This document shows, piece after piece, positions 1 through 64,000 of a stretch of DNA of 64,000 nucleotides. How positions within the stretch are numbered: the stretch's first letter is position 1; each line of letters opens with the position of its first letter. The position numbers and the translations under genes were made by a program. Source of the DNA: Rhizaria sp. SCN 62-66 (lineage: Eukaryota); assembly GCA_001724265.1 (NCBI GenBank), contig MEDY01000059.1:1-64000 (forward strand). Reading direction: 5' to 3'. Below the pieces are notes generated by a model. It worked only from the letters and a program-made list of their open reading frames with translations, did not search any database and was not told the origin of the DNA.

Positions 1-1
1 C

Positions 2-652
2 GGTCTCTCGTTCCCCGCGCTCAGCGCCGCCGGCTACACCCCTGTGTTCGACTCGATCATGAAGCAGAACCTGCTCTCGGACAACTCGTTCTCGTTCTAT
101 TACGCGCCCCGCGGGACGAACCGCCAGTCGTACGTGGTCCTGGGCGAGCCCGACCGCGACCTCTACACCGGCACGGTCAACTACGTCGAGGTCTCGAAGG
201 AGTTCTACTGGCAGGTCGACATGGTCGACATCCTCGTCGACGGCAAGCCCCTTGGCCTGTGCCCCGACGGCCCCTGCAAGGCCGTCGTCGACACCGGAAC
301 CTCGCTCCAGACGGGCCCGTCCCGCGACATCCACAAGGTGCTCGATGCCATCGGCGCCAAGTCCCGCTCCTGCTCCGGCCTGCAGAACCTGCCCACGATC
401 ACGTACGTGCTCAAGGACAGCAAGGGCGAGCACCGCTACACGCTCGAGCCCAAGTGGTACATGGTCAAGTCCGTTGTGAACCCCAGCATGTGCAAGGAGG
501 GCTTCATGGCGCTCGACGTCCCCAAGCCCCGCGGCCCGCTGTGGATTATCGGCAACGTCTTCATGAAGAAGTACTACACCGTCTACCACCGCGGCGGCAA
601 CAAGAAGGCCTCTGTCGGCTTCGCCGTCGCCAACCACGAGGGCTCCAACTAA
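2..652 (+). CDS. Pepsin-family (A1) aspartic protease, C-terminal part (5' end outside the window)
   Basis: Frame open from base 2 (GLSFPALSAAGYTPVFD...). Contains YWQV, the second catalytic motif VVDTGTSL, ALDVPKPRGPLWIIGNVFMKKYYTVY and VGFA. Ends TAA at 650-652. Confidence 0.93.
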   Translation, partial: GLSFPALSAAGYTPVFDSIMKQNLLSDNSFSFYYAPRGTNRQSYVVLGEPDRDLYTGTVNYVEVSKEFYWQVDMVDILVDGKPLGLCPDGPCKAVVDTGTSLQTGPSRDIHKVLDAIGAKSRSCSGLQNLPTITYVLKDSKGEHRYTLEPKWYMVKSVVNPSMCKEGFMALDVPKPRGPLWIIGNVFMKKYYTVYHRGGNKKASVGFAVANHEGSN

Positions 653-1225
653 GATGTCTGACATCTCTGTTGACTGTGTTGTGATCATGAGCTATGCTGA
701 TCGCAAGTGATTGTTAAACGAAAAAACGTCCGAGAGATCTGAGAGTACTCGTTTTTGTTGTTGTGAGAGTATTTACTGTACGTGCGTTAAATGAAAGAAG
801 CTCTTGCTTTGTTAGATACCAAGACTTTCCTCAATACAATGATATATTAAATCACCTTTACAAGTCGACACACATGGTATAAGTGCGCGTGGCTGTGTGC
901 GTTGCTCAGTGTGTTTCACTAAACGACGACGAGAAATCAGCTATCGCCTCCGTCACTGCGCCTCCTCGGTTACCGCGCCTCTTTCACCTAGGACTTCAAG
1001 TGACTATAAGGTGTCAGCTCACGGAGATGTGTTCTACTGAATTGCTTCTGTACGATGTCTTCAAGTTCCTGCCATGGTTGCTGTGCAACATATTAATACA
1101 TCGTGCTTGCCACAGGTCGGCCTGGACGATGGATGGAGAGCTTTCCAGGGCGAGAGCAACAAAAAAAAAAGCGACGTGCGCACCGGCGGCGCGCATCCAA
1201 GGCTGGGGCTTGCGGAAGCACTGAT

Positions 1226-1240
1226 AAAACAAAAAATAAA
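1226..1240 (-). terminator. RNA polymerase III oligo-T terminator of the tRNA gene
   Basis: TTTATTTTTTGTTTT lies immediately 3' of the tRNA on the minus strand. Confidence 0.75.
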
Positions 1241-1241
1241 C

Positions 1242-1313
1242 GGGGGTCGGCGGGAGTTGAACCCGCTACCACCTCTACCCTAAAGAGGTATGATACCGTT
1301 ACACCACGACCCC
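1242..1313 (-). tRNA. tRNA-Pro, anticodon AGG
   Basis: 72-nt minus-strand cloverleaf: acceptor GGGGTCG/CGACCCC, anticodon arm CCTCT-TTAGGGT-AGAGG (AGG at 1279-1281), T-arm GCGGG-TTCAACT-CCCGC. No intron and no encoded CCA. Confidence 0.95.
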
Positions 1314-1632
1314 TGAAACCCAACGATTTAAGTAGCGATTGAGGAAAAATTTTGGATACAAGAGTTTATTTATTACGCCAGAATCTAGTGACGACGGCTG
1401 GGACAAAAAATTAGCCCACAATCGTGTCACAACAAAATGATTGAAAACATTCATGTTAACAATAATATTGCAAGTTTACTCCGATAACGCGTGTACGATA
1501 ATATTTATTCGTAGTTGAACTACTACTTCTAAAATTTGCGCCTTGCAATAATATTTACTCGTACGCGCGTAAGCGCCAAGGGTCAAGGGAGACTGTAGCG
1601 GGGATGAGCTTGCCTGCTCGTTCCTCTCGTTC

Positions 1633-2124
1633 ATGTCCCATATTGGGCGCCGCATTGCGTCTGCGCTGCCTGCGATCAAGGCTGCCGCGCCGTACGTCTA
1701 CAACGCGTTTAAGACAATTCATGACGTGAGTGTAGATCAGCTCGGTCCTCAGGTTTCTGGCGGCCAGCATGGTCTGCCGCTCAAGTCTGCTGGCATTGGG
1801 TGGCGAGGTGGATCAATCACCACTGCAGTATTTATAACAACACTACAGTAACAGTCTGATTTTAACTTTGAAAGTAATCACAGACGGCGTTGGTCTTGTT
1901 CTACACTGACATCAACAGTGTTTGTTGGGGTTGTTCTTGTGTCTCGTGTGTTGTCCGTGCAATGCCCAACGCTGCCGCTGCCGCTGCCTCTGCCGCTGCC
2001 TCTGCCGCTGCCGCCGCCGCCGCCGCCGTTGCCGTTGCTGCGCGGCGACACCACTGTCATTACCAAGTCAACACGACGGTCCAGCCGGGCGCTGATAATC
2101 AACCCTAAAGAGAGATTATACTAA
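1633..2124 (+). CDS. Possible small hypothetical gene (structure unresolved; possible intron ~1808-1883)
   Basis: ATG-initiated GC-richer ORF (MSHIGRRIASALPAIKAAAP...), then an AT-rich gap ending in CAG, then a GCC/GCT-repeat segment. The splice phase is ambiguous and no family was recognised. Confidence 0.25.
1971..2040 (+). repeat. Imperfect (GCCGCT)n/(GCC)n microsatellite
   Basis: gctgccgctgccgctgcctctgccgctg...ccgccgccg read directly from the sequence. Confidence 0.8.
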
Positions 2125-2182
2125 AAGTCCATATATGAATACGATACGTATACGTATTCGATTCAAAGAGTAATACACAATT

Positions 2183-3817
2183 TTAACTCTGACTATTACT
2201 ACGCATGCACTAAAGCAGACTGCGCAGCTGCGTAAGCTGATCTTGCGCGGAGCTGCCTTGCGTGCAACACTCAGCGTCCTGCAGTTCTGCTAGTAGCTGC
2301 TCGCCATGATGTGAGATGAAATCTGCAGCAACATGGCCTGCAGTTTTGTTGCCATCAGCCGCGTCAGACAATGTCAGAGGATCGCTGTTCTCAATCATCG
2401 TCCGCAGCACGCGCAAGAGGGCTGTAACTGTGTCACCGCTGATGCACTTCTTGCTACTCGCCAGAGTGCCACTGTTGCGCGTTGTCAGCGCAAGTAGCCG
2501 CAAGCAGTACAAGTGCGCCCCCTTGTTGTGCATCGCTTGCGTCATCCTAACGCGATCAGTGGCCGTCGCCAGCAACGCATCAAAGAGATGCGCTGCGTTT
2601 GACAGAAGATTACAGCGACCTCTGTCAGAGTCCTCATTATCGGTCACGCTGTCATCATTATGGTCGTCGTTATCATCGCTTACATCGAGCTCATGACCAT
2701 ATTTCGAGACATCAAACTCATCAAGAACGTCACCACCCGTCCCAAACACCAACTGCGTCGCTAGCGCGGGCGCACACCTGCCAATACGGTCGACAATTGC
2801 TGAGAAACGAGCGAGGTCATCATCGCTCCAGCTGTCTGACGGAGGCGTTGTGAAGCATGACTGAGAGAGTATTTCGGCATGTTGCGCCGAGAAAACGGAT
2901 GCAATCTCATTGTCACTGAGTTTGTCGAGGCAGATGCAAAGAAAAGTAAGATGCGAGCTGGATTTAAGGTTGATCGTTTTGAGAACAAGATCAAACTCTG
3001 GACTCAGAGCAAGCGCGCGCGCGTCCGCAGCGCGTGCGTCAAAGGCGCTGGGGTCGCGATGATAGCCGACGAGCACGATGAGACAAGAGCACACCGAGTC
3101 GATGAGGAGGCTAGAGAACGATTCAATAGAATGTTCGCTGTTTTTGCGGTGTCCTTCCAAGAAGCACCGAAGCACGTGGCGTAGCAGGACCAAGAAGCCC
3201 GACGTCGCGGCGTACGGAGGAGCGTTGTCGCCGACAGTGCAGAGGTAAAGCACTGCGGTGAGGCATTGCCCAAACCCGCTGTCAGCGGGGGAGTCAAACC
3301 GGATAATAATGTCATCAGAAACAACAGGCACACGGGGGAACAACGAATTTGCTGCTGTTTCCGCGTAGGCAAGCAAGTTCGCCAAGGTATCGACTTTGAC
3401 CGCCAAGGAGAAGTCAGGATCGCTGTACAGACGACGGCAGAAGATGTTCTCTATGGCAACGAAAATGCGCAGCACTTCTTCAGAAGTCCTACAGCGCATA
3501 AGATGCCGAGAAAGCTGCGACAGTACGTTGCTTTGGACAGGTAAGCGCCTGTCAATGTCGTGACCTTCAAACATCCGAATGAGGATATCACGTCGTGCAC
3601 CACCCACACAGTCGCCGCTAAGCTCGAACGAGCGCATTAGGAACTCGATAACGCCACTCTCGTTGATGATATGAAAGGCACTCTCGATATGTTGACACTT
3701 TCCAATCGCAGCCGTGAGTTCGCAAAGCTGATAGAGACTCAGGTTGAGAGAGATGACGGTGGCAATTCGGATGCTCAGCTGGAGGAGACGGAAACACTCA
3801 GCTTTCTGTTGTTGCAT
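2183..3817 (-). CDS. Hypothetical alpha-helical (possibly ARM/HEAT-like) protein; ends at TAA 2183-2185 if the TAG at 2210-2212 is sense
   Basis: 535-codon ORF with Leu-rich helical character and an acidic patch. After the TAG the frame continues CMRSNSQS and then TAA. GC content is lower than in neighbouring genes. Confidence 0.7.
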
Positions 3818-4736
3818 GAAGGGCGGAAGATAAAGTCAGCCGTCAGAACGGAATTGTTACTCTACAATCAAATTTCACGCATTTGAAAGTGTTTTCGCTC
3901 GTATTGCTGTTCAACAAACAGGTAATAACAGCTTAGTGATGTCGAAAATAAGGGAAAAACGAACGGGTAGGGTGGCAAATCTTGTTGAGAAAAAAGGCAT
4001 CAGGATATGGTGACAGCTAGCAATTTTCGAGCAATCAACAAACATATCCCAAATAAACATCTTCTAAATCCAGCAGTCAAAACTATTCCAACACATTTCA
4101 CGTTGTAATTAAAACAAGCAATGAGATAAGCTACACGACCGATGGATCATTGAGATCCACGAGATCCACCACGAACTAGGTGAATGCACAAACAAGCAGC
4201 TTCAGGTCGATACGAGGCTTTTGTCCGCAGCTGCACGGGAATCTAACATTATTTTCAGCTTTAATTTGTATGTTAGCAGATTATACTCGATGTATAGCTC
4301 GAGGGTCAAGTGTTATTGCTGTTTCAAAATGATGATTGCCTATTTCGGTTGCCTGTTCCGGTTGTTTCTGGTGTCAATGCTCATTAAGGTTTCTCCGTGA
4401 GATTAAGAAATACTATAACAAAGACATGATCAAGTGTCTTTGTTTGTATCTCTCAATCTCACGCCAGACACAGCTCAGCTTGACGAGACGACATCTCCCA
4501 AAATGACGCATTAACGAGTAACCGTAACCAAGAGAGTCATTTAAACAAAGCTCTGTGCAGATAGAAAGGCTATGGCCCTGTTGTGACTATCGCGGGGTTT
4601 CACTAAGTAGCTTGGAATTGGCCTTATGTACACGCAGAAACTTACTCTATGCCCATCCGCTCAGACGATCAACCAATTGTCCAACATTTGTTTGACACTG
4701 CGTCAGCTGCTGGGTCTCATAACACTTCCCTTCACT

Positions 4737-5432
4737 TCACTTGGCGGGCGCGGCGTTGATCTTCTGGTACACGACGGGGTCGATAAAGGCGAGCTTGTCT
4801 GCGCCAATGTGGGCCTCCTCACGCGCGGGCACAAGCGCATTGTCGCGGCCGTGCGCGATGTAGAGCTGCCCCGTCAGCAGGTCCACGTCCCCGCCCGCGG
4901 CCAGTACGGCGCGCGGCGCGTTCGCCGCGGCGCCCACGGCCGGCAGCGCCGCGGCCAGCGCAGGCATGTGTTCCGCGTGCGCGTGCGCGTCAAAGCAGGG
5001 CAGGCGCGTGGCCATGACAGCCTTAAGCGTCGCAGAGGGCAGGTGCGTCTCGAGCAGCGCACGCGCGTGCGGGGACAGAGGCGCGTGGGACCGCGCCAGC
5101 AGGAACGCGCCGATGTAGAGCTAAGCGGACACAGGGAACAAAAAACAAGGCGAAAACAAGGCGAAAACAAACACAACAACACGAGATGAGCGATCGCAAC
5201 GACAAACAGAGAAACAGAAGCAAGATTCTCATCAAAACACAGAGCGATTGAACAGTACGGCAGACACCAAGAGCAAGAAAAACGCATCAACAGAATAGAA
5301 ATGTACCTTAGGATCAGCAGGCTTGTCGACAACCATGCATGCGAGGGCATCGCGGAGGGCAGAGTGGATCTGGGAGGCATAGTCCTTCATATTTTGCACC
5401 TCCTGTTGTAGTGCCAGCTCGCCTTGCGACAT
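4737..5432 (-). CDS. Small protein with a Dpy-30/RIIa-like dimerization-docking motif; exons 5307-5432 and 4737-5120
   Basis: Removing the GTACAT...TTAG intron (5121-5306) joins ALRDALACMVVDKPADPK|LYIGAFLL, which matches the L..L....P.DP..Y....L Dpy-30/RIIa pattern. Ends TGA. Confidence 0.72.
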
Positions 5433-5710
5433 AGAGGGCTAAGAAGTGCGCCCCAAGAGATGTAAAAAGAAAAGAAGTGCAATGAGCTTATGTTAATATC
5501 CAAAACGTCAATGAGAATGCTTCTATCGGATTGGTTAAAGCACACCAGGGTGTGTTTTAGCTCAAACAGAAACTGACTCTCCCCCGGCCGGTTCGCGAAA
5601 AATCGGGGGGTTGGCGAGGCTGAAAGTAGTAAAGGGCAAGGGAGTGGGGGGTGATGAGGGACATGGTTTTGAGAGACGGGTGTCGCACAGAGTGGCTACA
5701 CACTATTCTA

Positions 5711-7768
5711 ATGAGTGTGTCTAGGGGAGTATTAATCCTCCTCGCTGTGGTGTTCGCTGCCCAGTGCAGTGTTCAGGCGCTTGATGACGCGCTGGTCACG
5801 TACGTTCCTTGTCTATCCTGCTCCTCTCTCGCCCCTTTCTCTCCCCACTTTAGACCTCTGCAAACCCACTATTGGTTCTTTTTCTATTTTGACCAGGTTA
5901 ACAAAGTGCTCTTGTACCAATGTTCTGCGTCCTATTGCGCAACCTGTCAAGGAAACCGTCTCTATGCTCGTCGTTTTGCCCGCTCACCTTCGTCCTTTTG
6001 TTCCTTGCTCTCTTCCTCCCTCTTTAGTTGCCAAATTTGCGAAGATGTGGTACAGACGTGGCACGATCGCTGGCGCTGCGCAGGTACGCTTGTAATCTTT
6101 TTTTTCCTTCATCACTCCCGCGTAACCCACCATTATCATCCACAAATGTCCACATCTCTCACTCTCCTAACTCCTCCTTCTGCCACAACTTCCTCTGCTC
6201 CCTTTTTCTTAGGTGAGAGCAACTCTCCGGAAGTTGTTCGCATCTGCGACGGCCCTGTGTTCGATTGCAACCAGTCCCCGGACCCCGCGTCGTGCAACGC
6301 GCTGATCGCGGACCTCCGCACGACGGAGACTGCGGCGAAGCTCTGGAAGGCGCTGCGCCGCGAGGGCGACTTCTACCAGGCGTGCAGCGACCTGGAGAAG
6401 TGCCCCGACGACACGGCCTGCAAGACGGCGCTGTCGGCCTCGGAGTGCGCCAACGAGTCGACGTGCGACGCTATCAATGTGTGCAGTGCCGAGTGCTACA
6501 ACTGCTACCGCCTCGTGTCGGAGTGGCCCGTGTTCCAGGAGGCGTGTCTGCCGCAGGACGCCATCGTGCCCAACGAGCTCGAGCACAACACAGTCGCCGA
6601 CATCCACGAGTACACGCCCATCGTGCTCCCGGGCGCGCCACCGGCGCCCAAGCCCGCGATGGACTCGGAGGAGGCCGACAAGGCCGTGGCCGACGCCGAC
6701 GCCGCCGTGGACTCGATTACGTCAGACGCCACCGAGGCCAGTTTGCTCGACCAGACGCGCTCCCGCGTCACCGCCATGGCGGCCCAGCCGCTGCTGCAGA
6801 CGTCGGCCGCGCTGGGCGAGCTGGCGGGCGTGTTCTCGTCGCGTGACGAGCTTGACTACCAGACGCTGTCGCTGCGCCTCGCGGCCCACGCCGACCTGCC
6901 GCTCTATTCGCACCAGTACGATGGCGCGCGCGCGCCCGCAGCCTCGGCGCCTAAGGGCCTGGGCCCCGCCGCCGCCGCCTCGCTCATGGAGGCGGGCGAG
7001 TCCGAGTCGATCCGCTCCACGCTGGCGGCGCAGGAGGCCCTTGCGGCTTACCGCTCCGCGCGCGCCGCCGTCGCCAAGATCCGCGCCGCCAAGGCCGAGG
7101 TCATCAACACCTTCGCGCTCAGCGACCAGCCGAGCTACGGCGCCGGCGGCGCGTCGATGATGGAGACGGACGCGGCGGCGGAGCAGGATCTGCAGCTGGG
7201 CGTCGGCACCGACGTCGACTCGCTGCCCGACCCCTTCGCCGAGGGCCGCGCCGCAGCGGCCTCGTACAAGCACGCGCAGTACCTCTCGGCCTCGCGCGCG
7301 CGCCCCCCCGCGCGCGGCTTTTCCGCCCGCGACGCCCAGGGCGTCTTCCTCGAGCTCGGCACCGCTGTGCGCGGCAACTCGGACGACGCGGTCGCGGCGA
7401 AGCAGGACGCTGCGCAGGAGAGCAGACTGCAGCAGGAGGCGACTGCGTCGCAGACAGCGCAGAAGGCCAAGGCGGAGGACCAGACGATCGACTACGCCGT
7501 GCGCGAGCCGCGGTGCTGGAGCATGTGGAAGGAGCTGGGTGAGATCCGCCGCGCGCGCTTCTTCATGTCGTACAAGAAGACGACGATGCCGTCGCTGAAC
7601 CCCGACGATATGGCGCAGGGCCTGGGCTGGGACGCGCACTCGGTGTGCAAGTGCCTGCAGAAGTGCCCCATGGACCCCGGAGAGACGCTCCAGATGGCCA
7701 ACTCGTGCAAGTATACGCGCGCCCACGAGTTCCTCATGAAGGTCGCCTTCCCCACGCTCCAGAAGTAA
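5711..7768 (+). CDS. Secreted Cys-rich protein (saposin-like CxxC patterns) with a central Ala-rich insertion; probable 5' introns
   Basis: Signal-peptide-like MSVSRGVLILLAVVFAAQCSVQA. Cys clusters CQICEDVV, CSDLEKC, CYNCYRLV and CKCLQKC. Clear intron 6084-6212 (GTACGC...TTAG); tentative introns 5800-5853 and 5914-6027. Ends TAA. Confidence 0.7.
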   Translation: MSVSRGVLILLAVVFAAQCSVQALDDALVTYVPCLSCSSLAPFSPHFRPLQTHYWFFFYFDQVNKVLLYQCSASYCATCQGNRLYARRFARSPSSFCSLLSSSLFSCQICEDVVQTWHDRWRCAGTLVIFFFLHHSRVTHHYHPQMSTSLTLLTPPSATTSSAPFFLGESNSPEVVRICDGPVFDCNQSPDPASCNALIADLRTTETAAKLWKALRREGDFYQACSDLEKCPDDTACKTALSASECANESTCDAINVCSAECYNCYRLVSEWPVFQEACLPQDAIVPNELEHNTVADIHEYTPIVLPGAPPAPKPAMDSEEADKAVADADAAVDSITSDATEASLLDQTRSRVTAMAAQPLLQTSAALGELAGVFSSRDELDYQTLSLRLAAHADLPLYSHQYDGARAPAASAPKGLGPAAAASLMEAGESESIRSTLAAQEALAAYRSARAAVAKIRAAKAEVINTFALSDQPSYGAGGASMMETDAAAEQDLQLGVGTDVDSLPDPFAEGRAAAASYKHAQYLSASRARPPARGFSARDAQGVFLELGTAVRGNSDDAVAAKQDAAQESRLQQEATASQTAQKAKAEDQTIDYAVREPRCWSMWKELGEIRRARFFMSYKKTTMPSLNPDDMAQGLGWDAHSVCKCLQKCPMDPGETLQMANSCKYTRAHEFLMKVAFPTLQK

Positions 7769-8344
7769 GCGAGCAAGCAAGTACGCGAGTCAGCGAGCCT
7801 GCGGTGCAGGGTGTTTGGTGGATGGAGGAAAACAACAACAGAGGGCTCGGGCAAGGCGCGTGTGTCGCGCCGGTGCTTTGGGCTCAGACTGAGGGAAGGG
7901 CATTGTGGGCTCGCGGCGTCGCGCCGGAGCACCGCAACGAACTACTGCTGCGGGCGACGACTGCCAGTTAGTTATAGTTAGGATGGCGGTATATTAGGTT
8001 TGCAACGGGAGCAATCATACTACTGAGTTGAAAGTTAAAGTCATTCATATACGTCTATTTTTTTTTCGCAATGACTACTGATATAAATACAAACAAACAA
8101 AATTCAATACTCATGTGCCTCGAGATGTCATTTCTTTCAGACTTGACTTTGGTAGCAAGTATTTTATCCAAGTGTTAATTGCGTTTTTTATTCTTTTTGT
8201 TTCTTTTTACAAATAATACTTGTTATATTACACCACTTAAACAAAGCGTTCATTGCATTAATACTTTCTTGTTGTTGATACTTTCAATACGAAGGATGAC
8301 ACTCATTTCACATCAGCTTGCTGCTGGCCACGAACACTACCGGC

Positions 8345-9646
8345 TTAGAACTCGTCTCCGACGGCGTCGGCGTCGACCTCGGTGACGGGCCCGCCCTCAT
8401 CCTCGGTGACCTTGGAGGCGGCGATGAGGGCGAGCTTGTCGCGCTCGCTCTGCTCGGCCGCGCGGTTGAGGATCTTGTTCTTGACGAGGTCGTGCAGCGC
8501 CGTTACGGACCGCACCAGCGCGGCGATGTACAGCACCATCAGGTTGTCGTTGGTCTTGGTCGTCAGCGCCTCGGCCAGCTCGGGCCGCGCCACGTCGGGC
8601 ACCAGGTGGAACGCGTTCTGGATGTTGTAAAGCACCTTGTTGTTGGCGGGGAGCTCGCCCGCGCACACTTTGTCGAGGTACGCGTACACCTCGTGCATGC
8701 GCGTCTCGAGCGCGCGCAGCGAGGCGAGGCGCTGCCCCACGACGTCGGTGATAGAGCTGAGGCGCGCGTCCTTGATCTCGCGCAGCAGATGCTCGACGCC
8801 GATCTCCTCCGCCTCCTCGGCGCCGATCTCGCTAGGCAGGTGGTGGAAATGGAACGACGCCGAGGACCCGGGCTCGGGGGCCGCGGGCAGCGCCACGTAA
8901 GCCTTGGTAGGGATCTCGTCCGCGTTGTCCTTGATGGCGACGTCGACGATCACGAACACGGGGTTGTTGACGTACTTACGCATGATCTCGTTGATGTCCT
9001 GGTCCGCGGGCCGGATGCGCGGGCCCGTCGAGTACCAGCCCAGCACCTTCTCAGACGCGTTGACCTTCTTGAACATCGCGAACATCGCCTCGTGATAGTT
9101 GCGGTCGAAGTACCACGTGTTGGGATTCTTCGGGTCCTCCTCGAACGGCACTGTGGGAGCGGCGGTAGCAACAGCAGCAGGTGAGATGTCAGCGGAGAGA
9201 CAATGCAAGGAAGAAAGCGTGAGCAAGAGAGACACAAAGAGCGTCGATTCAATAAAACAAGATGGGTAACATACTGATCAATAGAATATCACAAAATCAG
9301 GCACATAGAGCTTTAGTAGGACTGAAAATGCGAGTATAAAGCACTGTGATGTGAGAAGTGAGCAGTAACTGGACGTACCGGCGTAGGAGTTGGTGACATC
9401 GACGGTGGTGCCGTGCGAAGTACCGAGGAGGACACCACAGACGCGCTTGTTGGTGTTCTCGGCGATGCGGTGGTAGTGGTCGACGACGGAGAGCAGCACA
9501 AGCGGGTGCACGACGACCTTAGTGGGCAGCGCGGTGAGCGCCTTCTTCTGGACGTCCTCCTCTTCCTGGATCAGCAGCTCGAAGTTGTCCGTCTCGGGCG
9601 CCGCGGCGGGCGCCAGCGCGGGCGTAGACACCTGCTTCTCAGCCAT
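8345..9646 (-). CDS. RPN8: 26S proteasome lid subunit Rpn8/PSMD7; exons 9379-9646 and 8345-9150
   Basis: MPN domain [55 protein letters not shown] and [15 protein letters not shown]...CAG intron at 9151-9378. Ends TAA. Confidence 0.97.
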
Positions 9647-10248
9647 CGGGGTCGGGGAAAGTGAGGAACGCGGGGGCGGAGGCCGGGCGTTGGGGTGTAG
9701 TCACAGAACAACCGAGAGGGGTTTGTGGCGGTTGGATCTCACTCGAACTGCACGCTAGGTTTAACGTGGCAAGCTCGAACTGAAGAAAATGCAAAAAGCG
9801 AAACTGTATCTATAGAACAAGATCTCCTCCAAAACAAAGGTAGATCGCTGTTTCACTGGACACAAGGCCGACAAAAGCCACGACAATTCCAGACCTCACT
9901 GTGATCAAACCAAGTCGAAGCGATCGATCGAGCTAGTGTCTGCAGGCTCCAAAACTGATTTGTGGTCAGCTGGAAAGTTAGGCCGGCGATCGGACGACCC
10001 AGAGCCAGAGACAGAGGCCAAAAGGAGCAAATTTCAAAGCGCTGTATCTCGGTCCATTTTCGTCAAAGCTACTCATAGATCATTTATGGAACAGTTACCA
10101 TCTGGAAGTATCATTGAATTCTTTCACAAAGCCACAAACTCATGTTTACCCTTCCGTTTCTGTTGTGCTTTCTCTCGCCTCATCGCCTTGCTTTTAACCC
10201 TTTCATCCCCACTCTCGTCTTGTTGTTTTCCAGTGTGTGACGCCACCA

Positions 10249-12117
10249 ATGAGGCTCGCCGCTCACCTTGTGGGCGCAGTCGCTTTGGCGGTTGCCGCGT
10301 TCGCACCCGGCGCACTTGCTCTGCAGGTCGGCGGCGCGTCGCTCGCGGCGCAGCGAGGCGCGGGGGCCCACTCCCTGCAGCCCTCGTCTTCGTCGCCGTC
10401 TCTGCTTGAGCTGTCGCAGGAGCAGAGCGCGGACCTCTCTGCCGAGCAGTCTGTGTCGCACAGCACGCTTTCGGTTGAGTTATTGCACGACGAGCTCTCG
10501 CCGTCCCGCGCGGGCGCCTTCGTGGCGTCCCTCCGCGACGCGCAGCGCCTGCCCCGCGGCGGCCACAGCAGCCTGCTCGAGGTCGACGACGCCAACAACA
10601 CCACCGCCCCCGCGGGCGCCGCCCCCGCCGGCGTCCCAGTCTTTGGCTACGGCATTCCGCTGCACCAGGAGGTGCTGCGCAACCGGCACATCGCGTCCTA
10701 CTACGGTCTTGTGACCGTGGGCGGCCACGAGTTCCGCGTCATGTTCGACACGGGCTCCTGCGAGTTCTGGATCCCGTCGACGCAGTGCACGTCCCAGCGC
10801 TGCATGCGCCACCGCCGCTATCCGGTCGAGACGCTGCCGCGCTTTAAGGCCGCCGCCGACTCGGACGCCGTTGTCGCCACGGGCGCGCGGTTCGCGCAGG
10901 CGCAGCTCAACATCTCGTACATCTCCGGCCGCGTTACGGGCCCGATGGTGCATGACCGCGTGGCCGTGGGCCCGATCGTGATCCCGGACCAGATGGTCGG
11001 CGTGGCGCGCACCGTGGACGTGAACCTGCTCGACGACGTCGTGTGGGACGGCATCATGGGCCTCGCGTTCCCGCACCGCTCCGTGCTCGCGCGCGGCGTC
11101 ATCCCCGTGTTCGAAAACATCATGAACAAGAACGTGCTCACCGAGCGCGGGCTGCGCAACCAGTTTGCGTACCACGTCGGCGGCAAGGGCGGCTCCTTCA
11201 CGCTTGGCGGTGCCGACTGCTCCGCCGTGCGCGCCGCGCCGGGCCCCGAGTGCTTCAATAAGTTCGCCTTCGCACCTGTGTCGCGGCCCGAGTACTGGAC
11301 CGTGGACCTGGAGGACGTCTGGGCCACAATGCCCGACGGCACCGTCAAGAAGGACCTCTGCGGCGGCTCGGGCCGCCCCGGGCGCCCCGCCGCCTGCCGC
11401 GCCATCGTCGACACGGGCACCTACCTCGTCTACGGGCCCAGCAACACGGTGCGCCAGGTGCTGCCCGCCGTCTTCGCGCGCTGCCACGACCAGGGGCTGC
11501 TGCCTAAGCTCACCTTCCGCGTCAAGACGGGCCCGCGCAGCGCGCCGCTGGAGCTGACGATCGCGCCCGAGGACTACGTGCTCAAGTTCAACGTCGACGA
11601 CGCCGCAGCCGCTAAGGCCGCGCCGCCCGCGCCCGGCGCACCGCTGCCGACCAAGGAGGAGTGCGTGCTGGGCGTGGCGCCGGACCGCGACGCGACGTGG
11701 ACGCTGGGCCAGGTCTTCCTGCGCTCGTACTACGCGCTGTTTGACCGCGAGCACCAGCGCATTGGCTTCGCGCGGCTCCCTGGCACCGAGTTCAAGCCCA
11801 TCGCGCTGACCGAGGTCGCCACCGAGGTCGCCGCCAAGGCGCAGATCACCACCGCCGTCGAGACCGAGGCCGAGACCGAGGTTGACGCTGAGGCTGAGAC
11901 CGAGGTTGACGCTGAGGCTGAGGCTGAGGCTGAGGCTGAGACTGAGGTTGATGCTGAGGCTGAGGAGGAGCAGGAGCAGGAGGAGGAGGGCGAGGCTTAC
12001 ACCGAGGCCGAGGCCGAGACTGAGACTGAGCATGAGACGGAGGCCGAGAACGAGTCGGAGGTGGATGCGGAGGCTGAGGCTGAGACCGAGGTTGAGTCTG
12101 AGACGTCGGAGGAGTAA
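10249..12117 (+). CDS. Secreted pepsin-family (A1) aspartic protease with an acidic C-terminal tail
   Basis: Signal peptide followed by YYGLVTVG, catalytic FDTGSCEFW and IVDTGTYL, DGIMGLAFP, and WTLGQVFLRSYYALFD...IGFA. Ends TAA. Confidence 0.94.
   Translation: MRLAAHLVGAVALAVAAFAPGALALQVGGASLAAQRGAGAHSLQPSSSSPSLLELSQEQSADLSAEQSVSHSTLSVELLHDELSPSRAGAFVASLRDAQRLPRGGHSSLLEVDDANNTTAPAGAAPAGVPVFGYGIPLHQEVLRNRHIASYYGLVTVGGHEFRVMFDTGSCEFWIPSTQCTSQRCMRHRRYPVETLPRFKAAADSDAVVATGARFAQAQLNISYISGRVTGPMVHDRVAVGPIVIPDQMVGVARTVDVNLLDDVVWDGIMGLAFPHRSVLARGVIPVFENIMNKNVLTERGLRNQFAYHVGGKGGSFTLGGADCSAVRAAPGPECFNKFAFAPVSRPEYWTVDLEDVWATMPDGTVKKDLCGGSGRPGRPAACRAIVDTGTYLVYGPSNTVRQVLPAVFARCHDQGLLPKLTFRVKTGPRSAPLELTIAPEDYVLKFNVDDAAAAKAAPPAPGAPLPTKEECVLGVAPDRDATWTLGQVFLRSYYALFDREHQRIGFARLPGTEFKPIALTEVATEVAAKAQITTAVETEAETEVDAEAETEVDAEAEAEAEAETEVDAEAEEEQEQEEEGEAYTEAEAETETEHETEAENESEVDAEAEAETEVESETSEE
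11860..12114 (+). repeat. Coding low-complexity repeat (ETEAE/TEVDAEAE units)
   Basis: Repeated gaggctgag and accgaggttgacgctgaggct units. Confidence 0.85.
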
Positions 12118-12408
12118 GTGAATAACAACTAAACGCTATGTAGAACATAATACAACTAAATCCATTCATATATCACTCTAAAAACCCTTTATAAACGCAA
12201 GCTTAACAAGAAAGATGTGACGAATTAAGTCGACGAAGAAAAGTATGTGTAAGGCGATATAGTCAAATTCAAGAGGAATTATTTTGATATTATAACAAAA
12301 ACGTATATTAACTTTTGGAACTTATATTATTTTTCTATTTGACGATCAATCTCTTGCAGGCCAAGTCGATTTAATCACTCCCGCACTGCTGCGGACCGAC
12401 GACTCAGA

Positions 12409-15400
12409 ATGTTGCGCATTGAGCTCCAGCATGAGGCTGCGCCCGTGTCTGCGCAACACTTCTTCTCCACAGATGACGTGGCGACATCGTCATACAGTCC
12501 ATTCCTTAGCCTGTCTCTGCCAGAAAGCGCACTGAAGGCGCTGAGCGCGGTGACCAAGGGCGCCTACCGCAAGGGCATGCCCGTCTGCTTCTGGCCCGTC
12601 GGCGCGACCTCTGTGTGGAGCGCGCTCAACGTCAGCCCCCCCGCCATCGCTTCCAGCACCGACATTCCGGCGCCTGACGCACTTCATAGGCTGGCCACGC
12701 TTGCGGACGGCTGTCTATTGCCCCCCGTGCTCGTCGCCGTGACGGACCTCCTCGAGAGCCCTGCGCCCGCCTCCGCTGGCTCCAAGGCCAAGCCGTCCGC
12801 TGCCGCGCCCGCAGCCGACTCTAGCGCTGCGCCCGCGCACGTGGCGGTGCTGTCGCGCGCGAACTCGCACTTCCGCGTCCCCGCGGGCGCGTACGTGCTG
12901 GCGCTGGCGCTCCCGCACACGCTGTCGCGATTCGCCTCGCTCACTGTCGCGCCCTCGCATCTCGCCGGCAGCGCGGGCCGCGTCCTCCGCACCGCGCCCC
13001 TGCCCCCGGCTTCGTGGCGCAGCACCGCGGCAGCACACGGCGCTGAGACGTCTGCATTGGCGACCGCAGGCTCGGCGGCGATCGACGTGACCGCGTCGTC
13101 ATCCTCGTCCTCGCAGCCGTGCTCCTTGTCGTACCTCTCCGCGGCGTTCCCTGCGCTGCTGTCGGCCGCGCCGCCGGTGCTGCCCGTGCGGCTGCTGGCG
13201 CTGCTGGCGCGCGCGCCCTTTGCGGCGCACACGCTGCTCAAGGCGCGGCCCGCGCTGCTGTGCGGGCTTCCGGGCGGCGGCGGCGGCGCGGGCGCGGGCG
13301 GCGCTCCCGCCGGCGCGTCGGGCGCCGACTGCGCGCTGCAGACGCTCGCGCTCGAGGCCGCGCCCGCCGCCGCGCGCGCGGTCGGCGCTACCGCGCCCGG
13401 GCTTGCGCTGGCGGCGTCGGCAGGCGCGGCTGACCTGACCGGCGCTGCTGGCGCGGCGGCGGGNGCGGGCGCGCGCTCGGCGGTGTCCGGCGCCGTCGTC
13501 GTGTCCATCTTCGCCAGCGCGCTTCCCAACGCTTTTTGCAGCAACGCGTCCGCGAGCAGTCTCATTGACGCCAGCGCCCAGCTCTCGTTCGAGGCTGCCG
13601 CGACCGCGTTATCGCCGGCCGAGGTCGCCGCGCGGCTACGGACCGCGGGGCTGCTCTCAGCGTGGGGCTACCTGGCCCCTGACGCCGTCGTCGTCGCCGC
13701 GCACGCCGCCGCGCGCAACAACGCGAGCGCGACGGCGAACAACGCCGCCGCCGTCGCCGCCACTGCTGCTGCAGCTGAGGCGTCGCTGCCCGCGCGCGTG
13801 GCGACCGTGGCCGCGGACGACGCGCTGCTGCTGCTGGCCGCGCACTGGCAGCGCGCGCAGGCCGCCGCGCTCGCGCCCCCGCAGCCGTTTGCCGTCGCCG
13901 GTGACGCCATGGGCGAGTGCGCGCGGTCGCCTGTGGTTGGCTGGGCGCGCGCTGCGGCGCCCGTGCTGCACTGCCACGACCCCGCGGCCGCGGCGGCGCT
14001 GGCGGCGCTCATGTTCGGCCACTTCGCCCCCTCCGGCGCGAGCGTGACCGACGCCAGCAGCGGCGGCAGCAGCGGCGGCGCTGCGGTGGCGGGCGTGCTG
14101 CTGTCGGGCCCGCCCGGGAGCGGCAAGTCCGCGCTGCTGCGCGCGCTGGCGGCGGCGTGCGGCGCCGCGGTGGCCGTGGTGACCTACGCGTCCCTGCGCG
14201 CGCGCGCGCTCATGACTACGCCTGCGCTCGCCGGCGCGCCGCCGCCGCTGGGCACCGCCGCTGCGGCTGCGCCCGGGGCTGCTGCGGCTGCGGCGGCCGC
14301 TGCGACGGCGGCCACGTCCCTGGCGCTCGCCACCGCCGCGCAGACGCTCTTCGCCGAGGCCCTCGCGCGCGCACACCTCGCCACACCCGTCGCTAACCCC
14401 GCTGCCGGGACGGTAGCGACGACGCCTGCGCCTGCGCCGCTGCCGCGCGTGGTGATCGTGTTCGAGGACGCGCACGAGTTTCTGCCCGCGGCGACCGTGG
14501 CGTCGCCCGACGTGGCGCAGGTCACCGCCGCGCTCGCCGCCGCGGCCGCGGCCGTGGGCGCTGCCGCGGGCGCGGGGGGCGGCTCGCGCGTGCTTCTAGC
14601 CGCGACTACGGACGCCGTGGGGCGCGTGTCCGGCAGCGCGCGCAGCATGCTGTTCCCCACCGACGTTGCGCTCCCGCCGCCCACGCAGCGTGGCCGCGGC
14701 AGGGTGCTCGCCGCGCTCCTCGCCGCGCTCGCCAACAACGCAGATGTCGCTGCTGTCGACGATGGCAGCGTTGCTGCTGTTGGCGGGCTTAGTGTGGAGG
14801 TGGCGAGCGCTGTGGCGCTAGAGCTGCATCCGACCGACCCTGCGCGGACCAGCATCGAGCGCGCACTCCAACATCAGCAACAGCAGAAACGACAGCTGCA
14901 ACATACGCACGGCGACGGTTTGTTCGCGTCGGCGTTGGAACAGCTGCGCGGCGTGACTCTGGGCGACGTCGCCGCGGTCGCGCACACCGCGCAGCGTCTG
15001 TCCATTGCGCGCGCTCTCGCCTCTAGCAGCAGCAACAGCGCGGGCAGTGACGCGCAGACCGACGCGGTCGTCACTGCTGCAGACGTGTTGGCGGCGGCCG
15101 CGCACGTGGGCACGCTGGCGCGGTCCTTCTCGCCCCTGGCGGAGCCGCTGGATCCGCTGCGCGCGCTGGGCTTCGCGCCGCTGGCCGGGTTGGCGGGCCC
15201 GAAGCAGGCGCTGCGCGAGGCGCTGCGGTGGCCGCTCGACCACGCGCCGCTCTTTGCGCGCCTGGGGCTGGCCACGGCCGCCGCCTCGGGGCTGCTGCTG
15301 CACGGGCCCTCGGGCTGCGGCAAGACGGCGCTCGCGCGCGCCGCCGCGGCCGAGTTCTCGCTCACCATGGTGCCGCTCTCGGCCGCGGCGCTGCTGCGTG

Positions 15401-16170
15401 CTGGCGTGGGCGACTCGGAGCGCTACCTGCGGCAGGTCTTCCGCGCCGCCGCCGCGAGCGCGCCCGCGGTGATCGTGTTCGACGAGATCCACTCGGTGTT
15501 CCCCGCGCCCGCCGACGGCAGCGATGGTGGCAACGACGATGAGGAGGGCGAGGGCGGCTCCACGCTGCTCAGCGAGATGCTGCAGCTGCTCGACGCGCGC
15601 GCCGCCTCGTCCGCCGCCGCCGTCTCGGCCGCCGCGTTGCAGGGCCCCGAGGCCGAGGCCGAGGCGGTGGCGGCGGCGCGCGCGTCGTTCGTGGCTCTGG
15701 TGGCGACGTCGCCCGCGCCGGCGCTGGTGCACCCGGCGCTGCTGCGCGCGGGCCGGCTGGAGCGCGTGGTGCACGTGGGCCGCCCTACCGCGGCCGACTG
15801 CGCCGCGCTTGTGCTGGCGGCCGCGCGGCCGCTGCTCGAGGCTGGCGCGGGCGGCTGGGACGCCGCCGCAGTGGCGCGCGTCGCCGTGGCGGCCGCCGAG
15901 GCCGGGCTGTCCGCTGTGGCGGTCAGGGAGGCGTGGGTCCGCGCGGAGGCCAAGGCAGAGGAGCGCGACGCGCTGCGCAGCTGGGGCGCTACTGCTACTG
16001 ACGCTGATTGCACCGCCCAGTCGCCTGAGAGTGACGCTGGTGTGGCAATGACGGCTATCCCTGCGAGCACGAGTGCAAGCAGTGGCACCTGGCGCGGCGG
16101 GCCGGTGCCGCTGGAGCGTGACGTCGTGCGCGCCATGAAGAAGCTCCGCCGCAACAGGCTTGAGCCTTGA
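12409..16170 (+). CDS. Type II (double) AAA+ ATPase of the CDC48/AFG2/SPATA5/PEX1-like group, Ala-expanded
   Basis: D1 Walker A GPPGSGKS with degenerate Walker B VIVFEDAH. D2 LLLHGPSGCGKT, VGDSERYLRQVF, VIVFDEIH and SRH PALLRAGRLE. One ambiguous base at 13464. Ends TGA. Confidence 0.88.
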   Translation: MLRIELQHEAAPVSAQHFFSTDDVATSSYSPFLSLSLPESALKALSAVTKGAYRKGMPVCFWPVGATSVWSALNVSPPAIASSTDIPAPDALHRLATLADGCLLPPVLVAVTDLLESPAPASAGSKAKPSAAAPAADSSAAPAHVAVLSRANSHFRVPAGAYVLALALPHTLSRFASLTVAPSHLAGSAGRVLRTAPLPPASWRSTAAAHGAETSALATAGSAAIDVTASSSSSSQPCSLSYLSAAFPALLSAAPPVLPVRLLALLARAPFAAHTLLKARPALLCGLPGGGGGAGAGGAPAGASGADCALQTLALEAAPAAARAVGATAPGLALAASAGAADLTGAAGAAAXAGARSAVSGAVVVSIFASALPNAFCSNASASSLIDASAQLSFEAAATALSPAEVAARLRTAGLLSAWGYLAPDAVVVAAHAAARNNASATANNAAAVAATAAAAEASLPARVATVAADDALLLLAAHWQRAQAAALAPPQPFAVAGDAMGECARSPVVGWARAAAPVLHCHDPAAAAALAALMFGHFAPSGASVTDASSGGSSGGAAVAGVLLSGPPGSGKSALLRALAAACGAAVAVVTYASLRARALMTTPALAGAPPPLGTAAAAAPGAAAAAAAAATAATSLALATAAQTLFAEALARAHLATPVANPAAGTVATTPAPAPLPRVVIVFEDAHEFLPAATVASPDVAQVTAALAAAAAAVGAAAGAGGGSRVLLAATTDAVGRVSGSARSMLFPTDVALPPPTQRGRGRVLAALLAALANNADVAAVDDGSVAAVGGLSVEVASAVALELHPTDPARTSIERALQHQQQQKRQLQHTHGDGLFASALEQLRGVTLGDVAAVAHTAQRLSIARALASSSSNSAGSDAQTDAVVTAADVLAAAAHVGTLARSFSPLAEPLDPLRALGFAPLAGLAGPKQALREALRWPLDHAPLFARLGLATAAASGLLLHGPSGCGKTALARAAAAEFSLTMVPLSAAALLRAGVGDSERYLRQVFRAAAASAPAVIVFDEIHSVFPAPADGSDGGNDDEEGEGGSTLLSEMLQLLDARAASSAAAVSAAALQGPEAEAEAVAAARASFVALVATSPAPALVHPALLRAGRLERVVHVGRPTAADCAALVLAAARPLLEAGAGGWDAAAVARVAVAAAEAGLSAVAVREAWVRAEAKAEERDALRSWGATATDADCTAQSPESDAGVAMTAIPASTSASSGTWRGGPVPLERDVVRAMKKLRRNRLEP

Positions 16171-16812
16171 GCATAGAGAGAAAAGCCAACGCTGCCACTT
16201 CGGTTAAAGAAAATCACGAAGCGTTATACGGAATGTTACATAGTCTATAATAAACGCATTGTTATATTAAACGTACAGGCTTGCATAATTGTAATTAATA
16301 CGGTTGTTCGTAAAAATAAAGGACATTGTATTTTGTCTTTTGCTTTTGTTTTGTTTGATGTTTTTGTAAATCAAGGATTTAACATCACTGGCCATATCGC
16401 GGCCTACACAACTTTTAAACAAACTACCAGTGATGACGACATTTGCACAACTGAGTTTTATCTCATTGTGTCACAGTCGCTGTCATGAGCAAGGGCCGGA
16501 GAAATGATCTACTCATTCCCACACAAGTCTCTTATCTCTTTCTGGTACATATACACATGTACACGCGCGCATATCAGCGCTTGTACTTCAATGTTGACTA
16601 CATTCGTCAATAAACACGATAGTGCTTGATACATCTACACAAAACTAATGAAACTATTAATGCTATTATGTGCAACCAGTTGCTAAAACGTGTCCGCTTT
16701 TGATGTTTTCTTGCTTTCTCTTCAACCGACAACCAAGTCTCGACGACCGGCATGAGTAAGATTTGTCACGACTCGTTCGCGTGTTCGCGTGACCTTGAGT
16801 CAGTCAGCACGT

Positions 16813-19800
16813 TCACTCACGAGCGCGCGCGCGCGTGCGCACACCCTGATAGTCCGCAGCCTGAGTCGATTGCTGCTGCTGCTGTGCCTGGACGGGCGCG
16901 GGAGCGGCAGCGGCAGGAGCCGGAGCCGCGGCGGGCGCGGCGTCGGCGTTGGAGCCGGCGGCGGGCGGCGCGGTCATGATCTGGCGCGCGTACTTCATGC
17001 GCTTGTGCAGGTCGGGGCGCGGGACGGCGAAGACGTCGGCGAAGGCGTAGGCCTTGCGCTCCTTAAGCTTGTCGGTGTAGGCGACGACGCATGTGTCGGT
17101 GGAGAGCACGAGCTCGGTCTCGTCGAAGAAGATGAACTGCGACACGCGCGACGACAGGCGGAAGACCATGGCGTGCTCAGTGCGGCACCACGAGCGCACG
17201 TGCGGCATCACGACGGCAGCGTCGAACGGCGAGCAGTAGTCGAGGTAGTCGGGCGCGCCGGGCTGAGGCGCCGAGGACTTGTTCTGCTGGACGAGGTACT
17301 TCATAAAGTGGTGCAGCAGCGTGACCTTCTTCTGCAGGTCCGCGGGGTAGTCGTTGAGGCGGAAGTTCTGCACGTCGAAGCCCGACTGGCCGGGCGCGGC
17401 TTTCTTGGTGATGTACTGCACGTCAGCGCCGTTGGGGTGCAGCACGATCTTGGTGTAGTCGTTGAAGTGGACGCCGCAGGAGCCGTCGCTGAGGAGGTAG
17501 CCCAGCCCGTACTTGTTCGAGTAGTCGACCCAGAGGTTAACCCACAGTGACGGCGCCACAGGCTCCGCGCCCGGCGCGCACACGCCGGACGCCACCACCG
17601 CGGGCGCGGGCTCGGCGCCGGCCTCGGAGACCGCTGCGGGCGACGCCGCCGCGGTCACGAAACCGCTCGAACCCGAGCCCGAGGCGGCGCCAGAGCCAGC
17701 GCCGGAGTGGGCCGCCGAGAGGGCGCCCGAGCTAGCCACGGAGCCGGCGGCCGAGTGCGCGGGGGAGCCCAGCGCGGAGCTGGCGTAGCCGCTGCCGCTG
17801 CTGTTGGAGCCTGCGGGCGAGCCCAGCAGCGCAGCGTTGTTCACGTTGGCACTGTTCGCGGCGTTGCCGTTGCCGTTGACGGTGAGCGCGGACATGGCCT
17901 GCGTCATGGCCTCGATGGGGCACGCGCCGGGTTGGGGGCCCGCCGCGGTCGAGAACGCCTTGGCTGCGGTTGCGCCGTTGGCGTGGAGGTCAGCGGAGGG
18001 GTAAACCATCTTGCCGCCGGCGGGCGCGGGCGCGGCTGCGGGCACGTTGGTCACGCTCGCGGGCACGGCCGCGAACGGCTGCGGGCGCGCCGCGGGCGCA
18101 GCAGCGGCGGCGGCGGCGGCAGCGGACGCGGCAGCCGAGGCGGAGGACTTCGGCGCTGCGGACTGGGGGCGCAGCAGCGCAGCGGGCGCGGCGTTCTCCT
18201 TGCTGTACGACTGCGGCTGCGGCTGCGGCTGGCTGTAGGCGTTGGCGGTGGGCACGGCGAGCAGGTGCGGGTTGCTGTTGGCCGCAGCCGGAGCAGGAGT
18301 AGCAGCAGCGGCGGCGGCGGCGCCGGTGTCGATGGCGGGCGCGGGCGACGAGGCCTCGCCGAGCGGCTCCACGACGGCGGGCTCAAACGGGAGGACCTCG
18401 GCGGCGACGGCGCTGACGGCGTCGCGCGTCATCACGAAGTGGCGCGGGAAGCCCTGCGTGCGCGCGAACTCGTACAGCGCGCCGCCCGGGTGCAGGCGGT
18501 GCGCGTACGCCAGCGGCGCGTCGGCCGTGGCCGCGGGCAGGCACGCCGGGAAGGGCGACTGTGTGAAAAAGGGGTGCATGCGCAGGTCCGTCAGCGAGGG
18601 CCGCTTGGCGGGGTCCGGGTGTAGGATAGAGCTGATGAAGTCCTTGGCGGCCGGCGTCACGTACACCGAGTCGGGGAACGTGTAGACGTTGTTGCGGATG
18701 CGCTCGTAGGTGGTCTTGACCGAAGCCGTCTCAAACGGCGGGCGGCCGAAGAGCAGCGTGAAGGCGATGACACCGATAGCCCAGGTGTCGACCTCGAACG
18801 AGTGGCCCGCGTTGCGGTCCGCGATCACCTCCGGCGCGATGTAGTTGGGCGTGCCGCAGATGGTCTTCTTGCGCTCCTCGGGGTGGTCCACACGCGTCGC
18901 CAGCCCGAAGTCGCCGACCTTGATTTCCATGTTCTGCGACAGGAAGAGGTTGCCCAGCTTGAGGTCGCGGTGGATGATGCTGCTCTGGTGCAGCGAGTGC
19001 ACCACGTTCACCAGCTGGAACAGGTAGCACTGCGCCTCCGTCTCCGTCAGGTTCTTGCGCCGCTTCACCAGCTCCATCAGCGTCTGCTGCGTGCACAGCT
19101 CGAGCAGGATCACGATGTTCTCGGGGTCCTCGAAGTAGCGCTCAAAGCGCACCACGTTGGGGTGCTTCACTGAGCGGTGGATGCGGATCTCGTTCTGCAG
19201 CTTCTTGCGCGCCGAGTTCGACTGCAGCGACGCCTTCGGGATCACCTTGCCCGCGTACACGCGGCCCGTATCGAACGAAGTCAAGTGGTAGCACCGCGCG
19301 AAACCACCCTGTGCGCGGTGCGAGTCGTTAGTGGTTCGGAAGACAAGTAAAGAATGGAGGAGATGAGAAATTGATGTGATGTTAAGATCGATTAAAGTTA
19401 AATTTGAATATGGTGAACCTGAAGCGCGTTTAAACGGATTCAACAAACTTGAGTCCAGTAACACTCGAATATCTAGTTGTGGGAAGTGTTATAAAAGAGA
19501 AGATTGACGTACGCGGCCGATGCACTTGCCGGTCTTGTAGCGCTTGATGCCGCAGCCAACGCGGAGGAGCGATTTGTCCTCAATCACGTCGGGCACGTTC
19601 ACCTGTGGGCGCTGCGAGGACGCCTGCGCCGCGGCGCCGTTGGCGCCGGCGGGCGCAACGCCGTTGGCGGGAGCGGGCGCCACGGGCGCAGGCGCGGGGG
19701 CGTGCTGGTGGTGGTGCTGCTGGACGTTGGCGGTCGAAGTGGGGTAGAGGTGTGACGCCACGCGCTGCTGCTGTTGCTGCTGCTGGTAGAGCTGCTGCTG

Positions 19801-20019
19801 CTGTTGCTGCTGCTGCGCGATAGCCTGCGCCTGGGCCTGCGCGGCGGCGGCGGAGGACGCGGCGTACGGGTTGCTGTTGTAGTTAGCGTAAGGGTTCTGC
19901 TGAAGGTGGTGCGCGGGCGCGGCGGAAGGTGCGGCAGCGGTGGGCACACCGTAAGGGTAACCCACAACCTGGGGCTGCACGGGCTTGGCGCCGTAGCCGT
20001 AGGAGACGCCGTGCGACAT
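16813..20019 (-). CDS. PLK: Polo-like kinase; exons 19513-20019 and 16813-19308
   Basis: The glycine loop CIGR|GGFARC is restored by removing the GTACGT...CAG intron (19309-19512). Also YAGK, HRDLKLGN, DFG, ICGTPNYIAPE and the polo box WVNLWVDYSNKYGLGY. Ends TGA. Confidence 0.97.
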
Positions 20020-20244
20020 TGGAATCGGGCAGCGGGTGACGCGGGGACGCAACGACAAGACTGCTCCTCGACGGAAGGGTGTAGTTGGGACAGGAAACGG
20101 ACAAAAACAAGCAAAGGGCTCGGAAACCGGAGTGGTTGCAGAGGGTCTAGTGTGCGCGCAGTATGAAAATAAGAGGGCAGAGTGAGATGAGATCATTCAG
20201 ACAGGAAACAGCGTCGGGGAAGAAGGAGTCTAGGGGCAAGACTG

Positions 20245-20617
20245 TCCAACGGTATCAGCGATTTTTCACGTTTGCTTTCCCAGAAATTTCGGCATCCAAG
20301 CGCAGAATAGTCCGAGTATGCTTTAGTTCATGCAGCTTTATCTCTATGTTTGAAACCAAAATAAATTTATGATGACAAAACAACCTCCAACAGTGCGCTC
20401 CAAGATTGCCCTCCCCGGTTTTGAACCCTGCCAACCCTCCAACGGCTATTTTTCGCCCACGGTCCTTCTTGCTGGAGACTGGTGAGAACGAGTCAAAGTA
20501 AGTAAGCCGCACTGGGCTGATCTTCAAGTCAAATTGCACTTAATAATCATCGTCAATTGCGTTAACGTCTATGTATGTATATTAAGCATTTTTATACCTT
20601 TATTATCCGAATTCAAA
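20245..20617. promoter_or_regulatory. Putative bidirectional G2/M promoter with MSA/Myb-like and CHR-like motifs
   Basis: TCCAACGGTA at 20245-20254 and TCCAACGGCT at 20438-20447. TTTGAA at 20349-20354 and 20420-20425, and on the minus strand at 20612-20617. Lies between the divergent PLK and WAPL-like genes. Confidence 0.45.
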
Positions 20618-20684
20618 CCTCCTTCACCACCTGCCTGGCAGTGTAGGTCGCTTGTTTTGTTCGCGCCATTTCCGAGTGGGCCTG

Positions 20685-23600
20685 ATGTCTGACCCAAGCT
20701 CTCGGGCGGCTGCCTCTTACGTCAGTCCCCCAGCATCAGCACCACAGTTTTTTGACCCCTTTGCGCCACTTGCCCGCCCCAAGGGTGTGCCGCAGTTTCC
20801 TTCCGCTCTAGCCTTGTCCTTCGCGCCCCAGGCCGTTTCAACCTCGACTGCGGCCGGATCTGCTTTGGCGCCCTTGACGCCCGCGCCGTCTGCGCCGCCG
20901 CCGCCGTCGCTGCTGGTGCGCTCCGATTACCGCATCGGCGTGCCGGTTGTTGCGCGCGCGTTGGCCCGGTCTGGCGCGCTCAGCGCCGCCGCGGCCGCCG
21001 ACGCCGCCGACGGGCTGCTGTATCACCTCGAGGGCCTGCAGTCGCCCGCCGCCGCTGTCGCCGGCGCCGCGCTCGCGCAAACGCTTGTCACGCTGCGCCG
21101 CGCCGCCCTTCCTGCACCTGCCAGCGCGTCTGTATTTTTTGGCGACGCCAGCGCGGGCGCGGCGGCGTTTTTGCTGCTGTTCCGCTGCGCGGGGGCTGGA
21201 GAGGCGGCGGCCATCGTGAGCACCAACCCCGCTCTCGCGCCCGCCTGCGCCGCCGCAGTCGCCGCCGCAGTCGCTGCACGCGATGTGACGCAACAGGCGC
21301 GCGTTGCGGCGGCTGCGCGGCGGCAGCGTGTGCCCGCGGTGGTCCGGGTTGTGCTGGAGCTGCTCACATACGCTCTGTCGCGAAACCTCGCCATTTACAG
21401 TAGCACGAACACCAACAGCTGCAGCTCTGCCGCCTCTGTCGGCGCGGGCGGGGCGCTGGGTGCGCTGTCGGCGGCGGAGGCGGCGGCGTTGGTGTCGCCC
21501 GCGCTGGCCACGCTGCTGCTGCGCGTTGCGGCCGGCGACTGCGGCTGGGCTCCGGCCGCCGCAACTGCCAGCGCAACCCCAGCGGGCATCAGCACAGGTG
21601 CGAGCGTAGGCGGCGTTGGCGCGCGTGGCGGAAGCGACGACGCGACCGTTGCCGGCATGACAGTCGCTGATGCCATGAAGGTAAATGCGGGTGATGCAAC
21701 GCCCGACAACGCGTCTGCCACAGCTGCTCTTGCTGGGGTCCGTGTAGGCGAACACGATGACAGCGCTGGCGCTGGCGCTGGCGAGGTGCGCAGTCGTCGG
21801 CGCCGCCGCCCCGCGGCCGCTGCTCCGGCTGCTGCACTGGCCGACGCCACGCCTGATGTTGACGCGAGTCTCACTGGCGGCGAGCGAGGCGATGGCCAAC
21901 GACGGCAGCCGCAGCCACAGTCAGAGTCTGAGCCGTTGTCGGAATCCCAGTCGCAGGCGCACTTGCAGTCGCAGTCGTTCACGCTGCCGTTGCCGTTGCC
22001 GCTGCCGCTGCCGCTACCACTGCAGCAGGAGCAGGAGCAGGCGCGCGAGGCGCCGTCGCTGCTGCTGCTGTGCTCCCTGCTCGCCGACACCGAGGCCGAC
22101 ACTGAGGCTGAGGCGAAGGATGAGGCCGACGTCGCCGTCACGGACGGAGACACTGACGGGGCTGCAGCGTCTGGAGTGACTGTAACTGCTCTCATGGCCC
22201 CATTTAGCAACTGCGATCACGTCCACGCTCACGACCCCATCGAGAGCGACAGAGACAGCGACTGCGCCTGCGAGCTGGCGCAGAGCCGTCTGCTGGCGCT
22301 GCTGCTGCTGGCGCGTTTGTTCGAGTTGTCGCCCGCCGCCGCCGCCGCGCCCGCCGCGCTGGCGTCTCTTGCGCTCCCCTTGCCGCGCGCACGCATATCT
22401 GCACACCGGACTGGCGACGCGGGTAGCAGGTCCGCCGGCGGTGTCGCAGGCGCAGCTGCTTCGACGGTGGCGCCCGCGGCGGCGGTCGTTTTAGGAATAG
22501 TCGATGCCGCAGTCACTGACGTTGCCGCACGCCTATTTCCCGCGCACGCGTCTAAGAACCTCGCATATTAGTGCTCTCCGTCTGAGTCCTCCGCGCTGCG
22601 CGGGGCCGGCCGTTTGCCGCCGCTGCTGTCAGCGCTGTTGCGCGCGTCTGCGGCACTGGCAGGCACGTTCCTGAGCCCGCAGGCGGCGGTGGCGACGCTC
22701 ACGGCGCTCGACGACGACCCGGCCGTGACCGCCGCCGCCGCCGCCGCAGTCGTCGCTGCCGCCGCGGTCGCCACAGGGGCGCGCTCGCGGTGCTCCGCGC
22801 TCGCGACTGCGCGCAGCGGCGCAGGGGCGAGCGCCGGTGACGGCGAGAGCGCGACTGTGACGGCGAGGGAGGACTCAAACAACGAGAATGCGTCCACTGC
22901 GCTGTCACATAACAGCAGCAGCAGCAGAGGCGTTTCTGGATATGTGCTGAACGTCGCTGCCACCGGTGGTGTCGACAGAGGCGCGATCACGCGCGCACTG
23001 CTTGCCGTGACCACGCCCCTGTCGCTCACGCCAACGGTTGCGCAGTCAGCGAGTCACCCAACTGCTGTTGAATCGATCCCCGCAGAGGCATTTGCAGAGG
23101 CTGAGTCGCGGCAATTCCGCGCCGAGCTGGCCGCCGCGGCCCAGAGCCCCGCCGCGGCGAGTCTGTCGTCGCCCGCCGCAGCCGCCGTGGACGTGCCCGC
23201 GGTGGCCGAGGAGGCGTGCTTCCGCGTGCTCGTGCGCGGAATCGCCGTTTCTACCGCCGCGCTCTCCGCTGCTGTGGCACTACACCGGCAGCAACGACTG
23301 CAGCAACCGGCGAGTTCACCGTTCTGCAGCAGCAGCCGCCCGTGCTGCTGCGCGCTGCCCGTGGGCCTGGTGCCGTTCGCGCGGCAGCAGCTGCTGGTGT
23401 GTCTGGACCTCTCGCACCGAAACCCGCTCGCCGCGCAGGCCCTCGCGTCGCGCGCGCGCCTCACGCCGCTTGCCGACTCCGCACCCAGCGCCTCGACTGC
23501 CGCCGCGACCGCCGCCGCGACCGCTGCAAGGACTGGCGACGACGAGAGTGACGGAGCAGCGCTGACTGGGCTTGGCGTCGTCGCGAGTCTGTACGCTCTC

Positions 23601-25088
23601 TCGCGTGCTGCGACAGCAATGACTGCGCACAATGCGCGTGTCAATACGACCGCAGATCATTCCGACAGCGGTGCCGAGGGCGCAGGTGCCGAGAGTATGC
23701 GCTGCGTCTGCTGCAGCGCACGGAGGAGTGGCGGTGACACGAGCTCGCACGCATGCGGCTTAGCTTCCCTCTCCGCGCTGGCGGCGCCCGCGCTGGGCGT
23801 GCTGGTCAACTGCCTCGAGGCGGCACCGCAGCAGACGGCGGCTGCGGTTGCCGCGCTGCGCTGCCGGGTGACCCTGAGCAGCACGGGTCCCAGAGGCTCC
23901 GAGAGCAGCGACACGGGGAGTGCTCAGCTTGACAACGCGTGCGTCGGCGCTGCATTGGATACAGCGAGTTCTGATGCCAGTGCGGGTGACGCTAGTGGTA
24001 CAGAGGATATTTTTTCGCTCATGTTTGCCGCAGCCGCGACCGACGACACGGCGAGCGCCGACACCAGCGGCAGCTCTGCAGCGACCCTGAGCAGCGCCCC
24101 CAAGACAGTGAGCCGGACCGAGACCCTGGGCGCGCCGCTTTGGCTGCTGCTGTGGCACTAGTTTGCGGCCGACTACGCTCTGTACAAGCGCGCCGTCTCT
24201 CTGCTCTCGCGGCCACCGCCACAGGCCCAGCCACAGCCGCAGTCGATGTCACACCCGCAGCCGCAATCTCTCGGCGGTTTGAGCTTAGACTCCAGTTCCA
24301 GGTTGCAGTCGCAGTCTCACTCTAACGGGCTCACGCAGACGCTATTTTCCCCTGCACAGTCGCTCTCGCCGCTGCCGTCTCTGCTCTCGACGACGGCGAC
24401 CCTGGCGCCGGCCGCGCGCGCAGCCGCCGACTGCGCGAGCAGAGATTAGTCTCTCTTTGGAGAGACTGTGGCAGTGAGCGACGGCCGCTGCACTGACGTG
24501 GCCACGACAACCGGCGAGACCACGACAACCGGCGAGACCACGACAATTGACGAGACCGCAACTCATGCCACGACTGCTGCTGACGCCACGAGGGCTGCTG
24601 AGACTGCCGCGGTGCGCGGGGCGACGGCGGCGCAGTTGCGCGCGGGCTACAGCGCGATCATGCTCTCGTGGCTTGCCGTGTCGCGGCCCGGCTTCCTGGA
24701 CGTGCTCGAACACGTCGCAGCCACGGCCAGTAGCATCATCGGCAACTGTACTATCGCCGGGGCCACTGGTGACACTGCGACCGAGAGCGCGGCTGCGAGC
24801 GCGACCGTGGGCGCCGGGGAGCGGCTCGCGGAGGCGCTGGGCGACTACGTGGCGATGCAAACGCGCTCTGCCGCGACTGCGACCGCGACTGGGGCCGCGA
24901 ATGCTACTGCGACGTCAGGCGCGGCTGGTCATGGTGAAGGCTCGAGCAACAGCGTCGCTGTCTCACACAGCGCCAGCGCCATTGCAAGCGGGGCTGCGGC
25001 CGAGGGCGGGGGTAGCGAGGAGGCCGAGGGGCTGCGCAGGCAGCTGTTGCGGGCGGTGCGGCGCCGGCAGCTGCTCAAGCTTGAGTGA
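20685..25088 (+). CDS. WAPL-like cohesin release factor, 1467 aa, read through three in-frame TAG codons (22569, 24159, 24447)
   Basis: The four listed ORFs starting at 20652, 22614, 24246 and 24468 share one frame and are separated only by TAG. WAPL-like motifs occur in the expected order: CLDLSHRNP, LGVLVNCLE, LLWH*F, GYSAIMLSWL, LAEALGDYVAMQ (assignment from recalled motifs). Ends TGA. Confidence 0.7.
24501..24558 (+). repeat. 18-bp coding tandem repeat (TTTGET units)
   Basis: ccacgacaaccggcgaga twice plus a degenerate third copy. Confidence 0.8.
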
Positions 25089-25346
25089 AGAGCAAGCAAA
25101 ACATTTAATGACACACGGATACATAAATTCGAGTCGACTTCATGAAAGTTGACGCGCAATACATAGCTTTAGTTTAAGAATCCAATATAATCATCATGTG
25201 AGCACGTATATAAACTGATTGTTTATTGACTGAAACAATCCAAAGTTCTCTCAGTAAATGAAAACACACATCTTAATAGAACAACACAAGCACTAGTTAT
25301 AACCTTTTCTTCACGATTTGAAGCTATTGCTTTGCCGCTTGCGGGC

Positions 25347-26135
25347 TTACCGCTTGCGCTCCGCCTTCCACTTGAACTCCTTGGAGACGACGTCTCCAAA
25401 CTCGTCCTTGGTGACGAGCGCCTTGCGCTTGCCACCCTCGAGCATCTTCTTGTGCGTGCCCAGCTTGACCTCAACGCGGCCCAGCTCGGTGATGCGGTCC
25501 AGGCGCTGCCGGAGCTCGCCATACGCCGCCTTGCGCGCGCGGTCCACCTTGGCCAGGTCACCCGGCTTGAGCTGCCGCGCGTTGAGGATGACGTTGCCCT
25601 CCTCGAGCTGCGCGCGCGTCAGCCGGTTGTAGGAGCGGCCCACCAGCTCGGGCACCGTGTCGAAGTGCTCGGCGGCGTCAAAGTTGTCGACCTCCTCCTC
25701 GGTGTCCTTGAAAACAACGTGCTGGCGGCCCGCGTCCGCGGCCACGGACTCGTCCAGCAGCTGCAGCGAGGCCTTAAGCTTCGCCGCCTTGCTCTTCTCG
25801 CTCTGCGTCTTCATCTCGATGTACTTGAGGTCCTTGACCTTGACGTCCACGCGGTCGTCCAGCCCCATCGTCTTGTCGGGTCGGTAGTCCGTGTGCTCGC
25901 CCTTGCGCAATCGCGAGGTGTGCATGCGCTTGTAGTACTCGTCCTCGTTCTTGGTCGCCGCCTTGGCGCGCATCTTGTTGAGCTGCGCCTGCTTGGCGCG
26001 GTAGTCCTTGGAGCGCACCTTGAAGTCCATCTTCTTCTCCAGCAGGCCAAAGCGCGCGCGCGCCTCGGGCTGCGAGCGCTCGTGGTACTTGATCGTGTTA
26101 AACTTGCGGAACGGCCGCATTTCGGAGTTGGACAT
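25347..26135 (-). CDS. UTP11: U3 snoRNA-associated protein 11 (SSU processome)
   Basis: YHERSQPEARARFGLLEKKMDFKVR, KAATKNEDEYY, FDAAEHFDTVPELVGRSYNR, and C-terminal FKWKAERKR. Ends TAA. Confidence 0.95.
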   Translation of the reverse strand: MSNSEMRPFRKFNTIKYHERSQPEARARFGLLEKKMDFKVRSKDYRAKQAQLNKMRAKAATKNEDEYYKRMHTSRLRKGEHTDYRPDKTMGLDDRVDVKVKDLKYIEMKTQSEKSKAAKLKASLQLLDESVAADAGRQHVVFKDTEEEVDNFDAAEHFDTVPELVGRSYNRLTRAQLEEGNVILNARQLKPGDLAKVDRARKAAYGELRQRLDRITELGRVEVKLGTHKKMLEGGKRKALVTKDEFGDVVSKEFKWKAERKR

Positions 26136-26835
26136 GGTGTCTGTGTGCGGGAGGGCGAGAAGCGCCGGGATGGGGCTCTCGCGGGTGTTAAAGTCGGGCT
26201 GGGGACAGCGGAACGGGGCTGGCGCGGGATAAGATTCTGCGACAGAATAGCCGACTCGCGTTTAAGATGTGTGGTAAGAGAGAGAACTGCACTAATGGAA
26301 AGCGGGGGTGACAGGAGCAAGAGAGCGAGTGGGTGGTGAGAAGGGGGCGGACTGGGGCGAGGCGAGGAAACCGGGGCTCGGCTGGAGACAAAGAGTGCGA
26401 CAGGAAGCCACACTAAAAGAAGAGAATTAATATCAAGTGGCAGAACGCATGAATTCGAGGATTTTAACAACGTTTATGGTCATAGTATCAACTTTGAGCT
26501 CCTCTCCGAGGATGCAACTCGAGGTTCGCCCACGGTCGCTTGCAGCCTCGACCGCCCAACCAACCAGCCACGCCTTCGGTCGATGATGGCAGAGATAGCC
26601 TGTCTTAAAGGACTTTGTGTGAGATAGTTCTTTCGTCAGCGGCGATATAGACGAACTATCGTGTTTATTGTCTGGTTTATTTCACTGCCTTAAATTTACT
26701 TTTGCTTTTGTGTTGGTCTCACCATTCCACTGTTTGTTTCGTACTTTCAGACTTGACTCAACTTCATCCGAGACTAGCACGCGCCCACCATCACTGGGCC
26801 TTGAAACAGAGCTCTTTTCACTACTCATTTCACAC

Positions 26836-29800
26836 ATGCCACGGGCTTCCCCGGGCACCGCCGGCTCTCCGTCGTCTGCTCGGCGCAGCGATGGCTCTGG
26901 CGCCCCCGCGGCTCCTCCCGTCGGAGCTCCAGATTCGTCCCTCGCTTCTGCCTCCGCCTCCGCCCCCGCGGCCCCTGCTGCCCCGGGCGCGTCAACAGCG
27001 ACGAAGCTGGCCCACGTAGAGGCGCTCGAGGCCTCTTTGCTGGTCCCGCTTCACCGCGCGGCCGCAGCGTCGTTGTTCTTGCCGTCCTCGACGCTCGCGC
27101 CCGCGCCGTTCCCGCCGTACGTGGTGACCGCGCTGTCCTTCGTGCACGGCGCGCTCTCGGCCGCGCCCGCCGCGCTGCTGCTCTTCGCCGCCGTCGCCGC
27201 GACCGCGGGCGCATGGCCCGACGCCGTGGCCTCCCCGTCGCCCGCGCGCTCGTTCTTGGCCGCCGCGGCGACGCCCTCGGCCGTGGCGCTGTGGCTCACT
27301 GCGCTGGCCCTCGTCGCCGCGGGCTCAGCGCTCGGACCCGCGCTCGCCGAGTGGGTTGCGCGTGCATACGTCGCCGCACACTCGCCCGCCGCGCACTCGT
27401 CCGTTGCGCTCGACGCCGCAGCTGAGACCGCGCCTGCGACTATGATTGCGGGCGACTACCACGGCGGTCGCCGCCGTCGCGGCCGTCGCCAGACTGCTGC
27501 TGTCTCCGCGGCTGACGGGCCCGAGTCGGCGGCCAGGGCCCGCAGCAGCTCGGCCTGGGCCTACCCCACCGCGCCCGCGCCGCGCCCGCCCGCCGCTACC
27601 TCAACCGCTGCCGCCGCCGCCGCCGCCGCCGCCGCTGCGACCGCAGCCGCTGCCGCAGCTGCGACTGCTGTCCGCGACACCGGGCTTGGCGGGCTCGGGC
27701 TCGACGTCGCGCGGCACGCCGCCGCGCCCGGCAGCGGCCGGGGCCTGGGCGAGGGCGACCCGCTTGCGTTTTCGCCCTACGCGGGCCCCACACACGGCCA
27801 GAGGCTGTCTGCGGGCGCTGCGGCGATTACGAGCGCGGGCGACCTCAGCTCTCGCGCCCAGGCCCTCGAGGACGAAGATGAGGACGAGGATGGCTACAGC
27901 GTCAGCGGCGGCGACAGCGAGCAGGACTATGGCGACCGCGAGCGGCTGCTCTTGGCGCACTCGCACAGCGCCGCCAGCGCCGGTCTGAGCCGCAGCCACA
28001 GCCGCGGCCACTTCGACCGTGCGGCTGCTGCTGCGGCGGCGGCTGACGACGATGAGGACGACGACGCCGACTCCGTCTACGCGGCCGGCGTGACCGCGGC
28101 TGCGCCCGGCGCCGCGGGCGCGGACGACGCGGACGAGGACACCGCGTTTACGATCGTGAGCCGCTCGCGCGCAAACACGCACGCCCGCGGCCATAGCAGC
28201 GGCAGCGGCAGCGGCCACGGTCACGGCCACGGCCACGCGCAGGGCGACGGCGAGGGCGCCGTCGTGTCGGCGCTCTCGCCGCTGCTGTCCGCGCGCAGCG
28301 CCAGCTCCGCTTCAGCGACTGCGACTGCGCTGTCACCGCTGCACTCCGGCGTGGGCTTCGGCGCCAGTCCCGGCGCGGCCAGCGCCAGGGGCGGCCAAGG
28401 CCTGAGCTACGGCTCCACGGACTCCCTGTCTGCGCCCAGCCAGTCCAACAACGCAAGAGCGAACGCGAGCGCGACCAATGCGAGCACCGGCGGCAGCGGC
28501 AGCAGCAATAGCGTGATCGTCAAGGCGCCCGCGTCGCTGCCCCTGCGCGCGACGCGGTTTGTTGCGGGTGTGCTGGCCGCGGCCGCCGTGATCGGGCTCG
28601 CGCTCGCCACGGGCGCGCTCTACTTCGCCAGCGAGCTCCATGTGCAGGCGCTGCGCGAGGCCGCCGCGGGAGTCGAGTGGGCGCGTCCCCCGCCCATGTA
28701 CTATGGCCAAGAGCGCAGCTTCGGCGACATCCTGTTCGCCGACATCGATGCGCCGCCGCCGCAGCCGCTCGCGCTCTCCCGCGCGGCTCTCGGCGCCGGC
28801 AAGAGCGCCGGCGCCGTGCCCGCGCTGTTCGACTTCGCCGCCCTCGTGGGCGACGGCGCGGGCGACGCGGGCGCAGGCGGCGCCAAGGGCGGCCCCGGCG
28901 GCAAGTCTCCGTTCGGTGGGCTGGCAGGCTCGGCGGGCGGACTGAGCTCGGCAGCCGCGCTGCTGCCCACGTCGCCCGCGGCGGCCGCGCGCACGCTGGG
29001 CCGCGTGCTGGTCCCGCCGCGCTCGCTGCCGCTGCTCAGCCGCAGCCACAGCTTCAGCGACTTCGATGATGACGACAGCGACCTCGACGCCAGCGCGAGC
29101 GGCGCCGCGGTTGCTAGCGGTGGCGAGCAGTGGGTCTGGCTGGGCGTGGCGTCGCCGCTGTGGACGTCGCTGTACCAGCCGCTGCTGCTGCTGCTCGCGG
29201 CGCTGGGCGCGGCGCTCGTCACGGCCGCCGTCTCGGGCGCCGCGCACGCCGCCGCAGTCACGTGCGCGCAGGCCGGCGCCCAGGCGCCCATCGCACCGCT
29301 CGAGCTCGCGCCTGCTCCCGCCGCCGCGCACGCCGCCGCCGCCGCCGCTGCTGCAGCCGCTGCGGCCGACGCCACCACTGGTGGTGCCGCTGCGAACACG
29401 GCGCCGCGTGTGTCGATTTGCCTGTCGCCGCTCTCGCACGCGCACTCGCTGCACAGCCCCGCGCTCGCGCCCCTGGCCCCCGGTAACAGTGGTGCCGGCG
29501 CCGCTGGCGCTGCCTCGGGTGCAGGTGCAGGCGCAGGCGCCGGTGCGCTGGTGCTGTCGCCCGTGACGGGCCCGCTGTCGCACAGCCACTCGGCGACCTC
29601 GCTCTCTGCGCACAGCCACGGCCACGGCCACGGCCACGGCCACGGCGGCGGCGGCCACAGCGGCGGCCACAGCGGCTATCTGTTGCCGCGCCCGTCGCCG
29701 GCTTTCGGCCCAACGGCCTTCACCATCTCTGGCTCCTCAGCCTTAGCCTCCGGCGCTAGCGCCGCGCCTCCCGGCGCGGGCGGCGCCGGCGTGATGGGCG

Positions 29801-32800
29801 GCGGCGTGCGGCTGGGCATGTACCACGGCGCCGCGCACGGCCACTCCTCCAGCGCTCAAAGCCACAGCAGCGGCAACGGCAAGCAGCTGTCTTTCCTGCC
29901 TGAGCAAGACGAGTCCGCTCCTGACGACGCCGAGCTCAACGACAACGCCGCCGTCGCAACCGCGCCCGTCGCTTTCTCTGCGTCGTCGGCGTCGTCCTCG
30001 TTGCCTTCGCGTGCCGACGCCGCCACGGCCGCTGCGGCCGCGCAGGCGGCCGCGGACAGCGCGGCCGCGAGCGAGGTGCTGCTGGCGCCGCTGCCGCCCG
30101 AGCCCGGGGACGCGTACATCGCGTCCTCGCTGCTGCTCGACGCGCTCGTGCACCGTCAGTTCGCCGCCGCCGCGCCGCTCCGGGCCTGCGGCGGCGACGT
30201 CACCGCGGCCCGCGGCGCCGACGCCTTGGTGGCCGTCGAGTGTGACCACGGCGTGCTGCTGCCTCTCGCCGCAACGCACCGCGCGCTGCTGCGCCAGCGC
30301 GGCGGGCCGCTGTCCGCCGCGGCCGCGCGCAGCACCGTCCCCGCGCCGCCGGCCCCCGCCTCCGTCCACAGCCACGGCTACCGTCACGGCGGCAGGGCCA
30401 GCAAGGCTGCGGGCGCCGCCGTGCGCGCGTCGCTGCTGCGCGCGTTCCCGCTGGGCGTGGCCTTCTCGCTGCTCGCGCTGCCCGTCGTGTACGCGCTGCT
30501 GCTGCGCTCGGCGGGCCACGCGGTCGCCGTGCGCGCCGCGCAACTGCTGCGCGGGGACATCTTGCCCTCGGGCGCGCCCTCGCCCGCCGCGCTCGCCGCC
30601 GCCGCCGCCGCCGCCACGGCCGCGGAGACCACGCTGGCTGAGTCCAGCGGCGGCGGCGCCCACGGCGCGGCATCGTCGCCGGGCTTCGTGTCGCTGTTCA
30701 ACATCCACTCTGCGATCCCCGCCGCGTCCTCGGCCTCGGCGGCCTCGGCGTCGCTCGCGCTCCCGCTGCCGCCACCCGCGTCGGCCGCCGCGCTGGCGAA
30801 GCTCTTCCTGGTTTCGTCGCCCGCGGCGGCGGCGCCCGTGGTTGCTCACGGCGTGCTCGCGCGCGCGCTGCTGTCGGTCGCCGCGGGCGTGCTGACCGCG
30901 GCTGCGCTCACGCTCGTGCTGCTGCTCGTGTGGGCGCACAGCGAGTTGCGCTACCACTCGTCGCGCTACTATGCCGCGCTTACCGTCGTGGAGCCTACCG
31001 CCGCCGCGGCGACGACGCAGACGCCGTCCTCGCATTCGCAGTCCCGTTTGCGGTCTGCGCGCTCGGGCAAGGGCGGCGCTGCGAAGTCTGCGCGCGCGGG
31101 CGGCAAGCGCGTATCGCTCTCGGTCGGCGACGCGCGCTCGCAGTCGCCGCCAGAGCTGTCCTCGAGCCGGTCGCTGCTGGCCGCGCCCGCCGCCGGCGCC
31201 AGCTTCGTTGCCGGGGCGGGCGCGACGTCCCCCGCCCTTGTGCCGCTGCCGCTGCCGCTGTCGGGGTCGCCCGCGGGCGCGGACGCGCTGAGCAAGGCCG
31301 GCGGCGCCGCGGGCGCGCTGCCGCCGCTGCTGCACAGTGCGCCGCGGACGCGGCTGCGCGCATGGGCGCCGCTGCCGCTGCTGCAGTCGGCGCTGGCTGC
31401 GGCCGCGCACCTGCTGTTCCTGCTGCTGCCCGCGGCGCTGACGCTGCTGCTGGGGCTGTCGCCGGTGTTCGAGGCGCCGCTGGTGGCGCTCGCGGCCGCG
31501 CTCGTGTGGGGGTTGGTTACCTCGCTGCCCTCCGCAGTGCGCGTGTACCGCAACGCCGACGACGGCGGCGACGCCGAGGCCGACGCGGACCCTGTGTCGG
31601 AGCCTGAGTTCGACGACCCCTACGCCTACACCGCCGGCGCGAACCACCGCGTCGTCCACCGGCCCCGCTCGCGCGGGCAGCCGAGGAGCGCGTGGTCCGT
31701 GCGCGGCTTTGCGCGCTCCGTGCGGGACACGTTCGCCCCTCCCGTCACCGCCGTTGCGCCGCGCAGCGCGCACGCGCACTCCCGCGGCCGCGGCGACGCC
31801 GGCAACGGCGACGGCGACCGCGAGGGTGTGAGCGTGTGGTCCGTCGAGCGTCTCAGCGCCGCCGCGCGTGTGACGGCCAAGACCGCGCTCGCTGTGTCTA
31901 CTGCGGCCACCGCGACCGCCGCCGACAGCGCCGACTGCCAGGGCAGCCAGGCGGGGGCACTGCCCGTCGCCGTCGCGCTCGCCGTGATGGAGGCCGAGAC
32001 CGCGTCGCTCATCGCGGACGCCTACTCCAGCGCCGCGAGCACTCCGACTGCCGCTGGCGCTGACAGCGTCAATAACAACATCGTTGCGGTTTCCTCTGCT
32101 GGCGAGGCGAAGCCCGCTGCGCATGGTCACTCGACCGCCGCTGCAGCTTCGACTACTGCCGCCGCGCCCGCGTCTGGCGCCGCCCTGGCGCGCTCGACGC
32201 GTCGGCTTCTGCTGCTGCTCACCGTCTCGCTGTCGTGGCTTCTGGTGCTCGCGCTGGCCCGCGGCGTGCCGGGCCTGTACAACCACTCCTCGGCCGCGGC
32301 CAGCGCGAGCAGCGCCAACGCCGCGGGCGCGGACATGGGCGCGAGCTGGGCCGCCGCGTTCGGGGGCGCGGCGACGCCGCAGTCTGCCCAGCCACCGGCG
32401 CACAGCAAGGGCAAGGACAGCGAGGGCGTCGGCGCGCGCCTGTCGTCGGGCCTCTGGGCCGTGGCGTCGTTCGTCATCACGCTGCTGTCGCCTACCCCGC
32501 CGCGCACGCTGCACCCGCTGCCGCTGCCGCTCTCCGTTTTCCGCGGCGACTCATCTCCCGCCGCCGGCACTGGCGCGGGCGCGGGCGCAGGCGGCGCACC
32601 GCCGGGCGTCGCCGCGCTGCTGCCGCTACTGACCGGCGCCGGGCTGTCTTCGTTCTCCGCCGCGACGACGGCGGCGACGGCGGCCGCGCACGAGTCCTCC
32701 GCGGTCTACACCGCGCTGGCCGTCGTTCTCGTGCTGCTGGCGGCCGCCGCGCTCGCGGGGCTATCGCGCGTGGCCGCCGTCGCGCTCTGGCAGGGGCAGA

Positions 32801-35800
32801 CGCGCCTCGCCGTCGCGCGCGCGCTGCTGGCCCGCCTCGTCTCGGACCACTACGCCGACGTCGTCACCGGTGTCGCCGCCGAGAGCGGCATCGGCGCTTA
32901 TGTCGACACTGCAGTTGCTGAGAGCAAGGGCGCGCAGGGCTACGGCGCTGTCGCGATCTCCGTGCCTGGTTACACGGCTGCTGCGACCGCCCCCATCGTT
33001 GCGCGGCCGTCGCGGCTGTCGCAGATGCTGCGGCTCCCGCTGCTCCGCCGTCTCTTCACACCGCGCTCGCTGACGTCGACCTCGGCCGCCTCTGCCGCGG
33101 CCGCGATCACGCTCGCCGTCGTCGCTGCCTTTGCTGCTGGCTGCATGCACTTGATTTGCCTTTACGCGCGCTACCCGTCCCACGCTAGTTCTTCCGCGGC
33201 GACCACCCACACCGTGCTTGCCTCCTCTGATGATGACGACGCTACCCAGGCTCAGTTTGCGTCTTTTGCCTCCACCTTCGCGCCCGCCAACGGCAACGGG
33301 AGCGCCGACAGCAGCAAGAGCGGCAAGGCGAGTTTGGGCGACCTCGTCGTCGACGTGGGGCTGCTCACCGTGCACCTGGCGTCGGCGCAGCTGCTGTGGC
33401 CAGTGCTCGCCGCTGTGGCCGTGCTCGCCGCGCTCGTCCCCGCACTCGCCGCCGTCGCGCTCGCGCGCGGGCTCGGCCGCAGCGGCGCGCGCAACGACGG
33501 CTGCGGCGAAGAGGACCACCACGACGGCGCGTACAAGCCGCGCGCGCGCGTGCTGAGCAGCCACCGCCGCGAGGCCGAGCCCGCCGCCGACGAGGACCAC
33601 TACCGCAACAGCTACCAGTCCCCAAGCATGAGCACCGGCGAGCCCGTGTGTGTCGTGGGCGCTGCGAAGCCGCTCGCGTTGTCTGTGCTGCCCAAGGCGG
33701 CTGCGCCGGCGGACGCGCGCCCGGGCTTCGCGCCGCTGGCGCCGGTGCGCGCCTTTTGGCGCGCGCTGTCACAGCCGCCACTGCTGGGCGGCACGCACCC
33801 GCGCTCCGGCGCGTTCATGTTCTCGCTCGCTGACCTCGCCGCGCTCGCGCAGAGCGACGGCGTCGCCGCCGAGGCCGCGCCCGCGATCGCCGCCGCGGCC
33901 AGCAGTAACGTCATCGCGCGCGCGGGCACCGTGTTCACGGTGCCGCCGCCGTCGCCGGCCGTGCTCGAGGCCACTGTGTCCGCGACGGGTGGCCTGGCTT
34001 CTGTGTACCACGCGGCCTACATTCCGCACACTGTGCACAGCACCACTGTCGCCGTTGCAGCCGCTGCGGCTTCCTTGGGCACGGATGCCGCTCATGATGC
34101 GAGCGTATCCGTCGACGCCGACGTGCACAGCTCCAGCCTGAGTCTTACCGCGAGTCTGAGCAGCTGGGTGCTGAGCCCCACGGTCCCGGTCTCGCAGCCC
34201 GCGTCGTCGGCGGCCTCCACGGTCTCCGCCGCGCCCGCAGTGCCCGCGGTCACTGCCCGCGCGCTTGCCACTGTCGGTGCGGAGCTCTTGCCCTGGGCTG
34301 CGCTTCCCGGCGTCACTGTCGTCGCTGCAACTAGCTCGGCTGACGCAAGCACTGTCGTCGGTGGTTTGGCCGGACTGCCGCTGTCCGCGGCCGCTGTTGA
34401 GTGGCTGTGGTCGCGCTTGCCGCCCGCCTCCGCCGCCGCCGCCGCGGCCTCGGGCAGCTCGCGCGGCGGGGCATCGATGCTCGCGTTGGGCGCGCCGGGC
34501 AGCAGCAGCGCGGCGGCGCGCACTCGCACCGCCGCCAACGTTGCTGCGGCTACGGCCGCGCTGACTCGCGCCCCGACCGCCGCCGTGGCCGCCGCGACCC
34601 TGCTCGCCCCGGTGTCCGCCTCGGTGTCTGTGCCGGCGGTCGCCTCGTCTCTTGCGGGCGAGGCCGCCGCGTCGCGCGACGAGGACGCGGCCGACGCTGA
34701 CGCGATCACGGTCTCGGCGCGCGACGTCGCCTACGCGCGACTCCGCGGCGCCGACTGCGTGGGCGAGGCCGCAGCCGCAGTGGCGAGCTCGCGCCCGCTC
34801 TGGCTCGTCGGCGCCGGTGTCGGCGCGCTGTGGTTCGCTGCGCGCCAGCTCGGTGACGCTGCGCGCGCCGCCGCGGCCGCTGCAGCGTCGGCCACGAGCT
34901 CCGTCGTTGCGACACCTGTTGCCGTCAATAACAACGATGATGACGATGATGGCAATGATTGTGGCAATGGTGGTAAAGGTAGGGGCAACAAGAAGCACGG
35001 GTTTGACGGTGGGGACATGAGCAGCAGCGGTGACAACGACGAGTCTGACAACGACGATGACGCCAACGACGACGGCCGTGGTTCTGACCCCAACACCAGT
35101 AGACAGGCATCCTCGCGCATGCAGTCCTTGCGGGCCGCCGACACGGGTGCTCCGTTTGGCAGTGCTGAGAGCAACAAAGCTGCTGACGCGTCCGCCACGC
35201 TCACAGCGCTTATTGCCGACTCCGCCGTTTCCGGCGCGAGCACTGGCGCTGCTGCTGGACGTAGCTAGGCTGATGAGGACGAAGATGTGCCGAGTGACCT
35301 CGACTTATCGACGCACTTGCCTAACCCGAGCTTTGAGAACGCGAGCGGCGCCACTGCCGGCGCTGCCGCTGCCTCTGTTCAGATTCCAACGGCACATGAT
35401 GTCATCTCTTCCTTTACTTCCGCTGACTCGAACAATTAGTCTGCGCCCGCTGCGGTCTCTTCCATCGCTTCGATCGCGCTCCCGTAGCCGTCGGCTGCGC
35501 TTAAAACATCTGACGCTGTTCCTACAGCAAACAAGAACAACATTGGTACCGATGCCGCGTCCTCTTTCGAGCACGGTAACTCACTCGCTGTCTCTATCGG
35601 TGTCCGCGACTGCGCTGGCGACAGTGCTCGCGACAGCGCTCTTGGCAGCGGCACCAACACAGGCAACGGCGACGACGAGGAACAAGGTGACCGCTTCATG
35701 CCATCACCCTCGCACCTGCAATCGCATTCACATGCGTACTCGCGCGCGCACTCGCACGCCTACTCCCCGTCGGCGTCGCCGCGCTTCTCGCAATCACGCT

Positions 35801-37440
35801 CGTCGTCACACGCGCCGTCGCCGCGCATGTCGCCTTCGGGCGTGCGCCGCTCGGTGACCTCCATCGTCTACCAGCCTCCGCCCGCCGCGCTTGCGCTCGC
35901 CCCCTCTGCGTACGTCGCTCCTCCAAGTGCGAACCCCGCCTCGCGGACTGCGAGCGACGGGCAGCATCTGCAGCAGCAGCAACAGCCGACGTCGTCACGC
36001 TCATCTCAGACGCGGTCACAGTCGCCGACGAACTCGCAGAGCGATGACGGCGCTTCCCCTTCTCCCCTCACGACCCCGCGCCAGATGACTGCCAGCGGCG
36101 CTGTAGCGGGCGGCAGCGGGTCGCGCGCGGCGAGGCCGTTCCTGACGCCCGGACTGGCCCCGCGCACTGTGTCGGCCGCCTCGGCCGCGCGCGCGCACAC
36201 GCAACAACAGTCACAGTCTCGCTCGCCCTCGTCCTCCCCGCAGCAAGGCCACACGCACATAAACAACGCACGCGGTTCTGAAGTTCCTTCGCTGCTTGAG
36301 AATAACGACGACGTTAACCTGGCGTCCGAGCAAGAGCTCGAGCGTCCGCGCGGCCAGTCTGCGGTGTACGGCGCGGAGGGCCTCGACCAGCACTACAGCA
36401 GTAGAAGCGGCAGCGTTGTCGTCGGCGGCGGTGCGAATGGTAGAGTCGGACTGAACCATGGCCAGACTGGCTCGTACTCGTTGCAGCAGCTGCACCGCCG
36501 CCTGGTCACCGGCACTTCGTCCGCCTCGCGCTCGCCGCAGCCGCCGGCCAACTACGCGCGCGCCTTCACGCCCACCTCGGCCGACGCCGCCGCTGCGGCT
36601 GCAATCGCGGCAGCTCGCATTGTGCCTGCCGGCGCGGCCCCGCTGTCTGCGGCCGAGCTCATGGGCCTCGGCGCGGGCGCGACTGCGGGCACTGCGACGA
36701 TCGGCGCGGGCGGCCTTCCCCTGTATAACCGCTCTCACCGCGGGTCTGTGTCGGCCGTTACGAACCCTGCGCTGACTGCGCGGCTTGACTTCGATAACGA
36801 GTTCCCTGATGACGACGCCAACGACGCAGAGGTTGCCGCTGCTGTCGCCGCCGCGGTCGCCTCGGCGCGCGCCGCGGCCGCTGCTGCGCGCGCCGCTGGC
36901 GGTGAGAGCGACAGCCCGAGTCCGAGTCACAATTCGAGCAGCCACCGCGATGGTGACGGCGAGCGCAGCCAGTACAGCCCCAGCCGCAACAACGCCGCCA
37001 CTGGCGACGCAGGTTCAGAGGACCCTAATGCCGTGGTTACCGCGGGCGCGGGGCCGCGCGGCAGCATCTCCGGCCGCAGCCGCGCAGGCCGCAGCGTCGA
37101 CAGCCGCGCCGAGGCGGACGCCATGATGGCCGCGCGCCTGGGTCGGCTCTCACCCTCGGGCTCCGCCGCGGGCAGCGCGTGGAGCCTCTCGCTGAGCGAG
37201 GCGGAGGACCACCGCGTCTACGCAGCGAAGCAGCTTTTGCGCGCTGGCATTCAAGTTGCTAACACGCCCCTGCGCCCTCCCGGAGCGACTGGAGCTGGAG
37301 GTGAATCAACGGTGACGAGTCCGTCGACGGCAGCCGGGTACATCATGGCCATGGAAGATATTGCGCGTAAGCATGTGGGGTTCTCTCCTATCAAGCACGA
37401 AAAGCATCCTGAACAAGGACAGGAGTCACATCCTCAGTAA
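26836..37440 (+). CDS. Giant (3534 aa) Ala/Ser/Gly-rich multi-pass membrane protein of unknown function, read through three in-frame TAGs (35266, 35437, 35485)
   Basis: ORFs 26668-35268 and 35698-37440 are in the same frame. The linker translates as natural protein (ADEDEDVPSDLDLSTHLP...GDDEEQGDRF) with TAG as the only stop codon. Many long hydrophobic segments. Ends TAA. Confidence 0.75.
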
Positions 37441-37890
37441 GACTGATACTGTCATCACTGAGGTCTCTGTTCAAGTTGCAAATGCCTACAAGAGATGTTT
37501 AACAAGCTATTTAGTTTCTGAGTTTTAGTCTTAAGTCTTCAAGTTGTTTTGTACTTCGACTTGAAACACACACAATACAATTCTGATTTTCATTCTGCAG
37601 CTTCGACTGTGAGTCATGAAAGGTGTCACTTAAGAGACTGTGAGCACAGATAATCAGAGGTGGCCGTTGATGTGGGTCAGATTTCGAAGCCAGACTCTTT
37701 AAGTCTGTATCACTTTACCCCTAAAGGAAAACAGTCTGCATGTATTATTTACAGATATAACTTAAATATGAAAACGTGAAAATTTAATATTAAGCCTTAA
37801 ATCGAACATGTATCTCACCAAACCTATCTTGATGTTCGTGACCCTCGTGCTCGTACGCAGGAAGAGAGTCCTGACTCTTTCTTCCTAACG

Positions 37891-40800
37891 ATGTCACGCG
37901 TCGTTCACTCTTCCTTCTTCCGGCCGTTTTTAACAACGGCCGCAGCTTTTTTCCTTTCTGTGTGTTACTTTAACGTGCCCGGCGTGCACGCGCAGAACAT
38001 TCGTGCGGGTTCCGACCCCGTTCCTGTGTTGCTTGCCTCGGCTACGGGGCTGCGTCAGTGTTACAGCTTCGACGGTACGGGGAACAACTTCGAGACCCCG
38101 TCCTGGGGCTCAGTTGGCGAGGAGCTTGTGCGTCCTGAGGGCAACAACTACGAGAGTAACTCATGGCACTTCATGGCGAACGGGCCCAACCCTCGTACAG
38201 TCTCCAACGTCATGTCTCACGAGACCTGTACCGATGGCGACCGTACTGCTGAGACATGCATCAACGACTGGTAAGTCAACTTAAAACAAGTCAACCCGCA
38301 TGCTGTGGTCATTTAATTGTCTTCTTTAAGTTGTGTATGTCGTAGCACGTCATCAAATTGCTAAATCTGTTGTCGTTTCTTCGCACTTCTCTCTGTTTGT
38401 TTCCGCCCCTAGGTTCTGGCTGTGGGGCCAGATGATCGACCACGACATGACACACGTGCCGCTCTTCCCCAAGGGCGTGGACAACACGACCATCAACGTC
38501 CCTGTTCCGTCGACCGACCCGTTCCTTGCCGGCCGCTCGCTGCCAATGCGCCGCTCGGCCGTGACGGAGAACAGCGAGCAGATCAACCTCGCGACGGCCT
38601 ACCTCGACGCGAGTCAAATCTACGGCACCTCCGCGGCCTCGGCGCGGCGCGTGCGCTCGCTGTCGGGCGGGCGACTGCTTGTAACGCAGGACGGCTTTAT
38701 GCCGGTTATCCCCGCGCGGCTGCGCATGGACCACGGTGCGACGCCGACGTTCGACGAGCTGGGCCACCCCGCCTTCCGCGACCAGTTCCTCTGCGCCGAC
38801 ATGCGCTGCAACCAGCACGCGCCCATGGCCGCGCTGCAGGTCATGTTTGTGCGCGAACACAACCGCATTGCGTCCGCGCTTGCTGCGGCACGGCACCCGG
38901 CGTACCAGACCGATGAGGCCATCTACCAGACTGCGCGCGCAATGGTGATCGCGATGATGCAGAGCATCACGTACCGCGAGTTCCTCCCGCTGCTTATGGG
39001 CCGCTTTGGCGTTGCGCCCTACTCGGGCTACAAGAGCAACGTCCCTGCAGGTGTGTCCAACGCCTTTACCACGGCCGGCTTCCGCACCTCACACTCGATG
39101 GTGCGCTGCGAATTCCGCGAGACCACCACGACGGGGCAGACGCTGCGCGCGGTCAACTTCGCCACCTCCTTTTTCGACTCGACCTGGATTCGCGGCCCGC
39201 CTGCGCAGCCCAACCGTGCAAACCGCGAGGCAAACGCCTACCAGTCGATCATGCACGCGCTGGCCGTGAATCCCAGTGCGCGCATGGACCACCGCGTGGC
39301 GCCCTCGCTGCGCTCTGTGCTCTTCGCGCCGTCGACCACGGCCGCGGGCGAGGCTTTCCCTGCCATGGCCTTTGACGTCATTGCCAGCGACATCCAGCGC
39401 GGGCGCGACCATGGGCTGCTCGACTACCGCCGCATGCGCCGCGCACAGGGCTGGCGCGACGTGGGCTCGGTGATGGACATCACGGCTGACCGCAGCAAGC
39501 AGCAGATCCTCGCCTCGCTCTACCCCGACATCAACGGCATCGACCTCTTCGCCGGCATGATGCTTGAGGATCCGCTCGACGGCGCGCTTACGGGCCCTGT
39601 TACAACTTCTGTTGTTAGGGATCAGTTTGAGCGTGCTCGTGACGGTGACAGGTACGTCTACGCATTAGCAAACTATACTGCACATAGCCGCTATATTAAG
39701 ATTCCTTACGTTTTTTCATATCGACTTTATGCTAACCATACTCATTATCCTATCATTATCTTATTTGTTTTCGCTGTGATAACCGTGTATTTGCTCAGGT
39801 GCTGGTTCGAGAACCAGTTCCAGGGCCAGCTGCTGACTGTGCTGCGCGGCGTGCGCCTGCGCGACCTCGTGGACCGCAACTTCGCCAACCCGCCCCCGGT
39901 TACCACGCAGAACGCCGACGGCGTGGCCGCCGCGGCGACCAGCGAAGGCTTCTCGCTGCTGTCGCGCCGCCGCGACGGCCACGCCGCGCGCACTATGGCG
40001 ACCGAGACCGCCGCCGCCGCTGCAGCCGAGGGAGCGCTCGCCACGCCCCCTGTCGTCATCGATAACAGCGATGTCGGCATGCCTCCTGCGGACGGCGAGT
40101 CAATGTTTGGCCGCGGCCGCCCCAGCCGCGACGGCTCTGGTGGCCCCGGTGGCCGCGGCGACCGCGACGGGCATGATGGCCGTGACGGCCGTGGGCCCAG
40201 TGGTCGCGGTGGTCGCGGCGACCGCGGCGACCGCGGCGGTGACGACGGCCGTAGCAGTCGTGACGGCGGCAGCGAGGACGACAAGAACCGTCAGCGCGAC
40301 CCCAACCGCCCCCGTCCGAGAGACGGCGGCGACTCGCAGCACGGCGACTCGCAGCACGGCGGCGAGCACCAGCACGACGGTCACCACCAGCACGGCGACC
40401 GCCCTCACGGCGACGACGGCAGCCACGCGCACGGCCCGCGCGGCGACGACAGCGGCGGCGACGGCGACCGCCGTCCGCCTCGTGGCGACGGCAGCGGTGG
40501 CAGCGACGGTGACCGTCGGCCCCCGCGCGGGGACGGCAACAACGGCGACCGCCCCCGCGGGCCCCCCAGAGGCGAGCGCAGCCAGGGCCCCCAGGACGGC
40601 AGCGGTGAGCAGCACAGCGGCCCCAGAGATGGCAGTGACGGCGAGCACCGTGGCCCTCCCCGCGGCAACGGCGACAGCAACAGCGACAGCGACCGCGGCC
40701 GCGGCCGTGGCCGTGAGCGTGGCGCGCCCGACGTGGACCTGCGCAGCTGGGAGGAGCGCGAGCACGCGGGCCTTACAGGCAACGGCGTGCCGGGCCACCG

Positions 40801-41559
40801 CCCGCGCGGCGGGCCCATGCCGCCCGACACGCGCCCCGCCACTGCCGTCGACGACGTCATCGGCTACCGGTACGCTCAGCGCTCGTGCTGTGACACTTCT
40901 GTTTTATCATGTATTGCGACTAGAAGACTTACTCAAGCGAACTTGTTTTCATTTCTATTTACAAGATAGTATTATTCACAATTTATTGTTCACTATTGTT
41001 TCTATTCGCTCCACGCAGCTGCGACGGCTCGAACGACTGCGAGCCGGTTACCTTCGACGATCCTCTGGACCCCGAGATCATCGCGATCGCTCGCGAGATC
41101 CGCGACTCGCGCCGCGCCGCCTCGGCCGCGTCCACCGTTACCTCGTTCACACCGCAGGGCGCGCCCGTGTTCCAGCAGACGCAGCTGCAGCAGACGCTGG
41201 ACCTGTCGAAGCAGCAGCAGCAGCGGCAGGTGTTCGGCGTGCACGGCGCGGGGACGCAGGCGCATCCCGTCTTTGGGACGCTGCGCGCCGAGGCCGGGCA
41301 CGCAACGTTCCACTCTGCGCACCCGCACGCGCACTCGCCCGCGCTCTTCGGTGGCCTCCCGCACCCGCGCTTCTTCGCCACGCTGCAGAACAACAACGCC
41401 TTCAACAACGGCGTCAACAACAACAACGCCAACGTCCCCATCGCCAACCTGCAGCCCGCGCCGGGGATCATGCAGAATGTCAACCGCGGCGCGCTGCCCA
41501 ATGTGCCCGCCGCCGTGCTTGTTGAGAACATTTTCCTCACGCCCCAGTGCCGCCGCTAA
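37891..41559 (+). CDS. Secreted heme peroxidase of the peroxidase-cyclooxygenase superfamily; exons 37891-38270, 38413-39651, 39799-40869, 41019-41559
   Basis: WGQMIDHD (distal His), QINLATAYLDASQIYG, ADMRCNQ, FVREHNRIA, GFRTSHS (proximal His), IQRGRDHGL, IDLFAGMMLE and DQFERARDGDR|CWFEN. All three introns are GT-AG and phase-consistent. Ends TAA. Confidence 0.92.
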
Positions 41560-42058
41560 GCCGCGCCGCTCCATGTCAGTCGTTCTCTCACCAGTGTTGT
41601 CATCGCTCAATCACTTCGCTTTGCTATGTTCTAGCTGAGTCATCTCAGTTGCTTTGCGTGAAATGCGTTTAATGCTAAGCTTATGATTTAATGGGTGTTG
41701 GAAGAAGACCTTTGTGTTTTAGGTATTTGTTTTATCGTACTAGTGTCTGAAATAGACAATGTTACATGTCTGTTTCTGTGTGTATTCGTTGTAACGGCAG
41801 ATGCGTATTGCCGTTCTTGCGAGGTTGCATGTTTCTGCGCGGCTGCGCGTTGTAACTTGTTGGACTGGCCGGCGGTGATCGCCGTCGTCACTGCGCTACG
41901 CATAGTTGGGCATGACACAACATTATTTTGTATTGGCTCACTCTTCAATCAAGAAATACACTATTCAAATTAGAAAATAACAAGATTGACTTGATGTGCT
42001 CAAAGTTTCAGAAACGATTTAACGAGACCAAGTAATGTGAGTACGATCATGAACCGCC

Positions 42059-45035
42059 TCAGATATTCTTGAACCGTTCCGCGCGTGCCGCCGCGGCCTC
42101 CGCGGCCCTGGCCCGCTCCGCGCGGCGGTCACGGTCGACCCTGCGCAGCGCCAGCAGCTGCTTCTCGGCCGCCGCCGCGTCAGCACGCTCCAGCGCGAGA
42201 GCTGCAGCGGCCGCGGCGGCCGCGGCGTCGGCCTCGCCCGCTGCGCGCGCCCGCGCCTGCGCGCGCGCGAGCCCTGCCGCGGTGACGAGCGCGTGCGGGC
42301 CCAGCAGCGCGTGGCCCGCGACCGGCAGCGCGGAGCCGCGGAAGCCCGTCGCCCAGCCGTTCTCTGCGTCGCCGGTCTCTGCAGCGTGGCCGCCGTTGCT
42401 GCCGATGCCGCCGTTGTCGGCCGCGGCGGCCAGGAGCAGCTTGAGCCTGTTCGCGGGGACAGCGTCCTGCAGCGCGGGGGCGGCGGCGCTGAATCGCGCG
42501 GCGGCGGCGAGCGCGGCGGCAGCGTCTGCGGCGGCCGCGGCGGCCAGGTCGTCGGCCAGCGGGACCAGGAGCAGCCGGCGGAGGTGCGCGGTGACGTCCG
42601 CGACGAGCGCGACGAGCGGCGGCGTAATGGCGCCCACCGCGGGGGCGAGCATGCACAGCGCACTGCTCTCGGGGCCGGTCACGCCGCCCGCGCCCACGAT
42701 GTCGGCGGCGGTGAGCGAGGGAAGCAGCAGCAGCGTGACGGCCTCGGCCGCGACTGATAGCACACCCACCAGCAGCGCTACGACGTCGATTCCGGCCCCC
42801 GCGCCGGCGCTCGCGCTCACACTGCTGCTGCCGCTGCCGCGAGCACTGTTTGCCGCGGCGAGCGCGGAGGCGTAGAGCCGGCCCGTGGCGGGGTCCGCCT
42901 GCGCGGGCGCGAGCGGGCGCGGCAGCGGCAGCGCAGCGGCGGCCGAGGACACGTCGAGGAACGCTCCGTGGCCGTGCGCGGGCGCCTTGAGCCAGGCCAG
43001 CGCTGACGCGCGCAGCGACGGGGCCTTGACGGGCGCGATGTCGCTGCCCGCGGCCGCGGCGCCGGGCCGCGCGGGCGACGTCGGCGGGGACATCGACAGG
43101 GTCGTTGCGGCGCTCATTGCGGGGGACGCGGAGGGGCCCAGCGACGGGGACGACGCGGGGGACTGCTGCAGCGCGATGCTGTTGCTGTTGTTGTTGCCGG
43201 GGGCGCTGGGGCCGGCGGGCGCGACGGGGGACGCGAAGCCCGCGTCCGCAGCAGTGGCGGACTCGTCGAAGCTGCCCCGCGCGTCCGCGTCGCTCGCGCG
43301 CCCGACGCGAGCGCCAGTGGCAAGCGAGAGCGCCGACGCTGTCGCCGCCGCCGCACTGGTCGCCGGCGAGGCGAGCGCGAGCGGGGCCCTGTGCGCGAAC
43401 TGGGGCGCGGCGGGCAGGTCCTGCTGCTCGAGCGGGCGCAGCGGCGGCGCCGTCGTCACGGGCGGCGGCGGCGCGAGCAGCGGCGGCAGCAGCGCGGGCG
43501 CGTAGGCCGCCAGGAAAGCGAGCGCAGGCGAGGACGCAACGGCTGCGTGCGTGGCCAGCAGCTCAGTCTCCGTATCGAAGCCGTCGAACTCGCCCTCACC
43601 CTCGTCCCCAGCGTCAGCGCCAGCACCGTTGGCGCCAGCGCCAGCGGCCGCAGACTCAGGGCCCGCGCTGCCAGTGCCGCTCTTGCCGCCGCCGCTCTTG
43701 CTCGCCGCGGAGGTGGCGGCGACGCGGTACGCGTCCGCGGGGGTGCTGAAGCGGTATGCGTGAGGCACCGCCGACACCGGCAGCCACACCGTGCCCTCCC
43801 GCACCACCACGCCCACGTCGCCGCCGCCGGCACCGCCGCCGGCGCTACTGCCGACGCTGACGGCGCGGGCCTCGGCGGCGGCGAGCGGGAGCGCCTGCGG
43901 GACGACGCCGGGCGCAGGCGGCGTGAAAGCCGCGGGCGGGGCCGTGAATAGCGCTGACGACGCCGCGGGCGCGGTCCCGGGGCCGTAGTCCGCGCCCAGC
44001 ACCGCGCTCGCCGCGCGCGCTGTCGCAGTCGCACTGGCTTTGGCGCTGGTGCTGGTGTTGTGGTGGCCTTGCTTCTGCTCGTGCTCGAGCTCGAGCTCGA
44101 GCTCGGCCGCGCGGCGGGGCGTGAGCGCGGTGACGCTGGGGCGCGCAAGCGCGTGGTGATAGTGCTGGTGATTCGCGTGCGCGTGCGCGGTGGCGGCCGC
44201 GGCGGGCGCGGTGAGATGTTTGGCGTGCGCGGCGTTGAAGTGCCTGTCGACGTGCGCGGATACCTCCGCGAGCGCGACCAGCAACGACGCCGCCGCGCGG
44301 ACGCGCACGCCACCCGTGGGCGCGACGCTCACGCTCGCCACGGCCACAGCGCCGCCGGAGCCGGGCGCGGCGAGGGGCGGCCAGGGCGCGGGCGCGCGCG
44401 GGGGCAGCGCGGGCGCCAGCGCCGGTGCGAGCGCGGGCGCGGGGGGCCCGAAGAGCGCCAGCGCGGCGTCCTCGGGCGCGGCCCCCGCGGCGTAGAGCGC
44501 GGGGGACGGCGCCGCCGCGGTTGTCGTGATAAGTAAGGCGCGCGAGGAGGAGTCCGCGGTGGCGGCGCCGTCCGCGGAGGCGAAGGAGGGCGCGAGCGGA
44601 AGAGGGGAGCCGAGCAGCGCGCCGGCGTCGGACGACGCGGACGCGGGGGCCGTCGAGGTCAACACGTTGCTGAGCGTCATGCCCAGCAGGAGCACGCTCG
44701 CGAGCCGTGTCGCGGTGTGCGCAGAGTTCTTGTGCTAAGGCGGCGAGATGCAGGGAAAGCATAAGCGATGACGTGTAAGAGAACGAAAGTTGACGGCGAG
44801 GTGGAGGAAGGAAGGAGGGCGGTAGAGAATCAAGATTTCCATGAAAACAAGTGAAAGCAGGCGACTAACATACCTGGGAGTACCAAGAAGTGATGGCGGC
44901 GGGCGAGAGACGCGTTGTGTTGCACCAGAGCGCGCGGCCCTGCAAGACGTCACTGAGATAGATCATCTGTTGTTGCAAGGTCATGGCGACTGCCACCACG
45001 GATTGGCCATGGTTAACTGGCGTGTTTGCACTCAT
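42059..45035 (-). CDS. Hypothetical Ala-rich protein; exons 44874-45035 and 42059-44734
   Basis: The GTATGT...TTAG intron (44735-44873) joins ITSWYSQ|HKNSAHTATRLASVLLLGMTL in frame. The N-terminus looks globular and the C-terminus coiled-coil-like. Ends TGA. Confidence 0.75.
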
Positions 45036-45652
45036 GGTTAAAGTACTTGTAAAAAAATCCAAGAGAATGTGCCAAGCAAAAGCGGACAGGATGCCTGACG
45101 GTGTGTATCACGCAAGAGGCTTGTTGATTCGAAGGTCTTGTCAGGGCCCAAGCGGGTCGCACGCCGACACACTCGATCGACACGCCCAGCTTCACGTTCA
45201 GCTTACTTTACTTTGTGATGGCATCTTTCCGATGTTACAATTTTAGCAGTGACTATAAGAATTAATGTTAATTTACATACTTACCCTTTAAATTATACGC
45301 TGTAAGAGCTTGATTCAGCGATAATATTTCGTGCTCTTTCACTTGACCGTCGTGACTTCGTCATCTCCGCATCATGCTGCTCTACAATGCGGTTTTGCCT
45401 TGTATATTAGTAATAATCAGCTGCCTGGTACTGCGTTAGTTCTTTTTGACATGTTGAAACCTACATTCTGCGGACCTTTTTCTTATCACACCACGTATAT
45501 ACCCTTGAAAATGTCTTCCGAACCACAGGCACGCCGAACTACATCTCCGCCTTTCAAACCGTTTCCGTCGCCCGCCAACCAACCCCACCCGTATTTCCCC
45601 GCCTGCCCCCGCTGCCGCTGTCCCGCGCTCTGCGCTCCGTTGCCCGCCCCCG

Positions 45653-47810
45653 ATGTCGATCATGAGCTTTGTGGGCCTCGCGGCGGCCTTTTACCTGCTG
45701 AAGCTGCTGTTCCAGTCTCTGTCGTGGTGGGCGATTGCGGGACTGGTGCTGCTCTTTGTGTCCTGGATCGGCATGATGCTCGCGCGCATCGTGGCCAACC
45801 AGGAGGGGCTGCTCTACCAGCCGCACCCACAGGTCCCCGGCTCGGTTATGGGCAAGACACCCGCGGACAACCCGCCGTTCTTCCGCTCCCCGCACGAGCA
45901 CGGGCTGGCCTACGAGGACGTCTCGCTCACCACGGCCGACGGCGAGCGGCTTCACGCCTGGTTCCTGCCCGTCGCGCCGCACGCGTACCCACAGGACCCC
46001 ACCTCGCCACTCCACAACACGCCCGGCGTCGCGCCATCCGTCGCCGTTGCCGCCGCCGCTGCCGCAATCGCCTCGGCTTCGAGTAACGCCAGTTCGAGCG
46101 ACACCGCCGCCGCCGGCAGCGCGGGCGGCGCGGCGGCCAAGGCGCCCGCGTCGCCGTACTCGCGGCACGTGCCGACGGTGCTGTACCTGCATGAGAACGC
46201 GGGCAACATGGGCATGCGCCTCTTCAATCTGCGCCTTCTGCTTACCCGCCTGCACTGCAACGTGCTCATCCTCTCCTACCGCGGCTACGGCGCCTCGTCG
46301 GGCGCGCCCTCGGAGCGCGGGCTCGTCGCCGACGCCGATGCCGCGCTGCGCCACCTGGCGCTCCGTCCCGACATCGACCCCGCGCGCATCTTCCTCTTCG
46401 GGCGCTCACTGGGAGGCGCAGTGGCGATCGCCGCCGCGGCGCGCCACCCGGAGCTCGTGCGCGGCGTCGTCGTCGAGAACTCGTTCGCGAGCATCAACCT
46501 GCTCGTCGACTCGATATTCCCGATCCTGGCGCCCGTCAAGGAGCGCGTGCTGCGGCTCCGCTGGTTCTCGGACCGCCGCGCGCCCGCCATCCGCGCCCCC
46601 GTGTGCTTCGTCGCCGCGCAGCAGGACGAGGTGGTCCCCGCCGCGCACGCTGACCGCCTGCTCGAGGCCGCCACCGGCGCGCCTGCCAGGGTACGTAAAG
46701 CTTCACAACGACATATCGCGCTCCCAGCTCGCAGTGTACATCTGTATGAGTCGTTCTATCTTCTGTATCGCATGTCGCTCACATGTAACTCATTTTTCCT
46801 GCTTCGTTTTTCTATCTTAACTCTTTGTTTGCTTTCGCTTGGCCGCAGATGCACGTGTCGTTTGCGGCGGGCGGGCACACGGACCTGTGGTTCGTTGGCG
46901 GATCCCAGTACCTCGACGCGCTCCGCCACTTCATCTACACCGTCTGCGAGGCCACTCTCCCCGCCCCGCCGCTTTCCGCCTCTGGCAATGAGAACAGCAG
47001 CGAGCCCGGCAACAGCGGCTGGCGCGGCGAGTGGCGGCAGCCGGCGGTGTCGGCGGCTGAGTTCGCCGAGTCGGACGCGGTCGACGCTGCCGTGGCTGCC
47101 GCGACCAAGGGCGCCGACGCGGCGCCCGTGATCCGCTCCTTCCCCGCGCAGTCGCCGGAGGTTCACAAGTTCGACACAATCGTACGTGGCGACCTCTGAT
47201 CGCTCCTTTACTCATCTCAATGACTTACCGTTTTCTTTTGCGAATAACCGATATTTGTGCTCATTATCTTATTTTATTTTTTTGACTCTTTACCTTTGCT
47301 CAGGAGCTGCGCCGCACTCTGTCCATCTTAACCAACAACGGCGCGTCCGCGCCCGAGCCCGGCCCTGCATCGACCCTGACCGCCACCGCGCCCCTCGGCG
47401 ACGGCGACGAGGACGACGGGGACCGCCGAGAGGAGCTCGTCGCGTCCGCCGCCGGCGCCGGCGCCCGCCGCAGCCGCGGCTCCGGCTCCGGCGCTGGCGC
47501 TGGCGCTGGCGCTGGCGGCGAGGTTGTGCGGCGCCGGCCGCCGTCGCCGCCGCTGGCGCCAGCGGAGCCGCACGAGGCGTCGGACTCCGACCTGGAGGAC
47601 GCGAGCTATGCGCCCGAGACGGACGACAGTGATAACGCGCAACACGACGACGACGACGGCGCCGGCGAGGACGGCACCGGCGACGGCGGTCGGCGCAACA
47701 GCAAGAGCAGGGCTGGCGGCAAGAAGAAGCCCTCCAAGGCCAAGGCCGCGGCCGCCGCGGGCGACGACGCCGAGGCCGGAGACGCTGCTGCGGGGCTGCG
47801 CCAGCGGTGA
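45653..47810 (+). CDS. ABHD13/Bem46-like alpha/beta hydrolase; exons 45653-46690, 46849-47181, 47304-47810
   Basis: N-terminal transmembrane segments, QEGLLYQP, YEDVSLTTADGERLHAWF, HENAGNMG, SYRGYG, nucleophile GRSLGG, DEVVP and GGHTD. Two GTACGT...CAG introns. Ends GLRQR then TGA. Confidence 0.92.
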
Positions 47811-49046
47811 GCGCATGGCGCTGCCAGCGGCGGTCCAAGCGCAGACTGCAAGCGGTGGGAGTGTGGCACTCTCGGCGCATCTGCCGCCGTCGGTGTGACT
47901 CTAGCTGTGACTGCAAATGTAGCTTCGGGGCTGTGCATGTAACAACAGCCTTGGAGGAAGCGACCATCACACCGACATTCGGGTTAGAGCTGCAGCCGAA
48001 ACTACGCAGCACATTTTTCACATTTTTTTAATGAATGGGCCAAGATTTTGTGATAATTATTTTTGTGAATCTTCGTCAAACCATGCAATCTATTACCATG
48101 GTGATGTTATCGGAGAAATAGCAATAATACATGTGCGCTTATAGGTCTCTTCTGTTAGTCTTCATTATTCGTCAGCGAGTGCGTTCGATTGCGATTGGCG
48201 AGTAAGAACGATGCAGATGCAGAGAAATGTGTGATGATTTATGCTTGAAACGAGTTGATATGATGCAATATTAGAGTGCGTGTATTCGTTCATTTGATAC
48301 AGTGCAGCAGCATTAATAGTGAGTAGATTATAGCCCTAATTTAGTGAACAAAATAGTGTGAGGTCGAAGCGTATGAAAGGATATATCTTGGTGATCCTGC
48401 CGTCTTGCTCGCAGTTCGTCGTTGCACTCGCGGGGGTACTATACAGGAGGGGTCGCGGCGAGTCGCGCGTCGCGCGGTGTGTCGTGATGGCAGTGCGAGT
48501 AAGCGCTATGAGTAACGGGTGAGCGGCGTCGCGTCGGCAGAGCAGACGGAGCGAGCGTACTACAACTCTCGCGGCGCTGGCGACATCACATACACATACC
48601 CATACACACCATACACACACCAACAAGCTGGCTCCGTGCGTTGGCCGCACGGCGACATCGACAACAGCAGGTGACTCGGCGCAACTCGGCAGCGAGCCCG
48701 CGCAAAACAGAGGGAAAGTACCAAGGGAGACGACGAGAATGAACGCATGAACAGTGGCAGGAGCGAATCTACAGCAAAGATAGCAAAGCGACGGACAAAC
48801 TATCCAACTGACGATAGTTAAGGCACAGACCAATGAAGGCACAGGTATATAATGACACAGTGACAATACAAAGAGAAGATTGACAGTAATAACATACGAG
48901 ACAAAAGAAGGAAACAAAAGAAAAAGAAGAAGCAATCAAACAAAAGGGATTAGCGAAAAAACGAAAGAAATCTTCGACGCCACGAGGTGACACGCGACGA
49001 GGCGCGACCGACATGATGTCAGCATGCTGCGTACATTGCGCATGCC

Positions 49047-52000
49047 TCAATGTCCGTCACCGCCCTCGCCCATGCGCATCCCCATGCCGCTGGCGCCATT
49101 GCTGTTGGCGTTGAGCGTGGCGGGCCCCAGCCCGAGCGGCGCCATGCCGCCCATGGCGCCCATGCCGGCCATGCCCACGGTCGAGCCCAGAGGGCCGACA
49201 TCCATGCGGCCGTCCAGGGCCCCGAAGGCGCTCGACAGCGGCGCCGCCGAGAGCGCGTCCGAGAGTGGGCCCGCGAGCGGCCCGCCCGCCAGCGCCTCGG
49301 CCAGCGGCACCGTCAGCGGACCTAGCTGGCCCGACGCAGGGACCGCTGCGCCGCTGCCGCCACTGCCGCTGCCGTTGCTGTGGGCGTCGGAGGAGGGCAC
49401 ACCCGCAACGGCGACGGCGACGCCCGCGCCAGCCGGGGTGCTGGCCGACGCGCTGGCGCTGCCGCTGTGGCCGGCTACGGTGCTGTTGTTGCCGCTGCTG
49501 TTAGCCGTGCTGGCGCCGAGCCCGCTGAGCGTGCTCACGTTGGCCGTCGAGGGCGCGCGCGAGAAGCCCGGCACGGAGAGCGGGTTCGACAGCCCCGGGC
49601 AGGTACGCGGGTCGATCGGCACCGGCTCGACCTCACGCGCCCACCACGCGGCCTCGGCGTCGACGCGCGCCTGCACCTCGCGCTCGCTGCCGTCCTGGCC
49701 CTGCTGCTGCAGCTGCGGGCCGTCACCGGCGCCGGCGCCGAAGTCGCGCGCGTCCGACATGGCGCTGCCGCCGCCGCCGCCGCCGGACGACGGCGCGGGC
49801 GCGCTGGCCGCCGACGCCGCCGAGGCTGCGGCCGAGGCCGAGGCTGATGCCGCCGAGGAGGAGGACGCGGTCTCCGGCGTGAGGATGCTGGAGCAGCCGA
49901 GCCCGGGCACGGCGTCGTGGGCGAGCTCGCCAGTGGCGGCGCGCGAGATGGCGCGCGGCAGGCAGAAGCCGATGAAGAAGAGCGGGTGGCCGCCGACCTT
50001 GACCGAGGTGAGCGTGAAGTGCGACACCAGCACCGTTCCGTCGGCCGTCACGCCGCGGCGGTAGCTCTCCCACACGGCGACCTTGCCGTCAAGCATGAGG
50101 CGGAACATGCGCGTGAGGCGCAGTACGTCGTCCGGGTGAGTGCGCTCGAAGATGCTCGTGGCCATCAGCGCCGCCTTGTCCGTCTGCATCGAGCGCGCGA
50201 ACTCGGCGTTGCAGTCGATAAAGGTACCGTCGAGCGCGATGAGGCAGATGGCCGTGTTGGCCAGCAACGGGTGGTGGATCGACACGAGCGCGGGCACACA
50301 CGCCGGCCGCCCCGTCACCAGGCACTTGTGCTCGCGGAACGGGTTCGAGTCGGGCGCGCGCATGCACGGCGGCACGTCGGTCGGCAGCGAGCTGGGCGGC
50401 ATGCACGGCGGCCGCACGAAGCCGCCGCCGCTCTTGACGGCGCCGCCCGCTCCGGCGCTGCTGTCGGCGCTGCCGCTGCTGCAGCCGCCGAAGGAGCTCG
50501 AGCACCCACTGCCGCCGCTGCTGCTGGGGCAGCTGCTGAAGGACGCCGAGGCTGACGCCGACGCCGAGGGCGTGGCGGAGGCTGGCTCCTGCTTGACGAT
50601 GGGGCCGCGCTCGTCGCAGTCGTCGCAGTCGTCGCAGTCCTTGCCCGGCACGCAGCACCCGCCGCCGAAGCCGCCGCCGCTGGAGGTGGGTGCCACGGGC
50701 GAAGCGGCGGCGGCGGCGGCCGCGGCGTTGGCGTTGGCGATGGCGGCCGAGTAGGGCGCGACGGAGACGAGCGGCGCGAGCTGCTGCTGCAGCGCGTTGA
50801 CAACGGCGCGCACCATGGGGTGCGAGGGCACGTCCTGAACGCCGCTCGCGCTCGCTCTCTCACCGCTCGCTCTGTCGCCGTCCGCGGCCGCGGTCGCGCT
50901 CGCGGTCGAGGCCGCGTCCGAGCACGAGTCCGGCTGCGGCGCTGGCTCCGGCTTGGGCACCCTGGCGTCCATGGCCTTAGCGTCGAGCGACTTGGCGGGC
51001 GCGGGCGCGGGGGACGTCTCGGCGCTGTTGTCATGCGTCGCCACGCTGCTCGGCCCACTGCTGCCGCTGCCGTTGCCGCTGCCGTTGATGCCGCCGAGGC
51101 CGCCGGCGGCGCCGTGGGCCGAGAGGGCCGAGGCCGAGGACCGGCCGCCCAGCGAGAGGGCCTCGGACTCGCCGTCGGTCGCGTCGGCGTCCGCCAGCGT
51201 CGTCAGCGTCGTCTGTGTCGTGCTCGGCGTGCTGGTCGCAGGTGCGCGGCCGCCGTCTGCGTCGCCCATCGCTGCGCCAGCGCTGTTGGCGTTGGCGCCG
51301 TAGACGGCGGCCTTGGTAAAGTGGCGCGGCACGCCCGCGGCGTCTGCGCGCGCCCGCAGCAGCGACTCGTACTCAGCGAGCTGGGCCCGCTGCGCCGCAT
51401 TGACGGCGAGCAGCCGCGCCTCCTCGGCCCGGTGCGCGGAGAGCAGCTGTGCCTCGCGCTCCTGCAGCAGCAGCGCTGAGACCACGGTGAAGTCACTGTC
51501 CAGCGGGCCGGCCGCCGACGCCGCGCCGCCGTAGCCGTACTCGCCCTCGTCCTCGCCCTGGCCCTGGCCCGACGGCGGCGGCGCCTGGTACGGCTGCTGC
51601 AGCTGCTGCAGCGGCGCCTGGCCGGGTTGCGGCAGCAGCTGCTGCTGCTGCTGGTCGTATGGCAACAGCTGCTGCTGCTGAGACTGCTGCTGCGGCGGCG
51701 CCTGGTACTGCTGCTGCGGCTGGTAGAGCGCGGGGTGGTGCGCGCGTGCGTGCGGCGAGAGCTCGAGCGCCTGCGCCATGCGCGACTCGACGTGCGCGGC
51801 CGACTGCGCCATGGCCGCGGCAGCGCGCTCGCGCTCGCGGGCCAGCACGCGCTCGCGCTCCTGCGCCGCGTTGTCGATGTACCGGTCGTCGACGTGCGTG
51901 AAGGTGCCCTGGTAGCGGCCCAGCCCCGCGCGCGAGTCGCGGACGACCTCGCCGCCGAAGGCACGGAACCCGCTGCCGCCGTCGTTGTTGTCGCCGTCGC

Positions 52001-54941
52001 CACCGTCGTCGTTGCCGCCGCTCTCGTCGTCGGCGGCAGCGGCGCCCGCGCCGTAGGCGGCGGCGTTGTAGTCGACGGGGCCGCCCATCGCCGAGTCGGC
52101 GGCAGCACCCATGGCGTGGGACGGCAGCGGCGCGCCTGTGACAAGACCATAGCCGCCGCTGCCGCCGCCGTTGCCGTTGTTGTAGTAGTACGCGCGCGGC
52201 AGCACGCCGTGCGGGCCGCCGGGGTTGCCTTGGTACCCGTGGCCAGCGGCCCCGTTGCCGCCGCCGCCGTACATCATCCCGCCGCCGCCGCCGCCGCCGG
52301 CGGAAGGCGCGAGCGAGGGCGCGACCGAGAGCGCGGGCGCGGCGCCGCCGTGGGGGCTTGCCGCGCTGCTGCCACCGCTGCCGGAGCTGCCCGTGCTGCC
52401 GGGGCTCGCGCCGGGGTTTCCAGCGGCGGCGCCAGCGGCGGTGGACGGAGCCGAGGAGGAGTTGCTGCTGAGGAGCTGTTGCTCCCAGGCGAGCTGCTGC
52501 TGGCGCTGCCGCTCGCGCTCCCACTGCAGCTGCGCCTCAGTGCGCGCCTGCTGCTGGCGGAACTCCTCAATGACGCGCTGCTGCTCGGCGACGACGCGCC
52601 GCTGCTCGGCCAGCTGCGCCGCGTGCTGCGCCTGCAGCTGCTGCTGGTATGCTGCGTACTGCTGCTGTTGCTGCTGCTGCTGCTGTTGCTGCTGTTGCTG
52701 CTGGGCCGCGGCCGTCGCGGCGGCGAGCGAGTTGCCCGAGTTGCGCCTGCTGCCGCCCGCGCCCGCTCCGCCGCGGTGCGGGGAGACGCGGCCGCTGGCG
52801 CCGGGGCCCGCGCCGCCTCTGCCGCCGTCGACGCCGGCCAGCCCAACGCCGCCGTGGCCACCGCCGCCGCCGCCGACGCGCATGGCGAGCGCGATCTCGA
52901 GGTCGCGCAGCTTGTCTTTGTAGTGCTGCAGCTGGTTCACGGCGCACAGCAGGATCTGCGCGCGCGTCTTCTTCGAGCACTGCACCTCGTCCGAGAGCTG
53001 CTTGAACTGGTCGCGCAGCCGGCCGCGGCGCCGCGTCTCGCTCTCGCGGTGTCGCTTCTTCTGCTCGCCCTCGTCGCCGCCGGCGCCGTCGTCGCCGCCC
53101 TCTCCGTCGCTGTCACTATCACCGTCGGACATGTTGCTGTTGTTGCCGCTGTTGTTGGCGTTGCTGCCACCGCCCGCCGCCCCGGCGCCCGCGCGCGCGG
53201 ACCAGTGGTTGGCCGCGGCCGAGGCCGAGACCGAGACCGTGGGCGGCGGCGGCGCGGCGGGCAGCCCCATCCGGCCCCCTGAGCCGCCACCGCCACTGCC
53301 ACCGTAGCCAGTGTAGTTGCCGCCGCCGTACATGTAGCCGCCCGGCTGGCCCGGCTGGCCGGCCGTGGCGGCGGCGGCGGCCAGCGCGGCGGCAGCGGCG
53401 GGAAACTGCCCACTAGCGCCGTACCCTGCGCCGCCCTGGGGGCCGCGCGCGCCGCCGAGTTGGCCGACCGGGGAGGACACGGCCGACGACGGCACGCTGC
53501 CGTCGTTCGCCGCTGCGGCGGCCGCTGCGGCGGCGGCGGCGGCCTGCGCGGCGGCGATGGACGCGGCCGAGGGCCGCCCGCGCTTCGGCTTGGGCTTCTC
53601 CAAGACCGCCGCTGCTGCTGCGGCGCCGGGGGCGGGCTGCGAGACGACCGAGACAGAGGGCGCCGCGGCCGCGTAGCCGCCGTAGCCGCCGCCGTACTGC
53701 ATCTGCTGCTGCTGTTGAGAGGCGGAGAGGCGCCGCGCAGTCAGCCGGTTGCTGCTGCCGCTGCTGCCGCTGGAGCCGCTGTCGGTGGCGTCGGCGTCGG
53801 CGTCCGGGCTGAGCCCGCCGCTGCCGCTGCTGCTGCCGTTGCCGGCCATGCCGTTCACACCGTTGCCGTTGAGCGCGGCGGGGTCGGTGTCGGCGACGCT
53901 GTTCTCGCCGCTGCGGCGCCGCGACTGTGAGCGAGAGCGCGCGCGCGCCGCGCCGGGGGCCGCGCCGTTGCCACTACCGTTGCCGCTGCCGGCGCCGTTG
54001 CCGCTGCCGGCGGGGTTGTTGGGGTTGGGAACCATGCCGGGCGCGTAGAGCCCGATGCCGAGCCCGAGCCCGCCGTGTCCGTGGCTGAGGCCCAGGCTCT
54101 CAATGTCGTCCGACTGTGGCGACGCGGCCGTACCGCCGGCGGAGCCCGCGCTGTTCGCGGCCGAGGCCGAGAGGGAAATGGTGGGCGCGGGCGCGCCGCC
54201 GCGGCCGCCAGCGTTGCCATTGGCGCCGCCGCTGTGCACGTAGCCGCCGTAGCCGTTGCCGCCGGCCGGGGCGCCCGCGGCTGCGGAGTTGCCGTTGTAC
54301 GCGTAGCCGCGGTTGGCGCCTGCCTGGGCCGGACCGAACTGCTGGTGCATGTGCATGTGCGGCATCTTGCCGTTGCCGTTGCTGTTGTTGCCGCTGCCCT
54401 GCTGCGAACCGTCAGCGGCGCCGTCGTCGCCGTCGCCGTCGGCGCCGTCCGCGTCTGCGCCGGCGGTGAGGATGGGCAGGTAGAGGTGCGCCGAGGAGCT
54501 GATGAGGTCCACGCGGTCGCGCGGCGACGTCCACTGCTGCAGCGCGTTCAGGTCCGCGATCGGAATGCCCGGCATGAAAGCGCCGTCGGCGGACCGGAAC
54601 GGGTACATGGCCGCCACGAGGTCCTCGTCCGCGCCTGCGCCCGCGCCGGGGCCGGCGGAGGCCGCGGAGGCGGCGTTGGGTCTCCCGGAGAGGCCGTTGA
54701 TGGAGTCGTCACCCATGGCCATCATGAGCAGTGAGTCCGCGGTGTTGGTCAGGCCGCCCGGGCCTGTAGCGCGGGAACCAAAGTAGGGGTCGCCTGACGC
54801 GCCCGGGCCCGCGGGGTTGTAGGCGCCCGCGAGGCCGTTGTGGAGGCCGGTGCTGGGCGCGGGGGCACGAAGGCCGACGTCGTCCGAGTCGCCGAAGGGC
54901 GCGGGGCCGCGCGCAAAAGACGACGACGCGAAGCTCGACAT
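49047..54941 (-). CDS. bHLH transcription factor with a C-terminal PAS domain
   Basis: bHLH KKRHRESETRRRGRLRDQFKQLSDEV...TRAQILLCAVNQLQ (~52890-53065). PAS domain ICLIALDGTFIDCNAEF...THPDD...TADGTVL (~49960-50260). The start is uncertain because the ORF is open to 55220. Ends TGA. Confidence 0.88.
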   Translation of the reverse strand: MSSFASSSFARGPAPFGDSDDVGLRAPAPSTGLHNGLAGAYNPAGPGASGDPYFGSRATGPGGLTNTADSLLMMAMGDDSINGLSGRPNAASAASAGPGAGAGADEDLVAAMYPFRSADGAFMPGIPIADLNALQQWTSPRDRVDLISSSAHLYLPILTAGADADGADGDGDDGAADGSQQGSGNNSNGNGKMPHMHMHQQFGPAQAGANRGYAYNGNSAAAGAPAGGNGYGGYVHSGGANGNAGGRGGAPAPTISLSASAANSAGSAGGTAASPQSDDIESLGLSHGHGGLGLGIGLYAPGMVPNPNNPAGSGNGAGSGNGSGNGAAPGAARARSRSQSRRRSGENSVADTDPAALNGNGVNGMAGNGSSSGSGGLSPDADADATDSGSSGSSGSSNRLTARRLSASQQQQQMQYGGGYGGYAAAAPSVSVVSQPAPGAAAAAAVLEKPKPKRGRPSAASIAAAQAAAAAAAAAAAANDGSVPSSAVSSPVGQLGGARGPQGGAGYGASGQFPAAAAALAAAAATAGQPGQPGGYMYGGGNYTGYGGSGGGGSGGRMGLPAAPPPPTVSVSASAAANHWSARAGAGAAGGGSNANNSGNNSNMSDGDSDSDGEGGDDGAGGDEGEQKKRHRESETRRRGRLRDQFKQLSDEVQCSKKTRAQILLCAVNQLQHYKDKLRDLEIALAMRVGGGGGGHGGVGLAGVDGGRGGAGPGASGRVSPHRGGAGAGGSRRNSGNSLAAATAAAQQQQQQQQQQQQQQQYAAYQQQLQAQHAAQLAEQRRVVAEQQRVIEEFRQQQARTEAQLQWERERQRQQQLAWEQQLLSSNSSSAPSTAAGAAAGNPGASPGSTGSSGSGGSSAASPHGGAAPALSVAPSLAPSAGGGGGGGMMYGGGGNGAAGHGYQGNPGGPHGVLPRAYYYNNGNGGGSGGYGLVTGAPLPSHAMGAAADSAMGGPVDYNAAAYGAGAAAADDESGGNDDGGDGDNNDGGSGFRAFGGEVVRDSRAGLGRYQGTFTHVDDRYIDNAAQERERVLARERERAAAAMAQSAAHVESRMAQALELSPHARAHHPALYQPQQQYQAPPQQQSQQQQLLPYDQQQQQLLPQPGQAPLQQLQQPYQAPPPSGQGQGEDEGEYGYGGAASAAGPLDSDFTVVSALLLQEREAQLLSAHRAEEARLLAVNAAQRAQLAEYESLLRARADAAGVPRHFTKAAVYGANANSAGAAMGDADGGRAPATSTPSTTQTTLTTLADADATDGESEALSLGGRSSASALSAHGAAGGLGGINGSGNGSGSSGPSSVATHDNSAETSPAPAPAKSLDAKAMDARVPKPEPAPQPDSCSDAASTASATAAADGDRASGERASASGVQDVPSHPMVRAVVNALQQQLAPLVSVAPYSAAIANANAAAAAAAASPVAPTSSGGGFGGGCCVPGKDCDDCDDCDERGPIVKQEPASATPSASASASASFSSCPSSSGGSGCSSSFGGCSSGSADSSAGAGGAVKSGGGFVRPPCMPPSSLPTDVPPCMRAPDSNPFREHKCLVTGRPACVPALVSIHHPLLANTAICLIALDGTFIDCNAEFARSMQTDKAALMATSIFERTHPDDVLRLTRMFRLMLDGKVAVWESYRRGVTADGTVLVSHFTLTSVKVGGHPLFFIGFCLPRAISRAATGELAHDAVPGLGCSSILTPETASSSSAASASASAAASAASAASAPAPSSGGGGGGSAMSDARDFGAGAGDGPQLQQQGQDGSEREVQARVDAEAAWWAREVEPVPIDPRTCPGLSNPLSVPGFSRAPSTANVSTLSGLGASTANSSGNNSTVAGHSGSASASASTPAGAGVAVAVAGVPSSDAHSNGSGSGGSGAAVPASGQLGPLTVPLAEALAGGPLAGPLSDALSAAPLSSAFGALDGRMDVGPLGSTVGMAGMGAMGGMAPLGLGPATLNANSNGASGMGMRMGEGGDGH

Positions 54942-55713
54942 GACGCGCAAGCGCGAGGAAGGCGAGTGCGGAACGGGGAAGTGGGCTGAAGATGTGGAAA
55001 CGCGCGGGAGGAGCTGCACGAGGGCCAGGGCAGCGGAAGACAGGAGAAGGTTCGGGTGAGCAAGTGGGCAGTGTGAGGACATAGTGGCTTTATCTGCCGA
55101 TGGAAAGGGGCGCGCAACTGCCATGGGACTGAACGCGGGGCATTTCATGGTGTGCAGAAGACTGTGGACGCATCTCGCGTCACGGGGAAGCACACTGACA
55201 GGGCAATGACGGGCAGTCAAAGGTATCTCCTGAGGGAGAGAGAGATCCTGTTACTTGCGAATACCACGTTGTAATTACACGCCCCACAAGTTACAGAAAA
55301 GGATCGAGGATTATACATACAGAAACCCTCAAGAAAACAATGGTCTTATACTTATACCGTCGTATAGGTGCTACTATATCAGTTCTTGGATTCTCCTGAC
55401 AAGGCCAGTAGCCAAGAATGGAGTAGGAGACTGTGAGCATTGGGCCTTATCTTGCACATCAAATATGTTTATACACGTAACGTCATCACACATATAATTG
55501 GGTAATCACTATTTAATTGTCACTAATCTATCATACTTCTTTATTGATTTGACAAAAACCTTTTGTGAAGGTCTGGGAACAGACATTCTCTTCCCACTAG
55601 GCTTGGTCGAAGCATAAGTTGAACGCCTAAGCTCGTCATCAGTCCCTGTCTAGTTTCCCCCGCGCGTCAACAGCGCGTTGTTTCGCGCTACTTTCTGCGC
55701 TATAACACCAAGA

Positions 55714-56851
55714 ATGTACCGTCGAGAGGATCCGCAGGTCCCCGCGGCCCCGCGCGAGCTCGCGCCGGCCGCGCGCCCGCCCGCCACACTGGCACCGCCG
55801 ACTACGTACACCCTCAGTGAGATCACAGAGCTCTCCGCGTTCTCGGCTTCAGCGCCTCTGACCGCCGCCGCGGTGCCACCCACGGCCGCCGCGGCTGCTG
55901 CCGGGCCCGCGGGCGCGCTCGCCACGACCACGGCCGCCGCTGCCGCCGCCTTGGCATCTGCCTCTGCCTCTGCCTCCGCGACAGCTGCCTCAGCTTCTGC
56001 GTCTGCCTCAGCTTCTGCGTCTGCCTCAGCTTCTGCGTCTGCTGCTGCATCTGCTGCTGCCACTGCTGCTCATGTTTCTGTCGCAGCTGCTGGTGCTGGT
56101 GCCGATCAGAGATTCAAGCAGCAGTTGCCCCCGCTGCCCGCGCCCCACACATTCCACCACGTAGGCTCCCCGGCCGGCGCCGGCTCACATGGGCACAGGC
56201 TCCACGCTTATGGTCACGGCTACAGTCACGGTCCGAGTCACAGCACTGCTGGCTTTGGGCTGCCTCCGACCGGCGCCGCGCCCAGCGCCGCACCCCCCGT
56301 AGCGACGTGCGCCCTGCCGCCCGCGCTGCCGGTGTCGGCGCCCCTGCCGTACACGTACTCGTCGCCGTCCTTCCTGTCTGAAATCCCGGGCGCCTCTGCT
56401 GTCGCCGACACAGTCGCACTCTCAGGCTCAGGCTCAAGTTCAGACTCAGACTGGCGCGGCACTGCCAATGTGGGCGGCAACGAGGGCACCATGAACAGCG
56501 CAAGGTTTGCGGCGACGGATGACGCGGACGACGCCTCGACCGGGTCCCCAGTGTTCTTGTCCTCGTCGTCGCCGTCAGGTTCGGAGTCGCAGCCCCAGCC
56601 GCAGCTCGTGCCCGCTCTGTCGCCCGGCCCGGCGGCCGCCCCAGTGGCCGCCCCGGCCCCGGTGGCCGCGGTCACGCTGGGCTCGGTCGCGGCCTCGCTG
56701 TCCTCGCTCCGCGCCGCGCACGCCGCCACGGCCACGCTGCACGCGCGCCATCTCGCTTCCCTGCGGCTGACGCTGCTGCACCACCGCGCCGCGCTGGCCG
56801 CCCTGCGCGTGTCGCTGCACGCGGCCTCGACCTCGGTCGCCGCGACCGCCT

Positions 56852-56885
<34 letters not shown>

Positions 56886-58970
56886 GCGCGGGGACGTGTG
56901 CGGGCCCGATGGCTGGACCCTCGGTGTCGGCGTTGGCGACCGGCGGCACTGGCTGTCGCGGTACGCGCGGCGCGGGCTGCTGGCATCGACGCTTGTGCTG
57001 GCCGGCTGGACGCTGCTGCGCGCGGCGGGTGCCGGCATCGTGACTCAGGCCCCGGTCACGTGGCTCGGCGCCAAGGCCATGTACGCGCGCACGAACGCTC
57101 TCGGCGCAAACGCGGCCGCGCTCGCGAGCAGCGGTGTCGGCGCCAGTGCGAGCGCGGGCGCAGGCGCGGGTGCTGCTGCGCTGCTGCTGCTGAGGGTGCC
57201 GCCGCCGCTGTCGCCGCCGCCGCTGTCGCGCGTGCTGCTGGGCTCGCTCGTCGACGGGCTCACGCTCGCGCTGCCCTTTCTGGGCGCCTTCCTACTGCTG
57301 CGGCCGTCCGCGGCGTCCCCCGCGCGCCGCCACCTGGCCACGGCGCTCTCGTGTGTCTTCTCGCTGCTCCACGCGGCAGTTCTATCCGCGCCCCCGGCCG
57401 CGCGTCGCCCGCCCGCCGCCGCAGCCGCCGCCGCCGCTGCCGCCTCGCGCCTCCCGCCGCTTGCCGCCGCGGGCCGCTACTGGGCGCGCGCCGTTGCCGC
57501 GGGCGCGGCCGCGCTGATGCGCGCGCTCGCGGAAACACTCGTACGTTTCTGCATCCGTCTGCGCACCTCAGCGAAGGTGATTGGAAATGGATTAACGGCA
57601 GATCCATCTTTCACATGTTGATATTTTCAACCCAATTTTCCCTTTATTTGCGTTTATATGACCGATATATCTCACATATTTTTATTCGCTCGAACGTTCT
57701 CTCCCTCCGTTCTATCTTTCTCCGTCTTCTCTGCTGTTTCCAGCTGCACACCCTGCTGGGCCGTGTGCACCCCGCATTGCCGCCCTCCGGCCCCGGCACC
57801 GCTGCCTCCAGCAACGGCACTGCTAGCGGCGGCCGCGGCGGCGGTGGGCGCGGGCTGGTGTTGGGCAACCCCCTGGTGGCGGCGCATCTAGCCAACGCAG
57901 CGCTCACGCTCGCCTACATCGCGATCAAGATCGATCTGGCGCGCAAGCGCCGCGCGGACGAGGCCGCCGCTCGCGCCGCCGCCGAGGCCCGCGTCGCCGC
58001 TGCGGAGGCCGCCGCGCAGGCCGCCGCGGCGGTTGCGGCCGAGGAGGAGCAGGGCCAGCGGCGGCGCCTGGGCCAAGGGCTCGGCCTCAGCGGCCAGGGC
58101 CTCGGGCCGCACAGCCAGGGCCTCGGGTTCGGCCTGGGGCTGATGGGGGCGCTGGGCGCGGAGCTGGAGCTTGAGGCAGACGCGGCCGCGGGCGTGCCTG
58201 TAGCCGCGTCGCTGTCGCCGTCGCCGTCGCCGGCGCCGGCGCTACTCCCCCGGGCCGGCGCCGCCGATGGAGTCACAGTGGGCGCAGAGGGCGCAGCGGG
58301 GGCGGCAGTGACGGAGGCGGAGCGGCGCAGACTGGGCGGCGGCTTTGCTGGGGGAATTAGTTTCAACAATTCTGCGACTGCGGGCGCGGGCAATCCCGTG
58401 TTCTCGCCGTCGCTGCTACCGCTGCCGCCGCCGCTGCCGTCGCCCTCGCTGCTGCCTCTGGCGCTGCCGCCAGGCCTGCCGCTGCCGCTGCCTTCGCCGC
58501 TGCTCTCCCCCGCGCACGCCGCCGCTGTGCTCGATGACGCCACCATGAACGCTTATGTCGGCGGCCCCCGGCCCGCGTTCGCCCCGGCATCGACCGTGAG
58601 CGCCCACCAGGTGACCGTGGGCAGAGGCTCTCCAGCGACCGTGGGCGGCGCTGTTTCGCTGGCGGTGGGGCGCGCGGCGGCCTGGGGGCTGGCGCTGGGC
58701 CGCGGGCTGTGGGCGGGCGCCACCGAGGGGCTGTGGCCCATGCCGGACCTGACCGCCTGCGGCAGCGCTGCCGCGGCCCACGACCACGGTCACTCCAGTC
58801 GCGGCTGCAGCCACATCCACAGCAAGACGCACAGCCAGAGCCAGAGCCAGAGTGGAAGCGAGAGCCCGAGCCGGAGCCGGCATGGCGCGGCTATAACGGT
58901 CGCGGCGACAGCGGTTGCGGCCGCGAGCGCCGACTGCGACGACGTGAGTGCGGCGACTGCGTCGAACTGA
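55714..58970 (+). CDS. Hypothetical low-complexity membrane protein; exons 55714-57540 and 57744-58970
   Basis: The GTACGT...CAG intron (57541-57743) joins ALAETL|LHTLLG in frame. Several hydrophobic segments. Ends TGA. Confidence 0.75.
55987..56040 (+). repeat. Perfect 18-bp tandem repeat x3 encoding (AS)n
   Basis: gcctcagcttctgcgtct three times. Confidence 0.9.
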
Positions 58971-59348
58971 GTGGCGGTGTGACATACCGTATGAACTAGT
59001 TAGCTTTTAGTGTATTGTTGATACGTAGTATGTGTTTTGATTCGTTATATTTCTTAGATTTCCTTAATATTTTTATCTTTTCATTTCTTTCTTTGTTTAC
59101 GTCACACAGCTGTCGACATGTGACCGCGTTACCTAGCTACTTCGATTAACATCAGCTTGACTTACGATACGATGACTATTTTTTCCCCACTTAATTCAAG
59201 TATAGCCTGAATACAACTTACTTGATTGATTCACATCCACTTCATCGCCCTTCATTACAGAACCGAGCTCCACGTTCAGTCCTTTTTATCAAGCTTTAGT
59301 CTTCTGTAGTGTCGACAGTGCATTCGTGCTTTGTTGGTATTTCGCTAT

Positions 59349-60829
59349 TTACCAGATCTTGATGTCCTCGTCCTCGCCGACGGTCTTGGCGGTGGACTCG
59401 ACCTTGGGCTGCGGCATCTTAGCGTCACCCTCGTCGTCCGAGGTCTTGAGGAAGTCGTCGTCCTCGCCGTCGATCTCGGACATAAACCGAGCCCGCGCCG
59501 ACTCGTAGATGGCCTTGCCCGTCTTGTTGGCCTTGTTGCCGGTGATCTTGCCGCCCGCCAGCTGCGCCGCCAGCTCCTCGTTGCCCGCGACCGTGGGCTC
59601 GTAGTCGATCAAGCCGCGTTTGGCCAGGCGCTCGGCGAGCTGGTTCGTGGTGAAGGCGTCGGTGTTGCCGAGCTCGGTGAAGCCCTCGAGGCGGTCGATC
59701 GTGTAGTTGTCCTCGGTCATGATCAGCGTTGGCATCACGCGGATGTTGAGCTTGCCCACCAAGTACGCGCACTTCTCCGCGTCGATCTACGCAGGCATCG
59801 GAGCAAAGCGATAAAAACACGGAACAAACAATACGAGGTGAGCGAGTGACAAGCCAATGGTGTGACTCTCGAGACAGTCCATTTCATGATATCAGGAATA
59901 TAATACAACATCTGTGAGGTCACACTTTGTTTGAATGTTGATAACAATCTTAGTCACGCACCTTGATGAAGCGGGCCTCCATGTGCTTCTGCGCGAGCTT
60001 GATGAGGTGCGTGTCGAGGACCTGGCAGTGAGCCGTGCTAGCGCGGTAGAAGTGCGTGATCACATGCTTGCTCGCCTTGGCAACCTCGAACCACTGCTTC
60101 TCGTCGCCGATCTCCTCGTACCGTCCGTGGCCCAGCGCGCGCCACTCCTGTCAGCGGGGACCAAGGCACGGCGATGGGGACGGGACGGTGCAGGCACGGC
60201 GTTGTCGTGTGTAGCAATGCAGCGCAGCGCAGTGCAGTGCAGTGCAGGGTAATAAAGGCAAAAAGAATAGGCATTAAACCGTTGGAAAAAATAAGCAGAT
60301 AAGATTGAGGTTGGCATGTGTTGAATTGGGACACACGTTTGTTGAGAGCATCGTCGAGTCTAACTGAAAGTGAGTGATTAGAGACGTACGGCCATCATGT
60401 TCTTCTTCTCCTCAAGCTGCTGGCGGCGCTTCTGGCGCATGTCCTGCATGTCTTCGGAGGTCATGTTGTCGAAGCGATCCATGGCCTGCGGATACAGACG
60501 CAAACGGAGTTGTAACGGCATGGGGGAAGCCACGGAATCAATGTAAGTTGGGGGACACAAAGGTAGTGGGAGGTTTAAAGAGATGAGATGAAGAGGGATA
60601 CTCACAGGAAACTGAGGAATAAACAGTCCAAGCTGAATTATAACGCGATTTTGATGGTTTTGTGCCACTGACTAGCGATATAGTAGGGCTATATGAGTGT
60701 ACAGCAGAACGAATATAAGTTGTAGAGGCAACGGACCTGGTTGAGCTGCTGCTCGGCCTGGGAAGCGACGGCCATGGTGGCCTCCAGAGCGCGCTGCTGG
60801 ATCATCTGTTGGGCAGCCTGACGACTCAT
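59349..60829 (-). CDS. TXNDC9: Phosducin-like/thioredoxin domain-containing protein 9 (TXNDC9/PhLP3); exons 60737-60829, 60390-60485, 59962-60147, 59349-59786
   Basis: Spliced product: EWRALGHGRYEEIGDEKQWF...HFYRASTAHCQVLDTHL...EARFIK|IDAEKCAYLVGKLNIRVMPTL...GFTELGNTDAF. Three phase-0 GT-AG introns. Ends TAA. Confidence 0.93.
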
Positions 60830-61553
60830 AGTGCTGCAGACGTAGGCGGCGAGGCGGGATATGGGACGTGAGAGGCGCGGCGAAGGGTGACGAGGATGAA
60901 GGAACGGACCAGTGAGAGGACGGCGACAAAGGAAGTCGACCTTACACTATGATCACAGTTTTACGGAAAGGTATATAGAAATTAAAATCTAGATAAAATG
61001 GAGTCATCGCATTCACAAATATATTTGTGCTTTGACGTCGGGGGAGCGAGCTCTTCGGTCGTTTCGGAGCCCTGTTTGAATCCTTCCGTCCGTTGCGGTC
61101 TTGGCTGTTGCTTGCCTAGGTACCGAAAAATGTTCTGCCAACTCATAACTATTTATCATTCATGAGCTAGAACAAGAAAGTTCTATTTTAAAATTGTTAT
61201 AGCAAGGTTTGTCACTTGTGTCATCTTTCTGCACTATCAGTGTTACTCGACTTTGCACTGATTGCAGTGAGATAATCTTTGAAATAGGCCACGCGTGACC
61301 GGATTATGCTGCGAACAACTGCAGCAAATGTTACTTACTGTGCACATCGATGGTAAAAAACCTAATTTATATCACACATATTCTACTGTCGATAAAATAG
61401 AATGAAATATTCCGTGAAAACTCATCGTGGGTTCTATTCACTCCAAATTGTGTGACAGTGATATTACAAATCAAGATCAATCGACCGTATACCTTCACAT
61501 GTTTCCATCAAGTGTATTATTATATTCTCTGAAACTACAATTTTTAGCTGTAA

Positions 61554-61979
61554 TTAAGCTTGATTTGCGATAAAAAGGCTGATGCAGCGAGAAATCCTTC
61601 GAATTGCAAAACCACCACAAGTTACTTTCATAACATCGACGGCCAGGAGCATGGCCTTTGGCCGACGGGTCGCAGCGAATCTCTCTGGGAACCCCGATCG
61701 GTGTGCGTTTTCCGGAAACTGACTTTGTTGTTCATCCTCTCGCTGCTTGAGCTTTTGTATCAATGTATAGTCAGGCCACGTGACCAGGTATTCAAATTTA
61801 TTTATGAAACGCTTTTTCACATCGCAGATCTTGGACATATCTTTGATTGCAGAACTGGGCATGCTCGAGATGTGGCTGGGTCTGCAGGCCACATCACTCT
61901 CGTTTCGCTCTCCCTGACCTCTATACCTGCTTGACCGGAACATAGTTTCTCTTTCAACACGACGTTTGTACATCGCCAT
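61554..61979 (-). CDS. Possible short ORF with a partial chromodomain-like motif
   Basis: 141-aa ATG ORF in AT-richer DNA containing KICDVKKRFINKFEYLVTWPDY. Codon style differs from neighbouring genes. Confidence 0.3.
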   Translation of the reverse strand: MAMYKRRVERETMFRSSRYRGQGERNESDVACRPSHISSMPSSAIKDMSKICDVKKRFINKFEYLVTWPDYTLIQKLKQREDEQQSQFPENAHRSGFPERFAATRRPKAMLLAVDVMKVTCGGFAIRRISRCISLFIANQA

Positions 61980-62077
61980 AACTTAACATCTTCTGTTCTT
62001 CACTCATGCAGCGATTCTGTGACCATTTTGCCCTTTCTGTGTCGTCCCCCTTCGTGCGCAGTTTTTTTCCGACCTCT

Positions 62078-63088
62078 ATGTCTACCCCTGCCACCAAGCG
62101 TGTCCTCATTACCGGTGCCGCCGGCCAGATCGGCTACTCGCTCGTTCCCCTTGTTGCCATGGGCAAGGTCTGCGGCGAGAACACCCCCGTCGACCTTGTG
62201 CTGTTCGACATCCCCCAGGCGCTGGCGTCCCTCAAGGGCCTGCTGCTCGAGATCGAGGACGGCGCCTACCCGCTCCTCCGCAAGGTCATCGTGACGGACG
62301 ACATCTCCGTCGCCTTCGAGGGCGTCCAGGTTGCGCTCATGGTCGGCGGCTTCCCCCGCCTCCCCGGCATGGACCGCAAGGACCTGCTCGCTAAGAACGC
62401 GCAGATCTTCGTCGCCGCGGGCAAGGCCCTCAACGAGCACGCCGACAAGAACTGCAAGATCCTCGTCGTCGCCAACCCGGCCAACACCAACTGCTACATC
62501 ATGCAGCAGAACGCGCCCTCGATCCCCAAGGAGAACTTCTCCTGCCTGACCCGTCTGGACCACAACCGCGCCGTGTCGCAGGCCGCGATCAAGGCCGGTG
62601 TCCCCGCCGCAGCCGTGAAGCGCATCACCATCTGGGGCAACCACTCCAACACCATGGTGCCCGACCTCGACCACGCGTCGATCAACGGCGCGCCCGCCGC
62701 CGAGGCCATCGCCGACGCCGCCTGGGTCAAGGACAGCTTCACGCCCACGGTGCAGAACCGCGGTGCGGCCGTGCTGGCCGCGCGCCAGAAGAGTTCCGCC
62801 ATGAGCGCGGCCAACGGCGTCGCCAACCACGTCTACGACTGGCTCAACGGCACCGCGGACAAGGACGACTGGGTCTCGATGGGCGTCGTGTCGCAGGGCT
62901 GGTATGGCGTGGCCAAGGACATCGTCTTCTCGTTCCCCGTCAAGGTGACGGGCGACGGCAAGTACACCGTCGTCGAGGGCCTTGAGATCAGCGCCGATAT
63001 GCAGGCCGCCATCAAGGCCTCCGAGGCCGAGCTGCTCAAGGAGAAGGCCACCTTCGAGGAGATCCAGGCCGAGGCCAAGCAGGCGTAA
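62078..63088 (+). CDS. MDH1: Malate dehydrogenase, cytosolic (MDH1) type
   Basis: RVLITGAAGQIGYSL, GGFPRLPGMDRKDLLAKNA, VVANPANTN, LTRLDHNRA, IWGNHS, SSAMSAA and FSFPV. Ends TAA. Confidence 0.97.
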   Translation: MSTPATKRVLITGAAGQIGYSLVPLVAMGKVCGENTPVDLVLFDIPQALASLKGLLLEIEDGAYPLLRKVIVTDDISVAFEGVQVALMVGGFPRLPGMDRKDLLAKNAQIFVAAGKALNEHADKNCKILVVANPANTNCYIMQQNAPSIPKENFSCLTRLDHNRAVSQAAIKAGVPAAAVKRITIWGNHSNTMVPDLDHASINGAPAAEAIADAAWVKDSFTPTVQNRGAAVLAARQKSSAMSAANGVANHVYDWLNGTADKDDWVSMGVVSQGWYGVAKDIVFSFPVKVTGDGKYTVVEGLEISADMQAAIKASEAELLKEKATFEEIQAEAKQA

Positions 63089-63796
63089 GCAGACGAAATC
63101 AGTCAGAAGCTGTTGACTTGGCTTAAGAAAAGCTGCAAGCTGCGATCTGACTCGTCTGACAAGATGCTTGTGTTGAAGCGTTTTATTAACATGGAAAGGA
63201 TGGGTTTGGCGATGGTGATGGCGATAGTGAGCTGTTTTTACTGCGCGTGACTCTAAATGATAACAATGAGAACTATTATCTTAGTGAGGACCGGAGGTGC
63301 GGCTCGCAATAACAATAAACGATGATTTCGAATTTTTATAAATTGCCTCAACATATGTCCGCTCATGTCTTATATCATATATGAAATTTACTGTGACCGT
63401 TTTCTCCTTTGACTAGTAAAGCTGATAAAATGTGTACTTTTATTACCGACTCTTCCATGTGCTGGTGGCGAAAAAGCGAGTTGTGGCGGGGTCACCTTCG
63501 ATCCGAGTCGCGGCAGTGCGGAGCGGGAAAAACTATTTTGCACACAAGAGACCTTATCTTTATGCGCACGGATGCTTTTTATTCGGAGTTTCGATTGGAT
63601 TTGTTTATAAAACTTATTTGTCATTCAATCAATAGCGTGCTTTGATTCCGGACGTCTCATCCCGCCACCGCTGCTTTCGCCCTCCCCATTTTAGAGGCAG
63701 CTCTTCACCCCAGTCTCACAACTTGTACTGGACAGAGTCCTAGCTCCCGCGTCCGTACACTTAACCCACACTTGTGCACACACACGCGCGAGAGCC

Positions 63797-64000
63797 ATGT
63801 CGAACCGCAAGGTCCCCACGCCGACGGCGAAGCCTGCCGCCGTCGTCAAGGATGAAGGCGCGGCTGCTGCTTCCGCTGCCGCTCCGGCCTCGTCTGCTTC
63901 CGCACTTGCGCCTACGGCTGCTGGCGCGGACGTGAAGCCGCCTGTGTTCGTGCCCAAGGCGCCGCAGCAGCGCCGCCGCGCGGCCGACGCGACCGAGGCC
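63797..64000 (+). CDS. 5' end of a protein-coding gene running off the window
   Basis: gccATG followed by a GC-rich open frame, MSNRKVPTPTAKPAAVVKDEG...FVPKAPQQRRR, to the end of the window. Confidence 0.7.
   Translation, partial: MSNRKVPTPTAKPAAVVKDEGAAAASAAAPASSASALAPTAAGADVKPPVFVPKAPQQRRRAADATEA

Follow-up and report, generated by a model that had tools for sequence, protein, structure and literature searches.

Is UAG read as an amino acid in the nuclear genome of Rhizaria sp. SCN 62-66, while UAA and UGA still end translation? The question is raised by two long genes in a stretch of 64,000 nucleotides (MEDY01000059.1:1-64000, referred to here as the window), each of which carries three TAG triplets in its reading frame. 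There are hints that these TAGs are translated rather than terminating, and that the organism uses a rare variant of the genetic code.

Reading frames of the two TAG-containing genes

The two genes and their internal and terminal codons are as follows.

20685..25088, + strand: gene A, an orphan whose Ala/Ser-rich product spans about 1467 codons between the first ATG and TGA; TAG occurs in frame three times
22569..22571, + strand: first TAG of gene A, next base T; another ATG in this frame comes only 349 codons later
24159..24161, + strand: second TAG of gene A, next base T, inside the hydrophobic sequence ...PLWLLLWH-X-FAADYALYK...
24447..24449, + strand: third TAG of gene A, next base T
25086..25088, + strand: TGA at which gene A ends, next base A, at a GC-to-AT boundary (GC 0.35 in the next 100 nt)
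26836..37440, + strand: gene B, an orphan whose Ala-rich product spans about 3534 codons between the first ATG and TAA; TAG again occurs in frame three times
35266..35268, + strand: first TAG of gene B, next base G; identical in record 14 of run X4
35437..35439, + strand: second TAG of gene B, next base T; identical in record 14 of run X4
35485..35487, + strand: third TAG of gene B, next base C; identical in record 14 of run X4
37438..37440, + strand: TAA at which gene B ends, next base G

All six in-frame TAGs that a first-pass annotation had placed on the plus strand (22569, 24159, 24447, 35266, 35437 and 35485) were confirmed, together with the ends of gene A at TGA (25086) and of gene B at TAA (37438), and with the complete absence of in-frame TAA and TGA (count 0 in both genes). 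When TAG is read through, gene A is a single ORF of 1500 codons (20586..25088) and gene B one of 3605 codons (26623..37440), the protein of the latter having many hydrophobic stretches. The standard code splits them into collinear ORFs that keep the same frame (20586..22571, 22572..24161 and 24450..25088 in gene A; 26623..35268 and 35488..37440 in gene B), and a frame of 650 codons is open after the TAG at 35485.

Over both genes, each of the other two plus-strand frames contains 21-67 TAA and TGA codons. In every segment around the six TAGs, only the gene frame has a positive coding score, the other two being negative, and in sliding-window coding scans the same-frame signal persists over every TAG. 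Per codon, the frame-0 score is 0.12, 0.14, 0.12 and 0.18 over the four segments of gene A, while in gene B it is 0.41 upstream of the TAGs and 0.27, 0.44 and 0.22 in the three downstream segments. Past its TAGs gene B declines in coding score from 0.41 to 0.22 and in GC3 from 0.86 to 0.74. Given the out-of-frame rate of TAA and TGA (0.010-0.022 per codon), about 7-12 chance stops are predicted in the 529-codon segment, and as many in the 650-codon segment; none is present, and the downstream segments are therefore not open by chance.

Each TAG could be thought to end a gene of its own, with the next ORF being an independent, tightly packed gene. The standard code delimits ORFs of 661, 529, 212, 2881 and 650 codons, any of which could be a gene by its length, and GC content dips to 0.53-0.62 around 35260-35650. 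However, all pieces share one frame, and most of the TAGs differ from true stops in that the latter are followed by a purine (see below). Other gene borders inspected in the window drop to 0.28-0.45 GC, whereas the TAG junctions do not. Because no ATG occurs for 349 codons past 22569 or in the 56- and 15-codon segments between the TAGs of gene B, and because no AT-rich spacer follows the TAGs, these segments do not behave like separate genes, and the arrangement is in our view highly improbable.

Introns, independent sequence runs and RNA

Exons in this genome have 70-78% GC and introns are 130-205 nt long. Four introns inspected in the window are AT-rich (local GC 0.33-0.47 in frame scans) and have the 5' splice site GTRCGY (GTACGT, GTACGC or GTGCGT). 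As the first-pass annotation had claimed, no AT-rich intron-like segment is present at the TAGs, where the surrounding GC is 0.55-0.75. Within 400 nt upstream of the six TAGs, GTRNGT occurs only once, at 23939. A hypothetical intron from this position to the TAG would have 223 nt, which is not a multiple of 3, and the frame is nevertheless unchanged. Introns thus do not explain the TAGs, since no AT-rich GTRCGY intron is near and the candidate at 23939 would shift the frame.

Several further TAGs in the window were considered as sense codons and rejected. The TAG at 40967 sits in an AT-rich intron between exons of different frames, the one at 59787 is formed with the AG of a 3' splice site, and those at 44735, 55651 and 5121 lie upstream of likely start codons.

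In run X4, an independent metagenome from another study, four of the six TAGs are unchanged (24159, identical in contig record 10, and the three of gene B), and the 13 listed variant places are all outside the TAG codons. Assembly errors are therefore an unlikely source of the TAGs. The six TAGs are real DNA inside continuous coding sequence and lie outside introns of the type used by this genome. The C-terminal fragment P0128 is present on seven contigs. Strain differences downstream of a first TAG comprise three synonymous and one non-synonymous change, a ratio that is not significant and comes from too few changes for a selection test. A contig of run X6, which is probably DNA, reaches the TAG at 35437-35439 just 2 nt from its end.

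Contigs of polyA-RNA from run X5 lie on both genes, six of the eight listed pieces being on gene B. None of these eight pieces spans a TAG, and they are neutral with regard to splicing and editing.

TAGs in DNA might still be corrected in RNA, either by A-to-I editing of UAG to UGG (Trp) or by removal of an unconventional GC-rich intron that preserves the frame. Editing would account for a pattern restricted to TAG, and it has a precedent in filamentous ascomycetes, where apparently intact genes are likewise interrupted by TAG alone. Fungal A-to-I editing is described as favouring U at position -1 and often hitting UAG stops (PMC11156358), and Fusarium is a documented example of premature UAG codons that depend on editing (PMC5496914, PMC10776026). 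Editing of this kind prefers hairpin loops, but a loop is predicted at only one of the six TAG adenosines, compared with 8 of the 27 TAGs that lie out of frame in these genes, so that the TAGs studied here are not enriched in loops. The organism is also unlike a filamentous ascomycete in its exon GC content and intron length, given above, and its polo kinase is nearest to protist-like sequences. No A>G change is listed at the TAGs in RNA or cDNA runs, where the RNA contigs listed do not span the sites, and no splice-site motif near the TAGs speaks for an in-frame intron. Correction in RNA is accordingly judged quite improbable. A U at -1 of the edited A is trivially found in any TAG.

Gene ends and the base after the stop codon

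Among 17 clear gene ends in the window, TAA was found in nine, TGA in eight and TAG in none. Setting aside genes A and B, this reproduces, after accounting for introns, the earlier count of 15 ends with 8 TAA, 7 TGA and no TAG.

The base that follows separates these stops from the in-frame TAGs. A purine comes next after all 17 true stops and after one of the six TAGs (Fisher p=1.8e-4), the bases after the TAGs being, in order, T, T, T, G, T and C. T follows four of them, more than its local expectation of 0.17 would give (p=0.010), and a pyrimidine follows five, where about 36% would be expected locally (p=0.027). The sequence context of the TAGs is unlike that of the true stops. An 8-mer, ATTAGTCT, is common to the TAG sites at 24447 in gene A and 35437 in gene B. 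No stable RNA structure was found after the TAGs, with z-scores from -1.06 to 2.14 (control mean -0.33, sd 1.3).

A third gene, on the minus strand at 2183..3835, has an ambiguous end.

2183..2212, - strand: gene end with TAG at 2210-2212 (followed by T), eight sense codons, and TAA at 2183-2185 (followed by A)

It had been proposed that this gene, too, reads through its TAG. The TAG is indeed present nine codons before TAA, but it is indistinguishable from a true stop. The base after it is as at the read-through TAGs, and the base after the TAA as at true stops. On the other hand, GC drops to 0.31 immediately past the TAG, at the exact GC-to-AT boundary, for which reason the TAG at 2210 may be a working stop.

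The distinct context could also mean that the code is standard, with TAG terminating other genes, and that genes A and B undergo programmed, context-dependent readthrough by near-cognate tRNAs, yielding truncated and extended isoforms. Such a mechanism would fit the non-random T and pyrimidine after the TAGs as opposed to the purine after every true stop, the confinement of TAGs to two genes, and the lower codon bias downstream in gene B. Three serial events per gene would nevertheless leave very little full-length product, and yet long downstream frames have been kept. Nor is readthrough helped by the lack of a stable structure downstream of the TAGs, and a genome with the standard code would not usually lack TAG at its gene ends altogether, although the sample of 17 ends is small. 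We find programmed readthrough rather improbable.

Rarity of TAG and codon usage

In 14 CDS segments from the remaining genes of the 64-kb window (polo kinase, AAA ATPase, aspartyl proteases, MDH and Utp11 among them), 8,624 codons include no TAG, in agreement with the first-pass observation that conserved genes of the window lack this codon. In-frame TAGs spread over many genes, conserved ones included, were not found in the window. Counts in the other genes, gene A and gene B are 0, 3 and 3 for TAG, 1, 2 and 1 for ATA, and 7, 3 and 2 for TTA, which puts TAG roughly on a level with the rarest sense codons. Eight ordinary rare codons ending in A have 56 of their 131 occurrences in genes A and B. 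The presence of all six TAGs in these two genes is therefore a skew beyond ordinary rare-codon usage (0.43^6 = 0.006).

With transitions in the codons of genes A and B, TAG would make up about 69% of nonsense events, and six TAGs out of six have p of about 0.11 under a nonsense-mutation model. The restriction to TAG, which had been taken as a sign of a variant code, was observed, but it is not significant alone and is approximately what nonsense mutation in GC-rich genes would produce.

This brings forward the explanation that translation does end prematurely at the TAGs and that genes A and B are fast-evolving orphans recently inactivated or truncated by nonsense mutation, with frames still open because of recency. 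It would account for TAGs being confined to two orphan low-complexity genes and for TAG being the main nonsense product, and the lower codon bias of gene B past its TAGs points the same way; in addition, constraint cannot be shown for genes that have no homologues. Six nonsense changes would nonetheless have accumulated without one frameshift, TAA or TGA in 5,001 codons of genes A and B. Two more TAGs past each first one imply many neutral changes, while the frames of 529 and 650 codons are still open. Random mutation does not predict a pyrimidine after five of the six TAGs, and inactivation leaves the lack of TAG at gene ends unexplained. The genome is compact, and polyA-RNA contigs occur on both genes. 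On balance, recent inactivation appears unlikely.

Searches for homologues, tRNA and release factor

Public protein collections contain genes A and B as fragments only (P0127, P0128 and P0129), because gene callers split them. No Pfam family was found in either gene. When 942 residues of gene A were searched exhaustively with HMMER against 1.84 billion representatives, the one match was its own fragment. The C-terminal part of gene B, compared by word index with long and with short proteins, matched only its own fragments (0 of 2129 candidates in one search, 2 matches in another). The ESM Atlas gave no usable match to gene B. Within the 64-kb window, paralogues or internal repeats covering the TAGs amounted only to low-complexity noise, and protein searches found no homologue aligned across any of the six TAGs. 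Both genes are low-complexity orphans without homologues in these collections.

The sole tRNA in the 64-kb window is Pro(AGG), with no tRNA(CUA) there. No eRF1 gene is present in the window, and scans of contigs gave only the organism's own 4.5 kb contig and unrelated loci. A metagenome scan for relatives disclosed this same 4.5 kb contig, an AT-rich relative (38% GC) and a distant locus, L003 (27% identity). Prokaryote genomes were scanned as well, since a eukaryotic contig might have been binned in a bacterial MAG; only a bacterial MAG locus with 27% identity was found.

UAG as a sense codon

Continuous coding signal over the TAGs, the lack of starts and spacers behind them, the lack of TAG at 17 gene ends and the distinct next base together make it the best-supported reading that UAG is a sense codon, rare and sensitive to context, while UAA and UGA terminate; we assign this reading a probability of roughly 55%. 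In this form the central claim of the first-pass annotation is partly supported, as the preferred explanation. The ribosome would translate UAG, which would be rare and probably poorly decoded, and UAA or UGA followed by a purine would end all genes. Decoding might be carried out by a tRNA with a CUA anticodon or by strong near-cognate suppression, with recognition of UAG by eRF1 presumably weakened. The pyrimidine excess after TAG suggests that the release factor still competes; under such competition UAG could persist only at sites of weak termination, and only in genes under little constraint.

To our knowledge, nuclear codes in which UAG has changed while UAA is still a stop were unknown before 2017, and few lineages have been reported since. 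If UAG is indeed a sense codon here, the organism would be another member of the group with decoupled UAG, that is, of Rhizaria sp. exLh, Iotanema and phyllopharyngean ciliates.

The sainouroid exLh has nuclear UAG=Leu and Iotanema spirale UAG=Gln (PMC5304391). In exLh, 384 in-frame UAGs in 71 conserved genes are reported to align to conserved leucines (PMC5304391). As in the account given of exLh, UAG alone occurs in frame, and the sole terminators are UAA and UGA (56 and 15 there, 9 TAA and 8 TGA here). Other likenesses are that UAG is scarcer in highly expressed genes and that the organisms compared are not ciliates. The sainouroids comprise free-living or coprophilic forms (PMC5304391), and the present organism comes from wastewater and bioreactor samples. 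The difference from exLh as reported lies in numbers and position: among about 13,600 codons there are six TAGs, all outside conserved genes and without an alignable position. By analogy with these lineages, Gln or Leu would be the likeliest amino acid at UAG.

The list of lineages with decoupled UAG proved longer than stated in the first-pass annotation, with further cases in phyllopharyngean ciliates, where UAG is assigned to leucine in one lineage and to glutamine in two further species (PMC11687900). In another ciliate, Oligohymenophorea sp. PL0344, UAA=Lys and UAG=Glu (PMC10553269). These ciliates share with the present case the decoupling of UAG from UAA and their discovery by mining of metagenomic or environmental genomes. 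They differ from it, as far as described in these reports, in widespread UAG and in identified suppressor tRNAs, whereas the genome studied here is GC-rich, has conventional-looking genes and introns, uses UAG very rarely, and shows no suppressor tRNA in the 64-kb window.

The next base is also reminiscent of codes in which a codon is either stop or sense depending on its surroundings. Such codes are reportedly used by Condylostoma, Parduczia and Blastocrithidia, for example, in work from 2016 under the names of Swart, Heaphy and Zahonova. In common with them, the meaning of a stop codon apparently depends on its surroundings, here a purine after stops and mostly T after TAGs. Position relative to the mRNA 3' end is said to matter in those codes and all three stops to be affected; in the present organism UAG alone is affected, and it terminates none of the 17 clear genes.

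A more specific proposal, which we offer tentatively and as possible rather than probable, is that this GC-rich, non-ciliate wastewater protist is in the course of codon capture, at an early or intermediate stage. UAG would have vanished from every gene end and returned to coding sequence as a very rare sense codon, tolerated only before a pyrimidine and only in weakly constrained genes, with UAA-purine and UGA-purine as the sole terminators. If true, it would be a living example of a transition that theory predicts and that sequenced lineages seldom show. Extreme rarity of UAG, together with its distinct next base, would bear on how reassignment begins, by codon disappearance or through an ambiguous intermediate, and a further case outside the ciliates, in a eukaryote abundant in wastewater, would count as an independent origin. 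A literature search for this organism or its code returned no fitting report.

As to the position of the organism, polo-kinase matches and Atlas taxa were uninformative. The longest named polo-kinase alignment is to a cercozoan transcript, with 36% identity over 77% of the query. An affinity to Rhizaria drawn from this match is only a lead.

In-frame TAG codons in genes A and B

In-frame TAGs were confirmed at every position reported by the first-pass annotation, i.e. at 22569, 24159 and 24447 in orphan gene A (20685-25088, +) and at 35266, 35437 and 35485 in orphan gene B (26836-37440, +). Reading through TAG turns each gene into one uninterrupted frame, of 1500 codons closed by TGA 25086 in A and of 3605 codons closed by TAA 37438 in B. 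As had also been claimed, neither contains an in-frame TAA or TGA, while the remaining two forward frames carry 21-67 of these codons each. Coding potential was scored as a codon-usage log-likelihood, with six other genes from the window as the training set. For all segments before, between and after the TAGs, the score is positive in the gene frame and below zero in the two alternatives; sliding windows were scored as well. The 529- and 650-codon frames downstream are free of TAA and TGA, against ~7-12 expected by chance from out-of-frame rates within the same genes.

Each standard-code ORF is of gene-like length, as separate abutting genes would be. This reading is nevertheless barely credible: start codons are missing (in gene A the next in-frame ATG lies 349 codons after TAG 22569, and in gene B no ATG is present in the pieces of 56 and 15 codons) and one frame is common to all pieces. 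The absence of AT-rich intron-like segments at the TAGs was upheld, GC content staying above intron and spacer level with a minimum of ~0.53-0.57 near 35350-35620. A splice-site search through 400 nt upstream of each TAG returned one GTRNGT alone, at 23939; an intron from there to TAG 24159 (223 nt) would shift the frame, which is constant, and this candidate was rejected.

Introns and apparent TAGs set aside

The genome carries introns, of which the first-pass annotation made no use. Four were inspected; they are ~130-205 nt long, with GTACGT, GTACGC or GTGCGT at the 5' end and AG at the 3' end. In frame scans, local GC in introns falls to 0.33-0.47.

Introns located in the window
19309-19512, minus strand: polo kinase intron, 204 nt, AT-rich, joins the upstream start exon
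~39685-39800, plus strand: AT-rich spliceosomal intron
~40873-41020, plus strand: AT-rich spliceosomal intron
~59787-59960, minus strand: AT-rich spliceosomal intron
~47140-47285, plus strand: putative intron, from a frame switch over an AT-rich gap alone
~57560-57720, plus strand: putative intron, from a frame switch over an AT-rich gap alone

Joining the polo kinase exons across the 204-nt intron recovers the GxGxxG motif (...GKCIGR joined to GGFARCYH...); because of this intron, the first exon (19513-20018) was missed by metagenome gene callers. Further introns occur in the peroxidase and thioredoxin-like genes, and the frame also switches over AT-rich gaps in the hydrolase gene and in that at 55618, which implies introns there too. 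Several apparent in-frame TAGs are therefore irrelevant, such as TAG 40967, located within an intron, and TAG 59787, whose AG belongs to a 3' splice site. Those at 44735, 55651 and 5121 lie upstream of likely start codons.

Gene ends and the base following TAG

After intron correction, the 17 unambiguous gene ends comprise nine TAA, eight TGA and no TAG; with A and B set aside, this reproduces the earlier tally of eight TAA and seven TGA for 15 genes. At each of the 17 terminators the next base is a purine (13 G, 4 A), which, given the sample size, makes an unusually strict four-base stop signal. After the in-frame TAGs the next bases are T, T, T, G, T and C (Fisher's exact test, p=1.8e-4), and T in four of six deviates from local first-codon-position composition (p=0.010). 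This contrast, a line of evidence absent from the first-pass annotation, indicates that the TAG context is systematically unlike the termination signal of the organism.

The 8-mer ATTAGTCT is identical at 24445-24452 and 35435-35442, encompassing two of the six TAGs, and is otherwise unique in the 64 kb on both strands; ATTAGT at 22567 is common to a third. A perfect 8-bp hairpin at 24448-24474 (AGTCTCTC / GAGAGACT, loop TTTG) begins inside TAG 24447 and is absent at the other five sites.

Gene-specific programmed readthrough under the standard code would account for the sequence context. It would, however, need three serial events in each gene and the chance absence of TAG from 17 gene ends, and downstream RNA structure was looked for at the TAGs and not found, so we regard it as improbable.

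A third gene had been proposed to read through TAG 2210 (-) to a TAA nine codons on. The arrangement is present, but its meaning is ambiguous: this TAG is followed by T, as at other TAGs, and the TAA by A, as at true stops, yet TAG 2210 may be a real stop since it coincides exactly with the GC drop. The ORF concerned (2183-3835, -; 550 codons) differs from adjacent genes in GC (~0.5-0.6) and codon usage and has no Pfam match. It scores poorly under the local coding model, although its frame is clearly open.

Sequence accuracy and transcripts

Contigs from run X1, probably the source sample, show no differences over all six TAG sites. Among the pieces listed, independent coverage by metagenome X4, from another study, extends to sites 24159 (record 10, TAG intact, two differences elsewhere) and 35266, 35437 and 35485 (record 14, TAGs intact, no differences). 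None of 13 variant positions reported in four runs falls within a TAG codon, and a C-terminal fragment of gene B is on record for seven contigs. Assembly error is thus an unlikely source of the TAGs.

PolyA-RNA contigs map to both genes, with no TAG crossed among the contigs listed. Correction at the RNA level, by an unconventional intron or by editing such as the UAG to UGG change on record in filamentous ascomycetes, appears very unlikely: this organism is unlike a filamentous ascomycete, and hairpin loops are predicted at one of six TAGs versus 8 of 27 controls.

Distribution of TAG and weight of the evidence

Genes A and B have no Pfam domains and no homologues detectable in sequence searches, and therefore alignment gives neither an amino acid at TAG nor a direct measure of constraint. 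UAG had been described as absent from conserved genes here, and indeed none occurs in the 8,624 codons of other genes. For eight ordinary rare codons ending in A, 43% of all occurrences lie within A and B; given this share, the location of all six TAGs there has a probability of ~0.006, calculated from codon counts, and thus exceeds ordinary rare-codon skew. Codon bias in gene B is lower after the TAGs. A tRNA(CUA) was not found within the 64-kb window, in which tRNA-Pro (anticodon AGG, 1242-1313, -) is the sole RNA gene detected.

In both genes, CAG and TGG are much commoner than CGA or CAA, so ~69% of the nonsense codons created by transitions would be TAG. At that rate, six of six has p ~0.11, which weakens the argument from the occurrence of TAG only, never TAA or TGA, and makes TAG the expected dominant product if A and B were pseudogenes with recent nonsense mutations. 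We consider such decay unlikely, as it involves six substitutions yet no frameshift, TAA or TGA in ~5,000 codons. Random nonsense mutation does not predict the pyrimidine bias after TAG, and the lack of TAG terminators is also left unexplained.

Genome-wide translation of UAG, with UAA and UGA terminating, is favoured by the continuous coding frame, the absence of TAG from 17 gene ends and the distinct following base; confinement of the TAGs to two orphan genes counts against it. We assign it a probability of about 0.55. The sense-codon interpretation of the first-pass annotation accordingly stands as plausible and leading, but unproven, while the underlying TAG observation is confirmed. UAG would be translated, rare, and probably still competing with the release factor; such competition would explain both the TAG context and the confinement to weakly biased genes.

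Comparison with known UAG codes

Reassignment of UAG only is established for the sainouroid rhizarian exLh, with Leu, and for Iotanema spirale, with Gln (PMC5304391), as well as for phyllopharyngean ciliates, with either Leu or Gln (PMC11687900); UAA and UAG have split meanings in Oligohymenophorea sp. PL0344 (PMC10553269). In these lineages UAG occurs often in conserved genes, accompanied by suppressor tRNAs or eRF1 changes. In a comparison drawn from 64 kb, the present case would combine extreme codon rarity with context bias. A literature search, with supplementary files outside its scope, found no published report fitting this organism. If true, this would be a further case of an already known kind of reassignment, with rarity and context bias as its unusual features.

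Gene content and affinity

The window is eukaryotic DNA with exons of ~65-78% GC separated by short AT-rich spacers, and it recurs in sequencing runs of 10 studies, from bioreactors, wastewater and activated sludge. Identifiable genes encode a polo-like kinase, an AAA ATPase, two aspartyl proteases, a haem peroxidase, an alpha/beta hydrolase, an MPN-domain protein, Utp11 and malate dehydrogenase. Sequences closest to the polo kinase are metagenome proteins and one NCBI protein, none named; the longest named alignment, to a cercozoan transcript (36% identity, 77% of query), offers a lead to possible cercozoan affinity only.

The haem peroxidase gene (37801-38274 and 38330-41559, +) apparently has at least four exons, the last in a frame different from that of the main exon; within the An_peroxidase profile, its ORF 37801-38274 (+) matches the N-terminal part. 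A single N at 13464, inside the AAA ATPase gene (12343-16170), gives X in translation. The two eukaryotic aspartyl protease genes fall within 10 kb: 2-652 (+), truncated where the window begins, and 10198-12117 (+). A locus whose kinase match is distant (27% identity) came up twice with the same length of 12,806 nt, in a metagenome contig from JGI and in a bacterial MAG (Candidatus Acidiferrales), and is unrelated to the TAG finding.

Follow-up and report, generated by a model that had tools for sequence, protein, structure and literature searches.

The 64,000-nucleotide stretch of DNA analysed here (the window) carries on its forward strand a large open reading frame, P0001 (20685-25088, +), which spans 1,467 codons from ATG to TGA in one frame when TAG is read through. 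Its translation is rich in alanine (24%), serine (11%) and leucine (10%) and contains three in-frame TAG codons at residues 629, 1159, and 1255. They lie at 22569-22571 in the context TAT TAG TGC (TAG 1), at 24159-24161 in CAC TAG TTT (TAG 2), and at 24447-24449 in GAT TAG TCT (TAG 3). The frame fills a GC-rich block (0.6-0.8 inside vs 0.33-0.5 immediately beyond both ends) that starts at the ATG and stops at the TGA (25086-25088), where the next base is A and GC falls from 0.72 to 0.33. This stretch is best explained as a single gene for an alanine/serine-rich protein specific to this lineage, probably built of helical segments linked by long disordered low-complexity stretches. In the public protein set, P0001 is present only as a 490-residue fragment ending at TAG 24159.

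Only one other gene in the window has in-frame TAGs, a neighbouring orphan ORF of 3,590 codons that we call "big" (26668-37440, +) and that ends in TAA followed by G. Its three TAGs (35266, 35437, and 35485) all lie within 73 of the 3,590 codons (p = 0.0014 under uniform placement), in the gene's most AT3-rich internal stretch. A seventh TAG (2212-2210, minus strand) ends the ORF at 2210-3817, stands in a T-TAG-T context, and is separated by 8 sense codons from a TAA followed by A at 2185-2183, so that the whole feature covers 2183-2212. The contexts GRS-X-ADE, SNN-X-SAP, ALP-X-PSA, and SLL-X-CM (X for the TAG), quoted in the earlier note, are indeed present at 35266, 35437, and 35485 (+) and at 2212 (-). 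TAG use in the window thus amounts to 6-7 per about 15,000 codons.

Continuity of the reading frames across TAG

The 838 codons that follow TAG 1 (22572-25085) contain no TAA, no TGA, and two TAGs, whereas each of the other five frames holds 7-18 TAA and TGA codons over the same stretch; the open frame past TAG 1 is more than chance. A log-odds score for codon usage, with 7,544 codons from the window's conserved genes as its training set, is highest in the frame of P0001 in all four segments and in that of big in all five segments tested. In P0001 it is 0.09 upstream of TAG 1 and 0.14, 0.04, and 0.14 downstream. Since the other genes without a family score between -0.10 and 0.39, P0001, at 0.11 overall, is not visibly more decayed than they are.

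Base composition behaves in the same way. Over the 150 nt past each of the six in-frame TAGs, GC is 0.57-0.75, compared to 0.48 or less past 18 of the 21 final TAA or TGA codons (Mann-Whitney p = 0.0007). At TAG 1 there is no drop at all, with 0.66 upstream and 0.75 downstream in 150-nt flanks, and 350 codons pass before another in-frame ATG. The TAGs of both genes are in frame and outside introns, the coding signal continues across them, and they contrast with the real terminators of the window. The earlier note's claim that one coding unit spans the TAGs and needs readthrough is supported for the ORF, by continuity of frame, codon usage, and GC, but not for the domain that it placed there.

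Several other causes of the open frames were considered and rejected. Introns could hide the TAGs of P0001, but the ORF has no GTAYGT, GTGAGT, or GTAAG site, and its sole stretch of 60-nt windows below 0.50 GC lies near 23940-23970 (minimum 0.47), away from the TAGs. The two verified introns are AT-rich, with 0.35 and 0.41 GC, and start with GTACGT; around the TAGs (30 nt to either side) GC is 0.54-0.65. A candidate intron over the TAGs of big (35261-35487) is 227 nt long, which is no multiple of 3, and has 0.6 GC. An antisense gene does not account for the open frame either: the minus-strand frames carry 7-11 TAA and TGA codons in 22572-25085 and match no family. A search for paralogues or internal repeats in which a sense codon would stand opposite a TAG returned low-complexity matches only.

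Homology searches and the WAPL assignment

WAPL has a fold of the ARM/HEAT/TPR-type helical repeat class, with an elongated HEAT-repeat C-terminal domain, and binds PDS5 through N-terminal FGF and YSR motifs. The earlier note had placed a WAPL-like domain across the TAGs of P0001 on the strength of four motifs, which translation finds at the reported positions and in the reported order: CLDLSHRNP (23400-23426), LGVLVNCLE (23793-23819), GYSAIMLSWL (24645-24674), and LAEALGDYVAMQ (24825-24860). The Pfam library includes a WAPL model, and WAPL structures are present in the PDB. In hmmscan against Pfam-A, no WAPL was found with the whole protein at E<=0.01, with three large pieces at E<=10, or with nine fragments covering all motifs at E<=10. 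With phmmer against 177,635 distinct PDB sequences (E<=10), whole P0001 gave no match and three fragments gave 0, 3, and 1, WAPL in none. Fragments with CLDLSHRNP had no family or PDB match, and those with GYSAIMLSWL or LAEALGDYVAMQ had no WAPL match. The only matches of LGVLVNCLE fragments, DUF7317 in Pfam (E 9.5) and a short-chain oxidoreductase in the PDB (E 0.094), are at chance level. FGF, YSR, [FY]G[FY], and FxF do not occur anywhere in the 1,467 residues.

The wider searches gave a similar picture. The sole phmmer match of P0001 among 1.84 billion representatives was its own ORF, and word-indexed searches returned 0 homologues among proteins of near length and 1, again its own ORF, among shorter ones; no known family was recognised by sequence or fold searches. 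A model of 23301-25085 from single-sequence AlphaFold2 (mean pLDDT 42.2, pTM 0.26) was too poor for use, and its six Foldseek matches in the PDB, all with E of at least 7.2, include no WAPL. Models of the two halves in the ESM Atlas reached pLDDT 0.42 and 0.36. Among the matches listed for their feature neighbours there is no WAPL, and the nearest are DUF3689 (PF12463) clusters (0.90 and 0.85), a domain that marks TRPC4AP-type proteins. Arm_4, RME-8_N, RICTOR_M, Nup192, and TPR_SYO1 follow at 0.84-0.88, and all these scores are leads only, as the tool itself states that 4-10% of shuffled proteins attain values up to 0.91. Thus, among the matches listed, ARM/HEAT-like solenoids are the nearest feature neighbours of both halves, although all of these families are absent from the hmmscan matches of P0001 in Pfam (E<=10).

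Judged by its sequence, P0001 is not recognisably WAPL, and the label should not be passed on; no WAPL match, the outcome that the earlier note itself had set against its proposal, is what Pfam, PDB sequences, and the ESM Atlas matches listed gave. P0001 resembles the WAPL/Wpl1 family in being large, with predicted helical segments and the four short hydrophobic motifs in order, but differs in giving no statistical match at any threshold tried and in lacking FGF and YSR. The assignment of leucine was drawn from the helix LLWH-X-F around TAG 2 (24147-24164), an argument from a putative WAPL pattern, and the surroundings, PLWLLLWH-X-FAADYALY, are predicted as a helix by the low-confidence model alone (local pLDDT about 53). 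P0001 being without a homologue, none of its TAGs can be placed in a column of an alignment; the inference of leucine is therefore without basis and should not be passed on.

Use and possible decoding of UAG

With TAG read through, the 21 ORF ends in the window are 10 TAA, 11 TGA, and no TAG, a count that is circular without orthologue-defined C-termini; the probability of finding none would be 0.009 were TAG 20% of stops. Under the standard code, 3 of the 21 first stops are TAG, an ordinary share. Of the 21 terminators, 18 have a purine as the next base; of the seven TAGs, one does (Fisher p = 0.0014). Relative to base frequencies by codon position, T follows TAG at four of six in-frame sites (binomial p = 0.0045), and T-TAG-T occurs at three of six (p = 0.0002), a context that is unexplained. 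TAA was rejected as a second reassigned codon: the only ORFs that its readthrough joined were that of the polo-kinase and a low-complexity one upstream of it, the base after all 10 TAA ends is a purine (9 G, 1 A), and at 9 of the 10 GC then drops.

TAG is avoided very unevenly. The conserved genes have none in 7,544 codons, compared to 93 expected from base composition, while observed and expected numbers are 3 and 11.2 in P0001, 3 and 29.4 in big, and 0 and 14.8 in three other orphan genes. Several observations speak against readthrough. No ordinary sense codon is as skewed as TAG: in conserved genes TTG occurs 27 times vs 88 expected, and ATA, the lowest, once vs 9.9. The six in-frame TAGs are also confined to 2 of about 20 genes, those of big being closely clustered. 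Moreover, 62-68% of one-step nonsense mutations in P0001 and big would yield TAG, so that finding TAG in six of six cases reaches only about p = 0.08. The sole tRNA in the window is Pro(AGG) at 1242-1313; neither a tRNA with the anticodon CUA nor an eRF1 gene was found there.

We infer translation across the TAGs, and that UAG is translated in this organism, with leucine, glutamine, and others as candidate residues, is a reading to which we give about an even chance. UAG would then be an inefficient terminator here, and the ribosome would pass three UAG codons to make full-length P0001. Its decoding as an amino acid may involve a cognate tRNA, a near-cognate one, or weaker recognition by eRF1, and UAA and UGA, with a purine almost always as the next base, would serve for termination. 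UAG itself would be strongly avoided, and only genes under weak constraint and with poor codon adaptation would tolerate it, mostly as U-UAG-U.

Under the standard code, P0001 and big could have been inactivated or truncated in the recent past, or could be null alleles of this strain, with nonsense substitutions. This main rival is possible, though we consider it rather unlikely. The GC3-rich codons CAG, GAG, and TCG all turn into TAG in one step, which with the predominance of TAG among single-step nonsense changes would produce a TAG-only pattern. TAG is also absent from conserved codons as a true stop would be, its share of first stops is ordinary, and codon adaptation is weak in the two orphan genes, for which homologues are not detectable. 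However, decay would have left no frameshift, TAA, or TGA across 4.4 kb of P0001 and 10.8 kb of big and no lower codon score past TAG 1 than before it; it needs three hits in each of two adjacent large genes, and the bases flanking the TAGs are unlike those of random nonsense sites. Least probable of all is that the TAGs are true stops between several small genes, or between a gene and a long 3' UTR, that share a frame by chance. In big, an ATG at 35698 does come after the three TAGs, and at 35269-35697 another forward frame is free of stops as well. P0001, however, lacks an ATG for the 350 codons past TAG 1, there is no AT-rich spacer, unlike at most other gene boundaries in the window, and within the supposed spacers the shared frame has the best codon score (0.11 and 0.21), the other five all scoring below zero.

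UAG could also be a genomic stop corrected in the mRNA by A-to-I editing, the resulting UIG being read as UGG (Trp), which we regard as improbable. A fungal precedent exists: in Fusarium graminearum, about 70 genes with premature stops are corrected in this way, by ADAT-type enzymes that act on adenosines preceded by U and prefer hairpin loops and A/G at +3 (accessible text of PMC11156358). As in the ascomycete cases that this text describes, UAG alone, and never TAA or TGA, breaks otherwise intact frames in a minority of genes, the pattern expected of a correction from UAG to UGG; housekeeping genes avoid TAG, and the sites share a non-random local context. However, a predicted loop contains the A of TAG at only 2 of 7 sites, and +3 is A/G at only 2 of 7. 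By its malate dehydrogenase (MDH), the organism is no filamentous ascomycete, its MDH relatives at 85-63% identity being environmental sequences and the best named one Plasmodiophora at 56%, and Trp would be odd in the acidic/polar disordered contexts GRS-X-ADEDED and DSNN-X-SAP. Very improbable is the reading of the C-terminal half of P0001 as a WAPL (cohesin-release factor) domain with its interrupting UAGs encoding leucine. The four motifs are real and in order, the ESM Atlas leads (scores up to 0.91) suggest helical repeat proteins of the ARM/HEAT/TPR type, TAG 2 sits in a hydrophobic stretch that may form a helix, and nuclear precedents for UAG = Leu are described (PMC5304391, PMC11687900, as far as their accessible text goes). 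Against it stand the lack of WAPL in Pfam at E<=10, in four PDB-sequence searches, in Foldseek with the poor model, and among the ESM Atlas matches listed, the missing FGF and YSR motifs, and four of seven TAG contexts that are polar or disordered, where leucine is not favoured. Further, UAG is abundant in the rhizarian with UAG = Leu (accessible text of PMC5304391), unlike here in the conserved codons.

Comparison with known UAG-only codes

According to the accessible text of two reports (PMC5304391, PMC11687900), nuclear codes in which UAG alone is altered are known from a handful of lineages. UAG is read as leucine in exLh, a rhizarian, and in a phyllopharyngean ciliate clade, and as glutamine in Iotanema spirale, Hartmannula sinica, Trochilia petrani, and Protocruzia. 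The pattern in the window resembles these codes in that UAG is the only in-frame stop codon, UAA and UGA would be the terminators, and the coding frame continues across UAG; the skew is also in the same direction as in exLh, where UAG is rarest in highly expressed genes. It differs in that UAG is common there, at conserved Leu or Gln columns, with 384 UAGs in 71 genes of exLh (PMC5304391) and 1,000-2,500 Pfam-aligned UAGs in each of the ciliate metagenome-assembled genomes (MAGs) (PMC5304391, PMC11687900), whereas it is sparse here and absent from conserved genes. The T-TAG-T context is likewise not described for those systems in the text accessible to us (PMC5304391, PMC11687900). A literature search, with subscription journals and closed preprint supplements outside its scope, returned none describing in-frame UAG at low frequency in a GC-rich eukaryote other than a ciliate.

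If UAG is translated, this would be an independent, GC-rich case of very sparse UAG use with a bearing on stop codon loss and recapture, and standard gene callers would truncate this genome's proteins; if the TAGs are nonsense mutations, the case would be one of ordinary gene decay. A more specific version of translated UAG, which we hold only tentatively and think unlikely, is an early reappearance of UAG as a sense codon in this GC-rich eukaryote from a poorly sampled group: purged from terminators and conserved genes, it would be re-entering weakly constrained genes and be efficiently decoded only in U-UAG-U. If true, nuclear UAG would here, outside the ciliates, be a codon of low usage that depends on its context, with codon capture in progress.

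One of the seven TAGs is distinguished by its folding. A stable hairpin, UAGUCUCUC-UUUG-GAGAGACUG (24447-24468), begins at TAG 3; its 43-nt window has a folding energy of -18.5 kcal/mol (z = -3.8), equalled by none of 200 shuffles, while the windows of the remaining six TAGs give z of -1.5 to +0.2.

TAG codons inside one coding unit

The three TAGs of P0001, the ORF at 20685-25088 (+), lie inside one coding unit. Translated with X at TAG, this ORF yields a 1,467-residue product that has X at positions 629, 1159, and 1255 (TAG1 at 22569, TAG2 at 24159, and TAG3 at 24447) and ends at a TGA stop. Its GC content is unbroken at 0.6-0.8 from the ATG to the TGA at 25086, with no dip at any of the three TAGs, and is 0.33-0.5 on either flank. 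Over the 838 codons past TAG1, the frame contains no TAA and no TGA, where the other five frames hold 7-18, and a codon usage score trained on 7,544 codons from conserved genes ranks this frame first upstream of the TAGs, between them, and downstream. The next in-frame ATG comes 350 codons past TAG1, so a separate gene cannot start there, and the reading in which the TAGs divide separate genes is highly improbable. Moreover, since the ORF contains no splice donor consensus, its TAGs do not lie in introns. GC, stop counts, codon usage, and the lack of restart and introns thus agree with the single coding unit of the earlier note, the sequence facts of which are confirmed by translation and motif positions. 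A neighboring large ORF without assigned family (26668-37440, +; 3,590 codons) shows this pattern too; its TAGs are at 35266, 35437, and 35485.

The product of P0001

The four motifs and the LLWH*F context on which the earlier note had built a WAPL-like domain are exactly where it placed them. The domain itself finds no support in Pfam, solved-structure sequences, a search of 1.84 billion proteins, a structure model, or the ESM Atlas. In Pfam, the whole protein has no match at E<=0.01, three large pieces match FAM75 only (E 7.6) at E<=10, and WAPL is absent from the matches of nine motif-centered fragments at E<=10. The only fragment match below E 0.01, New_glue (E 7.5e-4) on an Ala/Ser/Gly-rich C-terminal fragment, is taken to be a composition match. 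Over the whole of P0001, Ala makes up 24% of residues, Ser 11%, and Leu 10%. Searching solved-structure sequences with phmmer returned no match to the whole protein at E<=10 and, for fragments, unrelated enzymes only, at chance level. Residues 529-1467 searched by phmmer against 1.84 billion representative proteins recovered only their own ORF, a public entry of 490 residues with a GTG start and its end at TAG 24159, and word-indexed searches at similar and shorter lengths found nothing beyond it. A single-sequence AlphaFold2 model of part of P0001 reached pLDDT 42 and pTM 0.26, and its six Foldseek matches, all at E>=7.2, are meaningless.

For both halves of P0001, the nearest feature neighbors listed in the ESM Atlas are ARM/HEAT/TPR-type solenoid clusters, including DUF3689 (0.90 and 0.85), Arm_4, RME-8_N, RICTOR_M, Nup192, and TPR_SYO1, where scores below 0.9 are leads only by the tool's own rating; one unnamed cluster scores 0.91, and WAPL is not among the matches listed. 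Given the failed WAPL tests and these solenoid-type neighbors, we describe the product as an orphan, probably a helical-repeat protein with long disordered inserts, and consider it very improbable that P0001 is WAPL.

Rare decoding, gene decay, or editing

We consider translation of UAG in this organism the best explanation, at about even confidence: the ribosome would read it as a rare, avoided sense codon. The avoidance is evident in the conserved genes, where 7,544 codons include no TAG compared with 93 expected from position-specific base composition, while TTG occurs 27 times against 88 expected and ATA, the most avoided sense codon, once against 9.9. Observed over expected TAG counts are 3/11.2 in P0001, 3/29.4 in the large ORF, and 0/14.8 in three other orphans, deficits that speak against TAG being an ordinary sense codon here. 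The same zero against 93 also favors a serious rival, possible if clearly less probable, in which the code is standard and the two orphan genes are decaying or truncated. Since 62-68% of one-step nonsense mutations in P0001 and the large ORF lead to TAG, six TAGs out of six would arise by chance with p of about 0.08 (product of shares), too weak a departure to count strongly against decay. The three TAGs of the large ORF cluster within a span of 73 codons (p = 0.0014 under uniform placement), although no other internal stretch of this gene is as AT3-rich.

ORF ends, 21 in number and some from unverified ORFs, alone cannot decide between these readings. With TAG read through, the ORFs end in TAA (10) or TGA (11), for example at 650, 8347 (-), 12115, 25349 (-), 37438, and 63086, and TAG closes none of the 21 (p = 0.009 at an assumed TAG frequency of 20%); with the standard code, TAG is the first stop at 3/21, an unremarkable share compatible with decay. 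With read-through, a purine follows 18 of the 21 final stops (TAA-G at 9/10 TAA stops), and GC falls to 0.48 or less after 18/21. GC after the six in-frame TAGs is 0.57-0.75, which differs from terminators (Mann-Whitney p = 0.0007), and a purine follows only one of seven TAGs when that at 2212 (-) is included (Fisher p = 0.0014). This seventh TAG ends ORF 2210-3817 (-), the sole ORF with a TAG first stop apart from the two large genes; it stands in the same context as the in-frame TAGs, with TAA-A eight codons on.

What random nonsense mutation does not predict, and neither does plain reassignment, is the context T-TAG-T, found at 3/6 in-frame TAGs (22566-22574, 24444-24452, and 35434-35442; binomial p = 0.0002) and at 4/7 with the seventh (2207-2215, -), three of them ATTAGT. 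Among out-of-frame TAGs of these coding sequences, 3/62 share it, and for any other codon tested, T-flanked occurrences are at most 17%. Context-dependent decoding, a mutational hot spot, and an RNA-level process are each compatible with this pattern. Passages of PMC11156358 describe A-to-I editing of UAG to UGG in fungi, and such mRNA editing would be improbable here: the A of TAG falls in a predicted hairpin loop at just 2/7 sites and a purine stands at +3 in just 2/7, giving it little support. Bases 24447-24468 (+), from TAG3 onward, are predicted to pair into a perfect 9-bp hairpin (UAGUCUCUC/GAGAGACUG, loop UUUG) of notable stability (z = -3.8 for a 43-nt segment).

As to the residue, no TAG position is alignable, the 64-kb window contains no tRNA(CUA), and the seven contexts are of several kinds: a hydrophobic helix at one, polar or disordered sequence at four, and boundaries at two. 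Among UAG-only nuclear codes named in passages of PMC5304391 and PMC11687900, Gln (four) is more frequent than Leu (two). UAG = Leu is without basis here and unlikely overall, and its combination with WAPL, as the earlier note proposed, is scarcely credible.

Gene content and introns of the window

The source of the window is a eukaryote. Coding GC is very high (~0.6-0.8), and intergenic regions and introns are AT-rich (~0.3-0.45). Family-assigned genes lie on both strands: two pepsin-type aspartyl proteases less than 10 kb apart (2-652, +, truncated by the window edge, and 10237-12117, +), and clear members of the AAA ATPase, polo-like kinase (two polo boxes), animal-type heme peroxidase, alpha/beta hydrolase, Utp11, MPN/JAB, and cytosolic-type malate dehydrogenase families. 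A large protein has weak PAS domain matches (E 0.002-0.006, below Pfam cut-offs), and the sole RNA gene found by ARAGORN and Rfam is tRNA-Pro (anticodon AGG; 1242-1313, -). The malate dehydrogenase has environmental relatives at 85-63% identity and a best named relative only 56% identical, indicating a poorly sampled lineage.

Introns are few and AT-rich. Two, in the peroxidase and MPN genes, were verified: the first spans 39652-39798 (+; 147 nt, GC 0.35, GTACGT to CAG) and the second runs from ~9378 down to ~9190 (-; GC 0.41, starting GTACGT); the former keeps the frame without a stop and so reads as spurious protein. ORF 59349-59891 (-), thioredoxin-like, includes a TAG at ~59790 that is probably not a codon but a 3' splice site. 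A single TAA (19488-19486, -) divides the polo-kinase ORF from a 236-codon GC-rich, low-complexity ORF upstream in the same frame (19489-20196 within 16813-20196, -). This upstream ORF may represent an exon for the N-terminus, a 5' leader, or a gene of its own. Within one GC-rich block, ORFs 55678-57621 and 56898-58970 (+) share ~720 nt, read in different frames, which suggests a single gene with an unrecognized intron or frameshift. Finally, ~200 nt 3' of the TAA of ORF 5651-7768, which overlaps GTAAGC, are still GC-rich (7769-7980, +; 0.64), unlike most 3' flanks, possibly as a 3' UTR of high GC or an overlooked exon.
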